The translations under genes and the position numbers were made by a program. Shown here in pieces: positions 1-64,000 of a stretch of 64,000 bases of DNA. A model generated the notes under the pieces. That model did not search any database, was not told the DNA's origin, and saw only the letters and a list, made by a program, of their open reading frames with translations. How positions within the stretch are numbered: position 1 is the stretch's first letter; each line of letters opens with the position of its first letter. Source of the stretch: a plasmid. The stretch lies in the sequence record NZ_CP013482.1; one strand, given 5' to 3'.

Positions 1-331
1 ATAAAACGCGTCGTTTTTGATAGTTTCATCTCGATTTTTCTGTTGCATTGAGCGATCACTTCACGGCAGGAGGGCTTTAACCGTCGTCCGTGATATTTCG
101 TTACTTGCCTGGAGCCAACGGATCGTTATCAAAGACGAGCGTTTTTCCGAGTAGTTAGCGCCCACGGTTCGCCAGAACATCCAGCAAATGTTGCCCCATG
201 ATGTCCGTCATCCAGGGGGCGAATATTAAATAAACGAACGTGGCGAATCCGAGCACAAATACTGCCGCTGCGAATCGCTTCGCAACAAACCAACGTCTCG
301 TCGTGACTTGTTCCATGTGATATTTCCGTAG

Positions 332-661
332 TTACGCCGACTTGTCGCAGGTGATGGTCTTGGCGAGCCAGCCATGTCGATTCGCGAGCGCACGCTTCAC
401 GAGTTCAACCGTGCACGCTCCCCCGCTGAAAGTCGTCTTGACGTGAGCAACCTCGCCCACAACTTCCGGCTCCTCGTTCACATGAACCGGATCGATTTTG
501 TACGCCTTCCCGACTGCCTCGGCGGCAGCAAATCGTGCTGCAAGCAACGATCCCGGTTGAGCGTGTTCGCCGCAAGCACTAAGCAGCGCAGAGGCGGCCA
601 AGTAGACGGTCCATTTCGTGACGGAGCCCATCCATTCGCGTCCGAGTTTTGGTGTGGTCAT
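332..661 (-). CDS. Putative lipoprotein (signal peptide with LSAC lipobox), 109 aa
   Basis: Internal start MTTPKLGREWMGSVTKWTVYLAASALLSAC; GGAGAT RBS; the longer 188-aa ORF start overlaps the neighbouring gene. Confidence 0.5.
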   Translation of the reverse strand: MTTPKLGREWMGSVTKWTVYLAASALLSACGEHAQPGSLLAARFAAAEAVGKAYKIDPVHVNEEPEVVGEVAHVKTTFSGGACTVELVKRALANRHGWLAKTITCDKSA

Positions 662-672
662 GTAATCTCCGA

Positions 673-861
673 TTAGTGGTTGTTGCACGCCACACGCTTC
701 TTCAGAAACGCCCAGAGGCCCCCCGCAAAGAGAAGGCAAATCACACCCAAAACAGCGAACCACCAATTGCTCTCGCCTTCCATTGCGCTCGCTAGCCTGT
801 CTCCCGCACGAACGAGGGTTGAAACCCCTCCCAGCAACATTGCTACGGCGGAATATTTCAT
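673..861 (-). CDS. Small membrane protein, 62 aa
   Basis: Two hydrophobic segments; tightly packed between neighbours. Confidence 0.45.
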   Translation of the reverse strand: MKYSAVAMLLGGVSTLVRAGDRLASAMEGESNWWFAVLGVICLLFAGGLWAFLKKRVACNNH

Positions 862-1131
862 TTACTCGGCAAGGTCGTAGTCGGCACTGGTCGGCCAATT
901 AACGCCATCGAGGGCGCGAAGGGACTCTTGAATGCGGGCCTGCGCCTGGAGCAACTTGTCGCGCAACTCGTAAGGGTTGTGGTGAACTCCATAGCCGTTC
1001 TTTCTCACCGAACCTGACAAGGCGTTGTACGCAGCTTGCCAAGCCTTCTCGGCGGCGTCACAACCCTTCTCAGCCGCATTCAGCTTTGCCTTCGCTTGTT
1101 GCTTCGTAGTCATGTTCTGTCCTTTCGTCAA
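862..1131 (-). CDS. Hypothetical protein, 89 aa
   Basis: Clean ORF; start lies 25 bp after the upstream gene's stop. Confidence 0.5.
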   Translation of the reverse strand: MTKGQNMTTKQQAKAKLNAAEKGCDAAEKAWQAAYNALSGSVRKNGYGVHHNPYELRDKLLQAQARIQESLRALDGVNWPTSADYDLAE

Positions 1132-1155
1132 TTCCGTCCGCGCCGACTTGGAAGG

Positions 1156-1638
1156 TCATTCATCGGCGGTCATCAGTGGAACCACCGCCGTGACGAACCC
1201 CATCATGCACGCGCCCAAGAGGCCAACAGGGAAAGTCACTGCGGTCATAGCCGCAAGCTTTGCCTGAATGTTGTCTCGACCGAGCGAATCCAGCATCGCC
1301 CATACCGCGCAATTCGCCGGCAACGCGACAACAAGAACAAGCAGCATGCACGAAATCGCGAAGCGAGATTGCCACACACCAGTCAGCTTTGTGGCGACAC
1401 AACCACTCCACACAGCTCCGAGAGAGGATGCCCAAACCATGAGAATCGCTGGCCACGCCGTTGAGTAACCTCCGGTCAAAAGTTCGTGCCATCCGTACCA
1501 CACCCACCCGAATACACTCCCTCCCTTGAGGGCCAATGCAACCAACAGGATGGCACCCGCGACGCCCAATGCAATGCTACGTCCGCAATCGACCATCGCT
1601 GCCCGTACAGTCTGAACATGGTTCACCATCTTCTGCAC
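1156..1638 (-). CDS. Polytopic membrane protein (4 predicted TM segments), 160 aa
   Basis: Hydrophobic profile; intact in copy A, compensating frameshifts in copy B. Confidence 0.55.
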   Translation of the reverse strand: MQKMVNHVQTVRAAMVDCGRSIALGVAGAILLVALALKGGSVFGWVWYGWHELLTGGYSTAWPAILMVWASSLGAVWSGCVATKLTGVWQSRFAISCMLLVLVVALPANCAVWAMLDSLGRDNIQAKLAAMTAVTFPVGLLGACMMGFVTAVVPLMTADE

Positions 1639-1649
1639 CTCTCACTCAT

Positions 1650-1736
1650 CTCAAGCCCAGCTAACCGCCGTACTGACGAGCCCGATGGCAAACGCCACGA
1701 GCGCGATGACAATGGCACCTAACGCAAAACCTCTCA
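1650..1736 (-). CDS. 28-aa hydrophobic micro-ORF (MRGFALGAIVIALVAFAIGLVSTAVSWA)
   Basis: ATG..TGA; single TM helix; below the ORF-track cutoff; conserved in the overlap copy. Confidence 0.3.
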
Positions 1737-1882
1737 TGACTATTCTCTATTGGTGAAATGGGTTATTCGGCCGACAGGAGACCTAGCTTTATGAGGCGTG
1801 CTCGAATTGCCCCTCTGGTTCGACCGAACTGACTTCCAAGGGCGGTCAACCGGCCATTGCTATACGGGAGCGCAGCATTTTC

Positions 1883-2296
1883 CTACCGATCGTACTTCGC
1901 GAGAAGACGCTTAGCGTCCTCTTCGTCTCCGGGAATCGGCTGACCCGAGCCGAGCCGATCTTCAAGTGCGCGAGCGAGTGACCAGTCCGTTCCGCGATCG
2001 CCCTTGTCTTCCAGTTCGTGGTGCAGATACGCCAGTCGATTCGCAAGGCGAGTCGTACGGGCGAATTCAATTTCTTTCGCGAAATGCACACCGTCGGAGT
2101 GAGCAATGGAACCGCCTTCGGTCAACGCTACGGTGTTCGCCTCAGCCCCTTCGCTCGAGTCCGATACGATCAGGGCCAGCGCGTCCCCCTGGGGGAGGCT
2201 ACTCACAGAGATGTCCGTGTGCAGGCCAAGGGCTTTCAATTTCTGTGCTGCTTCACGGAGGATCCCCGTGGCGGCTTCGTTGTCGAAAATGCTCAT
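1883..2296 (-). CDS. Hypothetical protein, 137 aa
   Basis: ORF with consistent codon usage. Confidence 0.45.
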   Translation of the reverse strand: MSIFDNEAATGILREAAQKLKALGLHTDISVSSLPQGDALALIVSDSSEGAEANTVALTEGGSIAHSDGVHFAKEIEFARTTRLANRLAYLHHELEDKGDRGTDWSLARALEDRLGSGQPIPGDEEDAKRLLAKYDR

Positions 2297-2343
2297 GTTT
2301 TGTCTTATCCTTTGTGCCGGTCAGTCCGGCGATTTTTTCCTGT

Positions 2344-2718
2344 TTAGCGTGCAGACGGATGCGCCGCGATGTCGGCAGACACTTCGGTCCACTCAACGAC
2401 GTACCCTGGAATCTTCCCAGCTTCGTCTCGGCTCTCAGGCTTGTAGACGTGCGTACCGTCCCTCAGCCTCTCCGCGTACATGCAGGCAGCAGCTCGCGTG
2501 CGAAGAGATCCGATCGACTGCCAATGCCCGCCCATCGCCAGTGGCCGGAACTCGTAGAATTGCGTCCTGCCTATCTCGCGCATCGGTACTTGGCAATGCC
2601 AAGCTCCGTCGAACCACTCCATTCTGACGATGTCGCTCTCCCACAGGCCGGGGACAGCTTTGCCGTCCGAGCCCTTAGAGCGCTTCAACGCGCGCATGGA
2701 TTCTGGTTGGATACGCAT
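2344..2718 (-). CDS. Hypothetical protein (start MRIQPE chosen to avoid overlap)
   Basis: ORF 2344..2823; internal ATG with GGGGAA RBS immediately after the upstream stop. Confidence 0.4.
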   Translation of the reverse strand: MRIQPESMRALKRSKGSDGKAVPGLWESDIVRMEWFDGAWHCQVPMREIGRTQFYEFRPLAMGGHWQSIGSLRTRAAACMYAERLRDGTHVYKPESRDEAGKIPGYVVEWTEVSADIAAHPSAR

Positions 2719-2734
2719 GAATTCCCCGATTCGT

Positions 2735-2967
2735 TTAGCTGGCGAAAAAGAACTCGCGAGCGCAGAGAGTGTCCAGCGACTCATCGAGTACCGCACTTGC
2801 CGCTTCGTGCGAGTGTCGGCCATTGGGCCAAACGGTGTCAGGACCGGCGAGAATGCCCTTGGCCCATTCGGCTTGCACGATTGCGTTTTGCAGTGCTTCT
2901 TCGTCGGGATACCACTTGCCGTCGAAACCGAGTGCTTTCACTTCACCGAAGTATCGCGTTTGCATTG
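2735..2967 (-). CDS. Hypothetical protein, 77 aa (MQTRYFGEVKALGFDGKWYPDEE...)
   Basis: GGAGAGGAG RBS upstream of the internal ATG of ORF 2735..3121. Confidence 0.45.
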
Positions 2968-3044
2968 CCGCTCTCCTTCTCCGTTGAGACGACGCTGGGA
3001 TTACTGCGCTATGTCGCTCATAATATACCCCCATTGGGGGTATA

Positions 3045-3272
3045 TCAAGGTGTTTTTGTGCTCCAAAGCAAAATCTCTCGGATGTATGCCCAAACCACAT
3101 CTGGCATCGCCCGGAAGTCACTGGTATTGGCAGGGGCGAGCCACTTGTCGAGGGTCTTGTCAGGCACGCTGATGCGCTTCGCGAACGCGGCGCGCGTCAT
3201 GCCGAGTTCGCTCATCGCTTCCCGCAGAAACTCTTGCTGAGCTTGTGTGGTGGCTTTTTTCACTCCCATCAA
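3045..3272 (-). CDS. Small helix-turn-helix DNA-binding protein
   Basis: 75 aa; start overlaps the recombinase stop (ATGA). Confidence 0.5.
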   Translation of the reverse strand: MMGVKKATTQAQQEFLREAMSELGMTRAAFAKRISVPDKTLDKWLAPANTSDFRAMPDVVWAYIREILLWSTKTP

Positions 3273-3940
3273 ATCACTCCACTTACGATCGAAGCCATAC
3301 GCACAGGATCGCTTTCGACCATTTTTTTAACGGCACTCAAACTCGAAACTCCAATCAGTTCCTGAATCAGCTTTAGGCTCCGCCCTTCCCTATGAAGGCG
3401 AACCGCAAAGGTGCGGCGCGCTGCGCTTGCGTTGCCATTAGCGATGCCCGCCTGGTGGTGCAAACGGCGGTAGATCTCAGTCAGCGACTCACACGAATAG
3501 CTGACCACGCCATTTGGACTCACGCGCTTGGTGAAGGTAAAGGGCGCCCCGTCGCTGGCCAAAAAGAGTGGGCTCTGCGGATCGAGCCCACGATACGCTG
3601 CACGTAGAATCGTTACGCCTTGACGTGTCTCCTTTCGGTGAGCGAGATAGGCGTCAATGACCTCGCGGACTTTCGGACTGGAGAAGAACAGCGGCCTTGC
3701 TTTCCCATTGAAAGCGATCTCAGCCCGAACGGTTGAATGCACCCTGACTTCACCATTCTCGAGAAGGTAGTCCTCTACGGTCAGCTTGGCTGTTTCGTTG
3801 GGTGCGAGCCCGGTCCCGTACGCGATGAGCAGCAACGCGACGTCGCGCTCCTTGGCATGGCCAGTGACAGCGGCGACCTTTCGCGCGTGCCGAATCTGAT
3901 GTTCTTCAATAACGGCGGCTTTTGCCATCCTGTAATGCAC
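3269..3940 (-). CDS. Tyrosine-type site-specific recombinase, catalytic domain only
   Basis: Integrase-family R..HxxR..Y layout (GHAKERDVALLL, TFAVRLHREG, C-terminal Tyr region). Confidence 0.65.
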   Translation of the reverse strand: MHYRMAKAAVIEEHQIRHARKVAAVTGHAKERDVALLLIAYGTGLAPNETAKLTVEDYLLENGEVRVHSTVRAEIAFNGKARPLFFSSPKVREVIDAYLAHRKETRQGVTILRAAYRGLDPQSPLFLASDGAPFTFTKRVSPNGVVSYSCESLTEIYRRLHHQAGIANGNASAARRTFAVRLHREGRSLKLIQELIGVSSLSAVKKMVESDPVRMASIVSGVI

Positions 3941-4040
3941 TCCGGATGAGTTGTATTACGAGGAAGTATGTGAGGCGCGATCGTAAAACGCAAGCTGAGG
4001 ACGCGCCATTTCTACCGTCCTCGGAAAATCGCGCCGGCAC

Positions 4041-4068
4041 AAAAAAGGGGCCGAACGCTGTCGGCCCC
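4041..4068 (-). terminator. Intrinsic terminator after traC (ggggccga/tcggcccc hairpin plus a U-run on the minus transcript)
   Basis: aaaaaaggggccgaacgctgtcggcccc. Confidence 0.6.
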
Positions 4069-4096
4069 TTGTTAATGCTGCGAGGTTGATCAGGCG

Positions 4097-7000
4097 TTAC
4101 ATCTTAATCCCTCGTGCTTTCTTAACCCCCTGGTTGTTTTCTTGCTGACGCTCGGCAACCGCGCGCTCAATGACTGGTCGCAACTGACGTCGCACTCCAT
4201 CGCGGCCTGCCTCGCTTCGCATAGCGAGATCGTTCCAATCGGTGAATTTCTTCATCCCGTCGATCGCACGCCGCTGCTCCGTCGAAAGATTGGTTTTAAC
4301 GTCATCCAGCGTTTTTCCGCTCATAAGGACGTAACCGTCTTCCGCATCCAGCCGACGTTTGTGTTCACGCCATGACTCGGGTGTCACTGGCGGAATCCCT
4401 TCGGGGTACTTCGCCTCTGCGTCAGGGAAGATCGGGAACAATACGGTCCCGCCTACTTCTTCGGCTGCGGCCAACGCCTTTTCTCTGCCAGGGTTCTTGC
4501 CGACTGTCATCGTCACGTGTCGATCGTCGTCGCCGGCGAATAAAATTGGCGTGTCGGGAAACTTGGCTTTCAGCGCCTTAGCGACGGGTGCGAGGTTGCC
4601 AGCGTCAAACGCTGAGATCGATTGAACACCCAGACCCGCAAGCTCCCTGTCTACGGTGTCCATCGTCGCGTAGCCCTCGCCTATCACGAACGCTTTCGCT
4701 TTCGCCAGGGATGCGTAACCGTTTAGCGCGTGAAAGCAGCCCTCCTTTCTCGAATCCGATACGAACAGCTTCTCGCCCTTCGGATTAATCGACTGCATCG
4801 TCCATACCTTGCCATCTACGTCGTACGCGGGGACATAGGTTGTCCCGCTGGAGTCTTTCAAGACAAATTCACGCGCAAGCGCGCCTTTTGCTTCCAAGTA
4901 CGGCGTGGCCGTCGTTATCGGTGTCAGCTTGCCAATTCGCTCTGAGACCTTCGACGCTGTCAGCTCGTAAGCCGCTTGGCGCTCGGCCTCAAATTCTTTT
5001 CGCCGTTGTTCGGCCTCTGCCAAGACCGCAGCCAACTCAGCGCCATCAAAGCTATAACCCTTCGCCTTCCATTTGGCCTGCGCTCCGGTACGATTGTTCA
5101 TCGCGAATCCTGCCGGCCGCGTTCCCTCAAGGTGGCCGACATAGAAAATCGAGCGGTCTGCGGATCCAGGCTTATCGTCCGTGGCACGCACCCTGTGCTT
5201 CTTCCCATCCATCAAAGGGTGGAACCCCTTGATTTTCGGGTCGTACTCGGACAAATCGGCGTCCATGCTGCGGAGAAAGTCCGAAAACTCCTCCCGAGGA
5301 TCCTTCGCCGGCCCCTGCTCAAGCGGCACATTTTCTGGCTTCCACCGCGCGAGCTTCGATACGTCAGCCCCAGAGCCGACGTACCAGGAACCGGCCCGCT
5401 TATCCCACTTCGCGCCGGCCGCACGAGCCTCCTCGCGGTCGTCATACGGCACAGCCAGGTAGACGCGATGGTTTTGGTCTGGCGTGCGAGAAGGCTGTTG
5501 CGATGGTTGCTGCGCGGCACCTTCGGCTGCTCCTGCGGCTGGAATCCACTTGGAAAACGCATTAGCGTCAACGCCAGGGGGCACGTACCACGATGACGCG
5601 CCTCTGTCCCACTTGGCTCCCAGCGCCTTCGCTTCGTTCTTCTGTTTGTACGGTACGTCCAGGTACGTCAACCCTTCGCGTTGGGGAGTAGCGTCGGGCG
5701 TAGGTACGTCGCCATCACTCAGGCTCGCTATGGCCTGTGCCTCCTGTGCTTCACGCACGAAACCCGGAATCTTGCCCACACGGTCGGCCAGCATCTGCGC
5801 TTCGTCCTGAGATGCCACATCCGCGATCCAGGTGTGCGTGCCGTCAGAGTCCTGGGCATAGACGCCCCAAAATTCCGGCGCGTCACCCTCGCCAGCCGCC
5901 CTTACGAAGCGCTCACCATCGTCTTCAACTTCGACGCAGCCTTGCACCTGCAATCGGCCGGTCCAACCCGCCGGCAACGCTACACCAATGCTGTCCTTGG
6001 AGACGGTCTCAAAATCGGCGTCTGCAAGCTGGCCGGCGTCGAACTGCTGATACGCTCCAGCAACTTTGCGCAGCGCATCCTCGCTGATGTTCACATCGCC
6101 ATCAAACGCCTTCACGATCTCCTCCTTGTCAGGGTCAATGCCCATCATCTGCACGCCTTGTTTCGGCGACACTTCTTCAACCGGCTCCTGCCCTGACGTC
6201 AAATCTTGAGCGATCTCTTGCTTCTGCTCCAACCCCAGGATGTATTCCTGGATTTTCTCGGCATCGGCTGCTGCGCGGAAAATCTCCATCGAATCGTCTC
6301 GCAAGACCTTTATCCACGACTTCACATACGCGGCGTGCTGCCCCGGATCGTAGCCGATGCCCAACTCATCGCCCAGGATCATGCTCGCGATTTCGGCGCG
6401 CAACTCCTCTTTGGCGTATCCCTCGCTGCCGAACGGATGCGCGAGATCCCGGCCCAAGCGCGACTCATGCCCCGTCCAGTGCCCCAATTCATGCAATGCG
6501 GTCGCGTAATACCCGGCCGGTTCAGCAAACCGCGACTTATCTGGCATGTGAATGTCGTCACTGGACGGCCTGTAGAACGCGCCATTGCCTCCGTGATGAA
6601 TCCGGGCGCCGGATGCTTTCAAGACCCGCTCGGCCCGCTGTAGGGCCGGAGAATCGCCCTCATGATCGCCCCCGAGGCTGGGCACCTTCGTCACGCGGTC
6701 CATCTCGGGCATTCCGTCGATCTGTTCCCCATTGAACACGACCGCTGTGAAAACGCGCGGCCGTTCAAGCTTCACCTGCACCTTGACTGGCTCGCCGGCT
6801 TGGTCGCGAACGATTTCGCCTTTTGCGTCACGTTTGACTTCTTCGTCCGAGAACTTCCAATACTGGATCGGCGTACCGCGCTCCCCGCGACGGACTTGCG
6901 CACCGACCGACGTAGCCTGCTTGTACGTAAGCCATCGCGTATCGCTTCGCCCTTGAGCCATCAAGAACATCGCGTTGATACCTCGATAGCGCTTTCCGGT

Positions 7001-7138
7001 TGTTGGGTTGTGCGGAAGAAATGTCGACGGCTCGCCCGGCGACCAAGGGCGCTGCCAGGGGGCCACGCCGCGCTCAAGCTGGGCGATCAACGTTTCCGCG
7101 ACCTGCTCGTGGAACGGACGTTTCTTCGGTTCAGTCAT
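4097..7138 (-). CDS. traC: TraC-like multidomain protein: ArdC N-domain + HExxH zincin + two DUF5710-like repeats + Toprim primase domain
   Basis: N-terminus PWQRPW...GINAMFL; HELGHWTGHESR; two (A)KWD..SWYV repeats; C-terminal Toprim (FAGDDD); ATGA overlap with the upstream gene. Confidence 0.75.
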   Translation of the reverse strand: MTEPKKRPFHEQVAETLIAQLERGVAPWQRPWSPGEPSTFLPHNPTTGKRYRGINAMFLMAQGRSDTRWLTYKQATSVGAQVRRGERGTPIQYWKFSDEEVKRDAKGEIVRDQAGEPVKVQVKLERPRVFTAVVFNGEQIDGMPEMDRVTKVPSLGGDHEGDSPALQRAERVLKASGARIHHGGNGAFYRPSSDDIHMPDKSRFAEPAGYYATALHELGHWTGHESRLGRDLAHPFGSEGYAKEELRAEIASMILGDELGIGYDPGQHAAYVKSWIKVLRDDSMEIFRAAADAEKIQEYILGLEQKQEIAQDLTSGQEPVEEVSPKQGVQMMGIDPDKEEIVKAFDGDVNISEDALRKVAGAYQQFDAGQLADADFETVSKDSIGVALPAGWTGRLQVQGCVEVEDDGERFVRAAGEGDAPEFWGVYAQDSDGTHTWIADVASQDEAQMLADRVGKIPGFVREAQEAQAIASLSDGDVPTPDATPQREGLTYLDVPYKQKNEAKALGAKWDRGASSWYVPPGVDANAFSKWIPAAGAAEGAAQQPSQQPSRTPDQNHRVYLAVPYDDREEARAAGAKWDKRAGSWYVGSGADVSKLARWKPENVPLEQGPAKDPREEFSDFLRSMDADLSEYDPKIKGFHPLMDGKKHRVRATDDKPGSADRSIFYVGHLEGTRPAGFAMNNRTGAQAKWKAKGYSFDGAELAAVLAEAEQRRKEFEAERQAAYELTASKVSERIGKLTPITTATPYLEAKGALAREFVLKDSSGTTYVPAYDVDGKVWTMQSINPKGEKLFVSDSRKEGCFHALNGYASLAKAKAFVIGEGYATMDTVDRELAGLGVQSISAFDAGNLAPVAKALKAKFPDTPILFAGDDDRHVTMTVGKNPGREKALAAAEEVGGTVLFPIFPDAEAKYPEGIPPVTPESWREHKRRLDAEDGYVLMSGKTLDDVKTNLSTEQRRAIDGMKKFTDWNDLAMRSEAGRDGVRRQLRPVIERAVAERQQENNQGVKKARGIKM

Positions 7139-7658
7139 GGCGGCCCCCTTCGAGTTCGACGAAGCCCGCGCGGCCGGAATCATAGGCGTCCTCGACCCAA
7201 GCGAAGTGGAATACCTTGGCGTTGGCTACGGTCAGCAGGCGGGCGCGCAATCCCGCGAACGACAACGGCAGCGTTCGGATAACTCCAGACAGGGAGATAG
7301 GCGTGATCGAGCTGCCCACGGGTAGCTGCGTGGCCGCGTGGCTCAAAGCGATGGCGAACCACGGCACCAGGTCACTGTTCGGTCCAGCAATGCGACGTGC
7401 GACGGCAGCTTCGGTGAGGTGGTCGGGATCCGCCAGCAGCACAACCAGGTCGACGACCGTATCGAGCGCGTCGGAATCCGACAACGCGTCTTCGTGGAAC
7501 GCCCCCGCATGCTCCGCTTCAATCGGGTCAAATTCCGCTTGCACGCCGGGTTGATAGGCGTCGGTCAGCTTGTCCGACACGGCGGACGATCTGACCCAGG
7601 GGCGAACGCTGGCGCCCTCATCCAGAGACGCGAATTGGTCAATTGAGTGCATTGTCAC
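7131..7658 (-). CDS. TraD-position hypothetical protein
   Basis: ORF coupled by ATGA overlaps to traE and traC. Confidence 0.5.
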   Translation of the reverse strand: MTMHSIDQFASLDEGASVRPWVRSSAVSDKLTDAYQPGVQAEFDPIEAEHAGAFHEDALSDSDALDTVVDLVVLLADPDHLTEAAVARRIAGPNSDLVPWFAIALSHAATQLPVGSSITPISLSGVIRTLPLSFAGLRARLLTVANAKVFHFAWVEDAYDSGRAGFVELEGGRHD

Positions 7659-9688
7659 TTCTCCTTACGCTGTGCCACGTTGTAGTTTGGTCGTCCCTTG
7701 ACGTCTGGATATGTCTGGTTACAGGCGGGATAGCCGCTGCATGACCAGAAGAACTTACCGGGCTGTTTGCCAGCACGACGACTAAGCCCCTTCCCACAGA
7801 CTCCGCACTTAAAGGCTGACGACACGGCGGCTGCGGCTGGTGCTCCTGCCACTTTGATCGCCCCGGAATTGGCCGTGATGACGAGGCCGCGCACCAGGTC
7901 GGCTTGCTTGTTGACGAACTCGTCGACGGAGCTATTGCCGCCCTGAATCGACTTCAACATTCGTTCAAACAGGGCTGTCAGGACAGGGCTACGCACAATC
8001 TCAGGAAGGGCATCATGTACGCCGCGCCCCAACGGCGTGCTCACGATAGCCTTGCCCTTCACTTCCAGGTACTTGCGTTCCTTCAATTCGGTAATCGTCG
8101 ACGCTTGCGTTGCCGCCGTTCCAATGCCCTCCCCATCGCGCAGTAATTTCTTCTGCTCGGGATCTGCAACGTATTTGTGGATGTTCTCCATCGCCTTACG
8201 CAACGTCCCCTCGTTGAACCGGGGCGGGGCCTTCGTCTTGGAGTCAATCCGCTTCGCGCCTGCGCATGCCACAGCATCACCCTTCTTCACTGCCGGCAGA
8301 ATCTGTTCCGCGTCGTCGTCCACATCGCCATACACGACGTACCAACCCGGACGTGTAATTTCACGCCCCTGCGCGACAAATTTCTGCTCGGCCAACTCGA
8401 CGGTGATATTGGTGGTCTTGTACTCGTGCCGGGGGTAGAACTGCGCAATGTAGGCACGCACGATTAGGTCGTAGATATTGCGCTGCATGTCGGTGAGTCC
8501 GGCCATGCTGCCCTTGTGCATCGTCGGGATGATGCCGTGGTGGACGGGTGCCTTCGCGGTATTCCACGTATCAGACCGAATCGACAAATCTGCGCCATCA
8601 ATGAGGTCAGCCATTTCGGGATAAACCATACGAATCGCGGCCATTACCTCCGGGGCGTCTGCAAACTGCGTCTCGGGCAGGTAGCCGCTGTCCGTGCGAG
8701 GGTACGTTGTGAGCGAAAGCCCCGGATCATAAAGTTGCTGGCAGGTGTTCAGCACGTCATCGGCTGAATATCCCCACTTCCCTGCGGCAGCAAGGGTGAT
8801 GTCCGAAAGCGAATACGTGAGCGGGTGATTTCGCTTGCCCGGTGTCTGACTGAACTCGGAAACCGTCGACGATTGGCCGGCGACGGCTTTCACCACGGCG
8901 TCGGCAACGGACGCATCTACTAACCGGCCTTCGGTGTCGGTGCCGACCTGATCGTCGGCCATGATCCACTCTGCGACGAATGCTCCCGACTTGTGTGCGA
9001 ACGCCGCTTCGACTTTGAAGTATGGAACGGGCTTAAACGCCTCAATCTCACGATCGCGAGTCACGACAAGCGACAGCGTTGGTGACTGTACGCGCCCCGC
9101 CGTCACCAATGCGCGCGAGCCGCCCCGTTGTGCCGCCAAAGTGTAGGCACGGCTGACGTTCATGCCGATCAACCAGTCGCCCCGCGCTCGCGCCGTCGCC
9201 GACTTTCCGTGCCCAGCGTATTCCGCGTTGTCCTTCAATGCGGCAAGCCCACGCTGAATGCTCACCGTGTCGGTGGCGTTCACCCAGTAGCGGATTACAG
9301 GCGCAGCGCAATCGAAATGCCGCAAGACGTTGTCGACCAGCGCCTGACCTTCGGCATCTGGATCACCTGCATGGACGATCACGTCCGCTTTTCGTACCAG
9401 TTGCCCGATGGCGGCAAGCTGGTCGGCGTACTCGTCCTTCGGTTTCATCACCCATTGCTGCGGGATGATCGGCAGGTCCTCAACGCGCCAGATTTTCTTT
9501 CCAGATGCGTTACGCGGCGCATCAGCCGCTGTGTACTCGTCTGGCTCGACCAATTCGAGCATGTGGCCGATGCACCAAGTCACCATATCTGCACCGCACT
9601 CGATGTAGCCTCGGCCCTTTCCTGTAACTCCCAATTCGCCCGCGATTGCTTTGGCGACTGACGGCTTCTCAGCGATGAACAATCTCAA
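7655..9688 (-). CDS. topB: DNA topoisomerase III (TraE-like)
   Basis: Type IA Toprim N-terminus MRLFIAEKPSVAKAIA; C-terminal CxxC zinc ribbon. Confidence 0.85.
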   Translation of the reverse strand: MRLFIAEKPSVAKAIAGELGVTGKGRGYIECGADMVTWCIGHMLELVEPDEYTAADAPRNASGKKIWRVEDLPIIPQQWVMKPKDEYADQLAAIGQLVRKADVIVHAGDPDAEGQALVDNVLRHFDCAAPVIRYWVNATDTVSIQRGLAALKDNAEYAGHGKSATARARGDWLIGMNVSRAYTLAAQRGGSRALVTAGRVQSPTLSLVVTRDREIEAFKPVPYFKVEAAFAHKSGAFVAEWIMADDQVGTDTEGRLVDASVADAVVKAVAGQSSTVSEFSQTPGKRNHPLTYSLSDITLAAAGKWGYSADDVLNTCQQLYDPGLSLTTYPRTDSGYLPETQFADAPEVMAAIRMVYPEMADLIDGADLSIRSDTWNTAKAPVHHGIIPTMHKGSMAGLTDMQRNIYDLIVRAYIAQFYPRHEYKTTNITVELAEQKFVAQGREITRPGWYVVYGDVDDDAEQILPAVKKGDAVACAGAKRIDSKTKAPPRFNEGTLRKAMENIHKYVADPEQKKLLRDGEGIGTAATQASTITELKERKYLEVKGKAIVSTPLGRGVHDALPEIVRSPVLTALFERMLKSIQGGNSSVDEFVNKQADLVRGLVITANSGAIKVAGAPAAAAVSSAFKCGVCGKGLSRRAGKQPGKFFWSCSGYPACNQTYPDVKGRPNYNVAQRKEK

Positions 9689-9987
9689 TTCGATTCTCCT
9701 TCTCGTGCGTTTCGACGATGCCCCAGCGAGGGCATCGGTCGCGGAAAGCGATACATGGGACGGCTTTGCGTCGTCTCACCAACTGCTGCGTGGAGTTGCA
9801 CCAGGAACTCGTCCGTGGACCGAATCCAACCCTCGACCCACGGACACCGAACCATTAGATCCGGCGCGTAATCCAGCAGGAACTCCAACAGTTCTCTGTT
9901 CTCGTCGATTCGTTTGTGGATTCCGCTTTGCTCGCGGTCGACGACGCCGCGAATGCGATGAAGTGTGCGGTTAGGAAACAGGTTCAT
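9685..9987 (-). CDS. Hypothetical protein, 100 aa
   Basis: ORF translationally coupled (ATGA) to traE. Confidence 0.4.
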   Translation of the reverse strand: MNLFPNRTLHRIRGVVDREQSGIHKRIDENRELLEFLLDYAPDLMVRCPWVEGWIRSTDEFLVQLHAAVGETTQSRPMYRFPRPMPSLGHRRNAREGESN

Positions 9988-9996
9988 GTCGTTCGC

Positions 9997-10545
9997 TCAC
10001 CAAGTTAGAACCGGCTTGATTACGGCTTCAATTTGGTCTGTCGACAAAGGGCCAAAATAGCGCCCGTCAAACGAAGCCGGGTTAATGTCGGTCATCAACA
10101 GAAAGTCCCGCGCGCCAAGGGTGTAATGCGCGCCGATGAGACTCGGCAGACGACGACCGTGTGCGTCGGCCCCGATGGGAGCGGAATGCGGTAGAAGCGT
10201 GCCGTTGACGATCACGCCCTGCGGGGCGATTTCAACGGAATCACCTTTAGCGGCTAAAATCCGCTTCATCATCTGACCGAGGCCACCAGGGCAGAAACCG
10301 GCGTCGATATAGCCCCGCTTGAGTGCAGCGAAAAACAGATCTCGTGCGGGAGGACAGAAGATGACGTAATCCCCTTTCACGGCGCTTTCCGTCGTAACTC
10401 GGTAGACACCGACACGGATGCTCTCGGAAGTGTTGACCCGGTATCCCGCCATGTACATGAGGGACACACCAACAAGTCCCAAAGTCGCGCCAATAATTGC
10501 CGCACGACTCACGCGAGTCATGACACATCGATTAAACCGACTCAT
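9997..10545 (-). CDS. traF: Conjugative signal peptidase TraF (S26-like, processes TrbC pilin)
   Basis: Size and position between traG and traE; TM anchor then peptidase-like domain. Confidence 0.7.
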   Translation of the reverse strand: MSRFNRCVMTRVSRAAIIGATLGLVGVSLMYMAGYRVNTSESIRVGVYRVTTESAVKGDYVIFCPPARDLFFAALKRGYIDAGFCPGGLGQMMKRILAAKGDSVEIAPQGVIVNGTLLPHSAPIGADAHGRRLPSLIGAHYTLGARDFLLMTDINPASFDGRYFGPLSTDQIEAVIKPVLTW

Positions 10546-12473
10546 AGTCTGATCCCCTCGGCCTCAGCCAACTTTGCAGCGGGCCGGATGCGATCCGTGT
10601 CCTTCGGCTCGGGGATTGCTGCGCGCCTCGAAAAAATCGGGTCGTCGAAGAAGAGTCCTTGACGACCATAGAGCGCGGGGAAGCCGGCCACATAGATGAC
10701 CATATCGCCCGCCTCCTCGATGCGACCATCCGGCGACTTCTTTGGGCCTGGCATACGCAAGCACTCATCTGGCGTGAGCAATGGTCGGGCGACCTCCTGG
10801 ACGGTGCGCGAGACCTGGCCGTGCATGCTGCCGAAGCGCTTTCCGCTCGTTGTCACCTGCTCCTTAAGGACCGTCGTTGTGCCCGTCAGCTTCGACAAGT
10901 GTTCGGCTGTCTCGATGCGATTCGGGGGGTAGGCGTTCTGAATATGGCAGTTCGACGTGATGGTTTCGTCCGGACCATATCCTTCCTCTCTGCTCTTGAG
11001 CTGGTTAATGTCCTGGCAGATGAGATAGAACTTGATGCCGTATCCAGCAAGGAAGGCTAGGGACTGCTGAATAATGTCCAGCTTACCCAGGCTCGGGAAC
11101 TCGTCGAGCATGCCAAGGAGGCGATGCTTGTACTTCTTTTTGGCCTGTACATAGGTGGTCTCGGAGTCGCGCAGGCCGAGCTTTGCGAGGAACCGCGTCC
11201 ACGGATCCATTTCCTTCTGCAAACGCTCAAACTCCATCTTGTCGGCCAGCACCCGGACGATCATGTTCAACAGGACGCGGACGAGTGGTCGCAGACGATC
11301 CTTGTCGGTGGGCTGCGTGACGATGTAGAGACTGACAGGAAACTCATGGCACATGAGATCCTTGATGCGGAAATCCGACCGGCTGACGTTGCGCTCCACC
11401 ACCGGATCCCGATACAACGAGAGATACGATTTCGCGGTCGAAAGGACCGATCCCCCTTCCTCCTCCGGTCGGTCAAGCATGTCCTGCGCGGCGGAACCGA
11501 TGACTGGATGGTTCTTACCGTTGACGTGCCCGTACTGAGTCATTTCCATCCACAACTCAGCCACGGGTCGATTCGGGTCGGCCAGCATCTTGTCACAGTA
11601 GGGCAGCGTCGCCGGCGTCCCCTCAATCTGCGCCTTGTACAACGCATGCAAGATCACCCCGACAAGCAGCGCTTGAGCCGTCTTTTGCCAGTGGGTGTTT
11701 AACCCTTTGCCGTCCGGATCCACAATCAGCGTCGCCAAGTTCTGCACGTCACCGACTTCGTATTCCGTCCCCATTCGGATTTCGTCCAGCGGGTTCCATG
11801 CGACGCTGCCGTACACCGCGGCCGGCTCGAATTTAAGGGTGATGTTCTTCGCGTACTCGCGCCGCCATCCGGCCGTCATGGCCCACAGCTCCCCTTTCAA
11901 GTCCGTCACGACAGTGCTGTGCTTCCACGACAAGAGCGTGGGGACAACCAGGCCAACACCCTTGCCCGAACGGGTGGGTGCGTAACACAGGACATGCTCC
12001 GGGCCGTTGTGCCGAAGCCAATGCGTGTTACCCGCTTTGTCGATCCACTGACCGACGTATACGCCAGAGTCCCCCAACAACCCCATGCGCTTCACGTCTT
12101 TCTTGTTGGCCCAACGCGCCGATCCGTGCAAATACTCATTGGGGCGGCTGGAGTTAGCGATGGCATTCGCCGCCGCCGCCGTCACAAGCAAGCCGCCACC
12201 AGCCGCCAGAACGCCAACAGACCCGGCCGTGTGAAACTGCTCGGGGAACAGCTCTGCCCACTTCGAGTACCAACTTAGGATCGACCACGGGGCATACATA
12301 TGTCCGTAGTTCACGCCAAGCGTGGGGTGATACTCGAAGCCGTGCGCGAAATATTGGGTTGCGGCTTGCATGCCAGCGGCGAAAGACGTCAGCGCCATTA
12401 CCGGCACTGCCTTTCCCTTACGCCGCTTTTGCCGCACTTGAGGGCCAACGGGGTTATTGAGGGTCTGTCTCAC
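10542..12473 (-). CDS. traG: Type IV coupling protein TraG (VirD4 family)
   Basis: N-terminus NNPVGPQVRQKRRKGK as in RP4 TraG; Walker A GKGVGLVVP. Confidence 0.9.
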   Translation of the reverse strand: MRQTLNNPVGPQVRQKRRKGKAVPVMALTSFAAGMQAATQYFAHGFEYHPTLGVNYGHMYAPWSILSWYSKWAELFPEQFHTAGSVGVLAAGGGLLVTAAAANAIANSSRPNEYLHGSARWANKKDVKRMGLLGDSGVYVGQWIDKAGNTHWLRHNGPEHVLCYAPTRSGKGVGLVVPTLLSWKHSTVVTDLKGELWAMTAGWRREYAKNITLKFEPAAVYGSVAWNPLDEIRMGTEYEVGDVQNLATLIVDPDGKGLNTHWQKTAQALLVGVILHALYKAQIEGTPATLPYCDKMLADPNRPVAELWMEMTQYGHVNGKNHPVIGSAAQDMLDRPEEEGGSVLSTAKSYLSLYRDPVVERNVSRSDFRIKDLMCHEFPVSLYIVTQPTDKDRLRPLVRVLLNMIVRVLADKMEFERLQKEMDPWTRFLAKLGLRDSETTYVQAKKKYKHRLLGMLDEFPSLGKLDIIQQSLAFLAGYGIKFYLICQDINQLKSREEGYGPDETITSNCHIQNAYPPNRIETAEHLSKLTGTTTVLKEQVTTSGKRFGSMHGQVSRTVQEVARPLLTPDECLRMPGPKKSPDGRIEEAGDMVIYVAGFPALYGRQGLFFDDPIFSRRAAIPEPKDTDRIRPAAKLAEAEGIRL

Positions 12474-12495
12474 ACAAGCCCCCGCATCGTGTCAC

Positions 12496-15180
12496 TCATA
12501 AGGATCTTCCTCGTGTTCGGATCTTGCCGCCGACTTCCGTCGAGATCGCGGCACCAATCGCAAGACGCCGCAACCGGTTCGCTGTAGCTGCGTCGACGGG
12601 CAACACCAGCACCGTGTCGTCATGCCTCAAAAGGGCTAACTGGTGCCCGTCAACCGTGCGAAGGCCGGTGAAATTCAATACGCCTGCGTGACGATCATTA
12701 TATCGCTCATGTTTCTGTATATCGAAACTATTGGCACGTTTCCCTTCGCGTTCTTGGACGTACTTATCCGCTGCGGACCACGCCGAAGTACTCAGTCGGT
12801 CAGCAGGTGCGGCCCGTCGCACGCCAGAACCTCGGTCGGCTTGTTTGTCGTCCAGACTTCCGCGTACATCACGCGGCACCAGCAGGCCAGGCGATCCGGC
12901 GTGTGGTTCCATATAGAGTGTGGGCAGGTTTCGCATGCGGTACGCTTGAGGGGGCGGTGCTTTTCGTCCAACTGCGCCAACGTTGGGCTTAGGGGCAAAT
13001 GGGCTGCTGCGCCCCCTGACGAATCGGTCAGATCCTCGGCCTCCCCCTCGCTTGATCGACTCGGCATATTGCCCACGCCCAACATCGCCACCGCTGCGTC
13101 CAGATCCGCGTCGCTCATGGTGTCGCTGTTCGTTGAACCCGGCACTTCGCTGAGCACCGTCTGGTCGATTCCGTTGTGTTCGCTCATCAAAACTCTCCTG
13201 TTGATGCTTCTGCTTAAGTGCCTCGACACGCCGACTCTCTAGGTTCGGGTCGACGAACGAGACACGGATTCGCGCGCTCGCCGCCAAATCGGCCACGCGC
13301 TGTTGAAACTCTGTGCTTCCTGTCAGGGAAACCTTCCCGCCATGCCGGTCGGCCGCGAGTTGCAGCGCTGTCGCAAGCACCTCGTCAGGCGCGTTCCGGG
13401 TAACGCTGAGTCGACGACCGTCATCGCGAATGGCGGCATTCGCCACTCGGTAGATGACCGTTCCAGCCTTGGTAATGGAGTCAATCGCCCTCGGCCTCAG
13501 TGCTTCCGAGTCGGAGGAGCGTTCGACGGCCCGTGCCTGTGCCCGGGCGTCCCAACTCGCTTGGTATCGCAAAACGGCGAGGGCGCTTTGGTCGCCCTCC
13601 TCAGCTCGATCTCTAAGCCAGTCCGCCCACGCTAGGGCCTTATGCGCCTTGCTCGCCTTCGGGGGGCGTTGCGAATTGAAATTTGCGTGCGCCTTGGAAA
13701 TAGCGCCGTGCAGACGCTTACTCACGATGCCGTATAGGAATCGCTTGTTGTAACCGCTCCCCTTGAGCAACTTGATAAGCGCGCGCAGGCGGGCCGCAGA
13801 TCGCTTCGCATCTTCGATCGTCTGAATCCGCGCCTGCCGCGCGGCGCCCATATGAAGCTGTTTCGAGCGTTGAACGTCAGCCTTCTCTTCGCGGTAACGC
13901 CGATACAAGGCATCGGCCTCTGCGGACGGATACACCGGTCGCTTCGCATACCACTCTTGCCGCTGCTGCGTGGGTGAAGTGCCGTGTTTGCCTTGCCGCC
14001 AAGAAGCCGGCGCAGGGGAACCGATAGACGTCTCTGCGCCTTGCGCCGGAAGATCCCGATTTCCTATGGACGGCCTTACTCGGTGACGGTACGGTGCCGG
14101 CGGTGGTCGCGTCCCAACCGCCTCTACGGTTCGACGCCCCCGCCGCCAGGATGAAATCAAGTCCGGATCCGGGGCTTGTCGCGGTATGTGCGCATGCAAA
14201 TCACGTCTTCCGGGCAGGCCACCTGACCGGATTGCTCGCGGGCTTTCGGGCCTCGTCGTGGCCGAACGCACGGGTGGCGCTCTGCGCCGCCAAGAGGCCA
14301 CAGCGCTCGTGCTCGGCACTGCGATGGTGACTCTATCAACACCCCGTCGCCCAACCTGCCCCCTACGTCCAGCGGCGTCCGGCACATCGTCGCCGGCCAG
14401 CCGTTTGGCCCCGCGAGGTGGTTCGTAGTCGCCCCACTGTTTTAATAACCGGGATCTGGATAGAGACCTATCAACTGAACTGGCTTTTACCTTGATGCCG
14501 TCCCTGCTTTCAAATACGAGTCCGTTGCCCTGCTCCCGAACTGCCAATCCTCGCGCACGAGCTATGTCATGCAATTCCTGCCAGTTGTTGGCCTCTCGCA
14601 ACTCCGAAACGCACTCTCTCTTGATCCAACCAAGGAGACTTTCAACGCCCGAATGGCGCTCCATGTCGTCGGCTCGATTTTCAGAGCGCGACTTTCGCGC
14701 GGTGTGGTTGTCGCGCTCCAGGTCAAAGCGCTGCTCCAGCTCGTCGCACTTCCGCGCCAACGTTTTGTAATCCCGGTAAGGCGTGTGCATCGTTAGATGC
14801 TCCGGGTGGATCTTGTTAATCGCGACGTGAATATGCAGGTTGTCTGTGTCGTGGTGAACCGCGCTGATTCGCTGGTGCTCACCATATCCTAGCGCTTCGC
14901 ACAACTCGGCTTCCACGACGGAAAGCACATCGCTGGAGGGATGTTCGCCAGGCGGAAATGAGATCAGCAGGTGATAGGTTTTGTCTCCCTCAGCGCGGAG
15001 ATTCATCCCCTGCACCGCCTGAACTTCGTAAATCGCGTCAAGCGCTTCGCGCTGCTCGCAGTTGGTGACAGTCACCGCCCCGACCCGCTCCTGCTTTGTC
15101 TGAGGGTCACATAGATACTTCACCAGTCTTCCGTAACTGCTTTTCTTGACCGATTGCATCGGCAAATTACGGGCGATCAT
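12496..15180 (-). CDS. traI: MobP relaxase TraI
   Basis: N-terminus MIARNLPMQSVKK; three-His motif HHDTDNLHIHVAINKIHP. Confidence 0.9.
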   Translation of the reverse strand: MIARNLPMQSVKKSSYGRLVKYLCDPQTKQERVGAVTVTNCEQREALDAIYEVQAVQGMNLRAEGDKTYHLLISFPPGEHPSSDVLSVVEAELCEALGYGEHQRISAVHHDTDNLHIHVAINKIHPEHLTMHTPYRDYKTLARKCDELEQRFDLERDNHTARKSRSENRADDMERHSGVESLLGWIKRECVSELREANNWQELHDIARARGLAVREQGNGLVFESRDGIKVKASSVDRSLSRSRLLKQWGDYEPPRGAKRLAGDDVPDAAGRRGQVGRRGVDRVTIAVPSTSAVASWRRRAPPVRSATTRPESPRAIRSGGLPGRRDLHAHIPRQAPDPDLISSWRRGRRTVEAVGTRPPPAPYRHRVRPSIGNRDLPAQGAETSIGSPAPASWRQGKHGTSPTQQRQEWYAKRPVYPSAEADALYRRYREEKADVQRSKQLHMGAARQARIQTIEDAKRSAARLRALIKLLKGSGYNKRFLYGIVSKRLHGAISKAHANFNSQRPPKASKAHKALAWADWLRDRAEEGDQSALAVLRYQASWDARAQARAVERSSDSEALRPRAIDSITKAGTVIYRVANAAIRDDGRRLSVTRNAPDEVLATALQLAADRHGGKVSLTGSTEFQQRVADLAASARIRVSFVDPNLESRRVEALKQKHQQESFDERTQRNRPDGAQRSAGFNEQRHHERRGSGRSGGDVGRGQYAESIKRGGGRGSDRFVRGRSSPFAPKPNVGAVGRKAPPPQAYRMRNLPTLYMEPHAGSPGLLVPRDVRGSLDDKQADRGSGVRRAAPADRLSTSAWSAADKYVQEREGKRANSFDIQKHERYNDRHAGVLNFTGLRTVDGHQLALLRHDDTVLVLPVDAATANRLRRLAIGAAISTEVGGKIRTRGRSL
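12792..13229 (-). CDS. Nested alternative-frame ORF inside traI (traH-like position)
   Basis: 145-aa ORF in a second frame of traI; RP4 encodes traH inside traI the same way. Confidence 0.3.
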   Translation of the reverse strand: MSRHLSRSINRRVLMSEHNGIDQTVLSEVPGSTNSDTMSDADLDAAVAMLGVGNMPSRSSEGEAEDLTDSSGGAAAHLPLSPTLAQLDEKHRPLKRTACETCPHSIWNHTPDRLACWCRVMYAEVWTTNKPTEVLACDGPHLLTD

Positions 15181-15196
15181 CGCAACCCCGAAAAAC

Positions 15197-15209
15197 TTTA
15201 GCGGCTAAA
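15197..15209. promoter_or_regulatory. KorB operator OB (TTTAGCGGCTAAA) between traI and traJ
   Basis: Exact 13-bp palindrome. Confidence 0.75.
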
Positions 15210-15213
15210 GTGC

Positions 15214-15615
15214 TCATCCCTTGAGCACATGTCGCATGACCTCGCGAAGCTGTTCCTGTGTCTCACCCAACTTCCCGAGCAACGCATTGATTGACCCAAC
15301 GCCGAAGCCGGCGACTCTCTCGTCGTTGGTAAGCCATAGCTTTAGCAAGCCCCCAAGACGCCCTTGATCTGCGTTGATCTTGGCGAGCTGCTTGATGTGC
15401 TTGAGATCCGCCACACCGCGCACGTCATAACCAAGACCAACGTTGCGAAGATAGGTCGCGACGGGCAACCCGGCCTTCCCAGCGCTCGCCTCAATACGCG
15501 CATCCTCGTCCGGAAAAACAGGCACTCGAAGGTGCTTCTTCCGTCGCGAACCACGAACACGCTTCCTGTCTGGCGTCAATTCAACATTCATCACTTCTCC
15601 TATTTCCACAGGCAC
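15214..15615 (-). CDS. traJ: oriT-binding relaxosome protein TraJ
   Basis: LGRLGGLLKLWLTND motif matches the recalled RP4 TraJ; adjacent to oriT. Confidence 0.8.
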   Translation of the reverse strand: MPVEIGEVMNVELTPDRKRVRGSRRKKHLRVPVFPDEDARIEASAGKAGLPVATYLRNVGLGYDVRGVADLKHIKQLAKINADQGRLGGLLKLWLTNDERVAGFGVGSINALLGKLGETQEQLREVMRHVLKG

Positions 15616-15639
15616 GTATCGCGGCGGTAGCCGCTGCCT

Positions 15640-15760
15640 CGCAGAGCAGGATCCCCGTTGAGCACTCCGTGCGAATAAGGGATGTGAAAGTAGCTAACCG
15701 GCCTGCCGGTTAGCTACTTTCACCTATCCTGCCCGGTCTTCGACCGCGATTACTCCGGGA
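15640..15760. promoter_or_regulatory. oriT: Origin of transfer, RP4 type: 19-bp inverted repeat 15684..15702 / 15705..15723 and nic site ATCCTG|C at 15726..15732
   Basis: gtgaaagtagctaaccggc ct gccggttagctactttcac ctATCCTGcccgg. Confidence 0.85.
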
Positions 15761-16005
15761 TCAGCATGCCATGTAATTTCGATTTATCCGCAATTTTGCA
15801 ACAAATATTTGTTGCCATGACAACTGATATAACGAAAATTGAGATTTTGGCGGTAGAATCGTCCCTGCCGCAAAAGCATCGGATTTGAGACGGCGAAAAA
15901 TAGGGAATGAATCGGACTGTGTAGCCGCACAGCGACGTAACCATCCGCACGCGGGCGACGGCATATCACCCACGGTGCGCGAAGATCGAAGGAGGCCGCA
16001 GGGAC
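15761..16005. promoter_or_regulatory. AT-rich divergent traJ/traK promoter and TraK-binding region
   Basis: Local AT-rich tract in a GC-rich replicon, directly upstream of traK. Confidence 0.5.
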
Positions 16006-16008
16006 GAC

Positions 16009-16374
16009 ATGACGGGCAAAACACTCACGGAGCGAATTGCTGATCGAGCCAAAACCGTGCCGAGCAGCAGGGGGAAAAACCGGGCTTCGTTCCTGGCCGT
16101 GAGGGACGAGGTGGCTGACGCATTGAAAGACTGGCCGGTTAAGGCAATTTGGGAAACGCTCAGCGCCGAAGGAAAAATTGAGTTCGGCTATGACGCGTTC
16201 ATTTCATACGTCAACCGACACATTCGTAACAGACCACAGCACGCCCCCCTCACCCATACGGTGAAGTCGGCGGATCATCCCCCCACTGCCGAACGAGAGC
16301 CGGCGCGCTCATCAGCAACAACGCCCGGATTTTCTTACAACGCAACCCCTGACACAAAATCTCTGGTGGGCTAA
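16009..16374 (+). CDS. traK: oriT-binding protein TraK
   Basis: Position and size; basic N-terminus. Confidence 0.7.
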   Translation: MTGKTLTERIADRAKTVPSSRGKNRASFLAVRDEVADALKDWPVKAIWETLSAEGKIEFGYDAFISYVNRHIRNRPQHAPLTHTVKSADHPPTAEREPARSSATTPGFSYNATPDTKSLVG

Positions 16375-17102
16375 TGGCAAAAATTCATGCGGTACTAAAC
16401 GGTAAGGGCGGCGTCGGCAAAACGTTTGTAGCGACGCACATTGCCCAGGCTATCCAATCAATTAAGGGAAAGGTCCGCGCGATCGATACGGATCCCGTCA
16501 ATGCGACGTTATTCCGATTCAAGGCGCTAGACGTCCAACGAATCGAAATCATGAAAGACGACGAGATCGACACCCGCTTATTCGACAAGCTCGTGGAATT
16601 TTGTGTGAGCGACGATACCGACGTCGTAATAGACAACGGGGCAAGCTCGTTCGTCCCGCTATCGCATTACGTGATTTCCAACCGGGTTCCGGCGCTACTT
16701 CGAGAGTTGGGGCACGAGCTAATCTTGCACGTCGTCATTGCCGGGGGGGACATGTGCCTGGATACGATCAACGGCTTTGACCAGCTCGCCAGCCAGTTCT
16801 CCACAGACGTTCAATTTGTGGTGTGGCTGAACCCGTTTGTTGGGGATGTTGTTGTGAACGGGAAGACGTTTGAGCAAATGAACGTCTACCGCACACATAA
16901 GGACCGGATCAGCGCCATCGTCGAGTTGCCGAAGGTGAAAGCCGAGACCTATGGCAAGGATCTGTCTGAAATGATGGGCGATCGACTGACTTACGACGAA
17001 GCGGTGGAAGACAGCAAACGCCATATCATGGTTCGACACCGACTCCGCTCGATGCGAGATCAAATCATGAGACAGCTCAAAGCCCTTCCGGTACTCCAAT
17101 GA
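16374..17102 (+). CDS. traL: P-loop NTPase TraL
   Basis: MAKIHAVLNGKGGVGKT deviant Walker A. Confidence 0.8.
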   Translation: MAKIHAVLNGKGGVGKTFVATHIAQAIQSIKGKVRAIDTDPVNATLFRFKALDVQRIEIMKDDEIDTRLFDKLVEFCVSDDTDVVIDNGASSFVPLSHYVISNRVPALLRELGHELILHVVIAGGDMCLDTINGFDQLASQFSTDVQFVVWLNPFVGDVVVNGKTFEQMNVYRTHKDRISAIVELPKVKAETYGKDLSEMMGDRLTYDEAVEDSKRHIMVRHRLRSMRDQIMRQLKALPVLQ

Positions 17103-17551
17103 CCGAAACCTACGTCGACGAACTCATCAAAGACATTGCCGTTCGGCACGGAGTCGCGCTCTCCCCGGACGATCCCATCTTGATCGTGTCTACTCTCAAC
17201 CGGAAGTTGATCGCTGATGGCGCGGAAGCCCAAGAGGCAATACTGCAAACATTTAAGGAGGAACTGGAAGGGATCACAGGGCGATGGAACGCCGAGTCAA
17301 AAGAGCGGGCAGAGCGCATCTTGAATGCCGCTCTCACAGCCAGCAAAGAGGCTATGACACGCACCATGAGTGAGGCCAGCACAAACATCGTCAATCGGAT
17401 CCAGGCGGAAGCCGCCGTTTATTTGCGGAGCGCCAGAGAGGAAGCAAAGGCTATCCGCACAAGCAGTATGCTCATTCTGGCTGCTAGTGGCGTTTCGTTT
17501 CTTGCCTCCGCAGGTGCCCTTCTGGCTTGGGTGGCCAACTTTAGCCGCTAA
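17099..17551 (+). CDS. traM: TraM
   Basis: Position after traL, 150 aa, overlapping start. Confidence 0.65.
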   Translation: MTETYVDELIKDIAVRHGVALSPDDPILIVSTLNRKLIADGAEAQEAILQTFKEELEGITGRWNAESKERAERILNAALTASKEAMTRTMSEASTNIVNRIQAEAAVYLRSAREEAKAIRTSSMLILAASGVSFLASAGALLAWVANFSR

Positions 17552-17552
17552 A
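17540..17552. promoter_or_regulatory. KorB operator OB embedded in the last codons and stop of traM (..FSR*)
   Basis: TTTAGCCGCTAAA. Confidence 0.75.
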
Positions 17553-17641
17553 AATCGGTGGCTGACGCGCCACGCGCCGAGCGTCGCCGACCACCAACCC
17601 CCCATCGCCCCGCCATCGAGCGGGGCTTTTTTTGCCCGTGT

Positions 17642-17654
17642 TTTAGCCGCTAAA
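17642..17654. promoter_or_regulatory. KorB operator OB
   Basis: TTTAGCCGCTAAA. Confidence 0.75.
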
Positions 17655-17690
17655 AAGTCAACCTAAACCTCTTGCTCAGTTTTATAGGTG

Positions 17691-17930
17691 CAGGCCAAGG
17701 CCGAGGCGGCCGAGCAGACTCACCAGGAGCAGCGCAAGACGATGGCGGCCGAGGCGCACCGCCAGGCCGAGCGGCTGACCGCCGCCTAGGGCGAGCGCGA
17801 CCAGGCGAAGCGCGATGCCGCGCAGGCAAGGGAGGAAGCAGCCGGGCTGCGCGGCCGGCTGGAAGCTCTGAAAGCCGTCATGGCCCAAGGCCGGCCGACT
17901 GATCTCAGCGGCGGACGCAAAAAGACCTGA
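17691..17930 (+). pseudogene. GC-rich Ala/Glu/Gln coiled-coil gene remnant (KfrA-like) with an in-frame TAG
   Basis: QAKAEAAEQTHQEQRK..LTAA*GERDQAKRDAAQAREEAAGLRGRLEALKAV; locally ~70% GC. Confidence 0.35.
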
Positions 17931-18087
17931 TAAACCGGTTGATTTTCCTTAAAAGCGCAAAGGGAAGCGCGATGCTGCAAAAGAGCGTGAGTTTTTCACT
18001 CGCGACGACTGACGATCAAGGCGGATTAGCGCACACCGACAAAAAACAAAAGGGGCACTTCCGTGCCCCTTTTTTGCGCCAGATGAG

Positions 18088-18681
18088 TCAAACATCCCTT
18101 CGCAACGACAACCCTCTGCCGTGCGACACGGATTTTCCTTCTGTCTGCTGCTTGCGCTTTAACTTGGCATGCGTCTCGTGCGCGCGGCGGGCGCTTTCTA
18201 GTTCGTCCCAATGCTCGGCCAATTGTGGATGATCACGGCGAAATTTCGCAGCGGCCAACTGCTCCAGCTTCCCGCCCCACACGTCGTGCCCTTCGGCGAT
18301 TACACGAACTGAGTCAAGGCGACTCGAGATCCGCTGGATCGTGGTACGCTGCCGTGCCATTTCTCGCTCCCATGTGGCTCGGCGTGTACGCGGCGTGAGT
18401 ATGCCGGGGCGCTTCGACTGCATGCCAGCGACTCGTCCTTGCTGCTCACGTAACAGAGCCTCAAGTCGCTCCTCTATACGCACCACCTGAGCGTGCTTCG
18501 CGCCGATGTATGACTCCAGCCCGGCAACATATTCATTGGCGACGTCTGGAATGGGTTCGTGTTGAACGTCCGCGACCGCCTCGGCCGCTTCGCCCGAAAG
18601 CGCGTCCGCTTTCGCCTCGACTTCTGATCTGCGGTCAGCAGACACGGCCAGCCTTTGCATATCCCGTTTCGTGAGCATCAT
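18088..18681 (-). CDS. Hypothetical alpha-helical protein
   Basis: 197-aa ORF, charged coiled-coil-like. Confidence 0.45.
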   Translation of the reverse strand: MMLTKRDMQRLAVSADRRSEVEAKADALSGEAAEAVADVQHEPIPDVANEYVAGLESYIGAKHAQVVRIEERLEALLREQQGRVAGMQSKRPGILTPRTRRATWEREMARQRTTIQRISSRLDSVRVIAEGHDVWGGKLEQLAAAKFRRDHPQLAEHWDELESARRAHETHAKLKRKQQTEGKSVSHGRGLSLRRDV

Positions 18682-18696
18682 CAGTCCCTCAATCAG

Positions 18697-19656
18697 TTAG
18701 CGGGACAATCCTCGGCCTTGATGCTGACCGACCGCCGCAACAACGGCACGCCCCGTGGTCTGATTGTAAGAGATAGATTTGCTGCTGCCAATTTCAGGGG
18801 ATTTATCGAAATTAGACCGTTCATGAACGACAAACTGCTTCCCGACCTGCTGGAAAACACTAACCTTGTCGACGTGGACTATCGCACCTTCGGTTGTTGC
18901 CTTTCTGTCTGCTGGCACGGCCAGGGAAATGTTATAGATGCCTGGTTTAAGACCGTTCGCCTTATCCACCCGATCATTGCGCCAGGTTGGCTGCCCCGAC
19001 GCATCGCTGGGTGGTTGCTCGCTTTGAACGATTCGTTGACCATTCATGACGAGTACACGGTGCTTCATGAATCCGCTCCTCGGTTCGTGGTACCGCCCTT
19101 GAATTGGAGCGATCACCGGTTCAATGATGGCGGCGAGCGCCTTCGAGTCCGCATTTACTACCGCCAAATCGCGCGCGAAGTAAAGTCGCGCTCTCGCCTC
19201 CCTGTCCACAGGAAGCCGTGACCAGCCCAACTCAAATCCGGCCTGCATGGCCAGGTCTGATGTGAACTGTCGTAGCGTCCTGCTATTCCCCTCGCGAAAC
19301 GGATGAACTGCGTCCAGCTCACCGTACAAATGCGCTACCTTCGTTGCGAAGGCTCTCTGATCTAGTTGTTTTAAGTAGCCGTCTGCCGACAGGCTATCGA
19401 AGATTTTCGCCAGCTCAGGCACGACAGCGCGCAGGTCTCCGGCCCAGTCATACACCCCCTCAAAAATACGGCGGTGCGTCTCTCTCAGTCGGCCAGGGCC
19501 GAACGGCAATGTGATGGGGGAGGTTGCTATCGCGACAAGATTGAAAGCGACCATTTGCCCCTCAAAGGCATCTAGGTCGTGCTGCGTCCGACAGTCAGCC
19601 AGGTTTCTCAGGACTGTCGAACCGTCGTAGCAGTAAGGATCTCTGCGCGCCGTCAT
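18697..19656 (-). CDS. Fic-domain toxin (VbhT-like) with a ~130-aa C-terminal extension
   Basis: Fic motif HPFREGNSRTLR; N-terminus YCYDGSTVLRNL; start overlaps the antitoxin stop. Confidence 0.8.
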   Translation of the reverse strand: MTARRDPYCYDGSTVLRNLADCRTQHDLDAFEGQMVAFNLVAIATSPITLPFGPGRLRETHRRIFEGVYDWAGDLRAVVPELAKIFDSLSADGYLKQLDQRAFATKVAHLYGELDAVHPFREGNSRTLRQFTSDLAMQAGFELGWSRLPVDREARARLYFARDLAVVNADSKALAAIIEPVIAPIQGRYHEPRSGFMKHRVLVMNGQRIVQSEQPPSDASGQPTWRNDRVDKANGLKPGIYNISLAVPADRKATTEGAIVHVDKVSVFQQVGKQFVVHERSNFDKSPEIGSSKSISYNQTTGRAVVAAVGQHQGRGLSR

Positions 19657-19847
19657 GCCAACGCGTGAGCGCGGGCATGCTGAGCGTGATATGCGCGAAT
19701 CTTCTCGCGACCGTCTTCTAAACTGTTCTCACCGGCGATCACTTGTGCTTTGACTGCCTCATAACGAGCGTCCTCCGATGGAGTCAGCCCTTCGAGACTA
19801 AGGCTGGCCTCGGCCTTCCGAAAGGCTTCCGCGTAGTTTTTGTTCAT
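19653..19847 (-). CDS. VbhA-like class I Fic antitoxin
   Basis: Inhibitory SxxxEG motif (ASLSLEGL) as in the recalled VbhA ASQRLEGL; 64 aa directly upstream of fic. Confidence 0.75.
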   Translation of the reverse strand: MNKNYAEAFRKAEASLSLEGLTPSEDARYEAVKAQVIAGENSLEDGREKIRAYHAQHARAHALA

Positions 19848-19963
19848 GATGGCGAAGTCCTAAACGTGGCACGGAAACAACAATAGTTTAGCGCATTACA
19901 CCTAAATTCACATTCCCAATTTGCTGTCAACTGAAAATTACGGCTAACCGAAAATCCGATTTT

Positions 19964-19976
19964 TTTAGCGGCTAAA
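19964..19976. promoter_or_regulatory. KorB operator OB between korB and the fic operon promoter
   Basis: TTTAGCGGCTAAA. Confidence 0.75.
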
Positions 19977-20030
19977 ATTCTCACCCCGTAAAAAAATCCC
20001 GCCGTAGCGGGATCTTGTGAGAAGAGTGTG

Positions 20031-21059
20031 TCAGCCTTCTACCAATGCCACCAATTGAACGTCACTCAAACTTGCTTCCACCTCCTGGCCGTCATCGTCG
20101 TATTTGAGCCACGCGAACCCTTCGGCTGGAGGACGCTTATTCAACATCAGACGTGCGGGACGATCACTGTAGCGCACCTGCACGATTGCTTTTTTCAGCT
20201 TGTCCGGATCGGGTTCCCGAATTCCCTTCCCGCCGTCTGCTTTGCCTTCACCTTTGTTCTGTTGACGACCCGCCTCCGCGTCTGTTTGCCCGGTAAGTCC
20301 GTCGACCGTGTTGGGGTCACGATCCGCCGATTGACTATCGATGAATTCGCGGAGCAACTTGATCGAGCCACGCGTAATTTCCTGATCCGGGTCATCCAGC
20401 CAGTCTTCAACTTCCTTCGGATTCGCTTTGTGCGCCTTGACCAACTCGTTGACGACAGTCACATCCCGAACACGGTCATTGTAGAAAGCCTCCGCAATGG
20501 GTTCCGGGAGATCGAGAAGGGCAACGTGCTGGGAAATGAAGGCTGCGGATTTACCTAATGCCTCTGCGATTTCCCCTTTCTTGAATCCTTGAGACAAGCG
20601 CTTTCCGATGTGGTCAGCAATTTCACGCGCGGTCAATCCATCGCGCTGAATATTTTCGATGACTTGATCGTCTCGATCGTAGTCGTTATCCAGAAAGCCA
20701 GGGATCTGCGAAAATCCGGCCCACTTCGTGCCGCGATAGCGGCGTGCACCGTGATTAATCAAAAAGCGTCCTGGGGCATCCGGGTTGTCACGAAGAGAAA
20801 TGGGCGTCTTGATGCGGCCACGCCGCTTGATCGTAGCGCCCAACTCCGCGATGCTCTCGGGGGAGAAACCAGGGTTTTCGGGGCCCCGCGGCTGCGCAGG
20901 ATCCTCGTCGATCAAGCTCATGTCGAACATGCGCGGGCCGCCATCATTAGCCGTCGGCGTGGGCTTCTTCAACAACGATGCGAGATCCCCGACTTTCTCG
21001 AGACCAAGGCCGCCGCGCTTCTGCTGTTGGTTTTGACCTGCCTTTGCCGTAGCACCCAT
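20031..21059 (-). CDS. korB: KorB (ParB-family partition and global regulator)
   Basis: End-to-end similarity to recalled RP4 KorB, including C-terminal GFAWLKYDDDGQEVEASLSDVQLVALVEG. Confidence 0.9.
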   Translation of the reverse strand: MGATAKAGQNQQQKRGGLGLEKVGDLASLLKKPTPTANDGGPRMFDMSLIDEDPAQPRGPENPGFSPESIAELGATIKRRGRIKTPISLRDNPDAPGRFLINHGARRYRGTKWAGFSQIPGFLDNDYDRDDQVIENIQRDGLTAREIADHIGKRLSQGFKKGEIAEALGKSAAFISQHVALLDLPEPIAEAFYNDRVRDVTVVNELVKAHKANPKEVEDWLDDPDQEITRGSIKLLREFIDSQSADRDPNTVDGLTGQTDAEAGRQQNKGEGKADGGKGIREPDPDKLKKAIVQVRYSDRPARLMLNKRPPAEGFAWLKYDDDGQEVEASLSDVQLVALVEG

Positions 21060-22135
21060 TACACAAGCTCCATTTTCTTAAACACATAATCAATCATCGC
21101 GCGCATTTCCCTGGTTGCCACCCGCGCTGCGGTCTTCTTCACATGCCAGACTGGCATTTGATCACCCACGGCTTCCGCGATGCTGTCGCGCAGACCGATC
21201 GCAACAGGGGCCACAAGGTCAGGATAGGCATTCTTTACTTGGGCCAAGTTATCCAGGTGGCGTGGCTTCCGGCTATCGATCTTGTTCGGGATCATCCCGA
21301 TGAATTCAAGCCCAGGGTTGTAGTCCATAAGGTTGTGGATGACCGTCAGCAACTTTGCGATGCCCTGCAAGCTGTAGGCTTCCATTTCCAGGGGGCAAAA
21401 CACATAATCACTCGATACAAGCACCGCACTCAGAATGACGCCAAGAGAGGGCGGGGTGTCGATCACCGCAACGTCGACATAATCGCCCAGCGCCTCCATA
21501 TTCGCCCGGAAATTCCCCATTGCCTCCGCCTGATCCATCTTCTCTACGTCGGCCAACGCGTCGTCAGCAGCGATCAGTGACAGACCAGTGTTATCCCGCT
21601 CGTCAAAATAGGAGCGCAAGTCTTCAGGAGTTCCAGTGAATAGGGCACTGGCCGGATAGCCACTGTCGCGACTGGAGAGTGTCCAGCTCGCGCTACCTTG
21701 GGTATCGCAGTCGATTACGGCCGCACGCACGCCCATCTCTTCCAGAGCGAACGCAATATGAACTGTCTGCGATGTCTTTCCCTGCCCCCCCTTCTGGATT
21801 GCGCCAGCAATAGCCTTCAGCCGCGTGTTTCCGATTTTTTTTCCGCGTCGCGCGCCCACTTCTTCACGATGAACGCTTGCCGTACCGGCAAGATTGCCGT
21901 TACTCGCTCGAACCCTTGAGGCAGATCGACCTTTTTGTGCGCTTCCCACACCCGATTTACCGCCTGCGACACGGCTCCGCGAGTGAGGTTTAGCTCCTTC
22001 ACGAACGTCGCTTGCTGCTGTCCGTTCACCAGCACTGCCCGAGCTATGTCGAGCGTTTGCTGTCCCACGTCCAGCCCGCGAGTTGCCTTCACGAACTGCG
22101 CTTCCGTCAATGCCTTCTTCATGATTTCCACCCAT
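21059..22135 (-). CDS. incC: IncC (ParA-family partition ATPase, long form)
   Basis: Deviant Walker A KGGQGKTS; start ATG with GGAGAGAG RBS; ORF extends to 22183. Confidence 0.85.
   Translation of the reverse strand: MGGNHEEGIDGSAVREGNSRAGRGTANARHSSGSAGERTAASDVREGAKPHSRSRVAGGKSGVGSAQKGRSASRVRASNGNLAGTASVHREEVGARRGKKIGNTRLKAIAGAIQKGGQGKTSQTVHIAFALEEMGVRAAVIDCDTQGSASWTLSSRDSGYPASALFTGTPEDLRSYFDERDNTGLSLIAADDALADVEKMDQAEAMGNFRANMEALGDYVDVAVIDTPPSLGVILSAVLVSSDYVFCPLEMEAYSLQGIAKLLTVIHNLMDYNPGLEFIGMIPNKIDSRKPRHLDNLAQVKNAYPDLVAPVAIGLRDSIAEAVGDQMPVWHVKKTAARVATREMRAMIDYVFKKMELV
21817..22122 (-). CDS. korA: KorA global repressor, nested in the incC 5' region in another frame
   Basis: MKKALTEAQF..GQQT..LTRGAVSQAV..AILPVRQAFIVKKW matches recalled RP4 KorA. 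Confidence 0.9.
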   Translation of the reverse strand: MKKALTEAQFVKATRGLDVGQQTLDIARAVLVNGQQQATFVKELNLTRGAVSQAVNRVWEAHKKVDLPQGFERVTAILPVRQAFIVKKWARDAEKKSETRG

Positions 22136-22189
22136 AAAACACTCTCTCCGCGTCAAGGGTTCAACAAGCGGTGTCAGCCGCAACCATGA

Positions 22190-22245
22190 AACATAGTTTA
22201 GCTAAACTTCGATATGCCGTCAACACTTTAGCCGCTAAAATTCTT
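22190..22245 (-). promoter_or_regulatory. korA promoter: -35 TTGACG, 17 bp spacer, -10 TAAACT overlapped by OA GTTTAGCTAAAC (22196..22207); OB TTTAGCCGCTAAA (22227..22239) just upstream of -35
   Basis: Same operator layout as recalled RK2 korAp. Confidence 0.8.
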
Positions 22246-22252
22246 ATGCTGG

Positions 22253-22276
22253 CAAAAAAAACCCGGCAAGGCCGGG
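22253..22276 (-). terminator. Intrinsic terminator ending the kle-like operon upstream of korAp
   Basis: cccggc aag gccggg hairpin followed by a U8 run on the minus transcript. Confidence 0.6.
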
Positions 22277-22318
22277 TCTATCATACGCCAGTGATTGACG
22301 CATATTGAGGCGCTTCAT

Positions 22319-22678
22319 CTAAACGCCCTTTGGTCTAAAACAGGTAACGAAGTAGGTCAACGCAGCGAGTACAGCGAAGTGCAGCAGGAACGTGAGGCCC
22401 GCGTGAACGCCTGGCGTTTCCCAATGCCAGAGCATCCTAAAAAACTGAAATGCAACATCGAGAGACAGAAGCCATTTAACCGGTCTCCAAAACAGTGCGA
22501 GCGTTACCCATAGCGCCTTGACTATCGCCAACAACACGGGAGTCAGGCCGACGCGGGTCGTCTTCGCACCCTTTCCTGGCGTAAAGACAGCCGAGGGCGG
22601 GGGCAACTCAACAGTCTTCCCCTCGGAACGCTCAACGGTCGGGGGGGTGCCCCCCGGAAACTTGATGACATTCGACAT
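22319..22678 (-). CDS. Kle-region membrane protein (KleE-like position)
   Basis: Internal start MSNVIKF with GAGGG RBS; two TM helices. Confidence 0.45.
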   Translation of the reverse strand: MSNVIKFPGGTPPTVERSEGKTVELPPPSAVFTPGKGAKTTRVGLTPVLLAIVKALWVTLALFWRPVKWLLSLDVAFQFFRMLWHWETPGVHAGLTFLLHFAVLAALTYFVTCFRPKGV

Positions 22679-22793
22679 GACTTGACCCTCTACACAATTG
22701 CAGGTTGAATAGTACCCGCAAGCAATCTCCGCGTAGCTTGTGGTTCGATGTGTCAGCGTCGGCCGGACGCCCTGGCTATCCGGGGCGTCATCT

Positions 22794-22991
22794 CTACTTC
22801 TTCGGACGCACGTCCCCCGCACTCAACATCGCTGCCACAAGGCGCATTTCTTCTGGCGGCGTCATGCATCTTGCACACACGTCGGCCAGCTCCTTTGCAT
22901 CCGCTCGAAACACCGCAGACGCACTATACAGCGTGGGATAACTCATCCCACAGCGACGGCAGACAGTTGCCGTCACAGAAAACATTTTCAT
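22794..22991 (-). CDS. Small Cys-containing protein, first gene after promoter/operator copy 1
   Basis: 65 aa; CxxC..C..C; ATG preceded by the conserved leader. Confidence 0.45.
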   Translation of the reverse strand: MKMFSVTATVCRRCGMSYPTLYSASAVFRADAKELADVCARCMTPPEEMRLVAAMLSAGDVRPKK

Positions 22992-23041
22992 CGGACTTTC
23001 CCGGTCGTTGACCTGAGCGACTAGCTCGGCCTTACGCTTAC

Positions 23042-23070
23042 AGCATAGGTCTTAAAGACCTATTTTGCAA
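23042..23070 (-). promoter_or_regulatory. Sigma70-like promoter (-35 TTGCAA, 17 bp, -10 TATGCT) with the 19-bp palindrome ATAGGTCTTAAAGACCTAT between the hexamers
   Basis: Read on the minus strand; a second copy lies at 24606..24635. Confidence 0.6.
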
Positions 23071-23075
23071 GCGAA

Positions 23076-23087
23076 ATTTAGCTAAAC
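23076..23087. promoter_or_regulatory. KorA-operator-like site ATTTAGCTAAAC overlapping the stop codon of the 23082..23351 gene
   Basis: 11/12 match to GTTTAGCTAAAC. Confidence 0.5.
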
Positions 23088-23351
23088 ATCGTTTGCCGTC
23101 ATGCCTTTCTGCCAGATTCTGGCGATACCCGCAAAGTCACAGAAGATCGCCCAAGCGGCATACGGGATCGGTGCGTCCTCACCAATCCAGCGTCTCACCT
23201 GGCGCCCATCCGCAATACCAACGAGTTTCGCTGCCTGTGCGCCGCTCAACCCGGTTCTTCTCAGGATCTCGCGTACCTCCTCACCATTTGGCCGCAACCA
23301 TTCGTCGGAAAACGGGGTGAGGCAACCTTCTCGGATTTTGCTTTGCTCCAT
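23082..23351 (-). CDS. HTH DNA-binding protein (candidate KorC-like repressor)
   Basis: 89 aa; GLSGAQAAKLVGIADGRQVRRW helix-turn-helix. Confidence 0.45.
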   Translation of the reverse strand: MEQSKIREGCLTPFSDEWLRPNGEEVREILRRTGLSGAQAAKLVGIADGRQVRRWIGEDAPIPYAAWAIFCDFAGIARIWQKGMTANDV

Positions 23352-23660
23352 TGCGTCCCTTGCAAGTTATCTCGATGGCAAGATTTTACCCGCCCCGATC
23401 AACGGTTACGCCGGTTCCAGCTCGTCAAAGCCGTACAACGTTTGAATGCACTTGGGATCTGAGTAAACGACGCAACGACCCAGGCGGCTTGTGTGGTAAG
23501 TCGCAGGCTTGTCATCGTAGGCCCACACTGAGTGATCGTTGACTTTAGCGACCACTACAACCCTTCCGGTCCTTGTGCCAAGGCGTGAGCTGACGACCTT
23601 GCAACGCTGGTGCACAAATAGGGGAGGTGTGTCATGCCCTGCCCGGACGATCTCCGGTGA

Positions 23661-24428
23661 TTACCGATTGACCGGTGCTGCTACTGCCTCTCCCGAGCCG
23701 TCTTCCTCCACCAGCTTCGCAAGAGTCTCATAGGACCATTTCTTGACTTGCCACGCCTTGTGCGCCGGCAAGATCACGTCGACGATTTCGTACCCGTCTG
23801 GTGCGGTTTCCGGGATACGCCGCGCCGGCGGACGCAATCCCTTTAGCCAGTCGGGGAGTGCTTGGCGAGCCAAGCGATCCCGGTATTCCACCGCGATTAA
23901 TAACGCCCCCCGCTTTTCGGCCCGGATGGTGCGAATAGCCGATCGAGCAGCCTCGTCAACAGTCATGCCATAGTGGCAATTGAGAAAATGCGACCTATAC
24001 CCAGTTTCTGAAATGAACTCAGCGTCGAGGTCAACCGCCAGGAACTCAAAGTGCATGGAGGTCCGAAACTTATGTGCGCAGTACTGCACGATGACTCTCA
24101 TACCGTCGACCTGAATCAAGAAAGCCCCACGCTGCCCCCAGTGAGGAATAGCCCCCGGTGCTGCTGCACAGTGTGCGACCATCAGGTTTCCAGGTGACGA
24201 CGCGTTAGCGTAGCTTCCAAAATTCGTGCCGCCGTTCAGCTTCCACACGCACGCGTCATATCTACGTCCGGCGAGCGCCGCGCCGTCCTGATCGGCTCGC
24301 ATGATGGCGTCATCAAACGCTTGAGAGAATTCTTTCCCTGCCTCAAACAGCGATGCCGTGTCAGTAGGCAACTGCTCCGAGAGCGATTGCAGCTCAACTG
24401 ACTCGTTGTCGGTAACGCGCTTTGCCAT
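23661..24428 (-). CDS. Hypothetical protein, 255 aa (klc-region cargo)
   Basis: Long clean ORF downstream of promoter/operator copy 2. Confidence 0.5.
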   Translation of the reverse strand: MAKRVTDNESVELQSLSEQLPTDTASLFEAGKEFSQAFDDAIMRADQDGAALAGRRYDACVWKLNGGTNFGSYANASSPGNLMVAHCAAAPGAIPHWGQRGAFLIQVDGMRVIVQYCAHKFRTSMHFEFLAVDLDAEFISETGYRSHFLNCHYGMTVDEAARSAIRTIRAEKRGALLIAVEYRDRLARQALPDWLKGLRPPARRIPETAPDGYEIVDVILPAHKAWQVKKWSYETLAKLVEEDGSGEAVAAPVNR

Positions 24429-24448
24429 AGTCTTCTCCTCGCCCAGGT

Positions 24449-24556
24449 CTTATGCGTCCTGCAAGGTGCGATAACCCGAGTGGCCCAGGTGCTCTGCAAG
24501 GCAGGCCATATGTTCGGTGTGAGGCACGACGTGCGCGAGGATTACGGTATTGCTCA
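24449..24556 (-). CDS. 35-aa leader peptide ORF (MSNTVILAHVVPHTEHMACLAEHLGHSGYRTLQDA)
   Basis: GGAGAA RBS inside a conserved 5' leader shared with the 22794..22991 operon. Confidence 0.3.
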
Positions 24557-24605
24557 TCAGATTTCTCCGGTGGTCGACCTGAGCGAAAAGCCCGGCCATG
24601 TATAG

Positions 24606-24635
24606 AGCATAGGTCTTAAAGACCTATGCTGTCAA
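24606..24635 (-). promoter_or_regulatory. Second copy of the palindromic-operator promoter (-35 TTGACA, -10 TATGCT, palindrome 24609..24627)
   Basis: Identical 19-bp palindrome and the same leader element TCGCTCAGGTCRAC. Confidence 0.6.
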
Positions 24636-25023
24636 ACGCTGTTTACAGCCATTTTGGCGGCTTGGTTCCGAAGTGTGAGGGGGTGGCACCCCCTCTTTGG
24701 AGTAAAACCAGCCCTGGGCTTTCTGTGGTGTGTGAAGGCTACGAACTTGCCGATAGCAATTACTTTTGGGGAGGCCAACGGCTTGCCGTTGGCATAGCGA
24801 AGCGGTCGAAGCCCGTAGGGCGCTGTGTCATTGGGTGAGGCCGAAGGCCGAGGGCGAAGCCCTAGCGGGGATGGGAGAGCCGCTTGCGGCTCGGGTGGGT
24901 TCGAGAAGGGGCGCAGCGCCCTTCGGCGCGTTAAAGAATATAAAGGTTATTAACCGCGCGCGCGTTACGGCTGTGGAAACCGCTTATAACCCAATGATTG
25001 TGCGCAAGGTTTTTCCTGCGCTT

Positions 25024-25340
25024 GTGGGGAATATGCCGTGACTTCGTGGGGTGATATGCCGTGGCTATCCACAGGAAGACGTGGCTGATATGCCGGGACT
25101 GTCCACAGCGTGGCTGATATGCCGACAGAACCAAGGCTGCCCTGGGGGCGTGGGCAATATGCCGTGTCACTGATTCATCGAAAATAGACGGCCTGGTCGG
25201 CCGAAATTCACGCCTCTTTGGAATGCGAGGAGGCTGAGATCGATTATTGAGGGGGTGGGTGTGGGTGATATGCCGTCACGAGCGTTGGGGGCGGTGACTC
25301 CCTTTCGCGTTGCCGACTTCGCGCGTGGGTAATATGCCGC
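25024..25340. repeat. oriV: oriV iteron array: 7 direct repeats of GTGGSYRATATGCCG with DnaA-box-like TATCCACA (25066..25073) and TGTCCACA (25101..25108)
   Basis: Iterons start at 25025, 25046, 25081, 25110, 25150, 25261, 25325; all the same orientation; adjacent to the 3' end of trfA. Confidence 0.8.
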
Positions 25341-25394
25341 GACAGAATGAAAAACGCCCCGTTTTGCGGGGCGTTTGCGGGAGCGGGTAGAGGC

Positions 25395-26492
25395 TCAGGT
25401 GAACGACGCTATTTTTTTGAGCTTTCGAGTGTCGCGGCCACTGCGCGGAGCCGGTTTCACGCCCTCGGTCACAAGCTTCCGGACGCTCTTACGGAAGAAC
25501 CGAACTTCGTCCAGTGGAGTCAACACAAACGTGTAATCCGGGAGAATGCTGTCAGAGTGAATGTCTTTGAGCATGCGACGAAACTCCCGCATCGACGCTC
25601 GGCTGCCGGTCTTCTCGTATAACAGCGGCAGGTTGATCATCCAAGTCGATTGATGCCCGCAATGCTTCCTGGCCAACTCGTACAAGCGACGTTCCAACGG
25701 CTTGCGCAATCGAAAATAGTCGCGATGGATGGTCAATACCTCATGATTCTGAATGGCCTCAAAGTACCAGTCAGACAGAGTAACCTCAATTGCCACGTTC
25801 CGGTCGTCGTTGGGAGCCTTTTCGACACCTTCCCAGGATTCTATTAGGCCGAACGTCTTTTTCTGACGTTTGCCCCCGGTCTTAATGTCGGTCTTGATCA
25901 TCGTACCTTTCAGCCGATCCAAGGCGCTTTCGAGCTGGCTGTACTGACTCCCTCCGGTTTCGCGGTTCGTGGCGACAAGGTATTCATAGACGATGAATCG
26001 CACCCGTCTGTTCTTGGCATCCGGCCGCTTCGTGTTCAGCGCCTCTGTCATCTGTGACGCCAGGAAAATGAGCACGTCCTTATCGAAAACGGTCGCACGA
26101 CCTTTAACGCTCGGAATAACCTCAATGTTTCGGGAGTTATCTTTGCTGCTCCAGCGCCATGTACTGAGATCCGGCCGCGTGGACAGCGAGAAGATCGGCG
26201 CTTCCATGCTCGGCGCGTCGTCCTTCATCGCGTAATCCAGCATGTCGCAAAGGAAAAAATCGCGCTCTACGTTGCGGATAGGCAGCAACTTTGAACGACG
26301 GCGGTACGTTGCTATTTCAATCTTGCCGTCTTCGGGGGAGGCGGGCGAGGGCGACTCAACAGTGACCAGTTCGCGCTCTGCCTCGGAGAAAAGGGCCAAA
26401 TCGCCTTGGCGCTGCCGTGCTTCCTCGGCGCGCTGTTCCATAAGGCGTGAAACTCGCGAATAGTCTGCGCTGCTTTTCGTCGTGTCAGACAT
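25395..26492 (-). CDS. trfA: Replication initiator TrfA-family Rep
   Basis: Second gene of the ssb-trfA operon beside oriV; start MSDTTK with GGAG RBS; TrfA-like DFFLCDMLDYAMKDD block. Confidence 0.7.
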   Translation of the reverse strand: MSDTTKSSADYSRVSRLMEQRAEEARQRQGDLALFSEAERELVTVESPSPASPEDGKIEIATYRRRSKLLPIRNVERDFFLCDMLDYAMKDDAPSMEAPIFSLSTRPDLSTWRWSSKDNSRNIEVIPSVKGRATVFDKDVLIFLASQMTEALNTKRPDAKNRRVRFIVYEYLVATNRETGGSQYSQLESALDRLKGTMIKTDIKTGGKRQKKTFGLIESWEGVEKAPNDDRNVAIEVTLSDWYFEAIQNHEVLTIHRDYFRLRKPLERRLYELARKHCGHQSTWMINLPLLYEKTGSRASMREFRRMLKDIHSDSILPDYTFVLTPLDEVRFFRKSVRKLVTEGVKPAPRSGRDTRKLKKIASFT

Positions 26493-26573
26493 GCTTACAC
26501 TCCACAAAGTACGGTGCATCTAACGGGGGCGAAGTGAGATCATCCCGCCTCGCCCACACATAACAGGATCGAA

Positions 26574-26927
26574 TCAATCCGAAGTTTGCTGTCCCGAAGG
26601 GGGCTTCGTATCCAAGTAATCGATCATTCCTGCGATGAAGTCCATCCCGTAGATCGTTTCACCGTCGCGGTCGTACTGCGTGGGTTCGACTCGGCCTTCA
26701 ACAAATACTTTGGATCCCTTACCAAGATATTTGCCTGCCGACTCCGCAATTACGCCGAACACTTTAATCCGGAAAAAATCAGTCTTTTCCTGCAAATTCT
26801 CGCTACTATCCCGCCATTTTCTGTCTACTGCAAGGGTGAGAGTAGCGATAGTGGTACTGCGCCCGGATTCTCGTACCTCAGCATCGCGAGTAAGATTGCC
26901 GCTGAATTGAAATCTGTTCACGCTCAT
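26574..26927 (-). CDS. ssb: Single-stranded DNA-binding protein
   Basis: OB-fold SSB N-terminus and acidic C-terminal tail; AAGGAG RBS. Confidence 0.8.
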   Translation of the reverse strand: MSVNRFQFSGNLTRDAEVRESGRSTTIATLTLAVDRKWRDSSENLQEKTDFFRIKVFGVIAESAGKYLGKGSKVFVEGRVEPTQYDRDGETIYGMDFIAGMIDYLDTKPPSGQQTSD

Positions 26928-26954
26928 GTGTACTACTCCTTGAGTTCGCACCTC

Positions 26955-27005
26955 AAAGTTTAGCTATACATTGGCAAGGAGTCAAGGAATTTTAGCCGCT
27001 AAAGT
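26955..27005. promoter_or_regulatory. Divergent trfA/trbA promoter region: trfAp -35 TTGACT / -10 TAAACT overlapped by OA-like GTTTAGCTATAC (26958..26969); OB 26991..27003
   Basis: Same architecture as korAp. Confidence 0.75.
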
Positions 27006-27040
27006 TTTCCAGACCACATACCCCGGAAGAGACCACAACT

Positions 27041-27406
27041 GTGTATAACGTGATCTTCTTTACCAACGTCCTTCGACTGATTGACGAGCTTGGTCTAACC
27101 AAGCAAGGACTCTCCGAAAAATCGGGGGTGTCCATGTCATTTCTATCTGATCTGACGAACGGTAAAGCTAACCCCTCCTTAGAAGTGATGGCTAAGATTG
27201 CCGCCGCGTTAGACACGCCATTGCCGATGCTTCTGGAGTCAACGGATCTCGACACCGCGACTCTTGAAATCATTGCTAACGGCAAGGCACCGAAAAGTGT
27301 TCCCGATGGCTACGAACGCGTATGTGCCGTTCTTCCAGAGCGCCAGGCTTTCATAGTTAAAAAGTGGGGCGAAGCAACGCGAAAGAAGCTACGCACTGAC
27401 GCGTAG
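27041..27406 (+). CDS. trbA: TrbA repressor (HTH with KorA-like C-terminus)
   Basis: C-terminus AVLPERQAFIVKKW parallels KorA AILPVRQAFIVKKW; GTG start. Confidence 0.8.
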   Translation: MYNVIFFTNVLRLIDELGLTKQGLSEKSGVSMSFLSDLTNGKANPSLEVMAKIAAALDTPLPMLLESTDLDTATLEIIANGKAPKSVPDGYERVCAVLPERQAFIVKKWGEATRKKLRTDA

Positions 27407-27428
27407 TCCTAAAGATCCCCGCCGGCTT

Positions 27429-27441
27429 TTTAGCCGCTAAA
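27429..27441. promoter_or_regulatory. KorB operator OB at trbBp
   Basis: TTTAGCCGCTAAA. Confidence 0.75.
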
Positions 27442-27622
27442 GTGCCCTCTATATGGGGGCACTTTTTTTGCCTGCCGTTTTGATCGGCACTGCCATCTTA
27501 TTTTTCCCACGCGATTCTACCGGTAAATCGGAATTTGTGTAGCCAATTTTCGATATTGCGTAAATCTCATGTTTCGTTATATCGTTCGCACGGTGTAACG
27601 ATTTGAAACATGACGGGACAAA

Positions 27623-28618
27623 ATGGGAATCAGGGAAACCGATTTACCGAATCCGGGGCAGGGGAGTGCCCCCCCCGATTCATCCGCGAAGCGAACAATC
27701 GAGCGCCTGGCGATGGAAATGGGCGATGTCGCTTTGCACGCGTTCAACGACCCCCAGACCATCGAATTGATGCTCAACCCGGACGGCAGCCTGTGGGTTG
27801 AGCGGCTTGGTGAACCTCTGAAACACATCGGCCATATGCAGGAGTCTGTCGCTCAGACCATTCTCCGCACGATTGCCGGATTTCACGGCGAAATCATTAC
27901 CGAGTCATCGCCACGCCTGGAATGCAATTTCCCCATCGATGGATCCCGCTTCGCGGGCCAGATTCCGCCCGTTGTCCGCGCCCCTTCGTTTGCTATTCGC
28001 AAACGCGCGTCGTCGGTGTTCACGATCGATGAGTACGTAGAAAAGAAAATCATGACTCGCGAGCAAGCTGCGCTCATCAAAGGGCTGATCGCTGATCGTC
28101 GAAACATCCTGATCGCAGGGGGCACAAGTAGCGGAAAAACAACGCTACTCAACGCCGTGGCGGCGGAACAAGTTCACGTCAGCCCAGATGATCGGTTTTT
28201 GATTGTTGAGGACACACAAGAGCTGCAAGTCAGCGCGAAAAACAAAGTCGAGTTCAAGACCACAAAAACAGTCGACTCCGGCGAGCTGCTACGCACCTCG
28301 CTTCGGATGCGCCCCGACCGAATCCTGTTCGGTGAGGTTCGCGGCAAAGAAGCGCTGGACATGCTGATGGCGTGGAACACCGGTCACGAAGGTGGGGCCG
28401 CGACGATCCACGCCAACACCCCCGAATCCACGCTTTCTCGCCTCTACATGGCGGTGTCGATGCACAGCAACGCGCCGCGAGAGATCGAGCCGCTGATTGG
28501 CGAAGCGGTTCATGCAGTAGTCCACATCGCCAAAACCAAGGAACACGGCCGCCGCATCACCGGAATCATGGAATTGAATGGATTCCAGGACGGCCGCTAC
28601 CTGTTACGCAACGTCTAA
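27623..28618 (+). CDS. trbB: TrbB (VirB11-family traffic ATPase)
   Basis: IELMLNPDGSLWVERLG; Walker A GGTSSGKTT. Confidence 0.9.
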   Translation: MGIRETDLPNPGQGSAPPDSSAKRTIERLAMEMGDVALHAFNDPQTIELMLNPDGSLWVERLGEPLKHIGHMQESVAQTILRTIAGFHGEIITESSPRLECNFPIDGSRFAGQIPPVVRAPSFAIRKRASSVFTIDEYVEKKIMTREQAALIKGLIADRRNILIAGGTSSGKTTLLNAVAAEQVHVSPDDRFLIVEDTQELQVSAKNKVEFKTTKTVDSGELLRTSLRMRPDRILFGEVRGKEALDMLMAWNTGHEGGAATIHANTPESTLSRLYMAVSMHSNAPREIEPLIGEAVHAVVHIAKTKEHGRRITGIMELNGFQDGRYLLRNV

Positions 28619-28633
28619 AAGGAAATTCCACCG

Positions 28634-29053
28634 ATGGCACTCGCTTTCACTTCCCTTCCTTGCGGCCTGAAAACCGCGCTGTCTCACATTCGTCAGGAGC
28701 CGGCCAAAGCGGTCCTCCTGCTGGTTCTTCTCGCTCTCACTGTGGCGTCGATGCATCCCGCCTTCGCCAGTTCATCCAGCGGGGGCGGTTTGCCGTACGA
28801 AGACTGGATCAACAACGTCCGCGCGTCCTTTACCGGACCCTGGGCATACGGCATCGCCGTAATCGCATTCGTTGCGGCCGGGTCGGGCTTGATCTTTGGC
28901 GGGGCCGATATGAGCGGCGCAATGCGCACGCTTGTGTGGATCGTCCTGGTGCTGTCGTTCATCGTTGCGGCCCAAAACACACTCGCAGCCATCACCGGCA
29001 AGGGTGCGTTGATCGACGTCGCGGCTGATCAGCTTCGCTCCCTGGGTCGGTAA
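28634..29053 (+). CDS. trbC: TrbC pilin precursor
   Basis: SSSGGGLPYEDW core and hydrophobic helices, as in the recalled RP4 pilin. Confidence 0.8.
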   Translation: MALAFTSLPCGLKTALSHIRQEPAKAVLLLVLLALTVASMHPAFASSSSGGGLPYEDWINNVRASFTGPWAYGIAVIAFVAAGSGLIFGGADMSGAMRTLVWIVLVLSFIVAAQNTLAAITGKGALIDVAADQLRSLGR

Positions 29054-29055
29054 CT

Positions 29056-29367
29056 ATGGCTCTGCGAAAGATTCCGCTTCGGCGGGCAGGTAATCGTGTC
29101 ATCGAGTTCCTGGGCGGTGATCGCGAATTGGTAATGGTCTCGGGCCTGATGGCTGCGACGCTCGTATTCGTTGCAATGAGCGTCATCGCTGCCGTGTTCG
29201 GCGTGGTTCTGTGGATCTTCGCTCTCTGGGCGTTGCGCAAGATGGCGAAGGCCGACCCGCAGATGCGCAAGGTTTACCAGCGTAGTCTCCGCTACGCGAA
29301 CTACTACCCGCCGCGCGCCACGCCTTTTCGCCTGAATACACCAGCACAAGGGAGGCAATACAAGTGA
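29056..29367 (+). CDS. trbD: TrbD (VirB3-like)
   Basis: Size, TM profile, position. Confidence 0.75.
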   Translation: MALRKIPLRRAGNRVIEFLGGDRELVMVSGLMAATLVFVAMSVIAAVFGVVLWIFALWALRKMAKADPQMRKVYQRSLRYANYYPPRATPFRLNTPAQGRQYK

Positions 29368-31943
29368 ACGCGACCGCATTCACCTCACTGTTCGCTTTGA
29401 TCGCAGGCGGCGTGCTGATCGCGCTGTTCATGCGACTTCGCGCCGTTGGGGAGTCCCACAAGCTCAAGCTGCACCGCTCCAAGCAGGCCGGTCTTGCAGA
29501 CCTCTTGAAGCACGCCAGCATCGTCGACGACGGCGTGATCCTGGGAAAAGACGGCTCCCTCATGGCTGCGTGGTTCTATCGGGGAAATGACAACGCGAGC
29601 GCGACAGAGCGCGAACGTGAATATAACTCCGCGCAGATCAATAAGGCCATCATCCGGTTGGGAAACGGATGGGCTTGCCACGTCGACGCCGTCAGAGTCA
29701 AAGCCCCGCAGTACAGCCACCCGAACGACTCGCACTTTCCGGATCCGGTGTCTGCGGCGATTGACGAGGAGCGGCGACGCTTCTTTGAGACCAACGGCAA
29801 AGTGTTTGAAGGTGCGTTCGTGGCGACCGTAACGTGGTTTCCGCCCGTACTGGCCGAACGAAAGCTGGTCGAACTGATGTACAGCGATGAAGCCGAAAAG
29901 CCAGACGCGCAGGGTGTGGCGGACGAGCTGCTGGCCGAGTTCAAGCAAGCCGTCGCCGGCATCGAGTCGCGCCTTTCCAGCGCTCTGAAGCTGGAACGCC
30001 TCGGCGCACAGAAAGTGCTGAACGAGGATGGAACAACGACCGTTTTCGACCAGTTCCTGCAATGGATTCACTTCTGCGTCACTGGCGTTAACCATCCGAT
30101 CGCGCTGCCGGCAAACCCGATGTACATCGATAGCCTCATCGGGGGCAAGGAGCTGTATACGGGCGTCATTCCGAAGATCGGTCGGAATTTTGTTCAAGTC
30201 GTTTCCATCGACGGATTCCCCAGCGCTTCGCACCCCGGAATCCTGACCGCCCTCGGGGAGATTCCGGCGCAATACCGCTGGTCGTCGCGATTCATCTTTC
30301 TGGATCAGCACGTTGCGAACAGCCACCTGGAGAAGTTCAAGAAGCGCTGGCGGCAAAGGGTTCGTGGCTTTGTAACGGCACTCGTCAACCCGAACAGCCC
30401 GGACGTCGATGAGGACGCCGTCAACATGGTGGCGGATGCAGCAGCGGCCATTGCGGAGACCAACAGCAAGATGGTCGCGCAGGGTTATTACACGAGCGTC
30501 GTCGTCATCATGGATGAGAACCGTGATGTGGTCGAAGCCGCGGCCCTGCTGGTTGAGCGCTCGATAAACGAACTGGGCTTCACGGCTCGCATCGAGACCG
30601 TGAATGCGATGGATGCCTTTATCGGCTCCGTTCCCGGTCACGTCGTCGAAAACGTTCGCCGTCCAATCATCAACACGATGAACCTGGCAGACATGCTGCC
30701 AACGAGTTCCATTTGGACAGGTGACGAGCGCGCACCGTGCCCGCTGTTCCCCCCCAACGCGCCGGCACTGATGCACGCACTCACAGCGGGTAACGCACCT
30801 TTCCGGGTGAACATGCACGTTGGCGACTTGGGACACGCTGCAATGTTCGGGCCTACCCGTGCCGGCAAATCGACGCACGTCGGCATGCTTGCCTTGCAAT
30901 ACCTTCGATACGAAGGCGCACGGGTTTACGTCTTTGAAAAGGGCATGTCGTTTTACATCGCCTGCAAAGCGGTCGGGGGCGTGCATTACAACATCGGTGA
31001 CGAAAAGCAGAGGACCGCCTATGCGCCGCTGAAGGACCTACGTTCGCGCTCGCGCCGTGCCTGGGCGATGCAATGGATGGCGACCATCATGGAACTGAAC
31101 AACGTTCAGATGACGCCAGAACTGAGCAACGAGATCGCCACGGCGGTAATGACGATGGCTCGCAGTGCATCAGGCGGCGGCTCGCTCACGACTTTCAGAA
31201 CGCTGGTGCAAAGCGCAGAGGTCCGCGCAGTCCTCCAGCAGTACACGGTCGACGGTGTGATGGGCCACCTGCTCGATGGTCAGGAAGACGGATTCTCCAT
31301 CGACGAAGTAAGCACTATGTGCTTCGAGTTGGAACAGCTCATGCACATGGGCGACAAGTACGCACTCCCCGTGCTGCTGTACATGTTCCGCCGGATTGAA
31401 GAATCGTTGGACGGACGTCCGACTTTCATCATTCTCGACGAGGCATGGCTGATGCTTGGAAACCCGGCCTTCCGCGCGAAGTTGCGTGAATGGTTGAAGG
31501 CATTTGCCAAGAAAAATTGCCACATCCTTCTTGCTACGCAAAGCCTGAGTGACGCGAAGGAATCCGGGATCCTTGACGTCATTGTGGAATCTACCGCAAC
31601 GAAAATTTTCCTCGCGAATCCGGCCGCAAACGACGAGGAATTCAGCGCGACCTACACCCAAATGGGCCTCAATCGCCGCCAAATCGAGATCATCCAGGCT
31701 GCGACGAAGAAGAAAGACTACTACCTCACTTCCGAAAAAGGCCGACGCCTCTATCAGCTTGCGCTTGGGCCGCTCGCCTTAGCGTTTGTCGGCGCGACCG
31801 ACCCGGAGTCCATCGCGGAAGTGCAACGCCTCGAAGAAAAGCACGGCGGCCGACGCTTCGCTAGTGACCTTAGCGAAGGGTGGGTCAATGAATGGCTCGC
31901 CGGCCGCAACATCAATCTCAACGACTACGGAGTAGCAGCGTGA
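29364..31943 (+). CDS. trbE: TrbE (VirB4 ATPase)
   Basis: 859 aa; Walker A GPTRAGKST. Confidence 0.9.
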   Translation: MNATAFTSLFALIAGGVLIALFMRLRAVGESHKLKLHRSKQAGLADLLKHASIVDDGVILGKDGSLMAAWFYRGNDNASATEREREYNSAQINKAIIRLGNGWACHVDAVRVKAPQYSHPNDSHFPDPVSAAIDEERRRFFETNGKVFEGAFVATVTWFPPVLAERKLVELMYSDEAEKPDAQGVADELLAEFKQAVAGIESRLSSALKLERLGAQKVLNEDGTTTVFDQFLQWIHFCVTGVNHPIALPANPMYIDSLIGGKELYTGVIPKIGRNFVQVVSIDGFPSASHPGILTALGEIPAQYRWSSRFIFLDQHVANSHLEKFKKRWRQRVRGFVTALVNPNSPDVDEDAVNMVADAAAAIAETNSKMVAQGYYTSVVVIMDENRDVVEAAALLVERSINELGFTARIETVNAMDAFIGSVPGHVVENVRRPIINTMNLADMLPTSSIWTGDERAPCPLFPPNAPALMHALTAGNAPFRVNMHVGDLGHAAMFGPTRAGKSTHVGMLALQYLRYEGARVYVFEKGMSFYIACKAVGGVHYNIGDEKQRTAYAPLKDLRSRSRRAWAMQWMATIMELNNVQMTPELSNEIATAVMTMARSASGGGSLTTFRTLVQSAEVRAVLQQYTVDGVMGHLLDGQEDGFSIDEVSTMCFELEQLMHMGDKYALPVLLYMFRRIEESLDGRPTFIILDEAWLMLGNPAFRAKLREWLKAFAKKNCHILLATQSLSDAKESGILDVIVESTATKIFLANPAANDEEFSATYTQMGLNRRQIEIIQAATKKKDYYLTSEKGRRLYQLALGPLALAFVGATDPESIAEVQRLEEKHGGRRFASDLSEGWVNEWLAGRNINLNDYGVAA

Positions 31944-32695
31944 AGAAGCTCCTCATGAAATTGCGCGGCAAAGGTCCACGCCCCGAACCTACTACAGACG
32001 ACCCGTATTTCAACGCCCGACTCAGTTGGAATCTGTACGTCGCGCCCATCGTTGAAGGACGCCGATTCAAGGATTTGTTGTGCGCTTTTTCGATGCTGAT
32101 CGCACTGGTAGCAGTCGCGGAAAACGGCCGAATTGGTGCCATGTCGAAGTTCATTCCCGTCTTCCTTGAGCGGGGCGACAACGGCGAGGTCCACGCAACG
32201 CGTGGCGATAAGGTCGAAGACGCCTTGCTGGCCGACTACCGCACTGCGGTGAACGATTTCATCATCAGCCAGCGCACGGTTACGGCCGACGCCGACTTGC
32301 AGCGAAAGATGATCTTTAAGGTGTATTCGATGCTCGCGCCCAACGATCCGGCCACGGCTCAAGTCACTCAGTTCTACAGCGGTGGCAACAAGTCGAACGG
32401 CAAGCCGACCTTCGAGTTTTACACGGGGGGCAAGGACTCCAGCCCATTCGCTCGCGCCGCCGACGAGACAGTCACGCCGTCTCTAAACGCGTTGCTGCGC
32501 GTCACCGATCAAACCTGGCAGGTCGACTGGACCGAAACGATTCGTTCCCGCGAAGGCGAGGTTAAGGACGTCATCAAACTACGCGCCCTTGTCACCGTGT
32601 ACCAGAACAAGGACGCAAAGATGGACGACAGCCAGCTCATCAACAACGGTCACAAGATCTTCGTGAAAGACCAGAGCCTTTCAAAACAGCTCTAA
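31940..32695 (+). CDS. trbF: TrbF (VirB8-like)
   Basis: GTG overlapping the trbE stop (GTGA); alternative ATG at 31955. Confidence 0.75.
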   Translation: MKKLLMKLRGKGPRPEPTTDDPYFNARLSWNLYVAPIVEGRRFKDLLCAFSMLIALVAVAENGRIGAMSKFIPVFLERGDNGEVHATRGDKVEDALLADYRTAVNDFIISQRTVTADADLQRKMIFKVYSMLAPNDPATAQVTQFYSGGNKSNGKPTFEFYTGGKDSSPFARAADETVTPSLNALLRVTDQTWQVDWTETIRSREGEVKDVIKLRALVTVYQNKDAKMDDSQLINNGHKIFVKDQSLSKQL

Positions 32696-32713
32696 GCCTG
32701 GAGTAAATCAAAC

Positions 32714-33628
32714 ATGAACAAGATTCACTGCATTGCACTTATCGCTGGCATGATTCCGGCGCTCACTTTCGCCGCCCCCGCACCGAAGACGGCTGGCGGC
32801 GAGGGCACGGATCCGGTCGCAGACGCATATTTCTCGAAGAACGCGCCGGCGCTGACTGAGGACGAGAAAGCGGCCATCAAGATCGGTAAGGAATGGGCAT
32901 CGAGCAAGACGATTACCCCCACGCGGGGACCGGACGGGTCGATCAACTATCCGTACCTTCCCGGCAAGCAATATCCGGTTGTGTGCGCCGTTCTACAGGT
33001 CTGCGACATCGCTTTGCAACCTGGGGAGTCGGTCACGGGATTGAACGCCGGGGATCCTCGTTATCAAGTGGAGCCGTCGATTTCTGGCTCCGGTGATACG
33101 GAACGCCTCCATCTGATTCTCAAGCCGCTTGACACCAATCTCAGCACAACGATGGTAGTCGCAACCAACCGGCGCGTGTACCACTTCCGTCTTAAGGCGT
33201 CGCGAGAAGACTCGATGCCGCTCGTGTCGTTCACCTATCCCGAGGTGGCGATGGCGAAATGGGACGCGATTCGTGCGAAGGAAGTCAAAGCGCGCAACGA
33301 AGCAACCATCAAGGATACGGGGGAATACCTGGGCGACCTGAATTTCAACTATCAGGTCGACGGGGCCGCCTCATGGAAGCCGGTTCGGGTCTACAACGAC
33401 GGGCGTAAGACGATCATCGAAATGCCCTCGACGATCGACCAAGGGGATGCGCCGGCTCTCCTCGTCGTAAGTAAGGATGGCGGCGTGTTCAGCGATGAGC
33501 AAACACGTCTTGTGAACTACCGCCTGCAAGGGAAGCGCTACATCGTCGACACCATTTTTGAGAAAGCCGTGCTTCTCGCTGGCGTCGGTTCGGAGCAAGA
33601 GCGCGTGACGATCACGAAGGGGAAGTGA
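32714..33628 (+). CDS. trbG: TrbG (VirB9-like)
   Basis: Signal peptide; size and position. Confidence 0.8.
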   Translation: MNKIHCIALIAGMIPALTFAAPAPKTAGGEGTDPVADAYFSKNAPALTEDEKAAIKIGKEWASSKTITPTRGPDGSINYPYLPGKQYPVVCAVLQVCDIALQPGESVTGLNAGDPRYQVEPSISGSGDTERLHLILKPLDTNLSTTMVVATNRRVYHFRLKASREDSMPLVSFTYPEVAMAKWDAIRAKEVKARNEATIKDTGEYLGDLNFNYQVDGAASWKPVRVYNDGRKTIIEMPSTIDQGDAPALLVVSKDGGVFSDEQTRLVNYRLQGKRYIVDTIFEKAVLLAGVGSEQERVTITKGK

Positions 33629-33629
33629 C

Positions 33630-34073
33630 ATGCGAAAGCTCATCCCGCTCGTGTCATTCATCGTCAGCGGCATCCTGCTCGCTGGATGCACTACGCCCCA
33701 GCCCTACGGCGATTTTTCTGCGGCTCAACCGGAAGTCGCACACCGTCTGGCCGACGCGGCCGTCGACCAGCTCTCGCTCCGCATGCCGCCCGCCAACACG
33801 CGGTTATCACTCCAGCAACCGGCGACCGACGCGTTTGGTCAAGCGCTGCTGGTCTCGCTGCGTACGCGTGGCTACGCGGTCCGTGAGTTCAATCCGGACG
33901 CATTGACGCCCTCGGCCGAAGCTGGCGTCCCGCTGCGCTACGTTGTCGATCACGGCGCTCGCATCACTGCGTATCGAGTCAGCTTGATCGTTGCCGGGAA
34001 AGCGATGAGCCGCGCATTCTCGACGGCCAACGGTGCCCCGGCCCCGGACGGTGCTTGGACGGTGGAGGAATAA
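33630..34073 (+). CDS. trbH: TrbH lipoprotein (VirB7-like)
   Basis: Lipobox LLAGC. Confidence 0.75.
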   Translation: MRKLIPLVSFIVSGILLAGCTTPQPYGDFSAAQPEVAHRLADAAVDQLSLRMPPANTRLSLQQPATDAFGQALLVSLRTRGYAVREFNPDALTPSAEAGVPLRYVVDHGARITAYRVSLIVAGKAMSRAFSTANGAPAPDGAWTVEE

Positions 34074-34076
34074 AGC

Positions 34077-35531
34077 ATGGCAAAAGAATTTGACCCGTTG
34101 TCGCCCGAGGCATCGCCGGGTGAAGTCGTAACTGGCGTGCGTCGGCTCAATCGCCTTCCGATCCTTATCATTGCAGGTATCGTCGTCGCTTTTGCAGGCA
34201 CGCTGTTCGTCCTCACGTTCCAGAAGGGGCAAGAGCAACACCAGGTGAAAGTGGGGAGTAACGACGATTCCAACGGGGTGAAGAAGCCAACGGATTCGTC
34301 CAAGGTCGCGGCAGCCATTGTCGCCGGCCAGCCAAGCGGAGTTATTCGCTCATCCAAACCCAGCACGCCAGCATTGCCTTTGACAGCGTCGGGGGTTCAG
34401 GCCGCACCTGCGACGGCCAGTGCGGTCGGCGTTCCTATCGCTCCGGTTGCGAACCGAGACGCACCGCCGCCGCCGCCGCGTGGAAACGCCGCTGGTGCGG
34501 GGACGGAATCCGACGCACGTCTCATCGCTCAGATCGAAGAAAATCGGTTCCGCTCTCTCGAGACTGCCAATCGGGCGAAGTCGAAGGTAGCTGTAGACGG
34601 CCCTGCGATCGGCGCTTCGGGCGGTCAGACCGTGACACCTGGCGGTCCCACTTCGCGAGACGACATGCTCGCGAGAATCGCTGACGCTCGTCAAAAGGCG
34701 ATGCAAGCCGGGGGGCAAACTACCTCGGTACAAACCATGTACCAAGACCAACTGGCGCGCGTGAAGGCGGGCGTGGGCAGTGCGCCGAGTCTTATCGGCA
34801 GCGGTGGGTCGGGTTCGCCGTCTCTACTCTCCAGCAGCGGCGCGAGCGACAATCGTAACGGCTATTCGCAGTTCTCTGCCTCGGGGCAAGGTGATCGCTG
34901 GAAACTCGATTCGGACGTGCAAGCACCACGCTCGCGATTCGAGATCCGCACCGGGGACGTTATCCCTGGCGTGATGATCAGCGGCATTAATTCCGATTTA
35001 CCGGGCCAGATCATGGGCCAGGTGTCGCAGAACGTTTATGACACCGCGACCGGAAAGCACCTTTTGATCCCTCAAGGAACACGACTGGTAGGCACGTACA
35101 ACAACAACGTCGTGTTCGGTCAATCCGCTGTTCTGATCGCCTGGCAACGCCTCGTGTTTCCGGACGGTAAAGCTCTCGATATTGGCTCAATGCCTGGCGC
35201 CGATGGAGCGGGCTATTCCGGCTTCCGAGATCAAGTCAATAACCACTATTTGCGCATCTACAGCTCCGCGTTGCTGATGTCGGCAATTACGGCCGGCGTT
35301 GCTTACAGCCAGGACCGCAATAGCACAAACGGCACGGGCTATCAGCAACCGACCGCCAGCAGCGAACTTAGTCAGGCACTCGGCCAGCAGCTCGGCCAAG
35401 TATCCGGACAACTGATCTCGAAGAACCTGAACATCGCGCCGACGCTGGAAATTCGCCCTGGCTATCGATTCAACATCGTGGTGGTCAAGGATCTCGATTT
35501 CAGCAAAGCCTACCAATCGTTTGACTACTGA
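34077..35531 (+). CDS. trbI: TrbI (VirB10-like)
   Basis: N-terminal TM, Pro-rich linker, conserved C-terminal domain. Confidence 0.85.
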   Translation: MAKEFDPLSPEASPGEVVTGVRRLNRLPILIIAGIVVAFAGTLFVLTFQKGQEQHQVKVGSNDDSNGVKKPTDSSKVAAAIVAGQPSGVIRSSKPSTPALPLTASGVQAAPATASAVGVPIAPVANRDAPPPPPRGNAAGAGTESDARLIAQIEENRFRSLETANRAKSKVAVDGPAIGASGGQTVTPGGPTSRDDMLARIADARQKAMQAGGQTTSVQTMYQDQLARVKAGVGSAPSLIGSGGSGSPSLLSSSGASDNRNGYSQFSASGQGDRWKLDSDVQAPRSRFEIRTGDVIPGVMISGINSDLPGQIMGQVSQNVYDTATGKHLLIPQGTRLVGTYNNNVVFGQSAVLIAWQRLVFPDGKALDIGSMPGADGAGYSGFRDQVNNHYLRIYSSALLMSAITAGVAYSQDRNSTNGTGYQQPTASSELSQALGQQLGQVSGQLISKNLNIAPTLEIRPGYRFNIVVVKDLDFSKAYQSFDY

Positions 35532-35547
35532 TCGGGAGAGTTCAGCC

Positions 35548-36324
35548 ATGAATCTGAGAAATCTCATTTCGCATTTAGCGGCTAAAGTCGGATGCGCTAC
35601 CGCCATCGCCCTCAGCGTGCTGGCCGCGCCGGCACACGCCGGTATCCCCGTGATCGACGGGACGAACGTGGTTCAAACGACGGTCTCGGCGTTGAACTCG
35701 GTCGCCTCCGTTGCGAAGCAGATCGAGCAATACCAAACGCAGTTGCAGCAGTACGAAAACATGCTGCGCAACTCGCTCGCGCCTGCTGCGTATATCTGGG
35801 ACCAGGTCAACTCGACGATCAACAAGATGCTGAACCTGCAAGACACCCTTTCGGGTTTGAAAGGGCAATACGGGAGCATCGATGCGTACTTGAACCGGTT
35901 CCAGAACGTCGGGTACTACCGCCAATCGCCCTGTTTCACCAACACGGGATGCTCCGCGTCCGAAATGGAAGCTATCCAGCAAGGACGGACTGCTTGGTCG
36001 GATAGCCAGAAGAAGGCAAACGACGCGGCGATCAAGCAACTGGATCAGCAGCAATCGGCCCTTTCCAAAGACGCCGATACGGTCGCTCGGTTGCAATCGC
36101 AGGCATCCGGTGCCGGCGGTCAAATGGAAGCGTTGCAGGCCGCAAATCAGCTTGCCAGCACCCAGGCGAACTCACTTCTGAACATCCGAAGCCTTTTGCT
36201 CGCGCAGCAAAACATTCTCGTGACCCGCTCTCAAATTGAGGCCGATCGCGAGGCCCAGTTGCAGGCCGGTGACGAGCAATTTCGTCGCGGAGCCTTCACG
36301 AAAAGCCCCGCCGTTAGCTGGTGA
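35548..36324 (+). CDS. trbJ: TrbJ (VirB5-like)
   Basis: Signal peptide then helical domain; an OB site sits within codons 10-14. Confidence 0.75.
   Translation: MNLRNLISHLAAKVGCATAIALSVLAAPAHAGIPVIDGTNVVQTTVSALNSVASVAKQIEQYQTQLQQYENMLRNSLAPAAYIWDQVNSTINKMLNLQDTLSGLKGQYGSIDAYLNRFQNVGYYRQSPCFTNTGCSASEMEAIQQGRTAWSDSQKKANDAAIKQLDQQQSALSKDADTVARLQSQASGAGGQMEALQAANQLASTQANSLLNIRSLLLAQQNILVTRSQIEADREAQLQAGDEQFRRGAFTKSPAVSW
35575..35587. promoter_or_regulatory. KorB operator OB inside the trbJ signal-peptide coding region
   Basis: TTTAGCGGCTAAA. Confidence 0.7.
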
Positions 36325-36365
36325 AAGGAGAGGGCAATGACATTCAAAGCGGGAGTGATTACGCC

Positions 36366-38105
36366 ATGAATCGAAAGGTTGTATTGGCCCTAGCGGGGAC
36401 TGCTGCGCTGCTCATGGCGACGTCCGCATTCGCCGCCGACAGTAGCGGGATGCTTGACCAGATTTTGGGCAAGTACAAGTCTGCCGCGTCCAACTGGTCC
36501 GGTGCCATTTCTACAGCGGCCACGTTCATTTTTTGGTCGATTGCGTTGATGAGCATGATCTGGACTTTTGGCATCCACGCACTGCGCAGGGCAGACTTCG
36601 GAGATACGTTCGTCGAACTAATTCGATTCATCACGCCACTCGGATTCTTCTGGTGGTTGGTCTTGAATGGCCCCGCCATTTCAACGGCGATCTTAGACGG
36701 CATGCGCCAATTGGCGTCCCAGGCTGGGGGTTACTCCACGGCCATGACTCCGTCCGGGATCGTTGACATTGGCTTCGACATTCTCGGAAAGGTAATCGAC
36801 AACTCCTCGGTGTGGTCGCCGGTAAATAGCCTCGTCGGGCTACTTATCGCCGTGGCGATTTTGATCTGCCTGCTTCTTGTTGGCGTGAACATGCTCCTTG
36901 TGCTGGTTTCGGGCTGGGTGCTCATTTATGCCGGGCAATTCTTCCTTGGGTTCGGTGGTGCGGGCTGGACCAGGGACACCGCCGTCAACTACATGAAGAC
37001 GGTTGTGAACATCGCTATTCAGGCATTCACGATGGTGCTGCTCGTCGGCATCGGAAAGTCTTTCGTCGACGTTTTTTATAGCGACATGGCCGGCGGCATT
37101 ACTTTCCGTGATCTCGTGATCATGCTCAGTGTTGCGGTCGTCTTGCTTGCCCTGATTAACAAGCTCCCTCCCATGATGGGCGGCATATTTGGTGGAGCCT
37201 CGACCGGCGGCATTGGTACTGCGGGAGCCGGCGCAGCAATGGCGACTATGGCAGCAGGCATCGGTGCGTTGGCTGCAACGGCTGCGGTAGCCCAAGCCGC
37301 TGCCTCCAGCGTGGGCGGTGGTATGAGTGCACTGAAGGCCGCCTATGACGCAGCGAAGGAGGAAATGGGCGGTTCCGCCGGGGGCGGTGGCAGCGGTGGC
37401 GAAAGCTCCGGGGATGCGAGCGTTGGGGGCGGGTCTCATGGCAGCAGTGGCAGTGCTGGCGGCGGTTCCGGTGAGGCTGGAGGCGGACAGGCGAGCGGAA
37501 AGAGCCAAGGCGGCAGCGGTGGGTTCTCTGCCGCGATGGGTCGCATGGGCCAGCTCGCGGCAGGTACGGCAGCTCACCTTGCGAAAGGCAGCGCCGCTGT
37601 AGCCAAGGACCGCATGGAAGCGATGATGGACTCCGCAAAGGAGCGAATCGCCGGAACGACTGGCGGCCAGATTGCGCAAGAAATTAGGTCGCCTGGTAGC
37701 GCCTCGCAAGCTCGTCAAGATGCGCGCGACATGGCTAAAGCGAACGAACTCTACGGTGCCGCAGTCGCTGCCGAAGCTCGTGACTTCATCGCCGGCCACG
37801 GTGCATCTCAATCGGGTACAGCCTCAGAACCGGACTTCTCCGGCGACTCCATGGGCGGTGCCGAATCGGCCAACCCATCAAGTACCGGAGACGCTTCGGC
37901 CGGTTCTGCCGCCGACAGCAGCGCAGCGTCCAGCTCGGCAAACAGTGAAGGGCAAGCCAGCGCGGCTCAAGGCACGGGCGACGGCAGTACAGGTGACGCC
38001 CCGTCCTCTCAGGCAGCCCAACCCGGCGCACAGCAATTCACTCCGAGTGCCGCTGAAAAGGCAGAAATCGACGAATTCGTCAACAACCAACAGAAGTCCG
38101 CTTAA
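36366..38105 (+). CDS. trbL: TrbL (VirB6-like) with Gly/Ser/Ala-rich C-terminal tail
   Basis: Multiple TM helices then a low-complexity tail; ORF begins at 36321. Confidence 0.8.
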   Translation: MNRKVVLALAGTAALLMATSAFAADSSGMLDQILGKYKSAASNWSGAISTAATFIFWSIALMSMIWTFGIHALRRADFGDTFVELIRFITPLGFFWWLVLNGPAISTAILDGMRQLASQAGGYSTAMTPSGIVDIGFDILGKVIDNSSVWSPVNSLVGLLIAVAILICLLLVGVNMLLVLVSGWVLIYAGQFFLGFGGAGWTRDTAVNYMKTVVNIAIQAFTMVLLVGIGKSFVDVFYSDMAGGITFRDLVIMLSVAVVLLALINKLPPMMGGIFGGASTGGIGTAGAGAAMATMAAGIGALAATAAVAQAAASSVGGGMSALKAAYDAAKEEMGGSAGGGGSGGESSGDASVGGGSHGSSGSAGGGSGEAGGGQASGKSQGGSGGFSAAMGRMGQLAAGTAAHLAKGSAAVAKDRMEAMMDSAKERIAGTTGGQIAQEIRSPGSASQARQDARDMAKANELYGAAVAAEARDFIAGHGASQSGTASEPDFSGDSMGGAESANPSSTGDASAGSAADSSAASSSANSEGQASAAQGTGDGSTGDAPSSQAAQPGAQQFTPSAAEKAEIDEFVNNQQKSA

Positions 38106-38118
38106 CCACGAGATCACA

Positions 38119-38697
38119 ATGATTAAGGCTATAAAACGAATCCTGGTCACTCTCGCGTGTGCTTTCGCCATCGGACAGTCGCCGCAAGCGTCGGCCCAAG
38201 TTTTGACGGGCGACGTCGGGCTGGCCTGCGAAGCAATTCTCTGCCTTTCGTCCGGGTTCCGGCCCGGTGAATGCGCGCCGTCACTGGCCCGCTACTTCGG
38301 GATTAGCTTCAAATTCTGGACCGATACGCTGCGCGGTCGAATCAATTTTCTGAATCTTTGCCCTGCGGGTAACGTCCCCGGTGGGGCCGACATGCCGTCC
38401 CTCATCAACACGATCGCGAACGGTGCTGGGCGCTGCGATGCCGACTATCTCAACATGAACAACATCGTCGAGGTAGAGGTGCGCGAGTGCGACGGTTATG
38501 GCGGGGGTGACACCGGGCCGTCCTGCTACACATACACGAAGCGGGTCATCAGCAACGTGCTGCCCACATACTGCGTCGCATACACGCAGAGCCAGTATCA
38601 GTACCTTCTTGGCGTCAAATACGTTGGGGAACCGCTCAAGGACGGTCATTGGATCTCCGATGCGAGCGGCGCACTCGTTAACGGGGCGAGCAAGTAA
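38119..38697 (+). CDS. trbM: TrbM
   Basis: 192 aa with signal peptide, position after trbL. Confidence 0.65.
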   Translation: MIKAIKRILVTLACAFAIGQSPQASAQVLTGDVGLACEAILCLSSGFRPGECAPSLARYFGISFKFWTDTLRGRINFLNLCPAGNVPGGADMPSLINTIANGAGRCDADYLNMNNIVEVEVRECDGYGGGDTGPSCYTYTKRVISNVLPTYCVAYTQSQYQYLLGVKYVGEPLKDGHWISDASGALVNGASK

Positions 38698-38699
38698 CC

Positions 38700-39359
38700 A
38701 TGCCCGTCATCGAGATCCCCCAGCACCTGCCAGAGCGCGTCGCTTGCTCGATTGCCGCAGCGGTCAAATATGAGATCCCGGCAAATCTCATGCTCGCCGT
38801 TGCCGAACAAGAGGGTGGCTCGCCTGGACTTGTGAAGCGCAACGGCGATGGCACTGTCGACGTCGGGTCAATGCAGTTCAACACCAAGTACCTCGCCGAC
38901 TTGCGTCGTTACGGCATTTCGGCTGAGGACGTGTCCCAAGCCGGCTGCTATCCGTTCGACCTTGCCGCCTGGCGATTGCGTGGGCACATCCTGCGCGATG
39001 CGGGGGATCTCTGGACGCGTGCGGCTAACTACCACTCGCGCACCCCTTCAAAAAACGCCACCTATCGCGCTTACATCCTGCCGCGTGCTGCGCGCTGGCA
39101 GAAGTGGCTCGAAGCGCGCTTCGTAACCTATGACTCCACCGCTGGCGTTGTCGAAATGCGTGTGCCAACGCAGGGTAGGGCAGAGCATGCCGGCACAAGT
39201 GAGTCCCCTGCCCTGCCCTCCACTGTTCCCCTCGGGGTGACGTCGAACGCCTTTCGGGTCGACCCCGCGAACACTCCAGCAGCCAAGGCACTCGCCACTG
39301 TCTACGGCCGCAATCTGAATGCGCCGTCAGATTCTCCCGGCACGGATTTTAGCCGCTAA
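38700..39359 (+). CDS. trbN: TrbN lytic transglycosylase (VirB1-like SLT domain)
   Basis: AEQEGGS..GSMQFN SLT catalytic region; stop embedded in an OB (..FSR*). Confidence 0.8.
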   Translation: MPVIEIPQHLPERVACSIAAAVKYEIPANLMLAVAEQEGGSPGLVKRNGDGTVDVGSMQFNTKYLADLRRYGISAEDVSQAGCYPFDLAAWRLRGHILRDAGDLWTRAANYHSRTPSKNATYRAYILPRAARWQKWLEARFVTYDSTAGVVEMRVPTQGRAEHAGTSESPALPSTVPLGVTSNAFRVDPANTPAAKALATVYGRNLNAPSDSPGTDFSR

Positions 39360-39360
39360 A
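39348..39360. promoter_or_regulatory. KorB operator OB overlapping the trbN stop and the trbP start region
   Basis: TTTAGCCGCTAAA. Confidence 0.75.
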
Positions 39361-39363
39361 GCG

Positions 39364-40098
39364 ATGAAGAACTTGACCCAACTCACCGAGCTTCAACCTG
39401 CCAAAGTCGGCACCACACTGCCCCGTCTTCACCTCAATGACGGCGTGTTGGAATGCTGTAAGTGGTTGGCCCTGCTTTTGATGACCGGGGACCACATCAA
39501 CAAGTATTTGATGGGCGACTCCTCTCCGGTCCTATTCAACGCCGGCCGAGCGGCAATGCCGATATTCGTTTTTGTATTGGCATACAACTTGGCACGCCCC
39601 GGCGCATTCGAGCACGGGACGTATCACCGAGCTATTCAGCGACTGGTGATTTCGGGTCTCGTTGCCACACCGGCTTTCATGGCGTTGGGTGGACTGCTGT
39701 CTGGGTGGTGGCCGCTGAACATCATGTTCACGTTGCTCACACTGACGTGCGTTCTGTATCTGTATGAGTCCGGCGGATCCGTCAACAAATTTACCGCAGC
39801 GGCCATCTTTCTCGCTGCCGGTTCGTGCGTTGAATTCTGGTGGCCGGCAATATCTCTCGGCGCTTCTGTTTGGTTTTACTCCAGGCGACCGAGTGTCGCC
39901 GCATTGGCAGTCGGCACCATCTCCTGCGCAGCGCTCTACTTCGTCAACTCCAACTTCTGGGCGTTCGCGGCTTTCCCGCTGGTCGCCTGCGTGGCGCGTC
40001 TGAATTTTCGCGTCCCACGAACTCGCTGGATCTTCTACACGTACTACCCCGCGCATCTGATCTTGCTCCTGCTGGCCCAGCAGACGCTTTCCCGATAA
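39364..40098 (+). CDS. trbP: TrbP (TraX-family pilin acetylase-like membrane protein)
   Basis: Polytopic membrane protein at the end of the trb operon. Confidence 0.65.
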   Translation: MKNLTQLTELQPAKVGTTLPRLHLNDGVLECCKWLALLLMTGDHINKYLMGDSSPVLFNAGRAAMPIFVFVLAYNLARPGAFEHGTYHRAIQRLVISGLVATPAFMALGGLLSGWWPLNIMFTLLTLTCVLYLYESGGSVNKFTAAAIFLAAGSCVEFWWPAISLGASVWFYSRRPSVAALAVGTISCAALYFVNSNFWAFAAFPLVACVARLNFRVPRTRWIFYTYYPAHLILLLLAQQTLSR

Positions 40099-40203
40099 GA
40101 CCGCCCAAAGAATAACCACCACTCAACACGAGTGTCGCGGGTGATAAAGCGCATTTGTTTAGTTGTACTAATTACCTTCGGCATATATTACGAGGACGTT
40201 GAC

Positions 40204-43200
40204 ATGAAAATTCGCATTTCTCGCGATCTTTCAAGGAGAATCCGGGCCGGCTTCTGCGCCGGGTTGGTTCTCCTCTCCTCGCTGCAACCGTGCTTTGCTG
40301 CCGCCAATTTGGACGACGTGGTCAAGGCAAATGCCGCGTGGGTTCCGAAAGATCACATCAATCAGGCTGAGCTACAGGACAAAGAAAAGGACGCTGCCGA
40401 CAAGGAGCGTATCCAGGGCGAATGGAGTGCGCTGGACGTTTCTCTCGCCCGCGACCCGCTCGGCGCAGCAAAGCAACGAGCTACCGGCGCGGCGACCGAA
40501 GCCGCACAGCGGATGTTGAATCAATTCGGCTCTGCCAAGCTGTCCTTGGGTGCCGGAGACGGCTTTAAGAACGGCAGTCTGGATGTGCTGCTTCCGCTTC
40601 GAGACACCGACAGCAATCTCACCTTCACGCAGCTCGGCTTCCGCCGATCGAATGCGTTGTCCGACAGCTACCGTTCGACGTTGAACATCGGTGTTGGACA
40701 TCGACACTTCTTCAACGGTGGCAAATGGATGATCGGGGGGAATGCCTTCTTTGATCATGACATTTCCCGAGACCATCTTCGCGGTGGTCTCGGCCTTGAG
40801 GCATGGACTGATTACCTGCGTCTGTCCGCCAATGCCTACCTGCGCATGAGCGGGTGGCAAGACTCTCCGGATATTCGCGGCTATATGGAGCGTCCTGCGA
40901 ACGGCTGGGACGTTCGCGCCGAAGGATATTTGCCTGCATTCCCTCACCTTGGCGCACGCCTCTACTACGAACAGTATTACGGCCAGAAGGTCGGGCTGTT
41001 CGGTACTGGAAGTTTGCAGCGCAACCCCCATGCAATTACTGTCGGCCTCACTTATCAGCCAATCCCGCTGTTTTCATTGGATCTCGACTATCGCGCCGGC
41101 CAGGGTGGCGTGTCACAGACGACGGTTCGTGCGAACCTGACTTACAAAATTGGCGTTCCTCTCGATAAGCAATTGCGAGCCTCATCGGTTCGCGATTCAA
41201 AGCTCTTGAAAGGCAGTCGTTACGAGCTGGTCAACCGGAATAACGAGATCGTTCTGGAGTACCAAAAGAAGGAAGCTCGCCTGACAATCCCGACTCAAAT
41301 TAGCGGGTATCCGGGCACAAGCACGACGTTCGCGGTCAACTCGTACACAGCCCTTGGGTTCTCATCTTTTGCCTGGACTGGTACTGCTGCGTCGTTTGTT
41401 CAATCATATTCCGGCGGAACCGCTACGCTCGCGCTTCCTTCCTACAACCAGAGTGGAACCAATACGTACACTCTCCAAGCGGTTGCCACTGAGACGGATG
41501 GCGCTGTCGCACGATCCAACGTCATGACGGTGACTGTAAATCCGCTGTCGGTAAGTCTCGATCGGAGCAAACCTACCGCCTCCGCTGATGGGCGCGACTC
41601 TGTGACGTTTACCGCCACTGTGATCGGGACCAACTCTGAACCTCTTGCCGACCAGGCAGTTGATTGGAAAATTCCGGCCAGCGCTACCGTTGTTTCCTTA
41701 ATGGCGCGCACAAACAAGGCCGGGAAGGCTGACGCGATTGTCACGGCGAAGTCTGCCGCCGTGATTCACGTCACTGCGACCTCAACGTTGTCCGGCGAGA
41801 CGGCATCCAATTCCGCAGCGTTCATAGGCGATCCTACGACGGCTGGCGTTGCTACGCTTGTGGCTCAACCTACCGCGATCGCCGCTAACGGCACGAGCAA
41901 ATCGATATTGACGGCGACATTGAAGGACGCCAAGGGCATCACGCTTGGATATGGCGTTCCGGTCAAGTGGGCGACGACCCTTGGCACATTGTCCGCCGAC
42001 ACGAGTGTCACCGATTCCAACGGCCAGGCCGTCGTTACACTGACCTCGGCTACGACGGCGGGCACGGCCACGGTGACGGCTTCCGCTATCGCTGGCAATA
42101 AAACGGCTGACGTTGCATTTACGCCGGATGTGGCAACAGCAAATGTTGCCTCGCTCACGGCTGCGCCGGCAGCGATCCCCGCCAATGGCGCCAGTAAATC
42201 GACGCTGACGGCGACTATCAAGGACGCGAACGGAAACACGGTGGGCGCCGGTATTCCTGTCAAGTGGCAAACAACCGCCGGCACGCTTTCGGCTGCGAAC
42301 TCGCAGACCGATACGTCAGGCGTTGCAATCGTAACGCTTACCTCCGCGACCGCCGCAGGGATTGCGAACGTGACCGCCACGACCACGGCGGGCAACAAGA
42401 CCGCACCTGTTGCGTTTGTGCCGGACACTGCCACGGCTGGCGTGGTGTCGCTCGTGGCGAATCCGACCAGCATTGCGGCCAACGGCAGCAGCACGTCCGC
42501 ACTGACGGCCACGGTCAAAGACGCGAGCGGCAACACCGTAGGTGCTGGGGTCACGGTGAACTGGTCGACCTCGGCCGGTAGCCTGACGGGCACGTCGAGC
42601 GTGACCGACGCCAGCGGCATCGCCACGATGACCCTTAAGTCAGCAACGACGGTCGGCGTCGCTACGGTATCGGCAACGGCCGTCGCAGGCAGCAAGACGG
42701 CCAACGTGACCTTTGTGCCGGACACGGCTACGGCTGGTGTGGTGTCGCTCGTGGCGAATCCGACTAGCATCGCAGCCAACGGCAGCAGCACATCCACGCT
42801 GACGGCCACCGTCAAGGATGCTTACGGCAATGCGGTGGGTGCTGGCGTCACCGTGAACTGGTCGACCTCGGCCGGTAGCCTGACGGGCACATCGAGCGTG
42901 ACCGACGCCAGCGGTATCGCCATGATGACGCTCAAGTCGGCAACGACGGCGGGCACAGCCACGGTAACGGCAGCGGCAGTCGCCGGCAGCAAGACGGCCA
43001 ACGTGACCTTTGTGCCGGACATGACTACTGCGGCCGTGGTGTCGCTCGCGGCGAATCCGACCAGTATTGCGGCCAACGGCAGCAGCACTTCCGCTCTGAC
43101 GGCCACGGTCAAGGATGGCAACGGTAACGCAATGGGTGCCGGCGTCACCGTGAATTGGACGACCACGGCGGGTAGCCTGGCGGGCACGTCGAGCGTGACC

Positions 43201-44865
43201 GACGCCAGCGGCATCGCCACGATGACGCTCAAGTCGGCAACGACGGTCGGCGTCGCCACGGTAACAGCAGCGGCCGTCGCCGGCAGCAAGACGGCCAACG
43301 TGACCTTTGTGCCGGACACAGCCACGGCGGGCGTCGTTTCGCTCATGGCGAATCCGATCAGCATCACGGCCAACGGCAGCAGCACGTCCGCACTGACGGC
43401 TTCGGTGAAGGATGCGAGCGGCAACACCGTGGGTGCTGGTGTCACCGTGAACTGGTCGACCACGGCCGGTAGCCTGACAGGTACGTCGAGCGTGACCGAC
43501 GCCAGCGGCATTGCCACGATGACGCTCAAGTCGGCTACGACGGCGGGCACGGCCACGGTAACGGCTGCGGCCGTCGCCGGTAGCAAGACGGCCAGCGTGG
43601 CGTTTGTGCCGGATACGGCCACGGCGGGCGTGGTGTCGCTGGTGGCGAATCCGACGAGCATTGCGGCCAACGGCAGCAGCACGTCGACGCTGACCGCCAC
43701 TGTCAAGGACGCCAACGGTAACGCCTTGGGGGCCGGTATCGCTGTGAACTGGTCGACCACGGCGGGGAGCCTGACGGGAACGTCGAGCGTGACGAACGCT
43801 AGCGGCGTTGCGACGATGACGCTCACATCGCCCACGACGGTCGGTGTCGCCACGGTAACGGCTGCGGCGGTCGCCGGTAGCAAGACGGCCAGCGTGACGT
43901 TTGTTGGCGATCCGGCAACGGCCCGCGTGGTCAGCCTGACGCCGCCGACTGCCACTGCATATGTTGGCGGGATTGCGACCACGTACACGGCCACGGTGAA
44001 GGACGCCAACGGCTTCACGGTTGGGGCCGGTGTCTCGGTCACATGGTCTGTGAGTGCCGGAACGCCGAGCGCCACCAGCACCGTGACTAATTCATCCGGT
44101 CAGGCGTCGATCAACGTTGTATCACCGAACGTGGTCGGTAGCGGGACGATCACGGCCAGTGCCGTCGCTGGTTCAGCGAATGCGACGATCAACTACGTTG
44201 CCAACATGAACACCCTGCGCGTTGTTTCTTTGTCGCCCAACATGAACAATGTCCCGGCAAATGGAAGCTCAACGGTGATGTTGCTTTCGTCTGTGCGCGA
44301 CGCATGGGGCAACAATCCGGGCGCGGGAGTCACGGTCAACTGGTCGGACTCGTTGGGGCGCTTGTCGGCGGGAGCTACGGCCACTGACGGGAACGGAACG
44401 GCGGTGAACTACCTGACGGCCCCCGGAGCGGCGGGCACCTCGTCCGTGAACGCGAGGATCGCGGCTACTGGTGACGGCGGTGTAGGCACAGCCGTTACGT
44501 GGGTGAGTACCTTTAGCGCTGCGAACGTCAGTGTGTCAACGTCGCCGGATATGCAGCCGAACGCGAACGGCATCCTGTACGTGAGCGGCTTCATCACTAC
44601 GGCAACGCAGTCCTCTAGCGGGACGGTGTACATCACCGGCATCACCTACAACAACAGCTATGGCTCACAAAGTGCGTACATGGAAATCAACGGCGGCACC
44701 TATTGGGCCAACGCATCCGGCCTCTCGATTCCTTGGGGGTCGGGTGGGTCACTGGTGATACAACAGCACGAGGGCACGGGCATGGTTCCGGCCGTCTTCC
44801 AGTCGGTCACGTTGTCGCTTAGCACGGGACAAACGGTCACGCTTAATAGCGGGTCGGCACAGTGA
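40204..44865 (+). CDS. Giant inverse autotransporter adhesin (intimin/invasin family): signal peptide, beta-barrel translocator, ~9 Big_1 Ig-like repeats, C-terminal domain
   Basis: N-terminal barrel region; ~100-aa repeats VVSLVANPTSIAANGSSTS..TATVKDA..G..VNWSTTAGSL; ORF begins at 40132. Confidence 0.8.
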   Translation: MKIRISRDLSRRIRAGFCAGLVLLSSLQPCFAAANLDDVVKANAAWVPKDHINQAELQDKEKDAADKERIQGEWSALDVSLARDPLGAAKQRATGAATEAAQRMLNQFGSAKLSLGAGDGFKNGSLDVLLPLRDTDSNLTFTQLGFRRSNALSDSYRSTLNIGVGHRHFFNGGKWMIGGNAFFDHDISRDHLRGGLGLEAWTDYLRLSANAYLRMSGWQDSPDIRGYMERPANGWDVRAEGYLPAFPHLGARLYYEQYYGQKVGLFGTGSLQRNPHAITVGLTYQPIPLFSLDLDYRAGQGGVSQTTVRANLTYKIGVPLDKQLRASSVRDSKLLKGSRYELVNRNNEIVLEYQKKEARLTIPTQISGYPGTSTTFAVNSYTALGFSSFAWTGTAASFVQSYSGGTATLALPSYNQSGTNTYTLQAVATETDGAVARSNVMTVTVNPLSVSLDRSKPTASADGRDSVTFTATVIGTNSEPLADQAVDWKIPASATVVSLMARTNKAGKADAIVTAKSAAVIHVTATSTLSGETASNSAAFIGDPTTAGVATLVAQPTAIAANGTSKSILTATLKDAKGITLGYGVPVKWATTLGTLSADTSVTDSNGQAVVTLTSATTAGTATVTASAIAGNKTADVAFTPDVATANVASLTAAPAAIPANGASKSTLTATIKDANGNTVGAGIPVKWQTTAGTLSAANSQTDTSGVAIVTLTSATAAGIANVTATTTAGNKTAPVAFVPDTATAGVVSLVANPTSIAANGSSTSALTATVKDASGNTVGAGVTVNWSTSAGSLTGTSSVTDASGIATMTLKSATTVGVATVSATAVAGSKTANVTFVPDTATAGVVSLVANPTSIAANGSSTSTLTATVKDAYGNAVGAGVTVNWSTSAGSLTGTSSVTDASGIAMMTLKSATTAGTATVTAAAVAGSKTANVTFVPDMTTAAVVSLAANPTSIAANGSSTSALTATVKDGNGNAMGAGVTVNWTTTAGSLAGTSSVTDASGIATMTLKSATTVGVATVTAAAVAGSKTANVTFVPDTATAGVVSLMANPISITANGSSTSALTASVKDASGNTVGAGVTVNWSTTAGSLTGTSSVTDASGIATMTLKSATTAGTATVTAAAVAGSKTASVAFVPDTATAGVVSLVANPTSIAANGSSTSTLTATVKDANGNALGAGIAVNWSTTAGSLTGTSSVTNASGVATMTLTSPTTVGVATVTAAAVAGSKTASVTFVGDPATARVVSLTPPTATAYVGGIATTYTATVKDANGFTVGAGVSVTWSVSAGTPSATSTVTNSSGQASINVVSPNVVGSGTITASAVAGSANATINYVANMNTLRVVSLSPNMNNVPANGSSTVMLLSSVRDAWGNNPGAGVTVNWSDSLGRLSAGATATDGNGTAVNYLTAPGAAGTSSVNARIAATGDGGVGTAVTWVSTFSAANVSVSTSPDMQPNANGILYVSGFITTATQSSSGTVYITGITYNNSYGSQSAYMEINGGTYWANASGLSIPWGSGGSLVIQQHEGTGMVPAVFQSVTLSLSTGQTVTLNSGSAQ
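41830..44220. repeat. Tandem ~300-bp DNA repeats (Big_1 modules); five central copies (42421..43920) are near-identical
   Basis: Direct repetition of gtgccggacacggc(c/t)acggc(t/g)gg(c/t)gtggtgtcgctcgtggcgaatccgac. Confidence 0.9.
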
Positions 44866-44889
44866 TCTAGGCCCAGCAGATTCCCCTTT

Positions 44890-44922
44890 GAGGCGGGTGG
44901 AGAAATCCACTCGCTTTTTTTT
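44890..44922 (+). terminator. Intrinsic terminator after the adhesin gene
   Basis: gcgggtgga gaaa tccactcgc hairpin followed by T9. Confidence 0.6.
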
Positions 44923-45028
44923 ATTTATTTGTTGTATTCAACAGATAAATAAAATACACTTGATTCCAAGGTCGCGAACAGAGGTCGTGACGACAATCGA
45001 AGTCAAATTTACCGAGAGGAACAACACC

Positions 45029-45790
45029 ATGATTTTCCCTGTTATCGTTTTGGCACTTGGCTTGAACGGCGTCGTCCAAGGCAACATCAACGACCACGGG
45101 ACGCACGAGAAAGAAATTGAGGCCACTCAGATCCGCGAGCTTCGCGACGCTCGCGCTGCGAATCAGTGGTGCCGTGACAATGACCGCAGCCGCCAGAGTA
45201 ACGGCAACTACATCAATTGCGAGCCTTACGAGGAACTTTACCTGACGCGTTTGAATGATCGTCGCGAAACGTTGATCGCCCAAATCGCGGAAAAGCGGGG
45301 TGCGGCTGTGGCATTGAAGGCTGCGACGCCGAGTGCCGACGAGGCGGCGGTGGCCGATATCGGTTTCTTCGGAAAATTGGGCAACTATATGGGTACACCG
45401 GTGACTACCGCGATGGTTGCATACCAAAATCAGAACGAGTGCCTAGAAGATGTGCGCGATGGTGACGGCGACGATTGCTCGGTTCTTGCGGCACGGCTAA
45501 AAGTCGCGGTGCGGGGGGCTCAGGAATATCGCGAAAAGCTGATTGCGGAAGGCCCGGGCTTCCTGCGTGACCCAAGCCACCGACTCATCATCACAATGGA
45601 AAGTGATGAACTAAAAGCCGCCGCTGCGGCGATCACGGCGAAGGTGAACGCCGAGCAGTCGTTGGCCGATTGCGGGGCCGGGCTGGCGATCGGCCGTCGC
45701 TCGGACTGCACCACGCAAAGCGTCATCTATCACTCGGCAGTCGATAGCCTCGACCGTGCGTCAACGGCAAAGCCGGCCACCTCGGAATGA
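45029..45790 (+). CDS. Secreted hypothetical protein (signal peptide MIFPVIVLALGLNGVVQG)
   Basis: GAGAGGA RBS; AT-rich upstream region; Cys-containing. Confidence 0.55.
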   Translation: MIFPVIVLALGLNGVVQGNINDHGTHEKEIEATQIRELRDARAANQWCRDNDRSRQSNGNYINCEPYEELYLTRLNDRRETLIAQIAEKRGAAVALKAATPSADEAAVADIGFFGKLGNYMGTPVTTAMVAYQNQNECLEDVRDGDGDDCSVLAARLKVAVRGAQEYREKLIAEGPGFLRDPSHRLIITMESDELKAAAAAITAKVNAEQSLADCGAGLAIGRRSDCTTQSVIYHSAVDSLDRASTAKPATSE

Positions 45791-45875
45791 TGGGTCGGAA
45801 AGACGGGGAGCAATCCCCGTCTCTTCCTCTTCGAGCCTTACAATGGCGTCATTTAGACGCGAGGGCTTTTCCAGC

Positions 45876-46121
45876 ATGACTGAACCAAAGCGAGGGCGTG
45901 GGCGACCGATTGGAACGACGAAACCGGATGCGAAGTCATCCAGCGAGCGTGTAAAGGAATGGGAAAAAAACTTGGTCGACTCGGGCGGGAGAATCATTCG
46001 CCAGATTCGGCTCACGCCAGAGGCAAACGCCGCTCTAAAGACGTTTGAGGACGAGTACAAAACGCCGCAAGAGGCAATCTATGCCGCTATCCTCGAAAAG
46101 GGTCAGCGGCACCGCCGATAG
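45876..46121 (+). CDS. Small AT-hook (KRGRGRP) plus RHH-like DNA-binding protein
   Basis: Paralog-like to 60303..60593. Confidence 0.45.
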   Translation: MTEPKRGRGRPIGTTKPDAKSSSERVKEWEKNLVDSGGRIIRQIRLTPEANAALKTFEDEYKTPQEAIYAAILEKGQRHRR

Positions 46122-46143
46122 GCATTTACGTCGACGTTGCACA

Positions 46144-46800
46144 CTACTGATCGTCACCCGCGCGCCTCCAACTCGTGCCGTCGATCCACCAGCCGCGCAC
46201 CTCAAGCGCGGCAACAAACTCCCCGCGAAGTCCGACAAGCCTGCTCGAGTCGACCGCTTTCCATCCATATGCTCGCGCTTGTTCCACTCCAATAAGCTCG
46301 CATACGGCCCTCTTGGCCAACTCCCGCGCAACCTGCTTTGACTGCCCAATACGTTCTGCCGTATCTGTCAGGCTTGTGCCGTGCAGCAGCGAAAGGAACA
46401 CTGGGATCGCACATCGAGCATGGACCACTTCAACATCGAGCGTGCCAATTTCGGCGGCTGCAAGTTGACGCGCCACGTCGTCCAGTACCGGGGCCGGCAC
46501 GGCCAAAGCAGGTTTTATCTGACGGCGCTGGCCTGCACGCAACATGGTGATTGCTGGCGCAAGTATGCCAGCGTGCGCGCGTATGACAGGGGCTGTAGGA
46601 AGGCCCGTGTATGGCTTGAGCGCAGCGGGCCGCTCATGGGGCTCTATACGCGCCCAGACCGCGCGTAACACCTCCCATGTCACCTGACGAACCTTTCCAA
46701 CTGGAACGCCAAGCCGACTTGCGGCTGCGGTGTAGTCCTCGCCGGAAAGGATCGACTCAAACAGGTCAATTTCCCTCTGGTGGCGTGAATTCGATTTCAT
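46144..46800 (-). CDS. Hypothetical HTH regulator
   Basis: 218 aa; C-terminal TDTAERIGQSKQVARELAKRA helix-turn-helix. Confidence 0.5.
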   Translation of the reverse strand: MKSNSRHQREIDLFESILSGEDYTAAASRLGVPVGKVRQVTWEVLRAVWARIEPHERPAALKPYTGLPTAPVIRAHAGILAPAITMLRAGQRRQIKPALAVPAPVLDDVARQLAAAEIGTLDVEVVHARCAIPVFLSLLHGTSLTDTAERIGQSKQVARELAKRAVCELIGVEQARAYGWKAVDSSRLVGLRGEFVAALEVRGWWIDGTSWRRAGDDQ

Positions 46801-46904
46801 TCGGGGTTGGTCGACAAGTGAATTGCGGCGTCAGTCTACGCGATTTCTGACCGCAAACGGCGTCCTTGACGCTTGCCACAGGCGCCCATACACTGCCGCC
46901 ACTT

Positions 46905-47080
46905 TGGTGCCCGCTGCCGCCCCTGTGCCGGCAGTAGTTAAACGGGAATCAGGCGGCTCCCCCTCTCCGGGCGGTGGCTAACCTGAGCTGCCCCCGCAAC
47001 GGTAAGCGTCTACTCGATACGTTGCCCCTCACACCACTGCGCGCAAGCGTGGGAAGGTGGGGCCGCGTGAGCGCCAGCCC
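46905..47080 (+). ncRNA. Cobalamin (AdoCbl) riboswitch in the btuB leader
   Basis: GGTGCC.., AAACGGGAA, CCCGCAACGGTAAG, B12-box-like ACCACTG..GGGAAGGTG; upstream promoter TTGACG/TACACT near 46869..46899. Confidence 0.6.
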
Positions 47081-47202
47081 GGATACCGGCCAGAGAGGGG
47101 AGTTGCGCCGAATTTTTCGCCAAAGACGAGTTTGACGCGCACTCGCATAGCGCCACGGCCTGCGGGGAGCGGGCCGGGTGAAATCGCACCGGAACTCTAA
47201 CA

Positions 47203-49056
47203 ATGCAAACGAAACTCGCGGCCGGCGCTGCCGCGCTCGCGCTCATTTCCTCGCCGCACGTTGCAACAGCCCAAACCGCCGACGACACAGGCAGCGCGGT
47301 ACTGCCCAAAACCGTTGTCACCGCCGACAGGGCACCCCAACGCCTTCAGGACGCTATCCCACAGACCACGCTTATCGACAGCCAGGCGATCACGGATTCC
47401 GCCGCCAACGACCTGCCCGGCCTGCTGCGCTTGGCACCGGGCGCTCAGGTCGTCAGCAACGGTGGGCCGGGGTCTACTTCAAGCCTATTCCTTCGCGGCT
47501 CGCAAGCCAGCCAGTCGCTCGTCCTTATTGACGGCGTGCGAGTCGATTCGGTAAGCGCCGGCTCAGCGCAGATTTCGCAAATCCCACTCGATCAAATCGA
47601 TCATATCGAAATCGTGAACGGCAACGTGTCTGCGCTGTACGGGTCAGGGGCGATTGGGGGCGTCGTTCAAATATTCACGAAGGACGGCGGCAATCATCCG
47701 CCTAAATTCTTCGCCTCGGCAGGGTACGGCAGCTATCACACACAGACGCAGAATGCCGGCGTAAGTGGTGCGCTCGATGCCGACGGTCGGACGACTTTTA
47801 GCGCGTCCCTGGCGCGGTACAAGACCGATGGTTTTTCATCCATCGACCCGGCCAAGCAACCAAGCGTAAACCCGAACGCCAACGGCTACCTCAACGAGAG
47901 TGGTAGCGCATCTATCAAACACCGATTCGTGAACGGTTGGGACGTGGGTGTCCGCTACTTTCAATCCAACGGCTACAACAGCTACGACAATGCTTACGGC
48001 CAACCTACCGACTTGAACTACGGTATTAGCAAGGTGCAGCAGGCATCCGTTTTCGCCAACGGAAACGTAACCGACTGGTGGAAAACGCACGTTACGATCG
48101 CAGCCGGCAACGACCGTAGTATCCAGAAAACGAACGGCCTCTATAACGGCCGGTTTGACACGGACAATAGGCAATACACATGGCAGAATGATTTCGCCAT
48201 CGCCAGCGGCCAGAAGATCCTCGCGGGCTATGAACACCTCGACCAGAGCTTTGATTCTAGTGCCTATGCCGCCCCCTCCCGTCGCGTCGACTCAGGCTTT
48301 ATCGGCTACAACGGGCGCTTTGGTGCTCATCAGTTTCAAGCTAACCTGCGGCGCGACCAGTACTCCGATTTCGGCGGTGCAAGCAGCTATTACCTCGGGT
48401 ACGGCTACGACATAACTGATAGCTGGAAGGTTCTTGCGAGCTATTCGGACGCCTTCCGCGCGCCGACCTTCAACGACCTGTACTACCCCTACGGCGGCAA
48501 CACCAACATTCGCCCAGAGACAAGTCACTCCGTCGAAGCTGGAGTGCAGTACGCCACCGACGCGCTTGGCGTGATGCGTTTGACAGTGTTCCAAACTCGC
48601 TACTCGAATCTCATTCAGTATGCGTCAGACCTTGCGGGCAACTACACGGCACAGAATGTGGGCACGGCCAAGGTGCAGGGCCTGGAAGGCTCTTGGAGTG
48701 GGCAGGTTTACAAGACCGACGTGCGCGCTTCTTTCACTTTCCAAAATCCTGTGAACGAGGACACGCATACCGATCTGAGCCGCCGCGCACGGCACTTCGC
48801 GTCGTTCGCTGTCAACCGGAACATTGAGAGTGTGCGCGTGGGCGCTGAATGGATTCTGAGCGGTGCGCGGCTCGATGGCACCAAGCACCTCGGCGGATAC
48901 GGCCTAGTGAACCTGTCGGCCCGCTACAACATCACAAAGGCGTGGTACGTCGCCCTGCAAGTGCAGAATCTGCTGAACAAGGATTACGAGCTTGCCTACT
49001 CGTATGAAACGCCCAAACGCAGCGCTTTCATCACTCTCGGCTGGCAGCAATTCTGA
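47203..49056 (+). CDS. btuB: TonB-dependent outer-membrane cobalamin receptor BtuB-like
   Basis: Signal peptide, TonB box region, plug and barrel, C-terminal aromatic residue (..GWQQF). Confidence 0.8.
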   Translation: MQTKLAAGAAALALISSPHVATAQTADDTGSAVLPKTVVTADRAPQRLQDAIPQTTLIDSQAITDSAANDLPGLLRLAPGAQVVSNGGPGSTSSLFLRGSQASQSLVLIDGVRVDSVSAGSAQISQIPLDQIDHIEIVNGNVSALYGSGAIGGVVQIFTKDGGNHPPKFFASAGYGSYHTQTQNAGVSGALDADGRTTFSASLARYKTDGFSSIDPAKQPSVNPNANGYLNESGSASIKHRFVNGWDVGVRYFQSNGYNSYDNAYGQPTDLNYGISKVQQASVFANGNVTDWWKTHVTIAAGNDRSIQKTNGLYNGRFDTDNRQYTWQNDFAIASGQKILAGYEHLDQSFDSSAYAAPSRRVDSGFIGYNGRFGAHQFQANLRRDQYSDFGGASSYYLGYGYDITDSWKVLASYSDAFRAPTFNDLYYPYGGNTNIRPETSHSVEAGVQYATDALGVMRLTVFQTRYSNLIQYASDLAGNYTAQNVGTAKVQGLEGSWSGQVYKTDVRASFTFQNPVNEDTHTDLSRRARHFASFAVNRNIESVRVGAEWILSGARLDGTKHLGGYGLVNLSARYNITKAWYVALQVQNLLNKDYELAYSYETPKRSAFITLGWQQF

Positions 49057-49121
49057 CGTCCCGAGTGCATATCGCCAGCCCCAGCGGCTGGCGATCCTCC
49101 TGACGTAAATCAACAACGACG

Positions 49122-49832
49122 TTACTTCCCATTTTCCGAAACGCCGAACTCAGCGGCTTCGCCATCTCGCGTGCAGGAAGCCCAAATTCGCTTAACCTGG
49201 CTGATACTGCATCCCGCCATACGCGCTGTTTCAGCGATGGTGTGTCCAGCTTTCCTAAACGCGATAACGCGCTCGTTCACGGCAGTATTGGGCTTGCGCC
49301 CACGATACTTTCCAGCAGCTCGGGCAAGAGTTATGCCCTGCGCCTGGCGCTGCCGCCGGGTCTCATACTCGTCACGGGCCATCTGCAAAGCGAGCCGCAT
49401 GAGCATTTGCTGCACCGACTCAAGGACAACCCGAGCAACGCCCTCCGATTTCTCGGACAACTCCGACAAATCGATCACACCAGGCACGGCCAACGTCGCT
49501 CCTTTGTCGCGTATCGATCCAATCAGGCGCTCGGCGTCGGGCAATGGAAGGCGACTAATGCGATCAATTTTTTCCGCGATGACCACATCCCCCGGTTGCA
49601 GGTCAGCAATCATTCGCAGTAGCTCTGGTCTATCCACGCGGGCACCGGACGCTTTCTCACGGTACACACCTGCTACGTAGTACCCTGCCCTCCTCGCCTC
49701 GTCTACAAGCCCCTCTTGCCTCTCTATGTCCTGTTGCGCAGTGCTTACGCGCAAATAGATTCGGGCGACCTTGATAGCCGCCCGATCACGCTTGCGAGAA
49801 GCGGCGGTTTTGCTCGTCTGACGCGCGACCAC
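49122..49832 (-). CDS. Serine recombinase (resolvase/invertase family)
   Basis: YLRVSTAQQD catalytic Ser region; C-terminal HTH. Confidence 0.8.
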   Translation of the reverse strand: MVARQTSKTAASRKRDRAAIKVARIYLRVSTAQQDIERQEGLVDEARRAGYYVAGVYREKASGARVDRPELLRMIADLQPGDVVIAEKIDRISRLPLPDAERLIGSIRDKGATLAVPGVIDLSELSEKSEGVARVVLESVQQMLMRLALQMARDEYETRRQRQAQGITLARAAGKYRGRKPNTAVNERVIAFRKAGHTIAETARMAGCSISQVKRIWASCTRDGEAAEFGVSENGK

Positions 49833-49838
49833 CTCGCT

Positions 49839-50162
49839 TTATCCTTCCGGGGAGATCAAAAAGCGATCCCGCTTTTTACCAACTATCCAAGCGGGCGCTC
49901 GCCCGCGACCACTCCATGTGGCACCCGAAGCAGGGTCCCGGTACTTAGCCGCAAGCGGGCCGCTGCGCTTGCGGCGCGCCCCAAATAGATCCCGCTCGGT
50001 CAATTGGTACTCAACGATAAGGCGTCGAACATCGGCCACAACACTGCCTTTTTCCGCCGCCAGTGCTTTAGCCGCCTCGGCTTCTAATGCCTCAACGCGC
50101 TTGAGGGTCTCTGCTTCAATTGCCTCGATCTGTGCGCGAATCTCTGCATATTTCTTCGTCAT
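49839..50162 (-). CDS. H-NS-like nucleoid-associated (stealth) protein
   Basis: Coiled-coil N-terminus; C-terminal H-NS DNA-binding core TWSGRGRAPAW. Confidence 0.75.
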   Translation of the reverse strand: MTKKYAEIRAQIEAIEAETLKRVEALEAEAAKALAAEKGSVVADVRRLIVEYQLTERDLFGARRKRSGPLAAKYRDPASGATWSGRGRAPAWIVGKKRDRFLISPEG

Positions 50163-50383
50163 GTTATCTCTGTGTCAGCTTTGGTTATTTTTGATTCCGC
50201 TTGCCGGTTTATCTGCCTTGGTGGAAGCAATATCGCCGATGCGATTCCGGAAAGTCTCTCGGTCATTTTGGGTATACCTAATTTAACCATACGAATTTTA
50301 GTAGCCCAAATATACAAGAGGCAACTCAAAAAAGCCATCTATTTTTGGACCACCTAAAAGAGCCTATTTTTCACTTGCGTCAT

Positions 50384-50432
50384 TAGCTCAGGTTAGCTAA
50401 TATGAGTCATCAAACCAAGGTTAGCTAAGGAG
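50384..50432 (+). promoter_or_regulatory. vapBC operator: three direct repeats of (A)GGTTAGCTAA spanning the promoter and RBS
   Basis: ttagctcAGGTTAGCTAAtatgagtcatcaaaccAAGGTTAGCTAAggagg. Confidence 0.5.
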
Positions 50433-50437
50433 GTGCC

Positions 50438-50674
50438 ATGCAAACCGTCAACATCCACGACGCCAAATCGCAATTGTCGAAGCTCATCGAGCGCGCCAAG
50501 AGTGGCGAGGACGTTGTTATCGCCAAGGCGGGGGAGCCGGTCGCCCGTCTCGTCGCCTTCGTCCCGGCCAAGCCGGAACGCCGCTTCGGTGGCCTCAAGG
50601 GTAAGATCCGTATCGCTTCGGATTTCGACGACGCCTTGCCGGCCGATGTGCTTGCCGCGTTTGAGGGACAGTGA
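50438..50674 (+). CDS. vapB: Phd/YefM-type antitoxin (VapB)
   Basis: MQTVNIHDAKSQLSKLIERA.. antitoxin fold; overlaps the toxin start. Confidence 0.8.
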   Translation: MQTVNIHDAKSQLSKLIERAKSGEDVVIAKAGEPVARLVAFVPAKPERRFGGLKGKIRIASDFDDALPADVLAAFEGQ

Positions 50675-51051
50675 TGCGCTTGCTTCTCGACACGCACGTT
50701 TTTCTGTGGGCTGTCACAGACGACCCGAAACTGAGCCTTGCTTCGCGTGAGGTTATTCAGTTGGCTGATGAGGTCTACGTAAGCGCCGCGAGCATTTGGG
50801 AGATTTCTATTAAGGCCGGTCTCGGCAAGATCGACGTCGATCCGACCGCCCTTACGGCGGAGATACGCGCGGCTGGCTTTTTGGAGTTGCCGATCACTAC
50901 GGCGCATGCCGCCAAGGTATGCACACTGCCCGACATTCATCGTGACCCGTTCGACCGGCTGCTGGTCGCGCAAGCGATGTGTGAGCCGCTACAGCTATTC
51001 ACAGCAGATGCCAATGTCTTGAAGTACACAGACTTGGCCTGGCGCGTGTAA
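50671..51051 (+). CDS. vapC: PIN-domain toxin VapC
   Basis: LLDTHVFLW...; conserved acidic residues. Confidence 0.8.
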   Translation: MMRLLLDTHVFLWAVTDDPKLSLASREVIQLADEVYVSAASIWEISIKAGLGKIDVDPTALTAEIRAAGFLELPITTAHAAKVCTLPDIHRDPFDRLLVAQAMCEPLQLFTADANVLKYTDLAWRV

Positions 51052-51074
51052 TTCGATGAACATAGGAGCAACAA

Positions 51075-51320
51075 ATGGAATTTCTTGTGAATCCGCTCGT
51101 GTGGGGTATCTCAACAGTCGCAATGGCCGTCTCTGGTCTCACCATGTTTTACGCCAGCATGGCGGGAATCCCGCTGAACCAACGGGTCTATTGGGTCGTG
51201 TTGTTGGCAAGCATGCTCGTTGCGGCCATCAACTCCGTGAGCAGCGTTTCAGGCATGGTGTGCAGCAGTTTCATACCTCCGTTCGGTTGCTCCGGCGGCG
51301 TCTTCTTTCCAAAATCCTAA
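51075..51320 (+). CDS. Small membrane protein
   Basis: 81 aa, two TM helices. Confidence 0.45.
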   Translation: MEFLVNPLVWGISTVAMAVSGLTMFYASMAGIPLNQRVYWVVLLASMLVAAINSVSSVSGMVCSSFIPPFGCSGGVFFPKS

Positions 51321-51332
51321 TCAGGGTCACTC

Positions 51333-51572
51333 ATGGCATTTCCGAAACGCATCATCGCTCTGCTCGCCATCTCCGTGGTGTGCGTCATCGCTGTACTGAT
51401 GGTAACGCGTCATGAGTCCAGCAGCGCTGTTGCAACGAGCGCTGCGAACATCGACGCTTGCGACAGGGACGCACAGCGCGCAGCGGGCTTGTCCGACGCC
51501 GCGCAACGCGAGCTGGCCGACAAGTGCTTCCGCTCAGGCTCTTTCACCAAGAGTGAGAAGCGAGAGTGGTAA
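51333..51572 (+). CDS. Small membrane-anchored protein
   Basis: N-terminal TM; overlaps the next gene. Confidence 0.45.
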   Translation: MAFPKRIIALLAISVVCVIAVLMVTRHESSSAVATSAANIDACDRDAQRAAGLSDAAQRELADKCFRSGSFTKSEKREW

Positions 51573-51898
51573 TGCCCATCATCACGAGCCGGCCACTCAC
51601 GGCAAAGGAAGAGAAGACTCTTGCTGTACTCCAGGGCGCGCTTGTTGGATTTGTCGCGAACGGCTCGATTGCGCTGGTGTCGCCGGTTGACTTCGCTCAG
51701 ATCATGCACAAACCGTCTGTGAACGAGATTCGGCAAGCCATCAATAGCCTGATGAGCGTGACGTGGACGCCACACGACCGGCCCGGAAACCAGCGGCCGA
51801 TAATCATGGCCTACGGTTCTCGAGACGGCGTGAATGCGTTCCTGGTGGAGTTCAACAGAGCCTACGTCGACGCCTTGAATAGCGAACCAATCCACTAG
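51566..51898 (+). CDS. Hypothetical protein, 110 aa
   Basis: Translationally coupled trio 51075..51898. Confidence 0.45.
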   Translation: MVMPIITSRPLTAKEEKTLAVLQGALVGFVANGSIALVSPVDFAQIMHKPSVNEIRQAINSLMSVTWTPHDRPGNQRPIIMAYGSRDGVNAFLVEFNRAYVDALNSEPIH

Positions 51899-52008
51899 CC
51901 GTACTAGCAAACTAGACGGGGCCGTAATGTACGTGACACCTCAGATTGTCACCCTGAAAAACTGAATCTCCGCGCCGGCCGGCCGCCGACAACCAGCAAT
52001 CACTAACT

Positions 52009-52641
52009 TTGAACCTTATGCCCGCGCAATTCCGTGTGATTCTCGACGCCTATTCCCTTCAGAAATTTCACGTTGACCAAACCGAGTATCAAAAGCGGTT
52101 GGTTGCTGTTTTGCCGGACTTTGAGCTGTCGTTCAGCGTCGGAACAACAGGCGGCGACACGATCGCGATTCGTGATGGAATACAACTAGTCGAAGCGACA
52201 AACGCGGACAAGACTCAGCAGACCCAGTTTTTTCAAGCGGCCAAAAAGGTATGGGCGGATCTCATGCGAGCGACGAAGACGTATCCGGTCAACGCCCGGG
52301 AACGCAACTTCCGCGTGACCGTCATTTCGACAATCAACGGGTACACCGCATCCGTTGTTGAGCGCATCGCTAGTCAGGAGCAGCCGGTTGCTCTCAACGT
52401 CCCGCTCCACGCGAGTATCAATCCGGGTTCGTTCTATCAGCACCGTCACTGGTTTCTGAAGATGCTCCTTGAGTTCGTAGATAGCGAGCTGATGGCGTGG
52501 GCTGTGACGAAATGCGACGGAGAAGCCGGCCCTGGCAAACATAACGCTCACATTCTCGCAAATCTGCTCGGATGGCCTGAAGGGTATCCGGACGCCTGCG
52601 GTGACGATCTTTCGCGCCTTCAGGTGCCGCGATTGGACTGA
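52009..52641 (+). CDS. Hypothetical protein, 210 aa
   Basis: Clean ORF, convergent with the minus-strand operon. Confidence 0.5.
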   Translation: MNLMPAQFRVILDAYSLQKFHVDQTEYQKRLVAVLPDFELSFSVGTTGGDTIAIRDGIQLVEATNADKTQQTQFFQAAKKVWADLMRATKTYPVNARERNFRVTVISTINGYTASVVERIASQEQPVALNVPLHASINPGSFYQHRHWFLKMLLEFVDSELMAWAVTKCDGEAGPGKHNAHILANLLGWPEGYPDACGDDLSRLQVPRLD

Positions 52642-53210
52642 AATACCTGATCGACTCGATTTTCGTCCGGCCGAGGTGTTTCGAGTGTGCTGGCAGTTGA
52701 GGCGAACAATCCCGATCGAGCGGCGTCGGGATTCGCAATGGTGCCGAAGGATGCAGCCTTAACTGCGTTCTCGGCCAGCAGCAATACTTGCTCAACTGCG
52801 CCGATCAATTGAGCCGGGTTCGGCGTCACGAACCCATTTAGACCTTGCGGATACCGACCACGATACGGCCAGTCGTGGAGCGTATTCAGCAGCACACACC
52901 AATCCGGGGGCGACGTGGGAGCGACAAGCGCCAACTTGGCTGCTGCGCCCCACAACGCACTGAGATCGTGCCCAAATGGCTTCTTGCTCAACTTCGAGGC
53001 AGGTATCTTCGCGGACCAGAGCAGCGCCTTCAACGCCCCCTCAAGTGCCTGGGCAGCGAGCAGCGCACCGGGTAGATGAGTTTCCACGGTGCTCGCCTCT
53101 AATGCCTTCGCCCCCTGCCAAAGCTGTTTGGCGGTCACCAAGAAACTCTCGCCGTCCGAGGGCCGCCGGAAGGCAACAGGCGGTGTGACCATCATTACGT
53201 GTCCATTCAT
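52620..53210 (-). CDS. Hypothetical protein (operon gene 11)
   Basis: ORF 196 aa. Confidence 0.45.
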   Translation of the reverse strand: MNGHVMMVTPPVAFRRPSDGESFLVTAKQLWQGAKALEASTVETHLPGALLAAQALEGALKALLWSAKIPASKLSKKPFGHDLSALWGAAAKLALVAPTSPPDWCVLLNTLHDWPYRGRYPQGLNGFVTPNPAQLIGAVEQVLLLAENAVKAASFGTIANPDAARSGLFASTASTLETPRPDENRVDQVFQSNRGT

Positions 53211-53234
53211 CTCGGGCAGCTCACTTTTTCCTTG

Positions 53235-53735
53235 TCACTTTACACAACGCAACGCAGCAACCGGGGCAGGCGCGTCACCCGCTTTGTTGCGAAGATCCGG
53301 ATAGCGCGCCTCAATCGTCGTTGCGTTTCCGGTTGGTGGGTTGTGTGCCGTTCCATTGATGCAAACTGCGGCACGACCGGTTTCATCGAAACCCATGTGG
53401 ACCGCCGCGCTTTCGGGTACAGCGCCGATGCCGCTAACATAAACCGTCTGCTGTCCGGCGACCGTCTTCAATGTGGACCAAACTGTAGTTACCGTGTAGG
53501 CCACAGTCGATATTGCGAGCACCGCCGTCAACGCAATCATCACCGCTTGCTGACGCCCTTGTGCCTTACCATCCTTCTCTGCTTGGCTAAGAATTTTGTC
53601 CAGGCGGTGTGAGAGTCCATTCATCGCCTCGTTCGTTCGATGCTGCATGATGCGCTGATACTTCTGCCCCTCCCCTGGCGCAACGAAATCAGCGTTCAGA
53701 ATTGTGTCGAGATGAATGTCCTTCCAGTGGGTCAT
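53235..53735 (-). CDS. Membrane-anchored hypothetical protein (operon gene 10)
   Basis: Single TM segment. Confidence 0.45.
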   Translation of the reverse strand: MTHWKDIHLDTILNADFVAPGEGQKYQRIMQHRTNEAMNGLSHRLDKILSQAEKDGKAQGRQQAVMIALTAVLAISTVAYTVTTVWSTLKTVAGQQTVYVSGIGAVPESAAVHMGFDETGRAAVCINGTAHNPPTGNATTIEARYPDLRNKAGDAPAPVAALRCVK

Positions 53736-53750
53736 TATGTTTTCCAGTTG

Positions 53751-54083
53751 CTAAAGTGAACTGATGCGCGCCGGGTCTGTACCTACAGACCGGATGGCGA
53801 GCCATACTTGCAAGCGCTCTTCCGGTTCAGCCACTGGATGGGCGAGATCAATCCCGAAGGGCTTCACAATAGCGAACACCCCGGGCGCAATGTTGTACAG
53901 TCGGTCGACTCGCCGCTCGGCTCCTATGACCTCGCGAATTCTCTGGAAAAGGCGCTGCCTCTCCCATCGGACTGGGGACCTAGCCCTAAACGGCAAACCC
54001 GATAGGTGCGCTAGGGCAGCGTCTATGTCTGATTCGGATACCACCATCGCCTGCGGTGATCTCCAGAGGGTTGCGAGACTCAT
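53751..54083 (-). CDS. Hypothetical protein (operon gene 9)
   Basis: ORF 110 aa. Confidence 0.4.
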   Translation of the reverse strand: MSLATLWRSPQAMVVSESDIDAALAHLSGLPFRARSPVRWERQRLFQRIREVIGAERRVDRLYNIAPGVFAIVKPFGIDLAHPVAEPEERLQVWLAIRSVGTDPARISSL

Positions 54084-54104
54084 ATCGCCTTTTCCGCGGT
54101 TTTC

Positions 54105-54446
54105 CTAAAGCGCTGACGGTCGCAGATAGACCTTGTCACTGCTTCGATACTTCCGAAGGAATTCGGCCAAGAATGACCTCACCGCATCGTAGTCGTCGAG
54201 AAATGCCATGACCTCTGGATCGCTCTCATCGTCTTCAGGAAGGTCATGATTAACGAAGTACTGCAAGGCCATCTGCCACTTGACGTCCTCCTCCTCCGTG
54301 ATTTGGTAGTTCGCTTCCAACCACTTGTACTCGTCTGACGTGCCGTCTAATCCCGGTTCTCCCCAGACGCGCTCCATCTCGCCGATGACGGAATAGAACA
54401 TCGAAGTTTCAATTCCGTCGTCGTCTTCATCTACGGGCGTGGTCAT
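54105..54446 (-). CDS. Highly acidic protein (DNA-mimic or anti-restriction candidate)
   Basis: 113 aa rich in D/E (MTTPVDEDDDGIE..EEEDVKW..EDDESDPE). Confidence 0.45.
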   Translation of the reverse strand: MTTPVDEDDDGIETSMFYSVIGEMERVWGEPGLDGTSDEYKWLEANYQITEEEDVKWQMALQYFVNHDLPEDDESDPEVMAFLDDYDAVRSFLAEFLRKYRSSDKVYLRPSAL

Positions 54447-54454
54447 GATTCTTC

Positions 54455-54730
54455 CTATTTGACGTCAGCTTTGCGATCGCGAAACTGCTTTGCGATTTCC
54501 CGCGCGCGCTCCGCGCCTTTCTTCGACGCCTCCGCGAGTTTCCCGTTTTCTGCCGACATGCGTCCTGCCGTCGCTCCGCCTCGCATTTTTGCTTCGAGGG
54601 GTTGTAGTGCCCCGATTTCGGCTGCTCCGCCGACAGTCATCCATGCCAACTGGTGCTCCTTATTGACGAAGACTCTCTGTCCCTTCACAGGCTCACCGCA
54701 TCCACATTTGCAGTTCCGCATCACGGCCAC
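54455..54730 (-). CDS. Small CxCGCG-motif protein
   Basis: NCKCGCGEPV N-terminus. Confidence 0.4.
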   Translation of the reverse strand: MAVMRNCKCGCGEPVKGQRVFVNKEHQLAWMTVGGAAEIGALQPLEAKMRGGATAGRMSAENGKLAEASKKGAERAREIAKQFRDRKADVK

Positions 54731-54736
54731 TCCCGT

Positions 54737-54958
54737 CTAGTTGTTCGGATGTCCAACATAGCAACCAGCAAGCACGAACAGTGCCGTGAACTCATGCTGA
54801 CAAGACTCGCACACGTACTCCTGGTGAACCGTCTTGGTGCCGATCGCGCAAGCACCCATCGTCACCTCTGTTGATTCGCAGGATGGGCACAGCGTCGTGC
54901 TGGACGCGATGACTCGGTCCTTCCATTCGTCAGTTCCAAGCATCCTGCTCTCCTGCAA
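54737..54958 (-). CDS. Zinc-ribbon protein (two CxxC pairs)
   Basis: CPSCES..CESCQHEF. Confidence 0.45.
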   Translation of the reverse strand: MQESRMLGTDEWKDRVIASSTTLCPSCESTEVTMGACAIGTKTVHQEYVCESCQHEFTALFVLAGCYVGHPNN

Positions 54959-55067
54959 ATTTCATGGCAATCTTTCCGTTGTCAGCGGAGCCAGCCCTAA
55001 TGCCGCATGGCTTCCTCGGGATCTGGATGTCCTTGTAGGTCGCCATAGCGGGCTTGTGCTTTCTGGC

Positions 55068-55565
55068 CTAAGTCACGATGAACGTGGTAGCGTTGGCAAC
55101 CCGGCTTCTGAGCATCTTGTTCCACAGCTCGCGCCGACGGTGCTCATGGATTTCGCCCCAAGGCACCAGCTCGATCCCGGCCATTTCGTAGTCCCCGCGA
55201 GCGCGCATCGCGGCGTAGTTCTCCGCGCTCGTAACGATGTGGACGGACTCGCACTCAATCACAGTTCGCACGAACTCGTCAGGGTCCTGTCGCTGCTCCC
55301 GTCGATGTCGATCAACAAGCGCCGTGAGTGTCGTCTGAATTCTCTTGTGGTGCTCTAGTCGCAGGTCGCCGCTTTGACTCGCGATTGCCTCCATTGAAAC
55401 TAGCCCAGAAAACTGCCTCACTCGACGTTTTACACTCTCGGCCATCACGTGCGTGTACCACGCTCTCGCTCGACTGGCCGTCACATTAGGGCGGCCTGAC
55501 AGCCACATTACCTCTTCGTAAATCGAAGTGAGGGCGCGAAGATCGTCTAAGTGTCGGTCGTTCAT
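55068..55565 (-). CDS. Hypothetical protein, 165 aa
   Basis: ORF. Confidence 0.45.
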   Translation of the reverse strand: MNDRHLDDLRALTSIYEEVMWLSGRPNVTASRARAWYTHVMAESVKRRVRQFSGLVSMEAIASQSGDLRLEHHKRIQTTLTALVDRHRREQRQDPDEFVRTVIECESVHIVTSAENYAAMRARGDYEMAGIELVPWGEIHEHRRRELWNKMLRSRVANATTFIVT

Positions 55566-55574
55566 TTTCCGTGG

Positions 55575-56141
55575 TTATCGCCGCATGCGGTCGTTCGGAT
55601 TGGGATACCGTTGCAACACCTCCAACCCCGTTAGCGCGCATGGGTCGATTGTGTACTCTTCCTCGCCAAGCCATCTACTGTGTTTCCCAGGGCCGGAAAT
55701 AATTGCCATTGCGTCAACATTCGCACTGAGTAGAACGCCACCGCCGGAGTAGTAAGCGTTCAGACCACTTCCGAACATTTCTGCGGTACGACGCTGCGAC
55801 GACCAACAGAGGCCAATCCTCCCGGCATTGAAGCGCTCGGTGCTCTCGCCACGATACAGCGTCAACGACGGGCCTTCGTAGCGTGGTAACACGGCCAGCA
55901 GCAGCCGAACCAAGAGCTTGTCGTCGCCGATTTCTTCGCGAATGCGACCTCCGTACGTCACCCAACTGGTGAGGCAATTCTCGCGGTGCTGCCCGTTGGA
56001 GGAGCATTCGTCGGCGACTCGCTGAAGGGCGTCTACCCAGCTCAGGCCATTCGCCTTAGCCTCCTCTCGACTGGGCATATGGTGACCGCCAGAGAGAAAC
56101 GATGACGTCAAAGAAGCAATGCACATTTGCGAGTAAACCAA
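55575..56141 (-). CDS. Hypothetical protein with a weak ADP-ribosyltransferase-like residue pattern (YRG .. S .. EEE); start uncertain
   Basis: LYRGES then SANVD about 42 aa later, then GEEEY. Confidence 0.35.
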   Translation of the reverse strand: MVYSQMCIASLTSSFLSGGHHMPSREEAKANGLSWVDALQRVADECSSNGQHRENCLTSWVTYGGRIREEIGDDKLLVRLLLAVLPRYEGPSLTLYRGESTERFNAGRIGLCWSSQRRTAEMFGSGLNAYYSGGGVLLSANVDAMAIISGPGKHSRWLGEEEYTIDPCALTGLEVLQRYPNPNDRMRR

Positions 56142-56149
56142 CCTTTTTC

Positions 56150-56407
56150 CTAGTGGCTCACGGCCGGATAGACGAAATCTTCGTCGGGCGTAAATTCGTA
56201 CCGGGCAGGATCGCTCTCGAACATCACGTAGCCCTCGACACCCTTCTCGCGGAGCACCTTCACTGCGCGTCGGGCGTTCGCGACCTCAAATTCGTGAAGC
56301 CTGCCCGTGTCGGCAGGGCGACCGCCGCTCGACGCTCCCTCGCCACTGATCAGGAGCGTCATTTCTGCGCCCGAACCGGCCTTGCGTCCAAAAATCTGGC
56401 TTTTCAT
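56150..56407 (-). CDS. Hypothetical protein, 85 aa
   Basis: ORF. Confidence 0.4.
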   Translation of the reverse strand: MKSQIFGRKAGSGAEMTLLISGEGASSGGRPADTGRLHEFEVANARRAVKVLREKGVEGYVMFESDPARYEFTPDEDFVYPAVSH

Positions 56408-56525
56408 CGAGTTTTCCTACACGCCCAACGATCGGCAATCCGCGCACTGCTTTTGCAGATGCCAGCAGGCTCAAACGAACCTGGGTGGCGAGCCGGGAAC
56501 AAACGCTCTCGGCCAAAAAGGTGTT

Positions 56526-56843
56526 TCAGATGTTGTTCTCGCAGAAGCCTGCGAGCGGCACGGGAGACGCGAGTGTTGAAATGATCGTGTACCCCGGATA
56601 AGTCTGCTTTGCGGTTCGTGAGAACGTCGCAACCGCTTCATCCTCGTCCGTGGCCGCGATAATCCCGTGAACAGGCTTAATTACGTCCGTCGAGCCGTCC
56701 TTGCGCATGACTGCGGAGACCATGAATCGAGTCGGTTGGTTGACATGCCAGCCTGCGCGGCCGCCCGGCGCTGCGGATGCATAGCCCTGCGACGAAAGGA
56801 TGGCTGCGAGCAGGATGATCCTCAGCATGGCCGCCTGTCTCAC
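56526..56843 (-). CDS. Secreted hypothetical protein (signal peptide ..AILSSQGYASA)
   Basis: ORF 105 aa. Confidence 0.45.
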   Translation of the reverse strand: MRQAAMLRIILLAAILSSQGYASAAPGGRAGWHVNQPTRFMVSAVMRKDGSTDVIKPVHGIIAATDEDEAVATFSRTAKQTYPGYTIISTLASPVPLAGFCENNI

Positions 56844-57136
56844 AGTTCCGGATTGGCAAGGAATGCCGCCGTTTCGAGCGTGCTTGCGGCATGCTCCCGG
56901 CCCGAAAGTGCAACAGCCACGTGAAACAGGGCGACGGCACGGTTGTTGCTGTCGAGCATCCCCGATGCCGCCCGGATGAGTGCAATACCCTTCACCACCG
57001 CTTTCGCTTGCTCCGACGATCCGGAGCTACCGAGACGCTCCACCATCGATTCCATCGATTCGATTTCCGAGCCAAATTCCATATCACCCTCGCCGTAAGA
57101 GCGGCACATGAGCCGCGCAATGTTCAATGAATACAT
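56840..57136 (-). CDS. Hypothetical protein (operon gene 1)
   Basis: ORF 98 aa; overlaps the next gene. Confidence 0.4.
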   Translation of the reverse strand: MYSLNIARLMCRSYGEGDMEFGSEIESMESMVERLGSSGSSEQAKAVVKGIALIRAASGMLDSNNRAVALFHVAVALSGREHAASTLETAAFLANPEL

Positions 57137-57171
57137 TGTAGATAATTATTGTGTTGCGCGCAACCCAATAA

Positions 57172-59139
57172 TTAAGGACGGCCGGTAATGATGGCCTCTA
57201 ACTCCCCCGGTCGGCTCCGTCGGTACAGTTGATAGTAGTGGGCTCCGCCCTCAAGATTCAGGTGAGTGGTGTCGTTGCTTCTGTAAAGCGGGATGTTTCC
57301 GGCGGCCGTGGCACACATCCCATTACTACATGCGGCACCATACGTGTGCATCACTTTCACCGCCGGCAGGCGGGCCGCCAAATTCCCTACAACCTCATGA
57401 TTCGCCGCCTCAACGCCGGCCGCCGACTGGCGGCTGAATTCGCACGATCGAGCGAACGGTGACCACCTCAATCCGTTGTACAACGGACAGTTGATGAGCC
57501 CGTCAGGCATGGGGGGAACATCATCAAGGATGACGACTTGCTTGCCGGCGTCGAGCAGCGCCTTCGCCGTGCGGTAGAGATCCTCGTCAATCTGCTCTGG
57601 GCCAAACCCTCGCTCGTTACGCTTCACGTTTGACGGCGCTACGTACGCCCCCCATGTACCCGATAGGAAAACAACTTCAATGTCGCTGCTTTTCAGCAGA
57701 TAGTTCATGACCAGTCGATCATGTTCGCGGCATGGTTCATCCATATTCGGCCGCGTGCCGATCGGAGGATCCGCGACCGGAGGGCAGAGCGGCCGCGCCA
57801 TGTCGTGAACACTTAACCCGAACTCGTTGCCCAACTCCCGGAAGAAGTACACGAAGTGATAGGCGTGAGAGTCGCCCCACAGGACGGCCTTTCTTCCGCC
57901 TGGCGCCCCGACAGAACATTTCGCTTCCGACGTAACCCCTACAGCCCCCCAGCACAGTGCCCCTCGTCCCTGCATCCAGTCACGGTCGGTCGACGCGGTA
58001 TAGATTTCTCGAAATTGCTGGGGATACATGAACAGAAAGTTTGTGGACGTTCTTCCCACCGCCACAGTAGAAGCAGCAAGTGCGATCGGTGCCAGGATGT
58101 AACCGATCACGGCTCTCCTAAAGCTCACTCGCGCATAGCGCAACGGCTGCTCGACATACCGATGGGAAAGCGCAGCAACAACGAAACTCAACGCTACCGC
58201 GCAGACGATCGCGACGTCGCTCGTCAGCCCGAACCGCCGAAACGCAAAAAGTATCGGCCAGTGCCAGAGATAGATGCCATACGACCGGAGGCCGATCCAG
58301 AGCGCAACGCGATTTCCAAGCACTGCACGGATCACTTTCGAGTCGTGTCCCGAAAGAATCAGCAGAGCAGCGGGCACCGTCGGGGCGAGCGCCCAAACTC
58401 CAGGGAACGGCTTTCCGCCAATAAAAGTGGCGCATGCCAGCACGCCAATAAGCGAGAGAACGGCTAAGAGTCCACGAGCGGTTCGCGCGCTATTCCACTG
58501 GCCTAGAAACGCAACTACAACGCCCAAGATGAACTCGAACGCACGATACTGGCTGAAGTAGTAAGCCCCTGGCGCTCCCGCGCGGACTGCCATCTCTGAC
58601 CAAGCCAGAGACGCAAGCCCGAGTGCAATGAACGAAGCAATTTTGACGCGTGCTCGCGCATGACGAAGCCCAAACAACACCAGCGGAAACACCAGATAGA
58701 ATTGCTCTTCGACCGAGAGAGACCATGTGTGAAGTAGCGGCTGTTGCTCCGCCGTCGGTGCGAAGTAGCCCGTCATCTTCGCCAGGTAGACATTCGATGC
58801 GAAGCCCGCGACGTAGGCCATGTTCTTGGCAACCTCCATCGCGTCGTCCGGGATGAGAAACACCACGCTGAAAGCGAAGGTGACTGCCATCATCACGAAC
58901 AATGCCGGAACTAACCGTTTCGCACGGCGCACGTAGAAGTCGCGGAAGCGGAAGTTCCCCGCCGCTTGAGCACTACAGATGCTCCGGGTGACGACGAATC
59001 CAGAGATTACGAAAAAGATATCGACCCCAACGAAGCCACCGGCGAGTTGGCTAACCCCAGCATGGCAGGCTACGACGAGAAGCACGGCGAGCGCGCGGAG
59101 GCCGTCCACGTCGGGACGATAGTTTTTATTGCTGGTCAT
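57172..59139 (-). CDS. Acyltransferase-3 family O-acyltransferase with C-terminal SGNH-like domain (OafA/OatA type)
   Basis: N-terminus DGLRALAVLLVVACH; ~10 TM helices then a soluble domain; 655 aa. Confidence 0.8.
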   Translation of the reverse strand: MTSNKNYRPDVDGLRALAVLLVVACHAGVSQLAGGFVGVDIFFVISGFVVTRSICSAQAAGNFRFRDFYVRRAKRLVPALFVMMAVTFAFSVVFLIPDDAMEVAKNMAYVAGFASNVYLAKMTGYFAPTAEQQPLLHTWSLSVEEQFYLVFPLVLFGLRHARARVKIASFIALGLASLAWSEMAVRAGAPGAYYFSQYRAFEFILGVVVAFLGQWNSARTARGLLAVLSLIGVLACATFIGGKPFPGVWALAPTVPAALLILSGHDSKVIRAVLGNRVALWIGLRSYGIYLWHWPILFAFRRFGLTSDVAIVCAVALSFVVAALSHRYVEQPLRYARVSFRRAVIGYILAPIALAASTVAVGRTSTNFLFMYPQQFREIYTASTDRDWMQGRGALCWGAVGVTSEAKCSVGAPGGRKAVLWGDSHAYHFVYFFRELGNEFGLSVHDMARPLCPPVADPPIGTRPNMDEPCREHDRLVMNYLLKSSDIEVVFLSGTWGAYVAPSNVKRNERGFGPEQIDEDLYRTAKALLDAGKQVVILDDVPPMPDGLINCPLYNGLRWSPFARSCEFSRQSAAGVEAANHEVVGNLAARLPAVKVMHTYGAACSNGMCATAAGNIPLYRSNDTTHLNLEGGAHYYQLYRRSRPGELEAIITGRP

Positions 59140-59246
59140 TCACGTGCTTCGCTCACCGATGGAGAGCGACCCCGAAATATTTTTGAAGAAGTGCGGTTAG
59201 AGAAATGCGAGCGGGCGGCGGGCGTTTCTATCACCCTCACGGCGGG

Positions 59247-59953
59247 TCAGATCCGCGTCGCAAGCCAAACCACAGGATCAGAACCGGAAATCAACAGAAA
59301 CAGCCCCGCACCCGACAGAAACGGGCCAAAAGGCAACACGTCTTCCGCGCGACTACCCCATCTAATCACCGCGAGGAATAAGCCCGTCGCGGCCGCAATC
59401 AGGAGCATTGACGGAACTGAGGCGACGCCCATCCACGCGCCTATACCGGCGGCCAGTTTAAAGTCGCCCTGCCCCATGCCGTCCTCGCCTTTGCGGATCC
59501 GCCGGAATGCATTTACCGCCCAGAGCGCAGCAAAAGCCGCTGTCGCGCCGGCGACCGACTCGGCTACAGACGTGCGCCACCCCATCCAATTCGCAAAATT
59601 CCGACGCCAATCAACGGGAGGGTGATGACGTCGGGAAGCATGAGTGTTTGGTAGTCGACGAGGGCAAGCAGGGTCAGCAACCATGCCAGAGTTGCCCCCA
59701 CGACGACGATGCCCGCACTCTGACTTCTAGCCGTCAGAGCCGCACATATCGCGGCAAACGCTAAGGTGACGGCCGCTTTTGTACTTGCTTGGTACGCAAC
59801 CCCCTCATCGCACTCGTTCTCGCATGCGAGAACCATTGCCGCTCGCGACGCCGCAGGGAAAAGGAGCGCCCCTGCGCAAAGCCCCGCAGCGCCACTCAGC
59901 ACCAGGCTCAACAGGTTCATGACTGCGCTGTCCTGCTCCGTCCGTGCCACCAC
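59247..59953 (-). pseudogene. Type IV prepilin peptidase (A24 family) split by a frameshift near 59564..59684
   Basis: N-part LVDYQTLMLPDVITLPL in ORF 59564..59953; C-part GQGDFKLAAGIGAWMG in ORF 59247..59684. Confidence 0.55.
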
Positions 59954-60306
59954 TCAGCGGCGCCGAGAATCGCAACGTATCCAAGAACCGTTTGCGGGAT
60001 GAGAATCCATGCGGCGGCGACTTGCCTGAGCAACATGTCCACGGCCCGGTTGTAAGGCAGCCCGAGGGTTCGATTGCCGAAAACGTAGGTGAAATAAATC
60101 AGAAACAATGCGGCCACGACGAAAAGCACGCCTTTAACCCGCAAACCGCGATAGCCCAGGAATGCCCCAATAAAATAAATCGGTAGCGAGAGGCACCAGT
60201 CGGTCAACGAGGACGTGTAACCCATCACGACATAGGCGAGATGCCCAAAGGCCGCACCAAGGACCGTCAGGGCAAACGCCTGACGGGGCAAGCTTGAGGT
60301 GTTCAT
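59917..60306 (-). CDS. Membrane protein, 129 aa
   Basis: Four hydrophobic helices. Confidence 0.4.
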   Translation of the reverse strand: MNTSSLPRQAFALTVLGAAFGHLAYVVMGYTSSLTDWCLSLPIYFIGAFLGYRGLRVKGVLFVVAALFLIYFTYVFGNRTLGLPYNRAVDMLLRQVAAAWILIPQTVLGYVAILGAAEWWHGRSRTAQS

Positions 60307-60593
60307 CGTGACTTCTTCCGCCGGCGTTCCGCCTGGTCGATAAGAGCTTTCTCGATTGCCGCTCGCTCTGAGCGGTCATCTTCCGCCAGATAAATCAACG
60401 CTTGGTTGGCCTCCGCGCAGAGGCGTACTCGACTGAGTTCACGTCCGCCTTCGGCTTCGAGTTGCTCCTTTAGCCGACGCGTACGGACAGTGGAAATTTC
60501 CCGCGGTCGCGGGGTGTCCACTCTCGGCCGTCCGCGGCCTCGCGGCTTTTCCACGGCCTGCTGTGTTGAAGTTTCGGCTTTGCTCTTCATCAT
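60303..60593 (-). CDS. Small AT-hook (PRGRGRPR) plus RHH-like DNA-binding protein
   Basis: Paralog-like to 45876..46121. Confidence 0.45.
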   Translation of the reverse strand: MMKSKAETSTQQAVEKPRGRGRPRVDTPRPREISTVRTRRLKEQLEAEGGRELSRVRLCAEANQALIYLAEDDRSERAAIEKALIDQAERRRKKSR

Positions 60594-60805
60594 CGACCTT
60601 CAATTTCCTTGCGCTTCAACGCGCGAAACCGGATCCATACCACCGTCACGAACAAGGCGATCGCAAGTGACGGCAATGCGGGGGGAAGAACTCGTTCACG
60701 GTCTGCGCCAGCCCAAACGCCGAAGCCAAGCAGAACAACCGGCATGCTCCACGCAATGAATGTCCAGCGCCCCCCAAAATCGGCCGAACCTCAGAATAAC
60801 GCTAT

Positions 60806-61174
60806 TCATTTCCCCACCTTCTCCCTGCCGTTTTGCGGGCCATCGCTGCGTAGCTTGTCCGCCACCGCGTTACGCGCCGTCTCGTAGTCGAGATTCTCGT
60901 CAGGTGACTTCGTCACGTACGTCCCCCTGTCATCCATAATTGCCATGAAGATGTTATGCGACGCACTCTGCCGGATCTTCCCGTCTGTCATGGCATCTGC
61001 GATGACCTGACGGGCGGCGCGGCTATCAGGCCAGTTGTTTGCGATGTTTGTGTACTGCCAGGCAGGGATTTCTTTCGCGGATTCCCACGCCCCAAGGGCA
61101 CCGCCAGCCACTGCGCACAGGACCGGAACCACGATGTACGGTGCAATAAAACGCGTCGTTTTTGATAGTTTCAT
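60806..61174 (-). CDS. Membrane-anchored hypothetical protein spanning the linearisation point
   Basis: MKLSKTTRFIAPYIVVPVLCAVAGG; its 5' end is also present at window positions 1..28. Confidence 0.45.
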   Translation of the reverse strand: MKLSKTTRFIAPYIVVPVLCAVAGGALGAWESAKEIPAWQYTNIANNWPDSRAARQVIADAMTDGKIRQSASHNIFMAIMDDRGTYVTKSPDENLDYETARNAVADKLRSDGPQNGREKVGK

Positions 61175-64000
61175 CTCGATTTTTCTGTTGCATTGAGCGA
61201 TCACTTCACGGCAGGAGGGCTTTAACCGTCGTCCGTGATATTTCGTTACTTGCCTGGAGCCAACGGATCGTTATCAAAGACGAGCGTTTTTCCGAGTAGT
61301 TAGCGCCCACGGTTCGCCAGAACATCCAGCAAATGTTGCCCCATGATGTCCGTCATCCAGGGGGCGAATATTAAATAAACGAACGTGGCGAATCCGAGCA
61401 CAATACTGCCGCTGCGAATCGCTTCGCAACAAACCAACGTCTCGTCGTGACTTGTTCCATGTGATATTTCCGTAGTTACGCCGACTTGTCGCAGGTGATG
61501 GTCTTGGCGAGCCAGCCATGTCGATTCGCGAGCGCACGCTTCACGAGTTCAACCGTGCACGCTCCCCCGCTGAAAGTCGTCTTGACGTGAGCAACCTCGC
61601 CCACAAACTTCCGGCTCCTCGTTCACATGAACCGGATCGATTTGTACGCCTTCCCGACTGCCTCGGCGGCAGCAAATCGTGCTGCAAGCAACGATCCCGG
61701 TTGAGCGTGTTCGCCGCAAGCACTAAGCAGCGCAGAGGCGGCCAAGTAGACGGTCCATTTCGTGACGGAGCCCATCCATTCGCGTCCGAGTTTTTGGTGT
61801 GGTCATGTAATCTCCGATTAGTGGTTGTTGCACGCCACACGCTTCTTCAGAAACGCCCAGAGGCCCCCGCAAAGAGAAGGCAAATCACACCCAAAACAGC
61901 GAACCACCAATTGCTCTCGCCTTCCATTGCGCTCGCTAGCCTGTCTCCCGCACGAACGAGGGTTGAAACCCCTCCCAGCAACATTTGCTACGGCGGAATA
62001 TTTCATTTACTCGGCAAGGTCGTAGTCGGCACTGGTCGGCCAATTAACGCCATCGAGGGCGCGAAGGGGACTCTTGAATGCGGGCCTGCGCCTGGAGCAA
62101 CTTGTCGCGCAACTCGTAAGGGTTGTGGTGAACTCCATAGCCGTTCTTTCTCACCGAACCTGACAAGGCGTTGTACGCAGCTTGCCAAGCCTTCTCGGCG
62201 GCGTCACAACCCTTCTCAGCCGCATTCAGCTTTGCCTTCGCTTGTTGCTTCGTAGTCATGTTCTGTCCTTTCGTCAATTCCGTCCGCGCCGACTTGGAAG
62301 GTCATTCATCGGCGGTCATCAGTGGAACCACCGCCGTGACGAAACCCATCATGCACGCGCCCAAGAGGCCAACAGGGAAGTCACTGCGGTCATAGCGCAA
62401 GCTTTGCCTGAATGTTGTCTCGACCGAGCGAATCCAGCATCGCCCATACCGCGCAATTCGCCGGCAACGCGACAACAAGAACAAGCAGCATGCAACGAAA
62501 TCGCGAAGCGAGATTGCCACACACCAGTTCAGCTTTGTGGCGACACAACCACTCCACACAGCTCCGAGAGAGGATGCCCAAACCATGAGAATCGCTGGCC
62601 ACGCCGTTGAGTAACCTCCGGTCAAAAGTTCGTGCCATCCGTACCACACCCACCCGAATACACTCCCTCCCTTGAGGGCCAATGCAACCAACAGGATGGC
62701 ACCCGCGACGCCCAATGCAATGCTACGTCCGCAATCGACCATCGCTGCCCGTACAGTCTGAACATGGTTCACCATCTTCTGCACCTCTCACTCATCTCAA
62801 GCCCAGCTAACCGCCGTACTGACGAGCCCGATGGCAAACGCCACGAGCGCGATGACAATGGCACCTAACGCAAAACCTCTCATGACTATTCTCTATTGTG
62901 AAATGGGTTATTCGGCCGACAGGAGACCTAGCTTTATGAGGCGTGCTCGAATTGCCCCTCTGGTTCGACCGAACTGACTTCCAAGGGCGGTCAACCGGCC
63001 ATTGCTATACGGGAGCGCAGCATTTTCCTACCGATCGTACTTCGCGAGAAGACGCTTAGCGTCCTCTTCGTCTCCGGGAATCGGCTGACCCGAGCCGAGC
63101 CGATCTTCAAGTGCGCGAGCGAGTGACCAGTCCGTTCCGCGATCGCCCTTGTCTTCCAGTTCGTGGTGCAGATACGCCAGTCGATTCGCAAGGCGAGTCG
63201 TACGGGCGAATTCAATTTCTTTCGCGAAATGCACACCGTCGGAGTGAGCAATGGAACCGCCTTCGGTCAACGCTACGGTGTTCGCCTCAGCCCCTTCGCT
63301 CGAGTCCGATACGATCAGGGCCAGCGCGTCCCCCTGGGGGAGCTACTCACAGAGATGTCCGTGTGCAGGCCAAGGGCTTTCAATTTCTGTGCTGCTTCAC
63401 GGAGGATCCCCGTGGCGGCTTCGTTGTCGAAAATGCTCATGTTTTGTCTTATCCTTTGTGCCGGTCAGTCCGGCGATTTTTTCCTGTTTAGCGTGCAGAC
63501 GGATGCGCCGCGATGTCGGCAGACACTTCGGTCCACTCAACGACGTACCCTGGAATCTTCCCAGCTTCGTCTCGGCTCTCAGGCTTGTAGACGTGCGTAC
63601 CGTCCCTCAGCCTCTCCGCGTACATGCAGGCAGCAGCTCGCGTGCGAAGAGATCCGATCGACTGCCAATGCCCGCCATCGCCAGTGGCCGGAACTCGTAG
63701 AATTGCGTCCTGCCTATCTCGCGCATCGGTACTTGGCAATGCCAAGCTCCGTCGAACCACTCCATTCTGACGATGTCGCTCTCCCACAGGCCGGGGACAG
63801 CTTTGCCGTCCGAGCCCTTAGAGCGCTTCAACGCGCGCATGGATTCTGGTTGGATACGCATGAATTCCCCGATTCGTTTAGCTGGCGAAAAAGAACTCGC
63901 GAGCGCAGAGAGTGTCCAGCGACTCATCGAGTACCGCACTTGCCGCTTCGTGCGAGTGTCGGCCATTGGGCCAAACGGTGTCAGGACCGGCGAGAATGCC
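61146..64000. repeat. Terminal overlap copy B; ORFs are more fragmented here, so probably the error-rich copy
   Basis: Same gene order as 1..2857; homopolymer-length differences break the lipoprotein and membrane-protein ORFs. Confidence 0.9.

What the first reader, a model, noticed from the sequence alone, without database searches (positions are those of the whole stretch)
46869..49056. Cobalamin riboswitch plus btuB-like TonB-dependent receptor as plasmid cargo
The leader contains riboswitch hallmarks (GGTGCC, AAACGGGAA, CCCGCAACGGTAAG, ACCACTG..GGGAAGG). They precede a weak-RBS start of a 617-aa TonB-dependent receptor. A plasmid-borne B12 importer could confer a fitness benefit in B12-limited niches. 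BtuB homologues are also colicin and phage receptors.
Basis: partly seen in the sequence, partly recalled or inferred. Interest (0 to 1): 0.55.

Follow-up and report, generated by a model that had tools for sequence, protein, structure and literature searches.

The report
Plasmid-borne B12 riboswitch and BtuB receptor
A conjugative plasmid of the cystic-fibrosis bacterium Pandoraea apista carries a vitamin-B12-sensing RNA switch in front of an outer-membrane B12 receptor gene; this is a well-known kind of module in an uncommon place, not a new mechanism.

Summary
Window 46888-47108 (+) is a full-length cobalamin riboswitch aptamer (Rfam RF00174, 84.3 bits against a gathering score of 31.5, E 2.6e-19). 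It lies behind a conserved sigma-70 promoter and 94 nt ahead of a 617-aa TonB-dependent receptor (47203-49056). That receptor matches BtuB best by sequence, HMM and predicted fold, not siderophore receptors.

The window is an IncP-like conjugative plasmid, almost certainly pPA35 of Pandoraea apista. The 2016 paper on pPA35 does not mention this module.

The nearest relatives outside the plasmid lineage (65-73% identical) are chromosomal btuB genes of Paraburkholderia, Burkholderia and Trinickia. All ten chromosomal loci checked carry the same riboswitch. In P. xenovorans the gene heads a btuC/cobT/cobS/cobC/btuF cluster. The plasmid took only promoter, leader and btuB.

A diverged sister plasmid fragment keeps the same arrangement (synonymous divergence dS 1.6, dN/dS 0.026), so the gene is old, selected cargo.

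The leader has an L13 hairpin whose GGGG loop complements L5 CCCC. Seven related leaders carry a matching double change (UCCUC with GAGGA), which supports the standard kissing-loop switch.

Mobile B12 transporters are already known, so this is a new member of a known kind. Interest is low to moderate.

The parts
46866..46894 (+). Sigma-70-type promoter: -35 TTGACG (46866-46871), 17-nt spacer, -10 TACACT (46889-46894). The predicted transcription start is near 46900-46902, at the 5' edge of helix P1.
   Evidence: It is the only promoter-like site on the + strand in 46100-49900. Both hexamers are kept in the diverged sister copy L084 while the spacer has changed. Of 64 related leaders tested, all have TA(A/C)ACT 10-12 nt before GGTGCC, and 63 have TTGAC(G/T) at 17-nt spacing. 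The start site itself is inferred.
46888..47108 (+). Cobalamin riboswitch aptamer, class I (AdoCbl type, with the P6 extension). The core P1 helix is about 46902-46908 paired with 47088-47094. The B12 box is at 47074-47091 (CCAGCCCGGAUACCGGCC).
   Evidence: RF00174, 84.3 bits, E 2.6e-19, full model. This score equals the best of ten chromosomal relatives, which range from 49 to 84.3 bits. The B12-box region is invariant in 23 aligned leaders.
46991..46996 (+). Loop L5 (CCCCCG). C92-C95 are the proposed kissing-loop partners of L13 G64-G67 (last two digits of the window coordinates).
   Evidence: Taken from the Rfam alignment. 76 leaders pair L5 CCCCC with L13 GGGGA(A); 7 leaders pair UCCUC with GAGGA; none is mixed. 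For the covarying pair the counts are CG:19, UA:2, with 0 broken.
47109..47156 (+). Variable linker (J1/13) between the aptamer and the regulatory hairpin.
   Evidence: This is the least conserved part of the leader between the window and L084 and among 23 leaders.
47157..47175 (+). Regulatory hairpin P13/L13: stem GGCCUGC / GCGGGCC with loop GGGGA (47164-47168).
   Evidence: GCGGGGA is invariant in alignment A2. RNAalifold predicts the stem. The stem is 95.9% paired, with two pairs changed on both sides. It is predicted in every single-sequence fold.
47174..47192 (+). Candidate SD-occluding hairpin: CC[G]GGUG - AAAUCG - CACCGG. Its 3' arm holds the first two bases of the weak SD GGAA (47191-47194). 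It shares C74 and C75 with P13.
   Evidence: Read directly from the sequence. The inner 4 bp are predicted in L084. The only difference in L084 is the bulged G47176 to A. In the window's own fold, GGUG pairs upstream instead, so this element is tentative.
47203..49056 (+). btuB-type TonB-dependent outer-membrane corrinoid receptor, 617 aa. Signal peptide about residues 1-23 (cleavage after ATA, inferred). TonB box TVVTA at residues 37-41 (47311-47325). Plug at residues 52-154. 22-strand-type barrel from residue 177 to the C-terminus.
   Evidence: The identical protein is recorded from Pandoraea apista on 9-10 contigs, the longest 77,293 bp. dN/dS is 0.026 against the 92%-identical sister copy.
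49071..49095 (.). 10-bp GC-rich hairpin (AUCGCCAGCC-CCAGC-GGCUGGCGAU) between the convergent btuB and resolvase genes. It has no U tract and may be a transcript-end structure.
   Evidence: Read from the sequence. The terminator scan does not call it. It is absent from L084, where the gap between the genes is only 25 nt. Its function is not established.

Best explanation
The region is a complete, self-contained regulatory and transport module: promoter, class-I (adenosylcobalamin-type) cobalamin riboswitch, and a BtuB-type outer-membrane corrinoid receptor. It is the only B12-related gene found in the visible 64 kb of an IncP-like conjugative plasmid (pPA35 type) of Pandoraea apista.

Proposed working: a conserved sigma-70 promoter transcribes a leader of about 300 nt. 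When intracellular AdoCbl is low, the start region is accessible and BtuB is made. BtuB is exported and uses the host's TonB-ExbBD to pull corrinoids across the outer membrane. The host's own BtuFCD-type system must complete import, because the plasmid carries none in the window.

When AdoCbl is high, the aptamer binds it. Loop L5 (CCCC) then docks onto loop L13 (GGGG) of the downstream hairpin, locking the expression platform in a form that lowers translation initiation at the weak GGAA/ATG site. Rho-dependent termination may follow as a secondary effect.

Shown here: the identity and intactness of the aptamer; BtuB-type sequence and fold; the plasmid context; descent from a chromosomal riboswitch-btuB unit of Burkholderiaceae; strong purifying selection; and L5-L13 complementarity with covariation in relatives.

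Inferred: ligand response, the translational mode of control, the substrate, and dependence on host Btu/TonB proteins.
For: Aptamer: RF00174 at 84.3 bits, full length. The sister copy L084 scores 80.8 bits and the nearest chromosomal-type relative L085 scores 78.9 bits.

Receptor: the best HMM is TIGR01779 TonB-B12 at 427 bits, against 137 or less for siderophore and heme families. E. coli BtuB aligns over the full length at E 2e-47. The AlphaFold model (pLDDT 73.6, pTM 0.75) has E. coli BtuB as its top 12 PDB matches, with TM-scores of 0.84-0.89. The mature length is about 594 aa, the same as E. coli BtuB. The TonB box is TVVTA, against LVVTA in E. coli.

Orthologue context: all 10 chromosomal orthologue loci checked have RF00174 directly upstream. 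In P. xenovorans LB400 the orthologue is followed by a btuC-like gene, cobT, cobS, cobC and btuF.

Capture as a unit: DNA similarity to 80 chromosomal loci spans only about 46860 to 49050-49063. The promoter hexamers are shared with those loci.

Selection: against L084, btuB is 92.4% identical in protein but 81% in DNA, with dS 1.63 and dN/dS 0.026. The leader is 89% identical, which is better than the coding DNA.

Switch: the P13/L13 hairpin is invariant and L5-L13 covary. The L5-L13 interaction is the known cobalamin-dependent regulatory switch (PMC6158498). AdoCbl binding sequesters the RBS in E. coli btuB (PMC12870672). There is no intrinsic terminator on the + strand of the leader.

Plasmid: and PMC5064223.
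Against: No experiment supports ligand binding, regulation or transport.

The protein scores below the curated equivalog cut-offs of both BtuB models (427 against 599.7; 261 against 836). Operon-embedded chromosomal orthologues also score only 409-434 bits, so this is a property of the clade.

Three of the acidic residues of the E. coli BtuB calcium site are replaced (D179S, D193N, D195N, from the alignment). These residue numbers are recalled from Chimento et al. 2003.

The physical link between the kissing loop and the start site is unresolved. L13 lies 35 nt upstream of the ATG. The candidate SD hairpin rests on two sequences only, and the window's own minimum-energy fold pairs GGUG upstream instead. 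The whole-leader fold is no more stable than shuffled sequence (z = -0.61).

The L5-L13 covariation may be a single evolutionary event in one clade.

I could not establish whether the host has BtuFCD, TonB or any B12-dependent enzyme. 13 kb of pPA35 lie outside the window.
Confidence: 0.78

Rival explanations
1. The riboswitch and receptor are as described, but control is mainly transcriptional. Ligand-induced folding would expose the nascent leader or early coding RNA to Rho, or change RNA stability, rather than directly occluding the ribosome-binding site.
For: L13 is 35 nt from the ATG and does not contain the SD. No robust SD-sequestering helix is conserved across the family. Translational riboswitches are reported to also use Rho-dependent termination and RNA decay (PMC6158498).
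Against: There is no intrinsic terminator in the leader. The E. coli btuB precedent is RBS sequestration (PMC12870672). The sequence between P13 and the ATG is almost invariant between the window and L084, as expected if the start region is part of the switch.
Confidence: 0.25
2. The receptor is B12-regulated, but its main substrate or main selective value is not cobalamin uptake. It might import cobinamide or another corrinoid, or cobalt complexes. Alternatively, it might matter chiefly as a surface receptor exploited by phages or bacteriocins, or used by the plasmid itself.
For: The score is below the BtuB equivalog cut-offs. The calcium-site residues differ from E. coli. The gene stands alone without btuFCD. 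BtuB is a known colicin and phage receptor in E. coli (established knowledge; PDB 1ujw, the BtuB-colicin E3 complex, is among the fold hits).
Against: Orthologues sit in btuC/cobT/cobS/cobC/btuF clusters behind the same riboswitch. The plasmid protein differs from them uniformly along its length, with no remodelling of particular loops. Being a phage or bacteriocin receptor is a cost and would not by itself produce a dN/dS of 0.026.
Confidence: 0.12
3. The module is a decaying passenger, a recently captured chromosomal fragment with no role on the plasmid.
For: It lacks its operon partners, and the published description of pPA35 does not mention it.
Against: The ORF is intact and identical in 9-10 assemblies. 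A sister plasmid lineage separated by dS 1.6 keeps the promoter, the aptamer (80.8 bits), the platform and the ORF, with dN/dS 0.026 and the same neighbours. There are no flanking transposon repeats.
Confidence: 0.03

Closest known systems
Chromosomal riboswitch-btuB units of Paraburkholderia, Burkholderia and Trinickia (for example P. xenovorans LB400 chromosome 1, locus L032)
   Same: Same promoter hexamers, same RF00174 aptamer, same P13/L13 hairpin, same weak (A/G)GGAA SD, and an orthologous receptor 65-72% identical with the same invariant NPNANGY loop.
   Different: The chromosomal gene heads a B12 uptake and salvage cluster (btuC-like, cobT, cobS, cobC, btuF) and lies downstream of 6S RNA. 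The plasmid copy stands alone between an unknown 218-aa gene and a resolvase. It also lacks the low-complexity Ser/Ala/Pro linker that the chromosomal proteins have between the signal peptide and the TonB box. In a simple NJ tree the plasmid lineage branches outside these three genera, next to an unidentified relative, P0003.
E. coli btuB leader (class-I AdoCbl riboswitch) and BtuB (PDB 1NQE to 1NQH)
   Same: Same riboswitch family and class, and the same gene under control. The fold matches at TM-scores of 0.84-0.89, with the same mature length and TonB box. The E. coli switch represses translation by sequestering the RBS (PMC12870672).
   Different: Only about 25-30% protein identity. Three calcium-site aspartates are replaced. 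The expression-platform sequence is unrelated apart from the L5-L13 logic. The E. coli gene is chromosomal.
Plasmid pCMU01 (380 kb) of Methylobacterium extorquens CM4
   Same: A plasmid-borne btuB preceded by a cobalamin riboswitch, interpreted as AdoCbl-controlled corrinoid uptake that the chromosome lacks (PMC3621897).
   Different: pCMU01 is a 380-kb catabolic megaplasmid carrying the whole btuBFCD cluster plus cob genes, tied to B12-dependent chloromethane metabolism. Here a 77-kb IncP-like conjugative plasmid carries btuB alone, and no B12-dependent function is visible in the window.
Bacteroidetes conjugative transposons and phage carrying btuGBFCD (Frye et al. 2021)
   Same: Corrinoid transporters mobilised by conjugative elements. 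Transfer and B12 transport were shown experimentally, with competitive effects (PMC8759732).
   Different: A different phylum, integrative elements rather than a plasmid, complete transport loci with the BtuG lipoprotein, and receptors only distantly similar (15-17% identity in the fold hits).

Membership tests
Cobalamin riboswitch (Rfam RF00174, clan CL00101), class I / AdoCbl type | Covariance-model score at or above the curated gathering score, over the full model | tested here: met
   84.3 bits against 31.5, model positions 1-189 of 189, E 2.6e-19.
Cobalamin riboswitch (Rfam RF00174, clan CL00101), class I / AdoCbl type | Conserved B12 box and core junction sequences | tested here: met
   GCCACUG, GGGAAGG and CCAGCCCGGAUACCGGCC align to the consensus. 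The last is invariant in 23 related leaders.
Cobalamin riboswitch (Rfam RF00174, clan CL00101), class I / AdoCbl type | Peripheral P6 extension, which distinguishes class I from class II | tested here: met
   Model positions of about 85-160 (the P6 extension helices) are all matched at 47005-47080. That this feature marks class I is established knowledge; PMC12870672 names the E. coli btuB switch class I.
Cobalamin riboswitch (Rfam RF00174, clan CL00101), class I / AdoCbl type | Regulatory L5-L13 loop-loop (kissing) interaction with a downstream hairpin | tested here: met
   L5 CCCC (46992-46995) complements L13 GGGG (47164-47167). Among relatives, 76 leaders have CCCCC with GGGGA(A), 7 have UCCUC with GAGGA, and none is mixed. 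The pair counts are CG:19, UA:2, 0 broken. The covariation may be a single event.
Cobalamin riboswitch (Rfam RF00174, clan CL00101), class I / AdoCbl type | Binds a cobalamin and changes expression of the downstream gene | not testable with these tools
   Needs in-line probing or ITC, and reporter assays.
BtuB-type TonB-dependent vitamin B12 receptor (NCBIfam TIGR01779 / NF007926) | N-terminal TonB box, plug domain and C-terminal beta-barrel | tested here: met
   Plug PF07715 at E 1.2e-22 and barrel PF00593 at E 8.8e-42. TVVTA aligns with the E. coli TonB box LVVTA.
BtuB-type TonB-dependent vitamin B12 receptor (NCBIfam TIGR01779 / NF007926) | Score above the curated equivalog cut-off | tested here: not met
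   TIGR01779 scores 427.3 against 599.7, and NF007926 scores 261.3 against 836. BtuB models are still the top hits by a margin of about 290 bits. Chromosomal orthologues embedded in btu/cob clusters score the same (409-434 bits). The shortfall therefore reflects how far the Burkholderiaceae clade lies from the model's seed sequences, not a peculiarity of the plasmid copy. I call it BtuB-type, not a curated equivalog.
BtuB-type TonB-dependent vitamin B12 receptor (NCBIfam TIGR01779 / NF007926) | Small 22-strand barrel fold closest to solved BtuB structures | tested here: met
   The top 12 Foldseek PDB hits are all E. coli BtuB, with TMt 0.84-0.89 and rmsd 3.1-3.8 A. Siderophore receptors follow with lower target TM-scores and E-values 6-8 orders weaker. 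The model is of moderate confidence (pLDDT 73.6).
BtuB-type TonB-dependent vitamin B12 receptor (NCBIfam TIGR01779 / NF007926) | Calcium-binding acidic residues of extracellular loops (E. coli D179, D193, D195, D230, D241; numbering recalled from Chimento et al. 2003) | tested here: inconclusive
   In the HMMER alignment D230 and D241 (and Y229) are kept, but D179, D193 and D195 become S, N and N. The replacing NPNANGY loop is invariant in the whole clade. Loop alignment at about 27% identity is uncertain.
BtuB-type TonB-dependent vitamin B12 receptor (NCBIfam TIGR01779 / NF007926) | Genomic association of the orthologous group with cobalamin riboswitches and btu/cob genes | tested here: met
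   All 10 chromosomal orthologue loci checked have RF00174 upstream. btuC-like, cobT, cobS, cobC and btuF follow the orthologue in locus L032.
BtuB-type TonB-dependent vitamin B12 receptor (NCBIfam TIGR01779 / NF007926) | TonB-dependent transport of cobalamin | not testable with these tools
   Needs uptake or growth assays.
IncP-1-like (P-type) conjugative plasmid backbone | TrfA-type initiator, KorB/IncC partition and control genes, a trb mating-pair operon, and a MOBP relaxase with TraG and an oriT-region RNA | tested here: met
   RPA initiator, KorB, IncC-like ParA, TrbB/E/F/G/I/L/M, TraX, TraI-like relaxase and TraG; traJ-II RNA at 91.8 bits. DNA identity to catalogued IncP and related plasmids is low, with only short 70-83% stretches, so I say 'IncP-like' and do not assign a named subgroup.

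The most novel reading that the evidence does not exclude
A lineage of small IncP-like conjugative plasmids has long carried a lone, riboswitch-gated btuB as a portable 'outer-membrane step' of B12 scavenging. The plasmid would read the host's intracellular AdoCbl pool through its own RNA sensor. It would display the receptor only when the host is short of B12, supplying a receptor that P. apista lacks on its chromosome while limiting cost and exposure to phages and bacteriocins. This would be a nutritional trait, carried on a plasmid and regulated by a metabolite-sensing RNA, in a cystic-fibrosis pathogen.
Probability: 0.25. Interest if true: 0.5.

Novelty: new member of a known kind. Interest (0 to 1): 0.3.

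Why it matters
Riboswitch-controlled btuB is textbook biology, and B12 transporters on mobile elements have been described, so nothing here changes current understanding.

There are three modest points of interest. First, BtuB-type receptors are rare on catalogued plasmids. Only 34 of 72,556 PLSDB records have one at E <= 1e-40, all on records of 147 kb or more, several of which are mislabelled chromosomes, and 3 are predicted conjugative. A 77-kb self-transmissible plasmid carrying one is therefore unusual.

Second, the gene has been kept with its promoter and riboswitch under very strong purifying selection across a deep plasmid divergence. That argues it pays its way in a clinically relevant host.

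Third, it is a clean natural case of a plasmid carrying a metabolite-sensing RNA that reads host physiology.

If the P. apista chromosome lacks its own BtuB, the plasmid would determine the strain's access to host- or community-derived B12 in the cystic-fibrosis airway.

Tried and rejected
- **Transposon capture.** A repeat search over 40000-64000 found no convincing terminal inverted or direct repeats around the module. The only pair flanking it (45680-45699 with 49062-49081, 20 nt, 80%) is at chance level.
- **Near-identical plasmids in PLSDB.** There was no megablast match for the module. The cargo half matched only a 359-nt IS256-associated stretch in a P. oxalativorans plasmid. The backbone matched only short 70-83% pieces of IncP, Xanthomonas and Bordetella plasmids.
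- **More copies of the plasmid-type leader.** An exact-pattern scan of JGI metagenome contigs found none.
- **An intrinsic terminator in the leader.** None was found on the + strand. The U-run at 47117-47121 is not preceded by a qualifying stem.
- **A conserved SD-sequestering helix across the family.** RNAalifold supports only P13 and a linker helix that the window and L084 do not form. Single-sequence folds disagree. I therefore left this step as inference.
- **GGGGAG in L13 as the true SD for the GTG at 47178.** Rejected. That GTG is out of frame with btuB, and chromosomal relatives have no start codon there.
- **B12-dependent enzymes or other btu/cob genes on the plasmid.** None was found among the ORFs scanned.
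- **Whether Pandoraea has a chromosomal btuB or makes B12.** Three literature searches gave nothing usable.
- **Function of the divergent 218-aa neighbour.** No Pfam or NCBIfam match.
Full report

Yes. The quoted motifs are all present. They form part of a full-length match to the Rfam cobalamin riboswitch model RF00174 at 46888-47108 (+): 84.3 bits against a gathering score of 31.5, E 2.6e-19. It is one of only two Rfam hits in the 64-kb window; the other is a traJ-II RNA at 15635-15734.

The ORF 47203-49056 (+) encodes 617 aa. Its ATG is the first start codon after an in-frame TGA. The protein has a TonB-dependent receptor plug domain and a beta-barrel. Chromosomal relatives have (A/G)GGAA at the same position, so this weak site is typical of the family.

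**2. What replicon is this?**

The window holds:
- a MOBP-type relaxase (12496-15180, -) and a TraG coupling protein (10542-12473, -);
- an ArdC-like polyvalent protein and a topoisomerase;
- KorB and IncC (20031-22183, -);
- a TrfA-like RPA initiator (25395-26519, -);
- a trbB-to-trbP/TraX operon (27623-40098, +).

It is therefore an IncP-like conjugative plasmid.

The exact BtuB protein is on record from Pandoraea apista on 9-10 contigs, the longest 77,293 bp. That length equals the published size of plasmid pPA35 of P. apista DSM 16535T (77,293 bp, 57.81% G+C, from sputum of a cystic-fibrosis patient; PMC5064223).

That paper discusses replication, partition, toxin-antitoxin, conjugation and virulence genes. 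It contains no occurrence of 'TonB', 'cobalamin', 'riboswitch', 'receptor' or 'vitamin'. The module has not been discussed in that paper, whatever automated annotation may say.

The module lies in the accessory region after trbP. Its neighbours there are a 1577-aa inverse autotransporter, several genes of unknown function, a serine resolvase, an H-NS-like protein and a Phd/PIN toxin-antitoxin pair.

**3. What is the receptor?**

Three independent comparisons place it with BtuB.
- **HMMs.** The best NCBIfam models are the two BtuB equivalogs (TIGR01779 at 427 bits, NF007926 at 261 bits). The generic siderophore, heme and transferrin subfamilies reach at most 137 bits.
- **Solved structures, by sequence.** E. 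coli BtuB aligns over the full length at E 2e-47. Every other receptor matches only the plug region, at E 1e-19 or weaker.
- **Predicted fold.** An AlphaFold model (pLDDT 73.6, pTM 0.75) has E. coli BtuB as its top 12 Foldseek hits in the PDB (TMt 0.84-0.89, rmsd about 3.1-3.8 A). FepA, PfeA, Cir and the Bacteroides BtuB proteins follow.

The mature protein would be about 594 aa, as in E. coli. The TonB box (TVVTA) aligns with E. coli LVVTA.

Two caveats apply.

First, the scores are below the curated equivalog cut-offs. The chromosomal orthologues of P. xenovorans and B. multivorans, and the two closest relatives, score the same (409-434 bits). This is therefore a property of the Burkholderiaceae clade.

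Second, three aspartates of the E. coli calcium site are S, N and N here (alignment; residue numbers from memory of Chimento et al. 2003). The replacing NPNANGY loop is invariant throughout the clade.

**4. Where did it come from?**

The closest proteins after the identical P. apista entries are:
- a 93%-identical protein on a 5-kb Logan contig (P0002, locus L084);
- a 73%-identical one (P0003, locus L085);
- hundreds of 63-72%-identical chromosomal proteins of Paraburkholderia, Burkholderia and Trinickia, many named 'vitamin B12 transporter' by their sources.

All ten chromosomal loci scanned have RF00174 immediately upstream of the orthologue, and 6S RNA further upstream. In P. xenovorans LB400 the orthologue is followed by a btuC-like permease, cobT, cobS and cobC, with btuF nearby. 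This is strong contextual evidence that the orthologous group handles corrinoids.

DNA similarity between the window and 80 such loci begins at about 46860-46883 and ends at 49049-49063. It therefore covers exactly the promoter, the leader and the ORF, and nothing from the rest of the operon.

The promoter is shared. The window has TTGACG, a 17-nt spacer, then TACACT. Of 64 related leaders tested, all have TA(A/C)ACT 10-12 nt before GGTGCC, and 63 have TTGAC(G/T) at 17-nt spacing.

No transposon-like repeats flank the module. A simple NJ tree places the plasmid pair with P0003, outside the three named genera. I do not regard that tree as robust, and the donor genus is unknown.

**5. Is it maintained or decaying?**

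L084 has the same gene order: the 218-aa unknown gene (-), leader-btuB (+), resolvase (-), H-NS-like (-).

Against the window, its btuB is 92.4% identical in protein but only 81% in DNA. Synonymous divergence dS is 1.63, dN is 0.043, and dN/dS is 0.026. The neighbouring resolvase is comparably diverged (dS 2.0, dN/dS 0.05).

The leader is 89% identical, which is better than the coding DNA. The changes fall in variable loops and the linker, and both promoter hexamers are intact. L084 still scores 80.8 bits against RF00174.

The module has therefore been carried with these neighbours through a long divergence under strong purifying selection. That rules out a decaying passenger. The inference that L084 is a plasmid relative rests on this shared neighbourhood only.

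**6. How does the switch probably work?**

The aptamer has the P6 extension typical of class I (AdoCbl-type) switches.

Downstream, an alignment of 23 leaders shows one invariant element: a hairpin GGCCUGC-GGGGA(A)-GCGGGCC, at window 47157-47175. RNAalifold predicts its stem. Its loop GGGG complements L5 CCCC (46992-46995).

Across 83 leaders, 76 combine L5 CCCCC with L13 GGGGA(A). Seven (L024, L045, L051, L062, L065, L077, L081) combine L5 UCCUC with L13 GAGGA. None is mixed.

On a reduced alignment, the covarying pair is CG in 19 distinct rows and UA in 2, with none broken. The P13 stem is 95.9% paired, with two pairs changed on both sides. The structure beats all slid controls. The seven variants may descend from one event, so this counts as one compensatory change, not seven.

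The L5-L13 loop-loop contact is the established cobalamin-dependent regulatory switch of this riboswitch family (PMC6158498). In E. coli btuB, AdoCbl binding sequesters the ribosome-binding site (PMC12870672).

There is no intrinsic terminator on the + strand of the leader. I therefore infer translational repression, possibly reinforced by Rho.

I could not show how L13 docking reaches the start site 35 nt away. A small hairpin at 47174-47192 would bury the first two bases of GGAA, and its only change in L084 is the bulged base. However, the window's own minimum-energy fold pairs the same GGUG upstream, and no equivalent helix is conserved in the chromosomal leaders. This step is inference.

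**7. What does the plasmid gain?**

No other btu or cob gene and no B12-dependent enzyme was found among the window's ORFs. 13 kb of pPA35 were not visible.

The receptor must therefore rely on the host's TonB-ExbBD and an inner-membrane importer.

I could not determine whether P. apista has its own BtuB. No Pandoraea chromosomal protein appears among the 120 best hits, which run down to 63% identity, so any such protein is more distant. Literature searches gave nothing. This is the main open question.

**8. Comparison with what is known, and novelty.**

Riboswitch-controlled btuB is the founding example of riboswitches. Plasmid-borne riboswitch-btuBFCD is described on the 380-kb pCMU01 (PMC3621897). 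Conjugative transposons and phage carrying btuGBFCD have been shown to transfer and to confer B12 transport in Bacteroidetes (PMC8759732).

The difference here is one of degree: a lone btuB on a small self-transmissible plasmid. In PLSDB, only 34 of 72,556 records contain a BtuB-type match at E <= 1e-40. All are 147 kb or larger, several are mislabelled chromosomes, and only 3 are predicted conjugative.

**Verdict.** This is a new member of a known kind, of low to moderate interest.

Noticed in passing
window 15635-15734 (-): A traJ-II RNA (Rfam RF01760, 91.8 bits against a gathering score of 40), immediately upstream of the leftward-transcribed (-) relaxase gene at 12496-15180 and before the rightward (+) ParA-like gene at 16374. 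It marks the oriT/traJ region of the IncP-like backbone.
   Followed up: no
window 40132-44865 (+): A 1577-aa inverse autotransporter (intimin/invasin type): an IAT beta-domain followed by about ten Big_1/Invasin_D3 repeats. The repeats are encoded by 297-nt tandem DNA repeats at 42009-43793. It is a candidate adhesin carried as plasmid cargo in a cystic-fibrosis isolate, and the pPA35 paper contains neither 'invasin' nor 'intimin'.
   Followed up: partly
window 46144-46800 (-): A 218-aa gene transcribed divergently from the btuB promoter. It has no Pfam or NCBIfam match. It is conserved next to btuB in the sister copy L084 (73% protein identity, dN/dS 0.16). Its function is unknown, and I did not examine whether it relates to btuB.
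   Followed up: partly
window 49122-50162 (-): A serine resolvase (236 aa) followed by an H-NS-like protein (107 aa), convergent with btuB and conserved with it in L084. They may be plasmid multimer-resolution and silencing functions. H-NS-like silencing of the neighbouring cargo was not examined.
   Followed up: no
window 49071-49095: A perfect 10-bp GC-rich hairpin without a U tract, between the convergent btuB and resolvase genes. It is absent from L084, where the gap between the genes is only 25 nt.
   Followed up: no
window 53738-54096: The only near-identical DNA match (99.7%) of the cargo half to any PLSDB plasmid. It matches in two pieces spread over 1.8 kb of Pandoraea oxalativorans plasmid NZ_CP011519.2, under an IS256-family transposase annotation. 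This suggests a shared insertion-sequence remnant or target site among Pandoraea plasmids.
   Followed up: no
window 59247-59953 (-): Two overlapping ORFs (59247-59684 and 59564-59953) each match a different half of the type IV prepilin peptidase family Peptidase_A24. This could be a frameshifted gene or a sequencing error.
   Followed up: no
window 18697-19656 (-) and 4097-7183 (-): Two unusual backbone proteins: a Fic domain fused to a KfrB domain (319 aa), and a 1028-aa ArdC-N / zincin-metallopeptidase / DUF5710 polyvalent protein.
   Followed up: no
loci L024, L045, L051, L062, L065, L077, L081 (chromosomal btuB leaders of the P. phymatum / P. piptadeniae group): A variant of the btuB leader in which L5 is UCCUC and L13 is GAGGA, instead of CCCCC and GGGGA(A). 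In these leaders the motif GGCCCAC occurs twice: once as the 5' arm of P13 and again directly before the SD (GGCCCACAGGA). This suggests alternative pairing of the P13 3' arm.
   Followed up: partly
locus L085 (Logan DRR343892): The closest relative outside the plasmid lineage (73% identical) also has RF00174 upstream. It is followed by unrelated genes (PALP, amidase) rather than btuC, so a lone riboswitch-btuB also occurs in a chromosome-like context in an unidentified organism.
   Followed up: partly

Follow-up and report, generated by a model that had tools for sequence, protein, structure and literature searches.

Eleven small co-oriented genes on an IncP-1-like plasmid of Pandoraea apista: probably a recombination-assembled accessory array rather than one system

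The 64,000-nucleotide stretch of DNA that we analysed, hereafter the window, belongs to an IncP-1-like conjugative plasmid of Pandoraea apista (NZ_CP013482.1), on which we identified TraI, TraG, KorB, IncC and TrbL, as well as a nick-like site, TATCCTG|C, at 15725-15732, located between traJ and traK and adjoined by a traJ-II RNA motif. The cargo region, which separates the Tra1 region from the end of the trb operon, contains a block of eleven minus-strand open reading frames (52620-57136; g11 to g1 in transcription order), next to vapBC and a resolvase, whose products are all annotated as hypothetical. We confirm the coordinates of this block, which a first-pass annotation had singled out, as well as its flanks, namely a convergent 210-aa ORF that shares 22 nt with g1 and an upstream acyltransferase gene of AT3+SGNH architecture. 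The genes had been described as overlapping or near-abutting, which is true of 8 of the 10 junctions (24 nt or less) but not of two gaps of about 110 nt; from g11 to g1 the spacings are -4, 118, 8, 9, 109, 6, 8, 21, 15 and 24 nt. Similarly, the eleven ORFs are indeed co-oriented, but the run does not end at g11 and continues upstream through the acyltransferase gene, a frameshifted prepilin peptidase and further small ORFs to at least 63966. An inverted repeat (I4) at 57143-57174 forms a palindromic hairpin (13-bp stem, -10.1 kcal/mol, z = -4.2 versus shuffles) that covers both the stop codon of the acyltransferase gene and the 35 nt separating this gene from g11; it is possibly a terminator or operator at the upstream edge of the block. 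Since no sigma-70-like promoters or terminators were found within the block, its genes would be transcribed together by read-through from upstream.

The ORFs are real genes, because all 11 have protein-level homologues elsewhere, their GC3 (0.59-0.72) is as in backbone genes, and GGAA-type ribosome-binding sites precede most of them. Moreover, the reading frames are intact in all 11 cases and protein identity to the homologues is 36-80% across genera, pointing to purifying selection. These observations bear on the notion that the block is functionally inert baggage, a set of decaying or selfish hitch-hikers contributing nothing to plasmid or host fitness. Such a view could invoke the many block ORFs without family assignment and two signs of decay, the frameshifted prepilin peptidase upstream and an IS256 inserted within the g3 homologue of the Pandoraea oxalativorans plasmid pPO70-2. 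However, it is at odds with the intact and conserved frames and with the residues that are invariant across 77 diverse members of the g8 family, and we regard it as very improbable.

Consistent with the earlier view that no known family could be recognised by motif inspection, none of the eleven proteins reached the curated thresholds of Pfam, NCBIfam or PADLOC families (for g11, of Pfam and NCBIfam), and seven (g2, g3, g5, g7, g9, g10 and g11) have no functional assignment. Two proteins have domains typical of biological conflicts, an ADP-ribosyltransferase (ART) domain in g8 and a HEPN domain in g1, and two, g7 and g8, are shared with prophage moron regions.

The 188-aa protein g8 (55575-56141) has a helical domain at its N-terminus, followed by a C-terminal domain for which structure prediction gives an ART fold, bearing out at fold level what had been guessed from a weak residue pattern. 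The family of which it is a member is large (973 clusters), unannotated and made up of solitary genes; the sole family match of g8 is PHROG 30882, of no known function. No sequence similarity to solved structures or Pfam ART families was detectable, and g8 differs from ART families both in its extra helical domain and in its conserved residues, R97, W113 and E160-x-[EQ]162, which depart from the canonical [QE]-x-E order. Compared with the RNA 2'-phosphotransferase Tpt1/KptA, to which it is 13-16% identical, g8 has a conserved Arg in strand beta-1 (R-S-E-like), whereas the H-H-h clade, in which KptA has been placed (PMC9503650), has His. We also found no linkage of RNA ligase or 2H repair genes to g8 relatives. 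Most likely, g8 would use NAD+ for the ADP-ribosylation of some macromolecule that its own host can do without. In the loci surveyed it is never accompanied by a partner conferring immunity or acting as antitoxin, which recalls phage T4 Alt/Mod and AcrIF11.

The 196-aa protein g1 (52620-53210) was assigned by its HEPN fold to the PF05168 type, with a Pfam score of 17.5 bits that lies below the gathering threshold of 22. Its closest known counterparts are HEPN proteins of this type (TT1696, AF0298, ST0689) and HEPN-MNT toxin-antitoxin modules, from which g1 differs in lacking the Rx4-6H catalytic motif and in having a disordered C-terminal tail of ~40 residues. It is also an orphan: no MNT nucleotidyltransferase is adjacent, and none occurs among the neighbours of g1 homologues, which in Paraburkholderia differ from locus to locus. 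Because both the RNase motif and the MNT partner are missing, a HEPN role in binding or regulation is more likely for g1 than one as a toxin.

ART and HEPN domains are frequent in toxins, including DarT, RES, the Tre toxins and HEPN-MNT, and the block could harbour a toxin-antitoxin or toxin-immunity module that stabilises the plasmid, with g8 or g1 as the toxin and g7, g9 or g2 as the neutralising partner. The spacing of g9-g8-g7 (8-9 nt) does resemble that of TA operons. Nevertheless, a survey of 33 loci with g8 relatives (28 from GTDB and 5 others; neighbours within 6 kb) revealed no recurring neighbour family except the g8 family itself. Outside Pandoraea, no locus carries a further block gene inside this 6-kb range, g7 and g9 being absent from all such loci, and some g8 relatives stand alone, next to transposases or as isolated phage morons. 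Neither g8 nor g1 thus has a conserved partner of the kind that a toxin pair calls for, and together with the absence of Rx4-6H from g1 this leaves such a module with only a slim chance of being correct.

The earlier proposal of two secreted or membrane-anchored proteins is supported by g2 (53235-53735, 166 aa), a single-pass membrane protein whose transmembrane segment occupies residues 64-82 (KD19 2.11), and by g10 (56526-56843, 105 aa), whose signal-peptide-like hydrophobic N-terminus ends in ASA|A. The former is 54% identical to an ORF within a small-gene string on the B. vietnamiensis G4 plasmid pBVIE03; the latter has no family match and is 61-63% identical to homologues on Paraburkholderia plasmids. 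The two proposed Cys-cluster or zinc-ribbon mini-proteins are also present. The first, g6 (54737-54958, 73 aa), has a CxxC...CxxC arrangement with sub-threshold zinc-ribbon matches, and is 64% identical to ORFs on plasmids of Cupriavidus and Burkholderia; Pandoraea relatives carry a second g6 paralogue (82-88% identity). The second, g5 (54455-54730, 91 aa), is basic (pI 9.9), has an N-terminal C-x-C-x-C cluster (Cys at positions 7, 9 and 11), and is 82% identical to an unannotated ORF in a small-gene array on a B. glumae plasmid. Diverse conjugative plasmids of Yersinia, Serratia, Aeromonas, Delftia and Azonexus encode homologues (43-53% identity) of the basic protein g3 (53751-54083, 110 aa), one of which directly follows korA-parA-parB on an IncP-like plasmid of Yersinia, and another follows a hipBA module on Aeromonas pAsa4. 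The 165-aa g7 (55068-55565; conserved motifs LEH...T..ENYAAM) is shared with temperate Pseudomonas phages, in which it occupies a moron region, and has relatives at 7 IMG/VR loci. It is 66-67% identical to ORFs of phages Lodos and Atpa001, where it lies between lysis/tail genes and the integrase; its identity to an ORF on a Dyella plasmid is 48%. Dozens of plasmids of Burkholderia, Ralstonia and Pandoraea carry homologues (50-79% identity) of g9 (56150-56407, 85 aa), located in a small-gene string downstream of parA-parG in Ralstonia insidiosa and downstream of mazEF-pmp3 in Pandoraea. Finally, the 98-aa ORF g11 (56840-57136), which probably starts at M19 (80 aa), as NCBI annotates it, has no Pfam or NCBIfam match, shows 50% identity to an ORF on an Undibacterium plasmid, and has no counterpart in the relatives from P. 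soli and P. terrigena.

Segments with different histories are visible within the block. A 2,680-bp segment from g3 to g9 (53738-56417) matches a P. soli locus at 99.1% identity, a degree of identity that carries no information on selection for linkage, and the match ends sharply in intergenic DNA, 13 nt past the stop codon of g3 and 10 nt short of where g9 starts, leaving g2 outside. The same left end, 53738, is found in pPO70-2, and g1, g2, g10 and g11 are absent from the Pandoraea relatives that carry the segment. We conclude that this segment was exchanged recently and, since its 99% identity has such sharp intergenic ends, that the array consists of at least three pieces, g11-g10, g9 to g3 and g2-g1, recombined in intergenic DNA. 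Among Pandoraea elements, the g3-g9 segment moves as a unit.

The central claim of the first-pass annotation was that the block is an undescribed multi-gene system. It could be imagined as a single defence system of eleven or fewer products acting against phages or competing plasmids, given its tight packing and co-orientation, its cargo-region position beside vapBC and the resolvase, and the fact that defence systems often have HEPN and ART folds. However, a concatenated tblastn search of 72,556 plasmids matched 111 records, and each of the 50 records listed matches a single block gene, except Pandoraea pPO70-2; neither these nor the 33 g8 loci show co-occurrence outside near-identical Pandoraea elements. 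The mosaic boundaries inside the block and the lack of the catalytic Rx4-6H motif in the HEPN protein g1 also argue against a single system, and PADLOC, run on g1-g10 as the defence check, detected no known defence system and nothing above noise. The comparative data largely refute this idea, which we consider extremely unlikely.

A more diffuse defence-related role would be that of an anti-defence or establishment island, a collection of single-gene counter-defences aiding plasmid survival in new hosts. In such an island the ART protein would modify a host defence protein, as AcrIF11 does, and an acidic mimic would inhibit restriction enzymes. The candidate mimic is g4 (54105-54446, 113 aa), which is strongly acidic, as noted earlier (pI 4.1, 29 D+E versus 9 K+R), has no PDB or family match, and may be a protein or DNA mimic. 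Its sole PLSDB homologue (38% identity), on a Stenotrophomonas rhizophila plasmid, has as its immediate downstream neighbour a gene whose annotation is antirestriction protein ArdR, but this is a single case, not repeated in the window or at other loci. The lack of an immunity partner for g8 also fits, as does the fact that its relatives adjoin an orphan DNA methyltransferase within the early region of one prophage lineage; in 4 of 5 phage lineages, however, g8 relatives are divergently transcribed morons near integrase, terminase or Abi genes, which fit lysogen-expressed defence or conversion genes equally well. Like the leading-region anti-defence islands of plasmids (Samuel et al. 2024, PMC11541004), the block has many small co-oriented genes, an acidic protein with an ArdR-neighbouring homologue and an enzyme fold with anti-defence precedent. 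As inferred from the nick site, all block genes are on the strand templated by the transferred (+) strand, the orientation reported for leading-region anti-defence genes (PMC11541004). Unlike those islands, whose anti-defence genes are enriched within the first ~30 ORFs of the leading region (PMC11541004), the block is separated from the oriT nick by 37-41 kb, which places it beyond the leading region and by our estimate well past those ORFs; it has no match to the ArdA, KlcA, PsiB, SSB or Acr families, and no Frpo/ssi element was identified for it. With no known defence or anti-defence family detected, we consider this reading of the block unlikely; if it were true, the block would be the functional equal of leading-region anti-defence islands.

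Our data instead favour the view that the block is an array put together by recombination from small accessory genes, each distributed independently, and not one system, which we hold to be likely. Each block gene has its own phylogenetic distribution and changing neighbours across plasmids, prophages and genomic islands. The homologues occur in comparable strings of small co-oriented hypothetical genes, often adjoining mazEF, phd-vapC, par or imuA-imuB modules. In this respect, the block resembles the variable accessory or 'moron' arrays of plasmids, ICEs and temperate phages, with their small, co-oriented and mostly unannotated genes, which are found separately elsewhere and are shuffled by recombination at intergenic junctions; g7 and g8 hold classic moron or nin-like prophage positions. 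What sets the block apart is its particular gene set, which is new and includes no characterised member. Counting against the array reading, tight spacing and uniform orientation would likewise suit a shared-function operon. Genes within a subset, for example g4-g3 or g6-g5, for which there are few independent homologous loci, may cooperate.

As part of such an array, each product would act alone on host or competitor physiology. The block is best read as a shuffled set of accessories for conflict or establishment, each a single gene, like those that occupy the variable parts of Burkholderiaceae plasmids, genomic islands and prophages.

The eleven consecutive minus-strand open reading frames at 52620-57136 do not, on sequence evidence, form one system, and we consider it probable that they are single-gene accessories brought together in a shuffled array. 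The ORFs lie exactly at the coordinates of the first-pass annotation, running in transcription order from g11 (56840..57136) to g1 (52620..53210), with spacers of -4, 118, 8, 9, 109, 6, 8, 21, 15 and 24 nt. The GC3 of the block (0.59-0.72) is comparable to that of TraI, TraG, KorB and TrbL, and GGAA-type ribosome-binding sites lie upstream of most of its ORFs. Since each of the eleven has protein-level homologues in other replicons (11/11), we regard all of them as real genes, every one of which is labeled 'hypothetical protein' in the public annotation of this 77,293-bp Pandoraea apista plasmid. Upstream of the block, the same orientation is kept by an acyltransferase gene, a frameshifted Peptidase_A24 gene and more small ORFs to at least 63966, so that 'eleven' describes a slice of a longer string. 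Within this upstream run, the prepilin (Peptidase_A24) gene at 59247-59953 (-) is split into two overlapping ORFs, of which 59564-59953 covers profile positions 2-36 and 59247-59684 covers positions 41-104; this indicates either a pseudogene with a frameshift or an error in the sequencing.

The flanks are also those originally proposed, an acyltransferase with AT3 and SGNH domains on one side and a convergent 210-aa gene (52009-52641, +), which overlaps g1 by 22 nt, on the other. The N-terminus of the convergent gene product is about 37% identical to a gene at two Paraburkholderia loci (L010 3446-3934 and L011 1237-1728), where this counterpart lies just upstream of, and co-oriented with, a homologue of the HEPN candidate g1; the comparison suggests that a local inversion occurred in the Pandoraea plasmid. 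The acyltransferase gene and g11 are separated by 35 nt, and this gap, together with the acyltransferase stop codon, is spanned by a 32-nt palindrome with a 13-bp stem (57143-57174). The palindrome folds better than shuffled sequences (z = -4.2), is present as a single copy within the window, and could possibly be a terminator or an operator. Between 51.5 and 61.5 kb, we found no promoter-like sites and terminator-like sites only at chance level, in scans that are uninformative for this organism. Folding of the two larger intergenic gaps is no stronger than that of shuffled controls (z -1.1 and -1.4), so neither a structured RNA nor a single-stranded DNA promoter is indicated there.

Three lines of evidence, namely scattered distribution, changing neighbors and segment breakpoints, argue against the earlier idea that the block could be an undescribed multi-gene system. 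When all eleven proteins were searched by concatenated tblastn against 72,556 plasmids, 111 records matched, and each of the 50 listed carried a match to a single gene, with the exception of Pandoraea oxalativorans pPO70-2. The taxa matched differ from gene to gene: Burkholderia and Ralstonia for g9 (56150..56407); Yersinia, Serratia, Aeromonas and Delftia for g3 (53751..54083); B. vietnamiensis, Enterobacter and Acetobacter for g8 (55575..56141); Dyella for g7 (55068..55565); Cupriavidus for g6 (54737..54958); B. glumae for g5 (54455..54730); B. vietnamiensis G4 for g2 (53235..53735); Paraburkholderia for g10 (56526..56843); Stenotrophomonas for g4 (54105..54446); and Undibacterium for g11. 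No plasmid homologue of g1 was found in PLSDB. At 33 loci carrying relatives of g8 (28 from GTDB species representatives and five retrieved earlier), no other block gene lay within 6 kb except in Pandoraea, and all-against-all clustering of the genes within 3 kb on either side recovered no neighbor family recurring in at least three loci other than g8 itself. A scan of ten proteins (g1-g10) with PADLOC-DB 2.0 returned two chance-level matches only (E 0.028 and 0.077). That these tightly packed genes make up a coherent multi-gene defense system is, given this pattern, extremely unlikely.

The third line concerns the block's internal structure. A segment of 2,680 bp extending from g3 to g9 (53738-56417) matches a contig of Pandoraea soli at 99.1% identity, and the same seven genes are present in P. 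terrigena at 93-100% amino-acid identity. The match to P. soli breaks off abruptly at both ends, 13 nt after the stop codon of g3 and 10 nt ahead of the start codon of g9, pPO70-2 has the same left breakpoint, and g1, g2, g10 and g11 are absent from both the P. soli and P. terrigena relatives. Because the breakpoints are sharp and the flanking genes are missing in relatives, the block is made up of three or more pieces, with the joints in intergenic DNA. The zinc-ribbon gene g6 has a second, diverged copy (82-88% identity) in P. soli (locus L007, 8671-8868) and P. terrigena (locus L024, 4656-4868), lying about 2.3 kb further upstream, and P. terrigena carries an additional locus with g8 and g4 (L025), which shows that these small genes are duplicated and reshuffled within one genome. 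In pPO70-2, the g3 homologue (locus L001, 10224-11489) is interrupted by an IS256-family insertion in DNA otherwise 99.6-100% identical to the window copy. We found no inverted or direct repeats that bracket the block in the manner of a transposon, and none that separate its genes. An integron-like cassette array was likewise rejected, as the spacers, most of them only 6-24 nt, contain no attC-like repeat family.

Elsewhere, the homologues of these genes also reside in long runs of small hypothetical genes that share one orientation, and these runs often adjoin mazEF, phd-vapC, par or imuA-imuB modules, or integrases. In a shuffled array of this kind, each product would act alone, and the domains together with the phage and plasmid distribution suggest roles in establishment or in conflict, either between host and element or between elements. 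That the genes are inert baggage seems to us very unlikely.

Among the individual genes, g8 offers the clearest lead. The proposal that this 188-aa protein resembles ADP-ribosyltransferases (ARTs) gained support, since two methods agree, with modest scores, in predicting a split β-sheet ART/NAD-binding core; the proteins listed for this fold are KptA, ART2.2, TreX, TreTu, diphtheria toxin, exotoxin A, Vis, C3, LT and AcrIF11. The protein has no match in Pfam, NCBIfam or PADLOC and matches PHROG 30882, a family of no known function (E=7e-41). An exhaustive profile search at E<=1e-3 recovered 973 clusters at 50% identity, nearly all of stand-alone proteins of 160-250 aa, and Pfam models matched 0 of 77 diverse members. 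Against PDB sequences, the A1 profile of the family found nothing at E<=10, and the A3 profile gave six weak matches (E>=0.02) of its N-terminal region to unrelated helical proteins, none of them an ART; a sequence-profile link to solved ARTs or to Pfam was therefore not found. Residues R97 (in a Y-R-G motif at β-1), G110 and W113 are invariant in the family, and E160 (just before β-5) and D166 nearly so. We compared the R-S-E, H-Y-[EDQ] and H-H-h clade signatures at β-1, β-2 and β-5. The arrangement in g8, which includes W113-[ST]114 at β-2 with a Ser/Thr that is not itself invariant, resembles the R-S-E clade, but in its E160-x-[E/Q]162 motif the canonical [Q/E]-x-E order is reversed.

Relatives of g8 also occur at 17 viral loci in IMG/VR, while GenBank phages contain no close relative. 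In one lambdoid-like lineage, the gene is flanked by replication genes on one side and by an orphan DNA methyltransferase on the other, and in four other viral lineages it is divergently transcribed beside an integrase, terminase or Abi-like gene. We considered g8 with g7 or g9 as a toxin-antitoxin or toxin-immunity pair and rejected both pairings, as g7 and g9 are absent from the g8 loci outside Pandoraea and the 33 loci hold no recurrent partner. Without a conserved partner, g8 is unlikely to be a self-toxic enzyme paired with its own antitoxin or immunity protein.

The same kind of module was considered for g1, a 196-aa protein with the all-alpha HEPN fold. Its match to Pfam PF05168 (17.5 bits, E 0.0048) lies below the gathering cut-off of 22, and 12 of 19 homologues match the model at E<=0.01 (best 2.4e-6), with GHDL and GRYP motifs kept across the family. 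The Rx4-6H motif is missing: the invariant R119-Y-P is followed by Q/S-G-L-N-G-F, and 18 of the 19 sequences have no His at +5 to +7. Neither an MNT gene nor another conserved gene adjoins g1 or its homologues (loci L010-L013); the gene upstream of g1 is g2, which encodes a membrane protein, and it too was discarded as a conserved partner, the genes upstream of the homologues being of similar size (162-166 aa) and unrelated to g2 and to each other. Lacking both the motif and an MNT partner, g1 was rejected as a HEPN-MNT toxin, and is an orphan HEPN protein, probably without RNase activity. Over the block as a whole, we judge a toxin-antitoxin or toxin-immunity module to be very unlikely.

The remaining proteins largely bear out their first descriptions. 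The 113-aa g4 protein is strongly acidic (pI 4.1, 29 D+E versus 9 K+R, net charge about -20), and shows no homology to a known DNA mimic (ArdA/Ocr-like) in Pfam, NCBIfam or PDB sequences. Its sole PLSDB homologue (38% identity) is part of a comparable run of small genes, in which the next gene downstream is annotated as antirestriction protein ArdR. Nothing similar to this Stenotrophomonas ArdR was found in the window or the fetched loci, so that g3 and g5 were discarded as ArdR-like candidates. The two Cys-rich mini-proteins are g6, a CxxC...CxxC zinc ribbon, and g5, with a C-x-C-x-C cluster, and the two secreted or membrane-anchored proteins are g2, with a predicted transmembrane helix, and g10, with a predicted signal-peptide-like N-terminus. 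The g7 protein shares 66-67% identity with ORFs of two temperate Pseudomonas phages, Lodos and Atpa001, located between lysis/tail genes and the integrase, and has relatives on seven IMG/VR contigs; its invariant motifs (LEH and T..ENYAAM) gave no family assignment. A 174-aa ORF runs antisense to g7 at 54834-55358 (+), and the public P. soli annotation calls this ORF (L007 10784-11308) in place of g7. As g7 has protein homologues in Dyella and in Pseudomonas phages, we take g7 to be the real gene. Homologues of g3 lie directly after korA-parA-parB in a Yersinia IncP-like plasmid and after hipBA in Aeromonas, and those of g9 after parA-parG in Ralstonia and after mazEF-pmp3 in Pandoraea. Searching PDB sequences with g3, g4, g7 and the g1 family returned noise only.

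Judged by its genes, the plasmid is IncP-1-like and conjugative, with a MOBP relaxase TraI (12496-15180), TraG, topoisomerase III, a TraL-like ParA, KorB, IncC and a P-type trb operon (about 27.6-40.1 kb), as well as a KfrB-Fic fusion (18697-19656, -) with the Fic domain N-terminal and the KfrB domain C-terminal. The IncP nick consensus TATCCTG|C lies between traJ and traK (15725-15732, +), with a nick-like site at 15731/15732, and the traJ-II RNA motif (Rfam RF01760, 91.8 bits; 15635-15734, -) overlaps it, which fixes oriT and the transfer direction. In the RP4 model, the + strand is transferred 5'->3' with traK-traL-traM leading, and as the nick motif is on the + strand, this would be the T-strand. 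The block starts 36.9 kb downstream of the nick-like site and would enter after 37-41 kb, beyond about 45 ORFs as estimated from ORF lists and behind the kfr/kor, trfA-like and trb regions. It thus lies in the cargo region between trb and Tra1, together with an intimin-like adhesin, a BtuB-like receptor, a resolvase, an H-NS protein and vapBC. The adhesin (40132-44865, +), a 1,577-aa inverse autotransporter of the intimin/invasin type directly after the trb operon, has 6-8 tandem 297-nt (99-aa) Big_1/Invasin_D3 repeats with 60-78% identity. A cobalamin riboswitch (Rfam RF00174, 84 bits; 46888-47108, +) lies directly 5' of the gene for the TonB-dependent B12 (BtuB-like) receptor (47203-49056, +), and a riboswitch-controlled vitamin uptake gene is unusual cargo on a conjugative plasmid.

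This setting bears on whether the block could be an anti-defense island, which we hold to be unlikely. Anti-defense genes are enriched within the first ~30 ORFs of the leading region and reportedly use the transferred strand as template (PMC11541004). The block genes, on the minus strand, have this orientation if the RP4 transfer model applies, and the island reading also draws on the ArdR adjacency of the g4 homologue (one case), the methyltransferase adjacency in one g8 prophage lineage, and the precedent of AcrIF11 (PMC12421852). Nevertheless, a leading-region island was rejected given the distance from the nick site, and none of the hallmarks ardA, klcA/ardB, psiB, ssb, acr or an orphan methyltransferase was found in the block with Pfam and NCBIfam. 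The plasmid's recognizable anti-restriction-type gene, encoding a 1,028-aa polyvalent protein (4097-7183, -) with ArdC-N, MPTase-PolyVal zincin and two DUF5710 domains, is at the lagging end. It is tempting to speculate, by analogy with AcrIF11 and T4 Alt/Mod, that g8 founds a large, hitherto undescribed family of solitary ARTs on plasmids and prophages that modify host defense or core machinery, and that the array, with acidic g4, HEPN g1 and phage-shared g7, would be a cargo-region anti-defense or takeover island outside the leading region, an idea we regard as doubtful.

For the plasmid itself, our result is mostly negative: the locus is a variable region of an ordinary, known kind, and what had seemed the best candidate for a new multi-gene system turns out to be a patchwork of hitch-hiking genes unrelated to one another, which therefore should not be prioritized as a system. 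The analysis nonetheless singles out two protein families. The g8 family is sizeable, has a predicted ART fold, is absent from Pfam, NCBIfam and PADLOC and 'unknown' in PHROGs, and moves as a solitary gene between plasmids and temperate phages, properties that make it a tractable candidate for a new enzyme acting in conflict or takeover. Mobile elements are well known to carry fast-evolving ARTs (PMC9503650), so the family should not surprise a specialist, and we consider it a reasonable lead. The second by-product is the orphan HEPN family of g1 without an RNase motif, and both families would be amenable to simple biochemistry and to plaque or conjugation assays.
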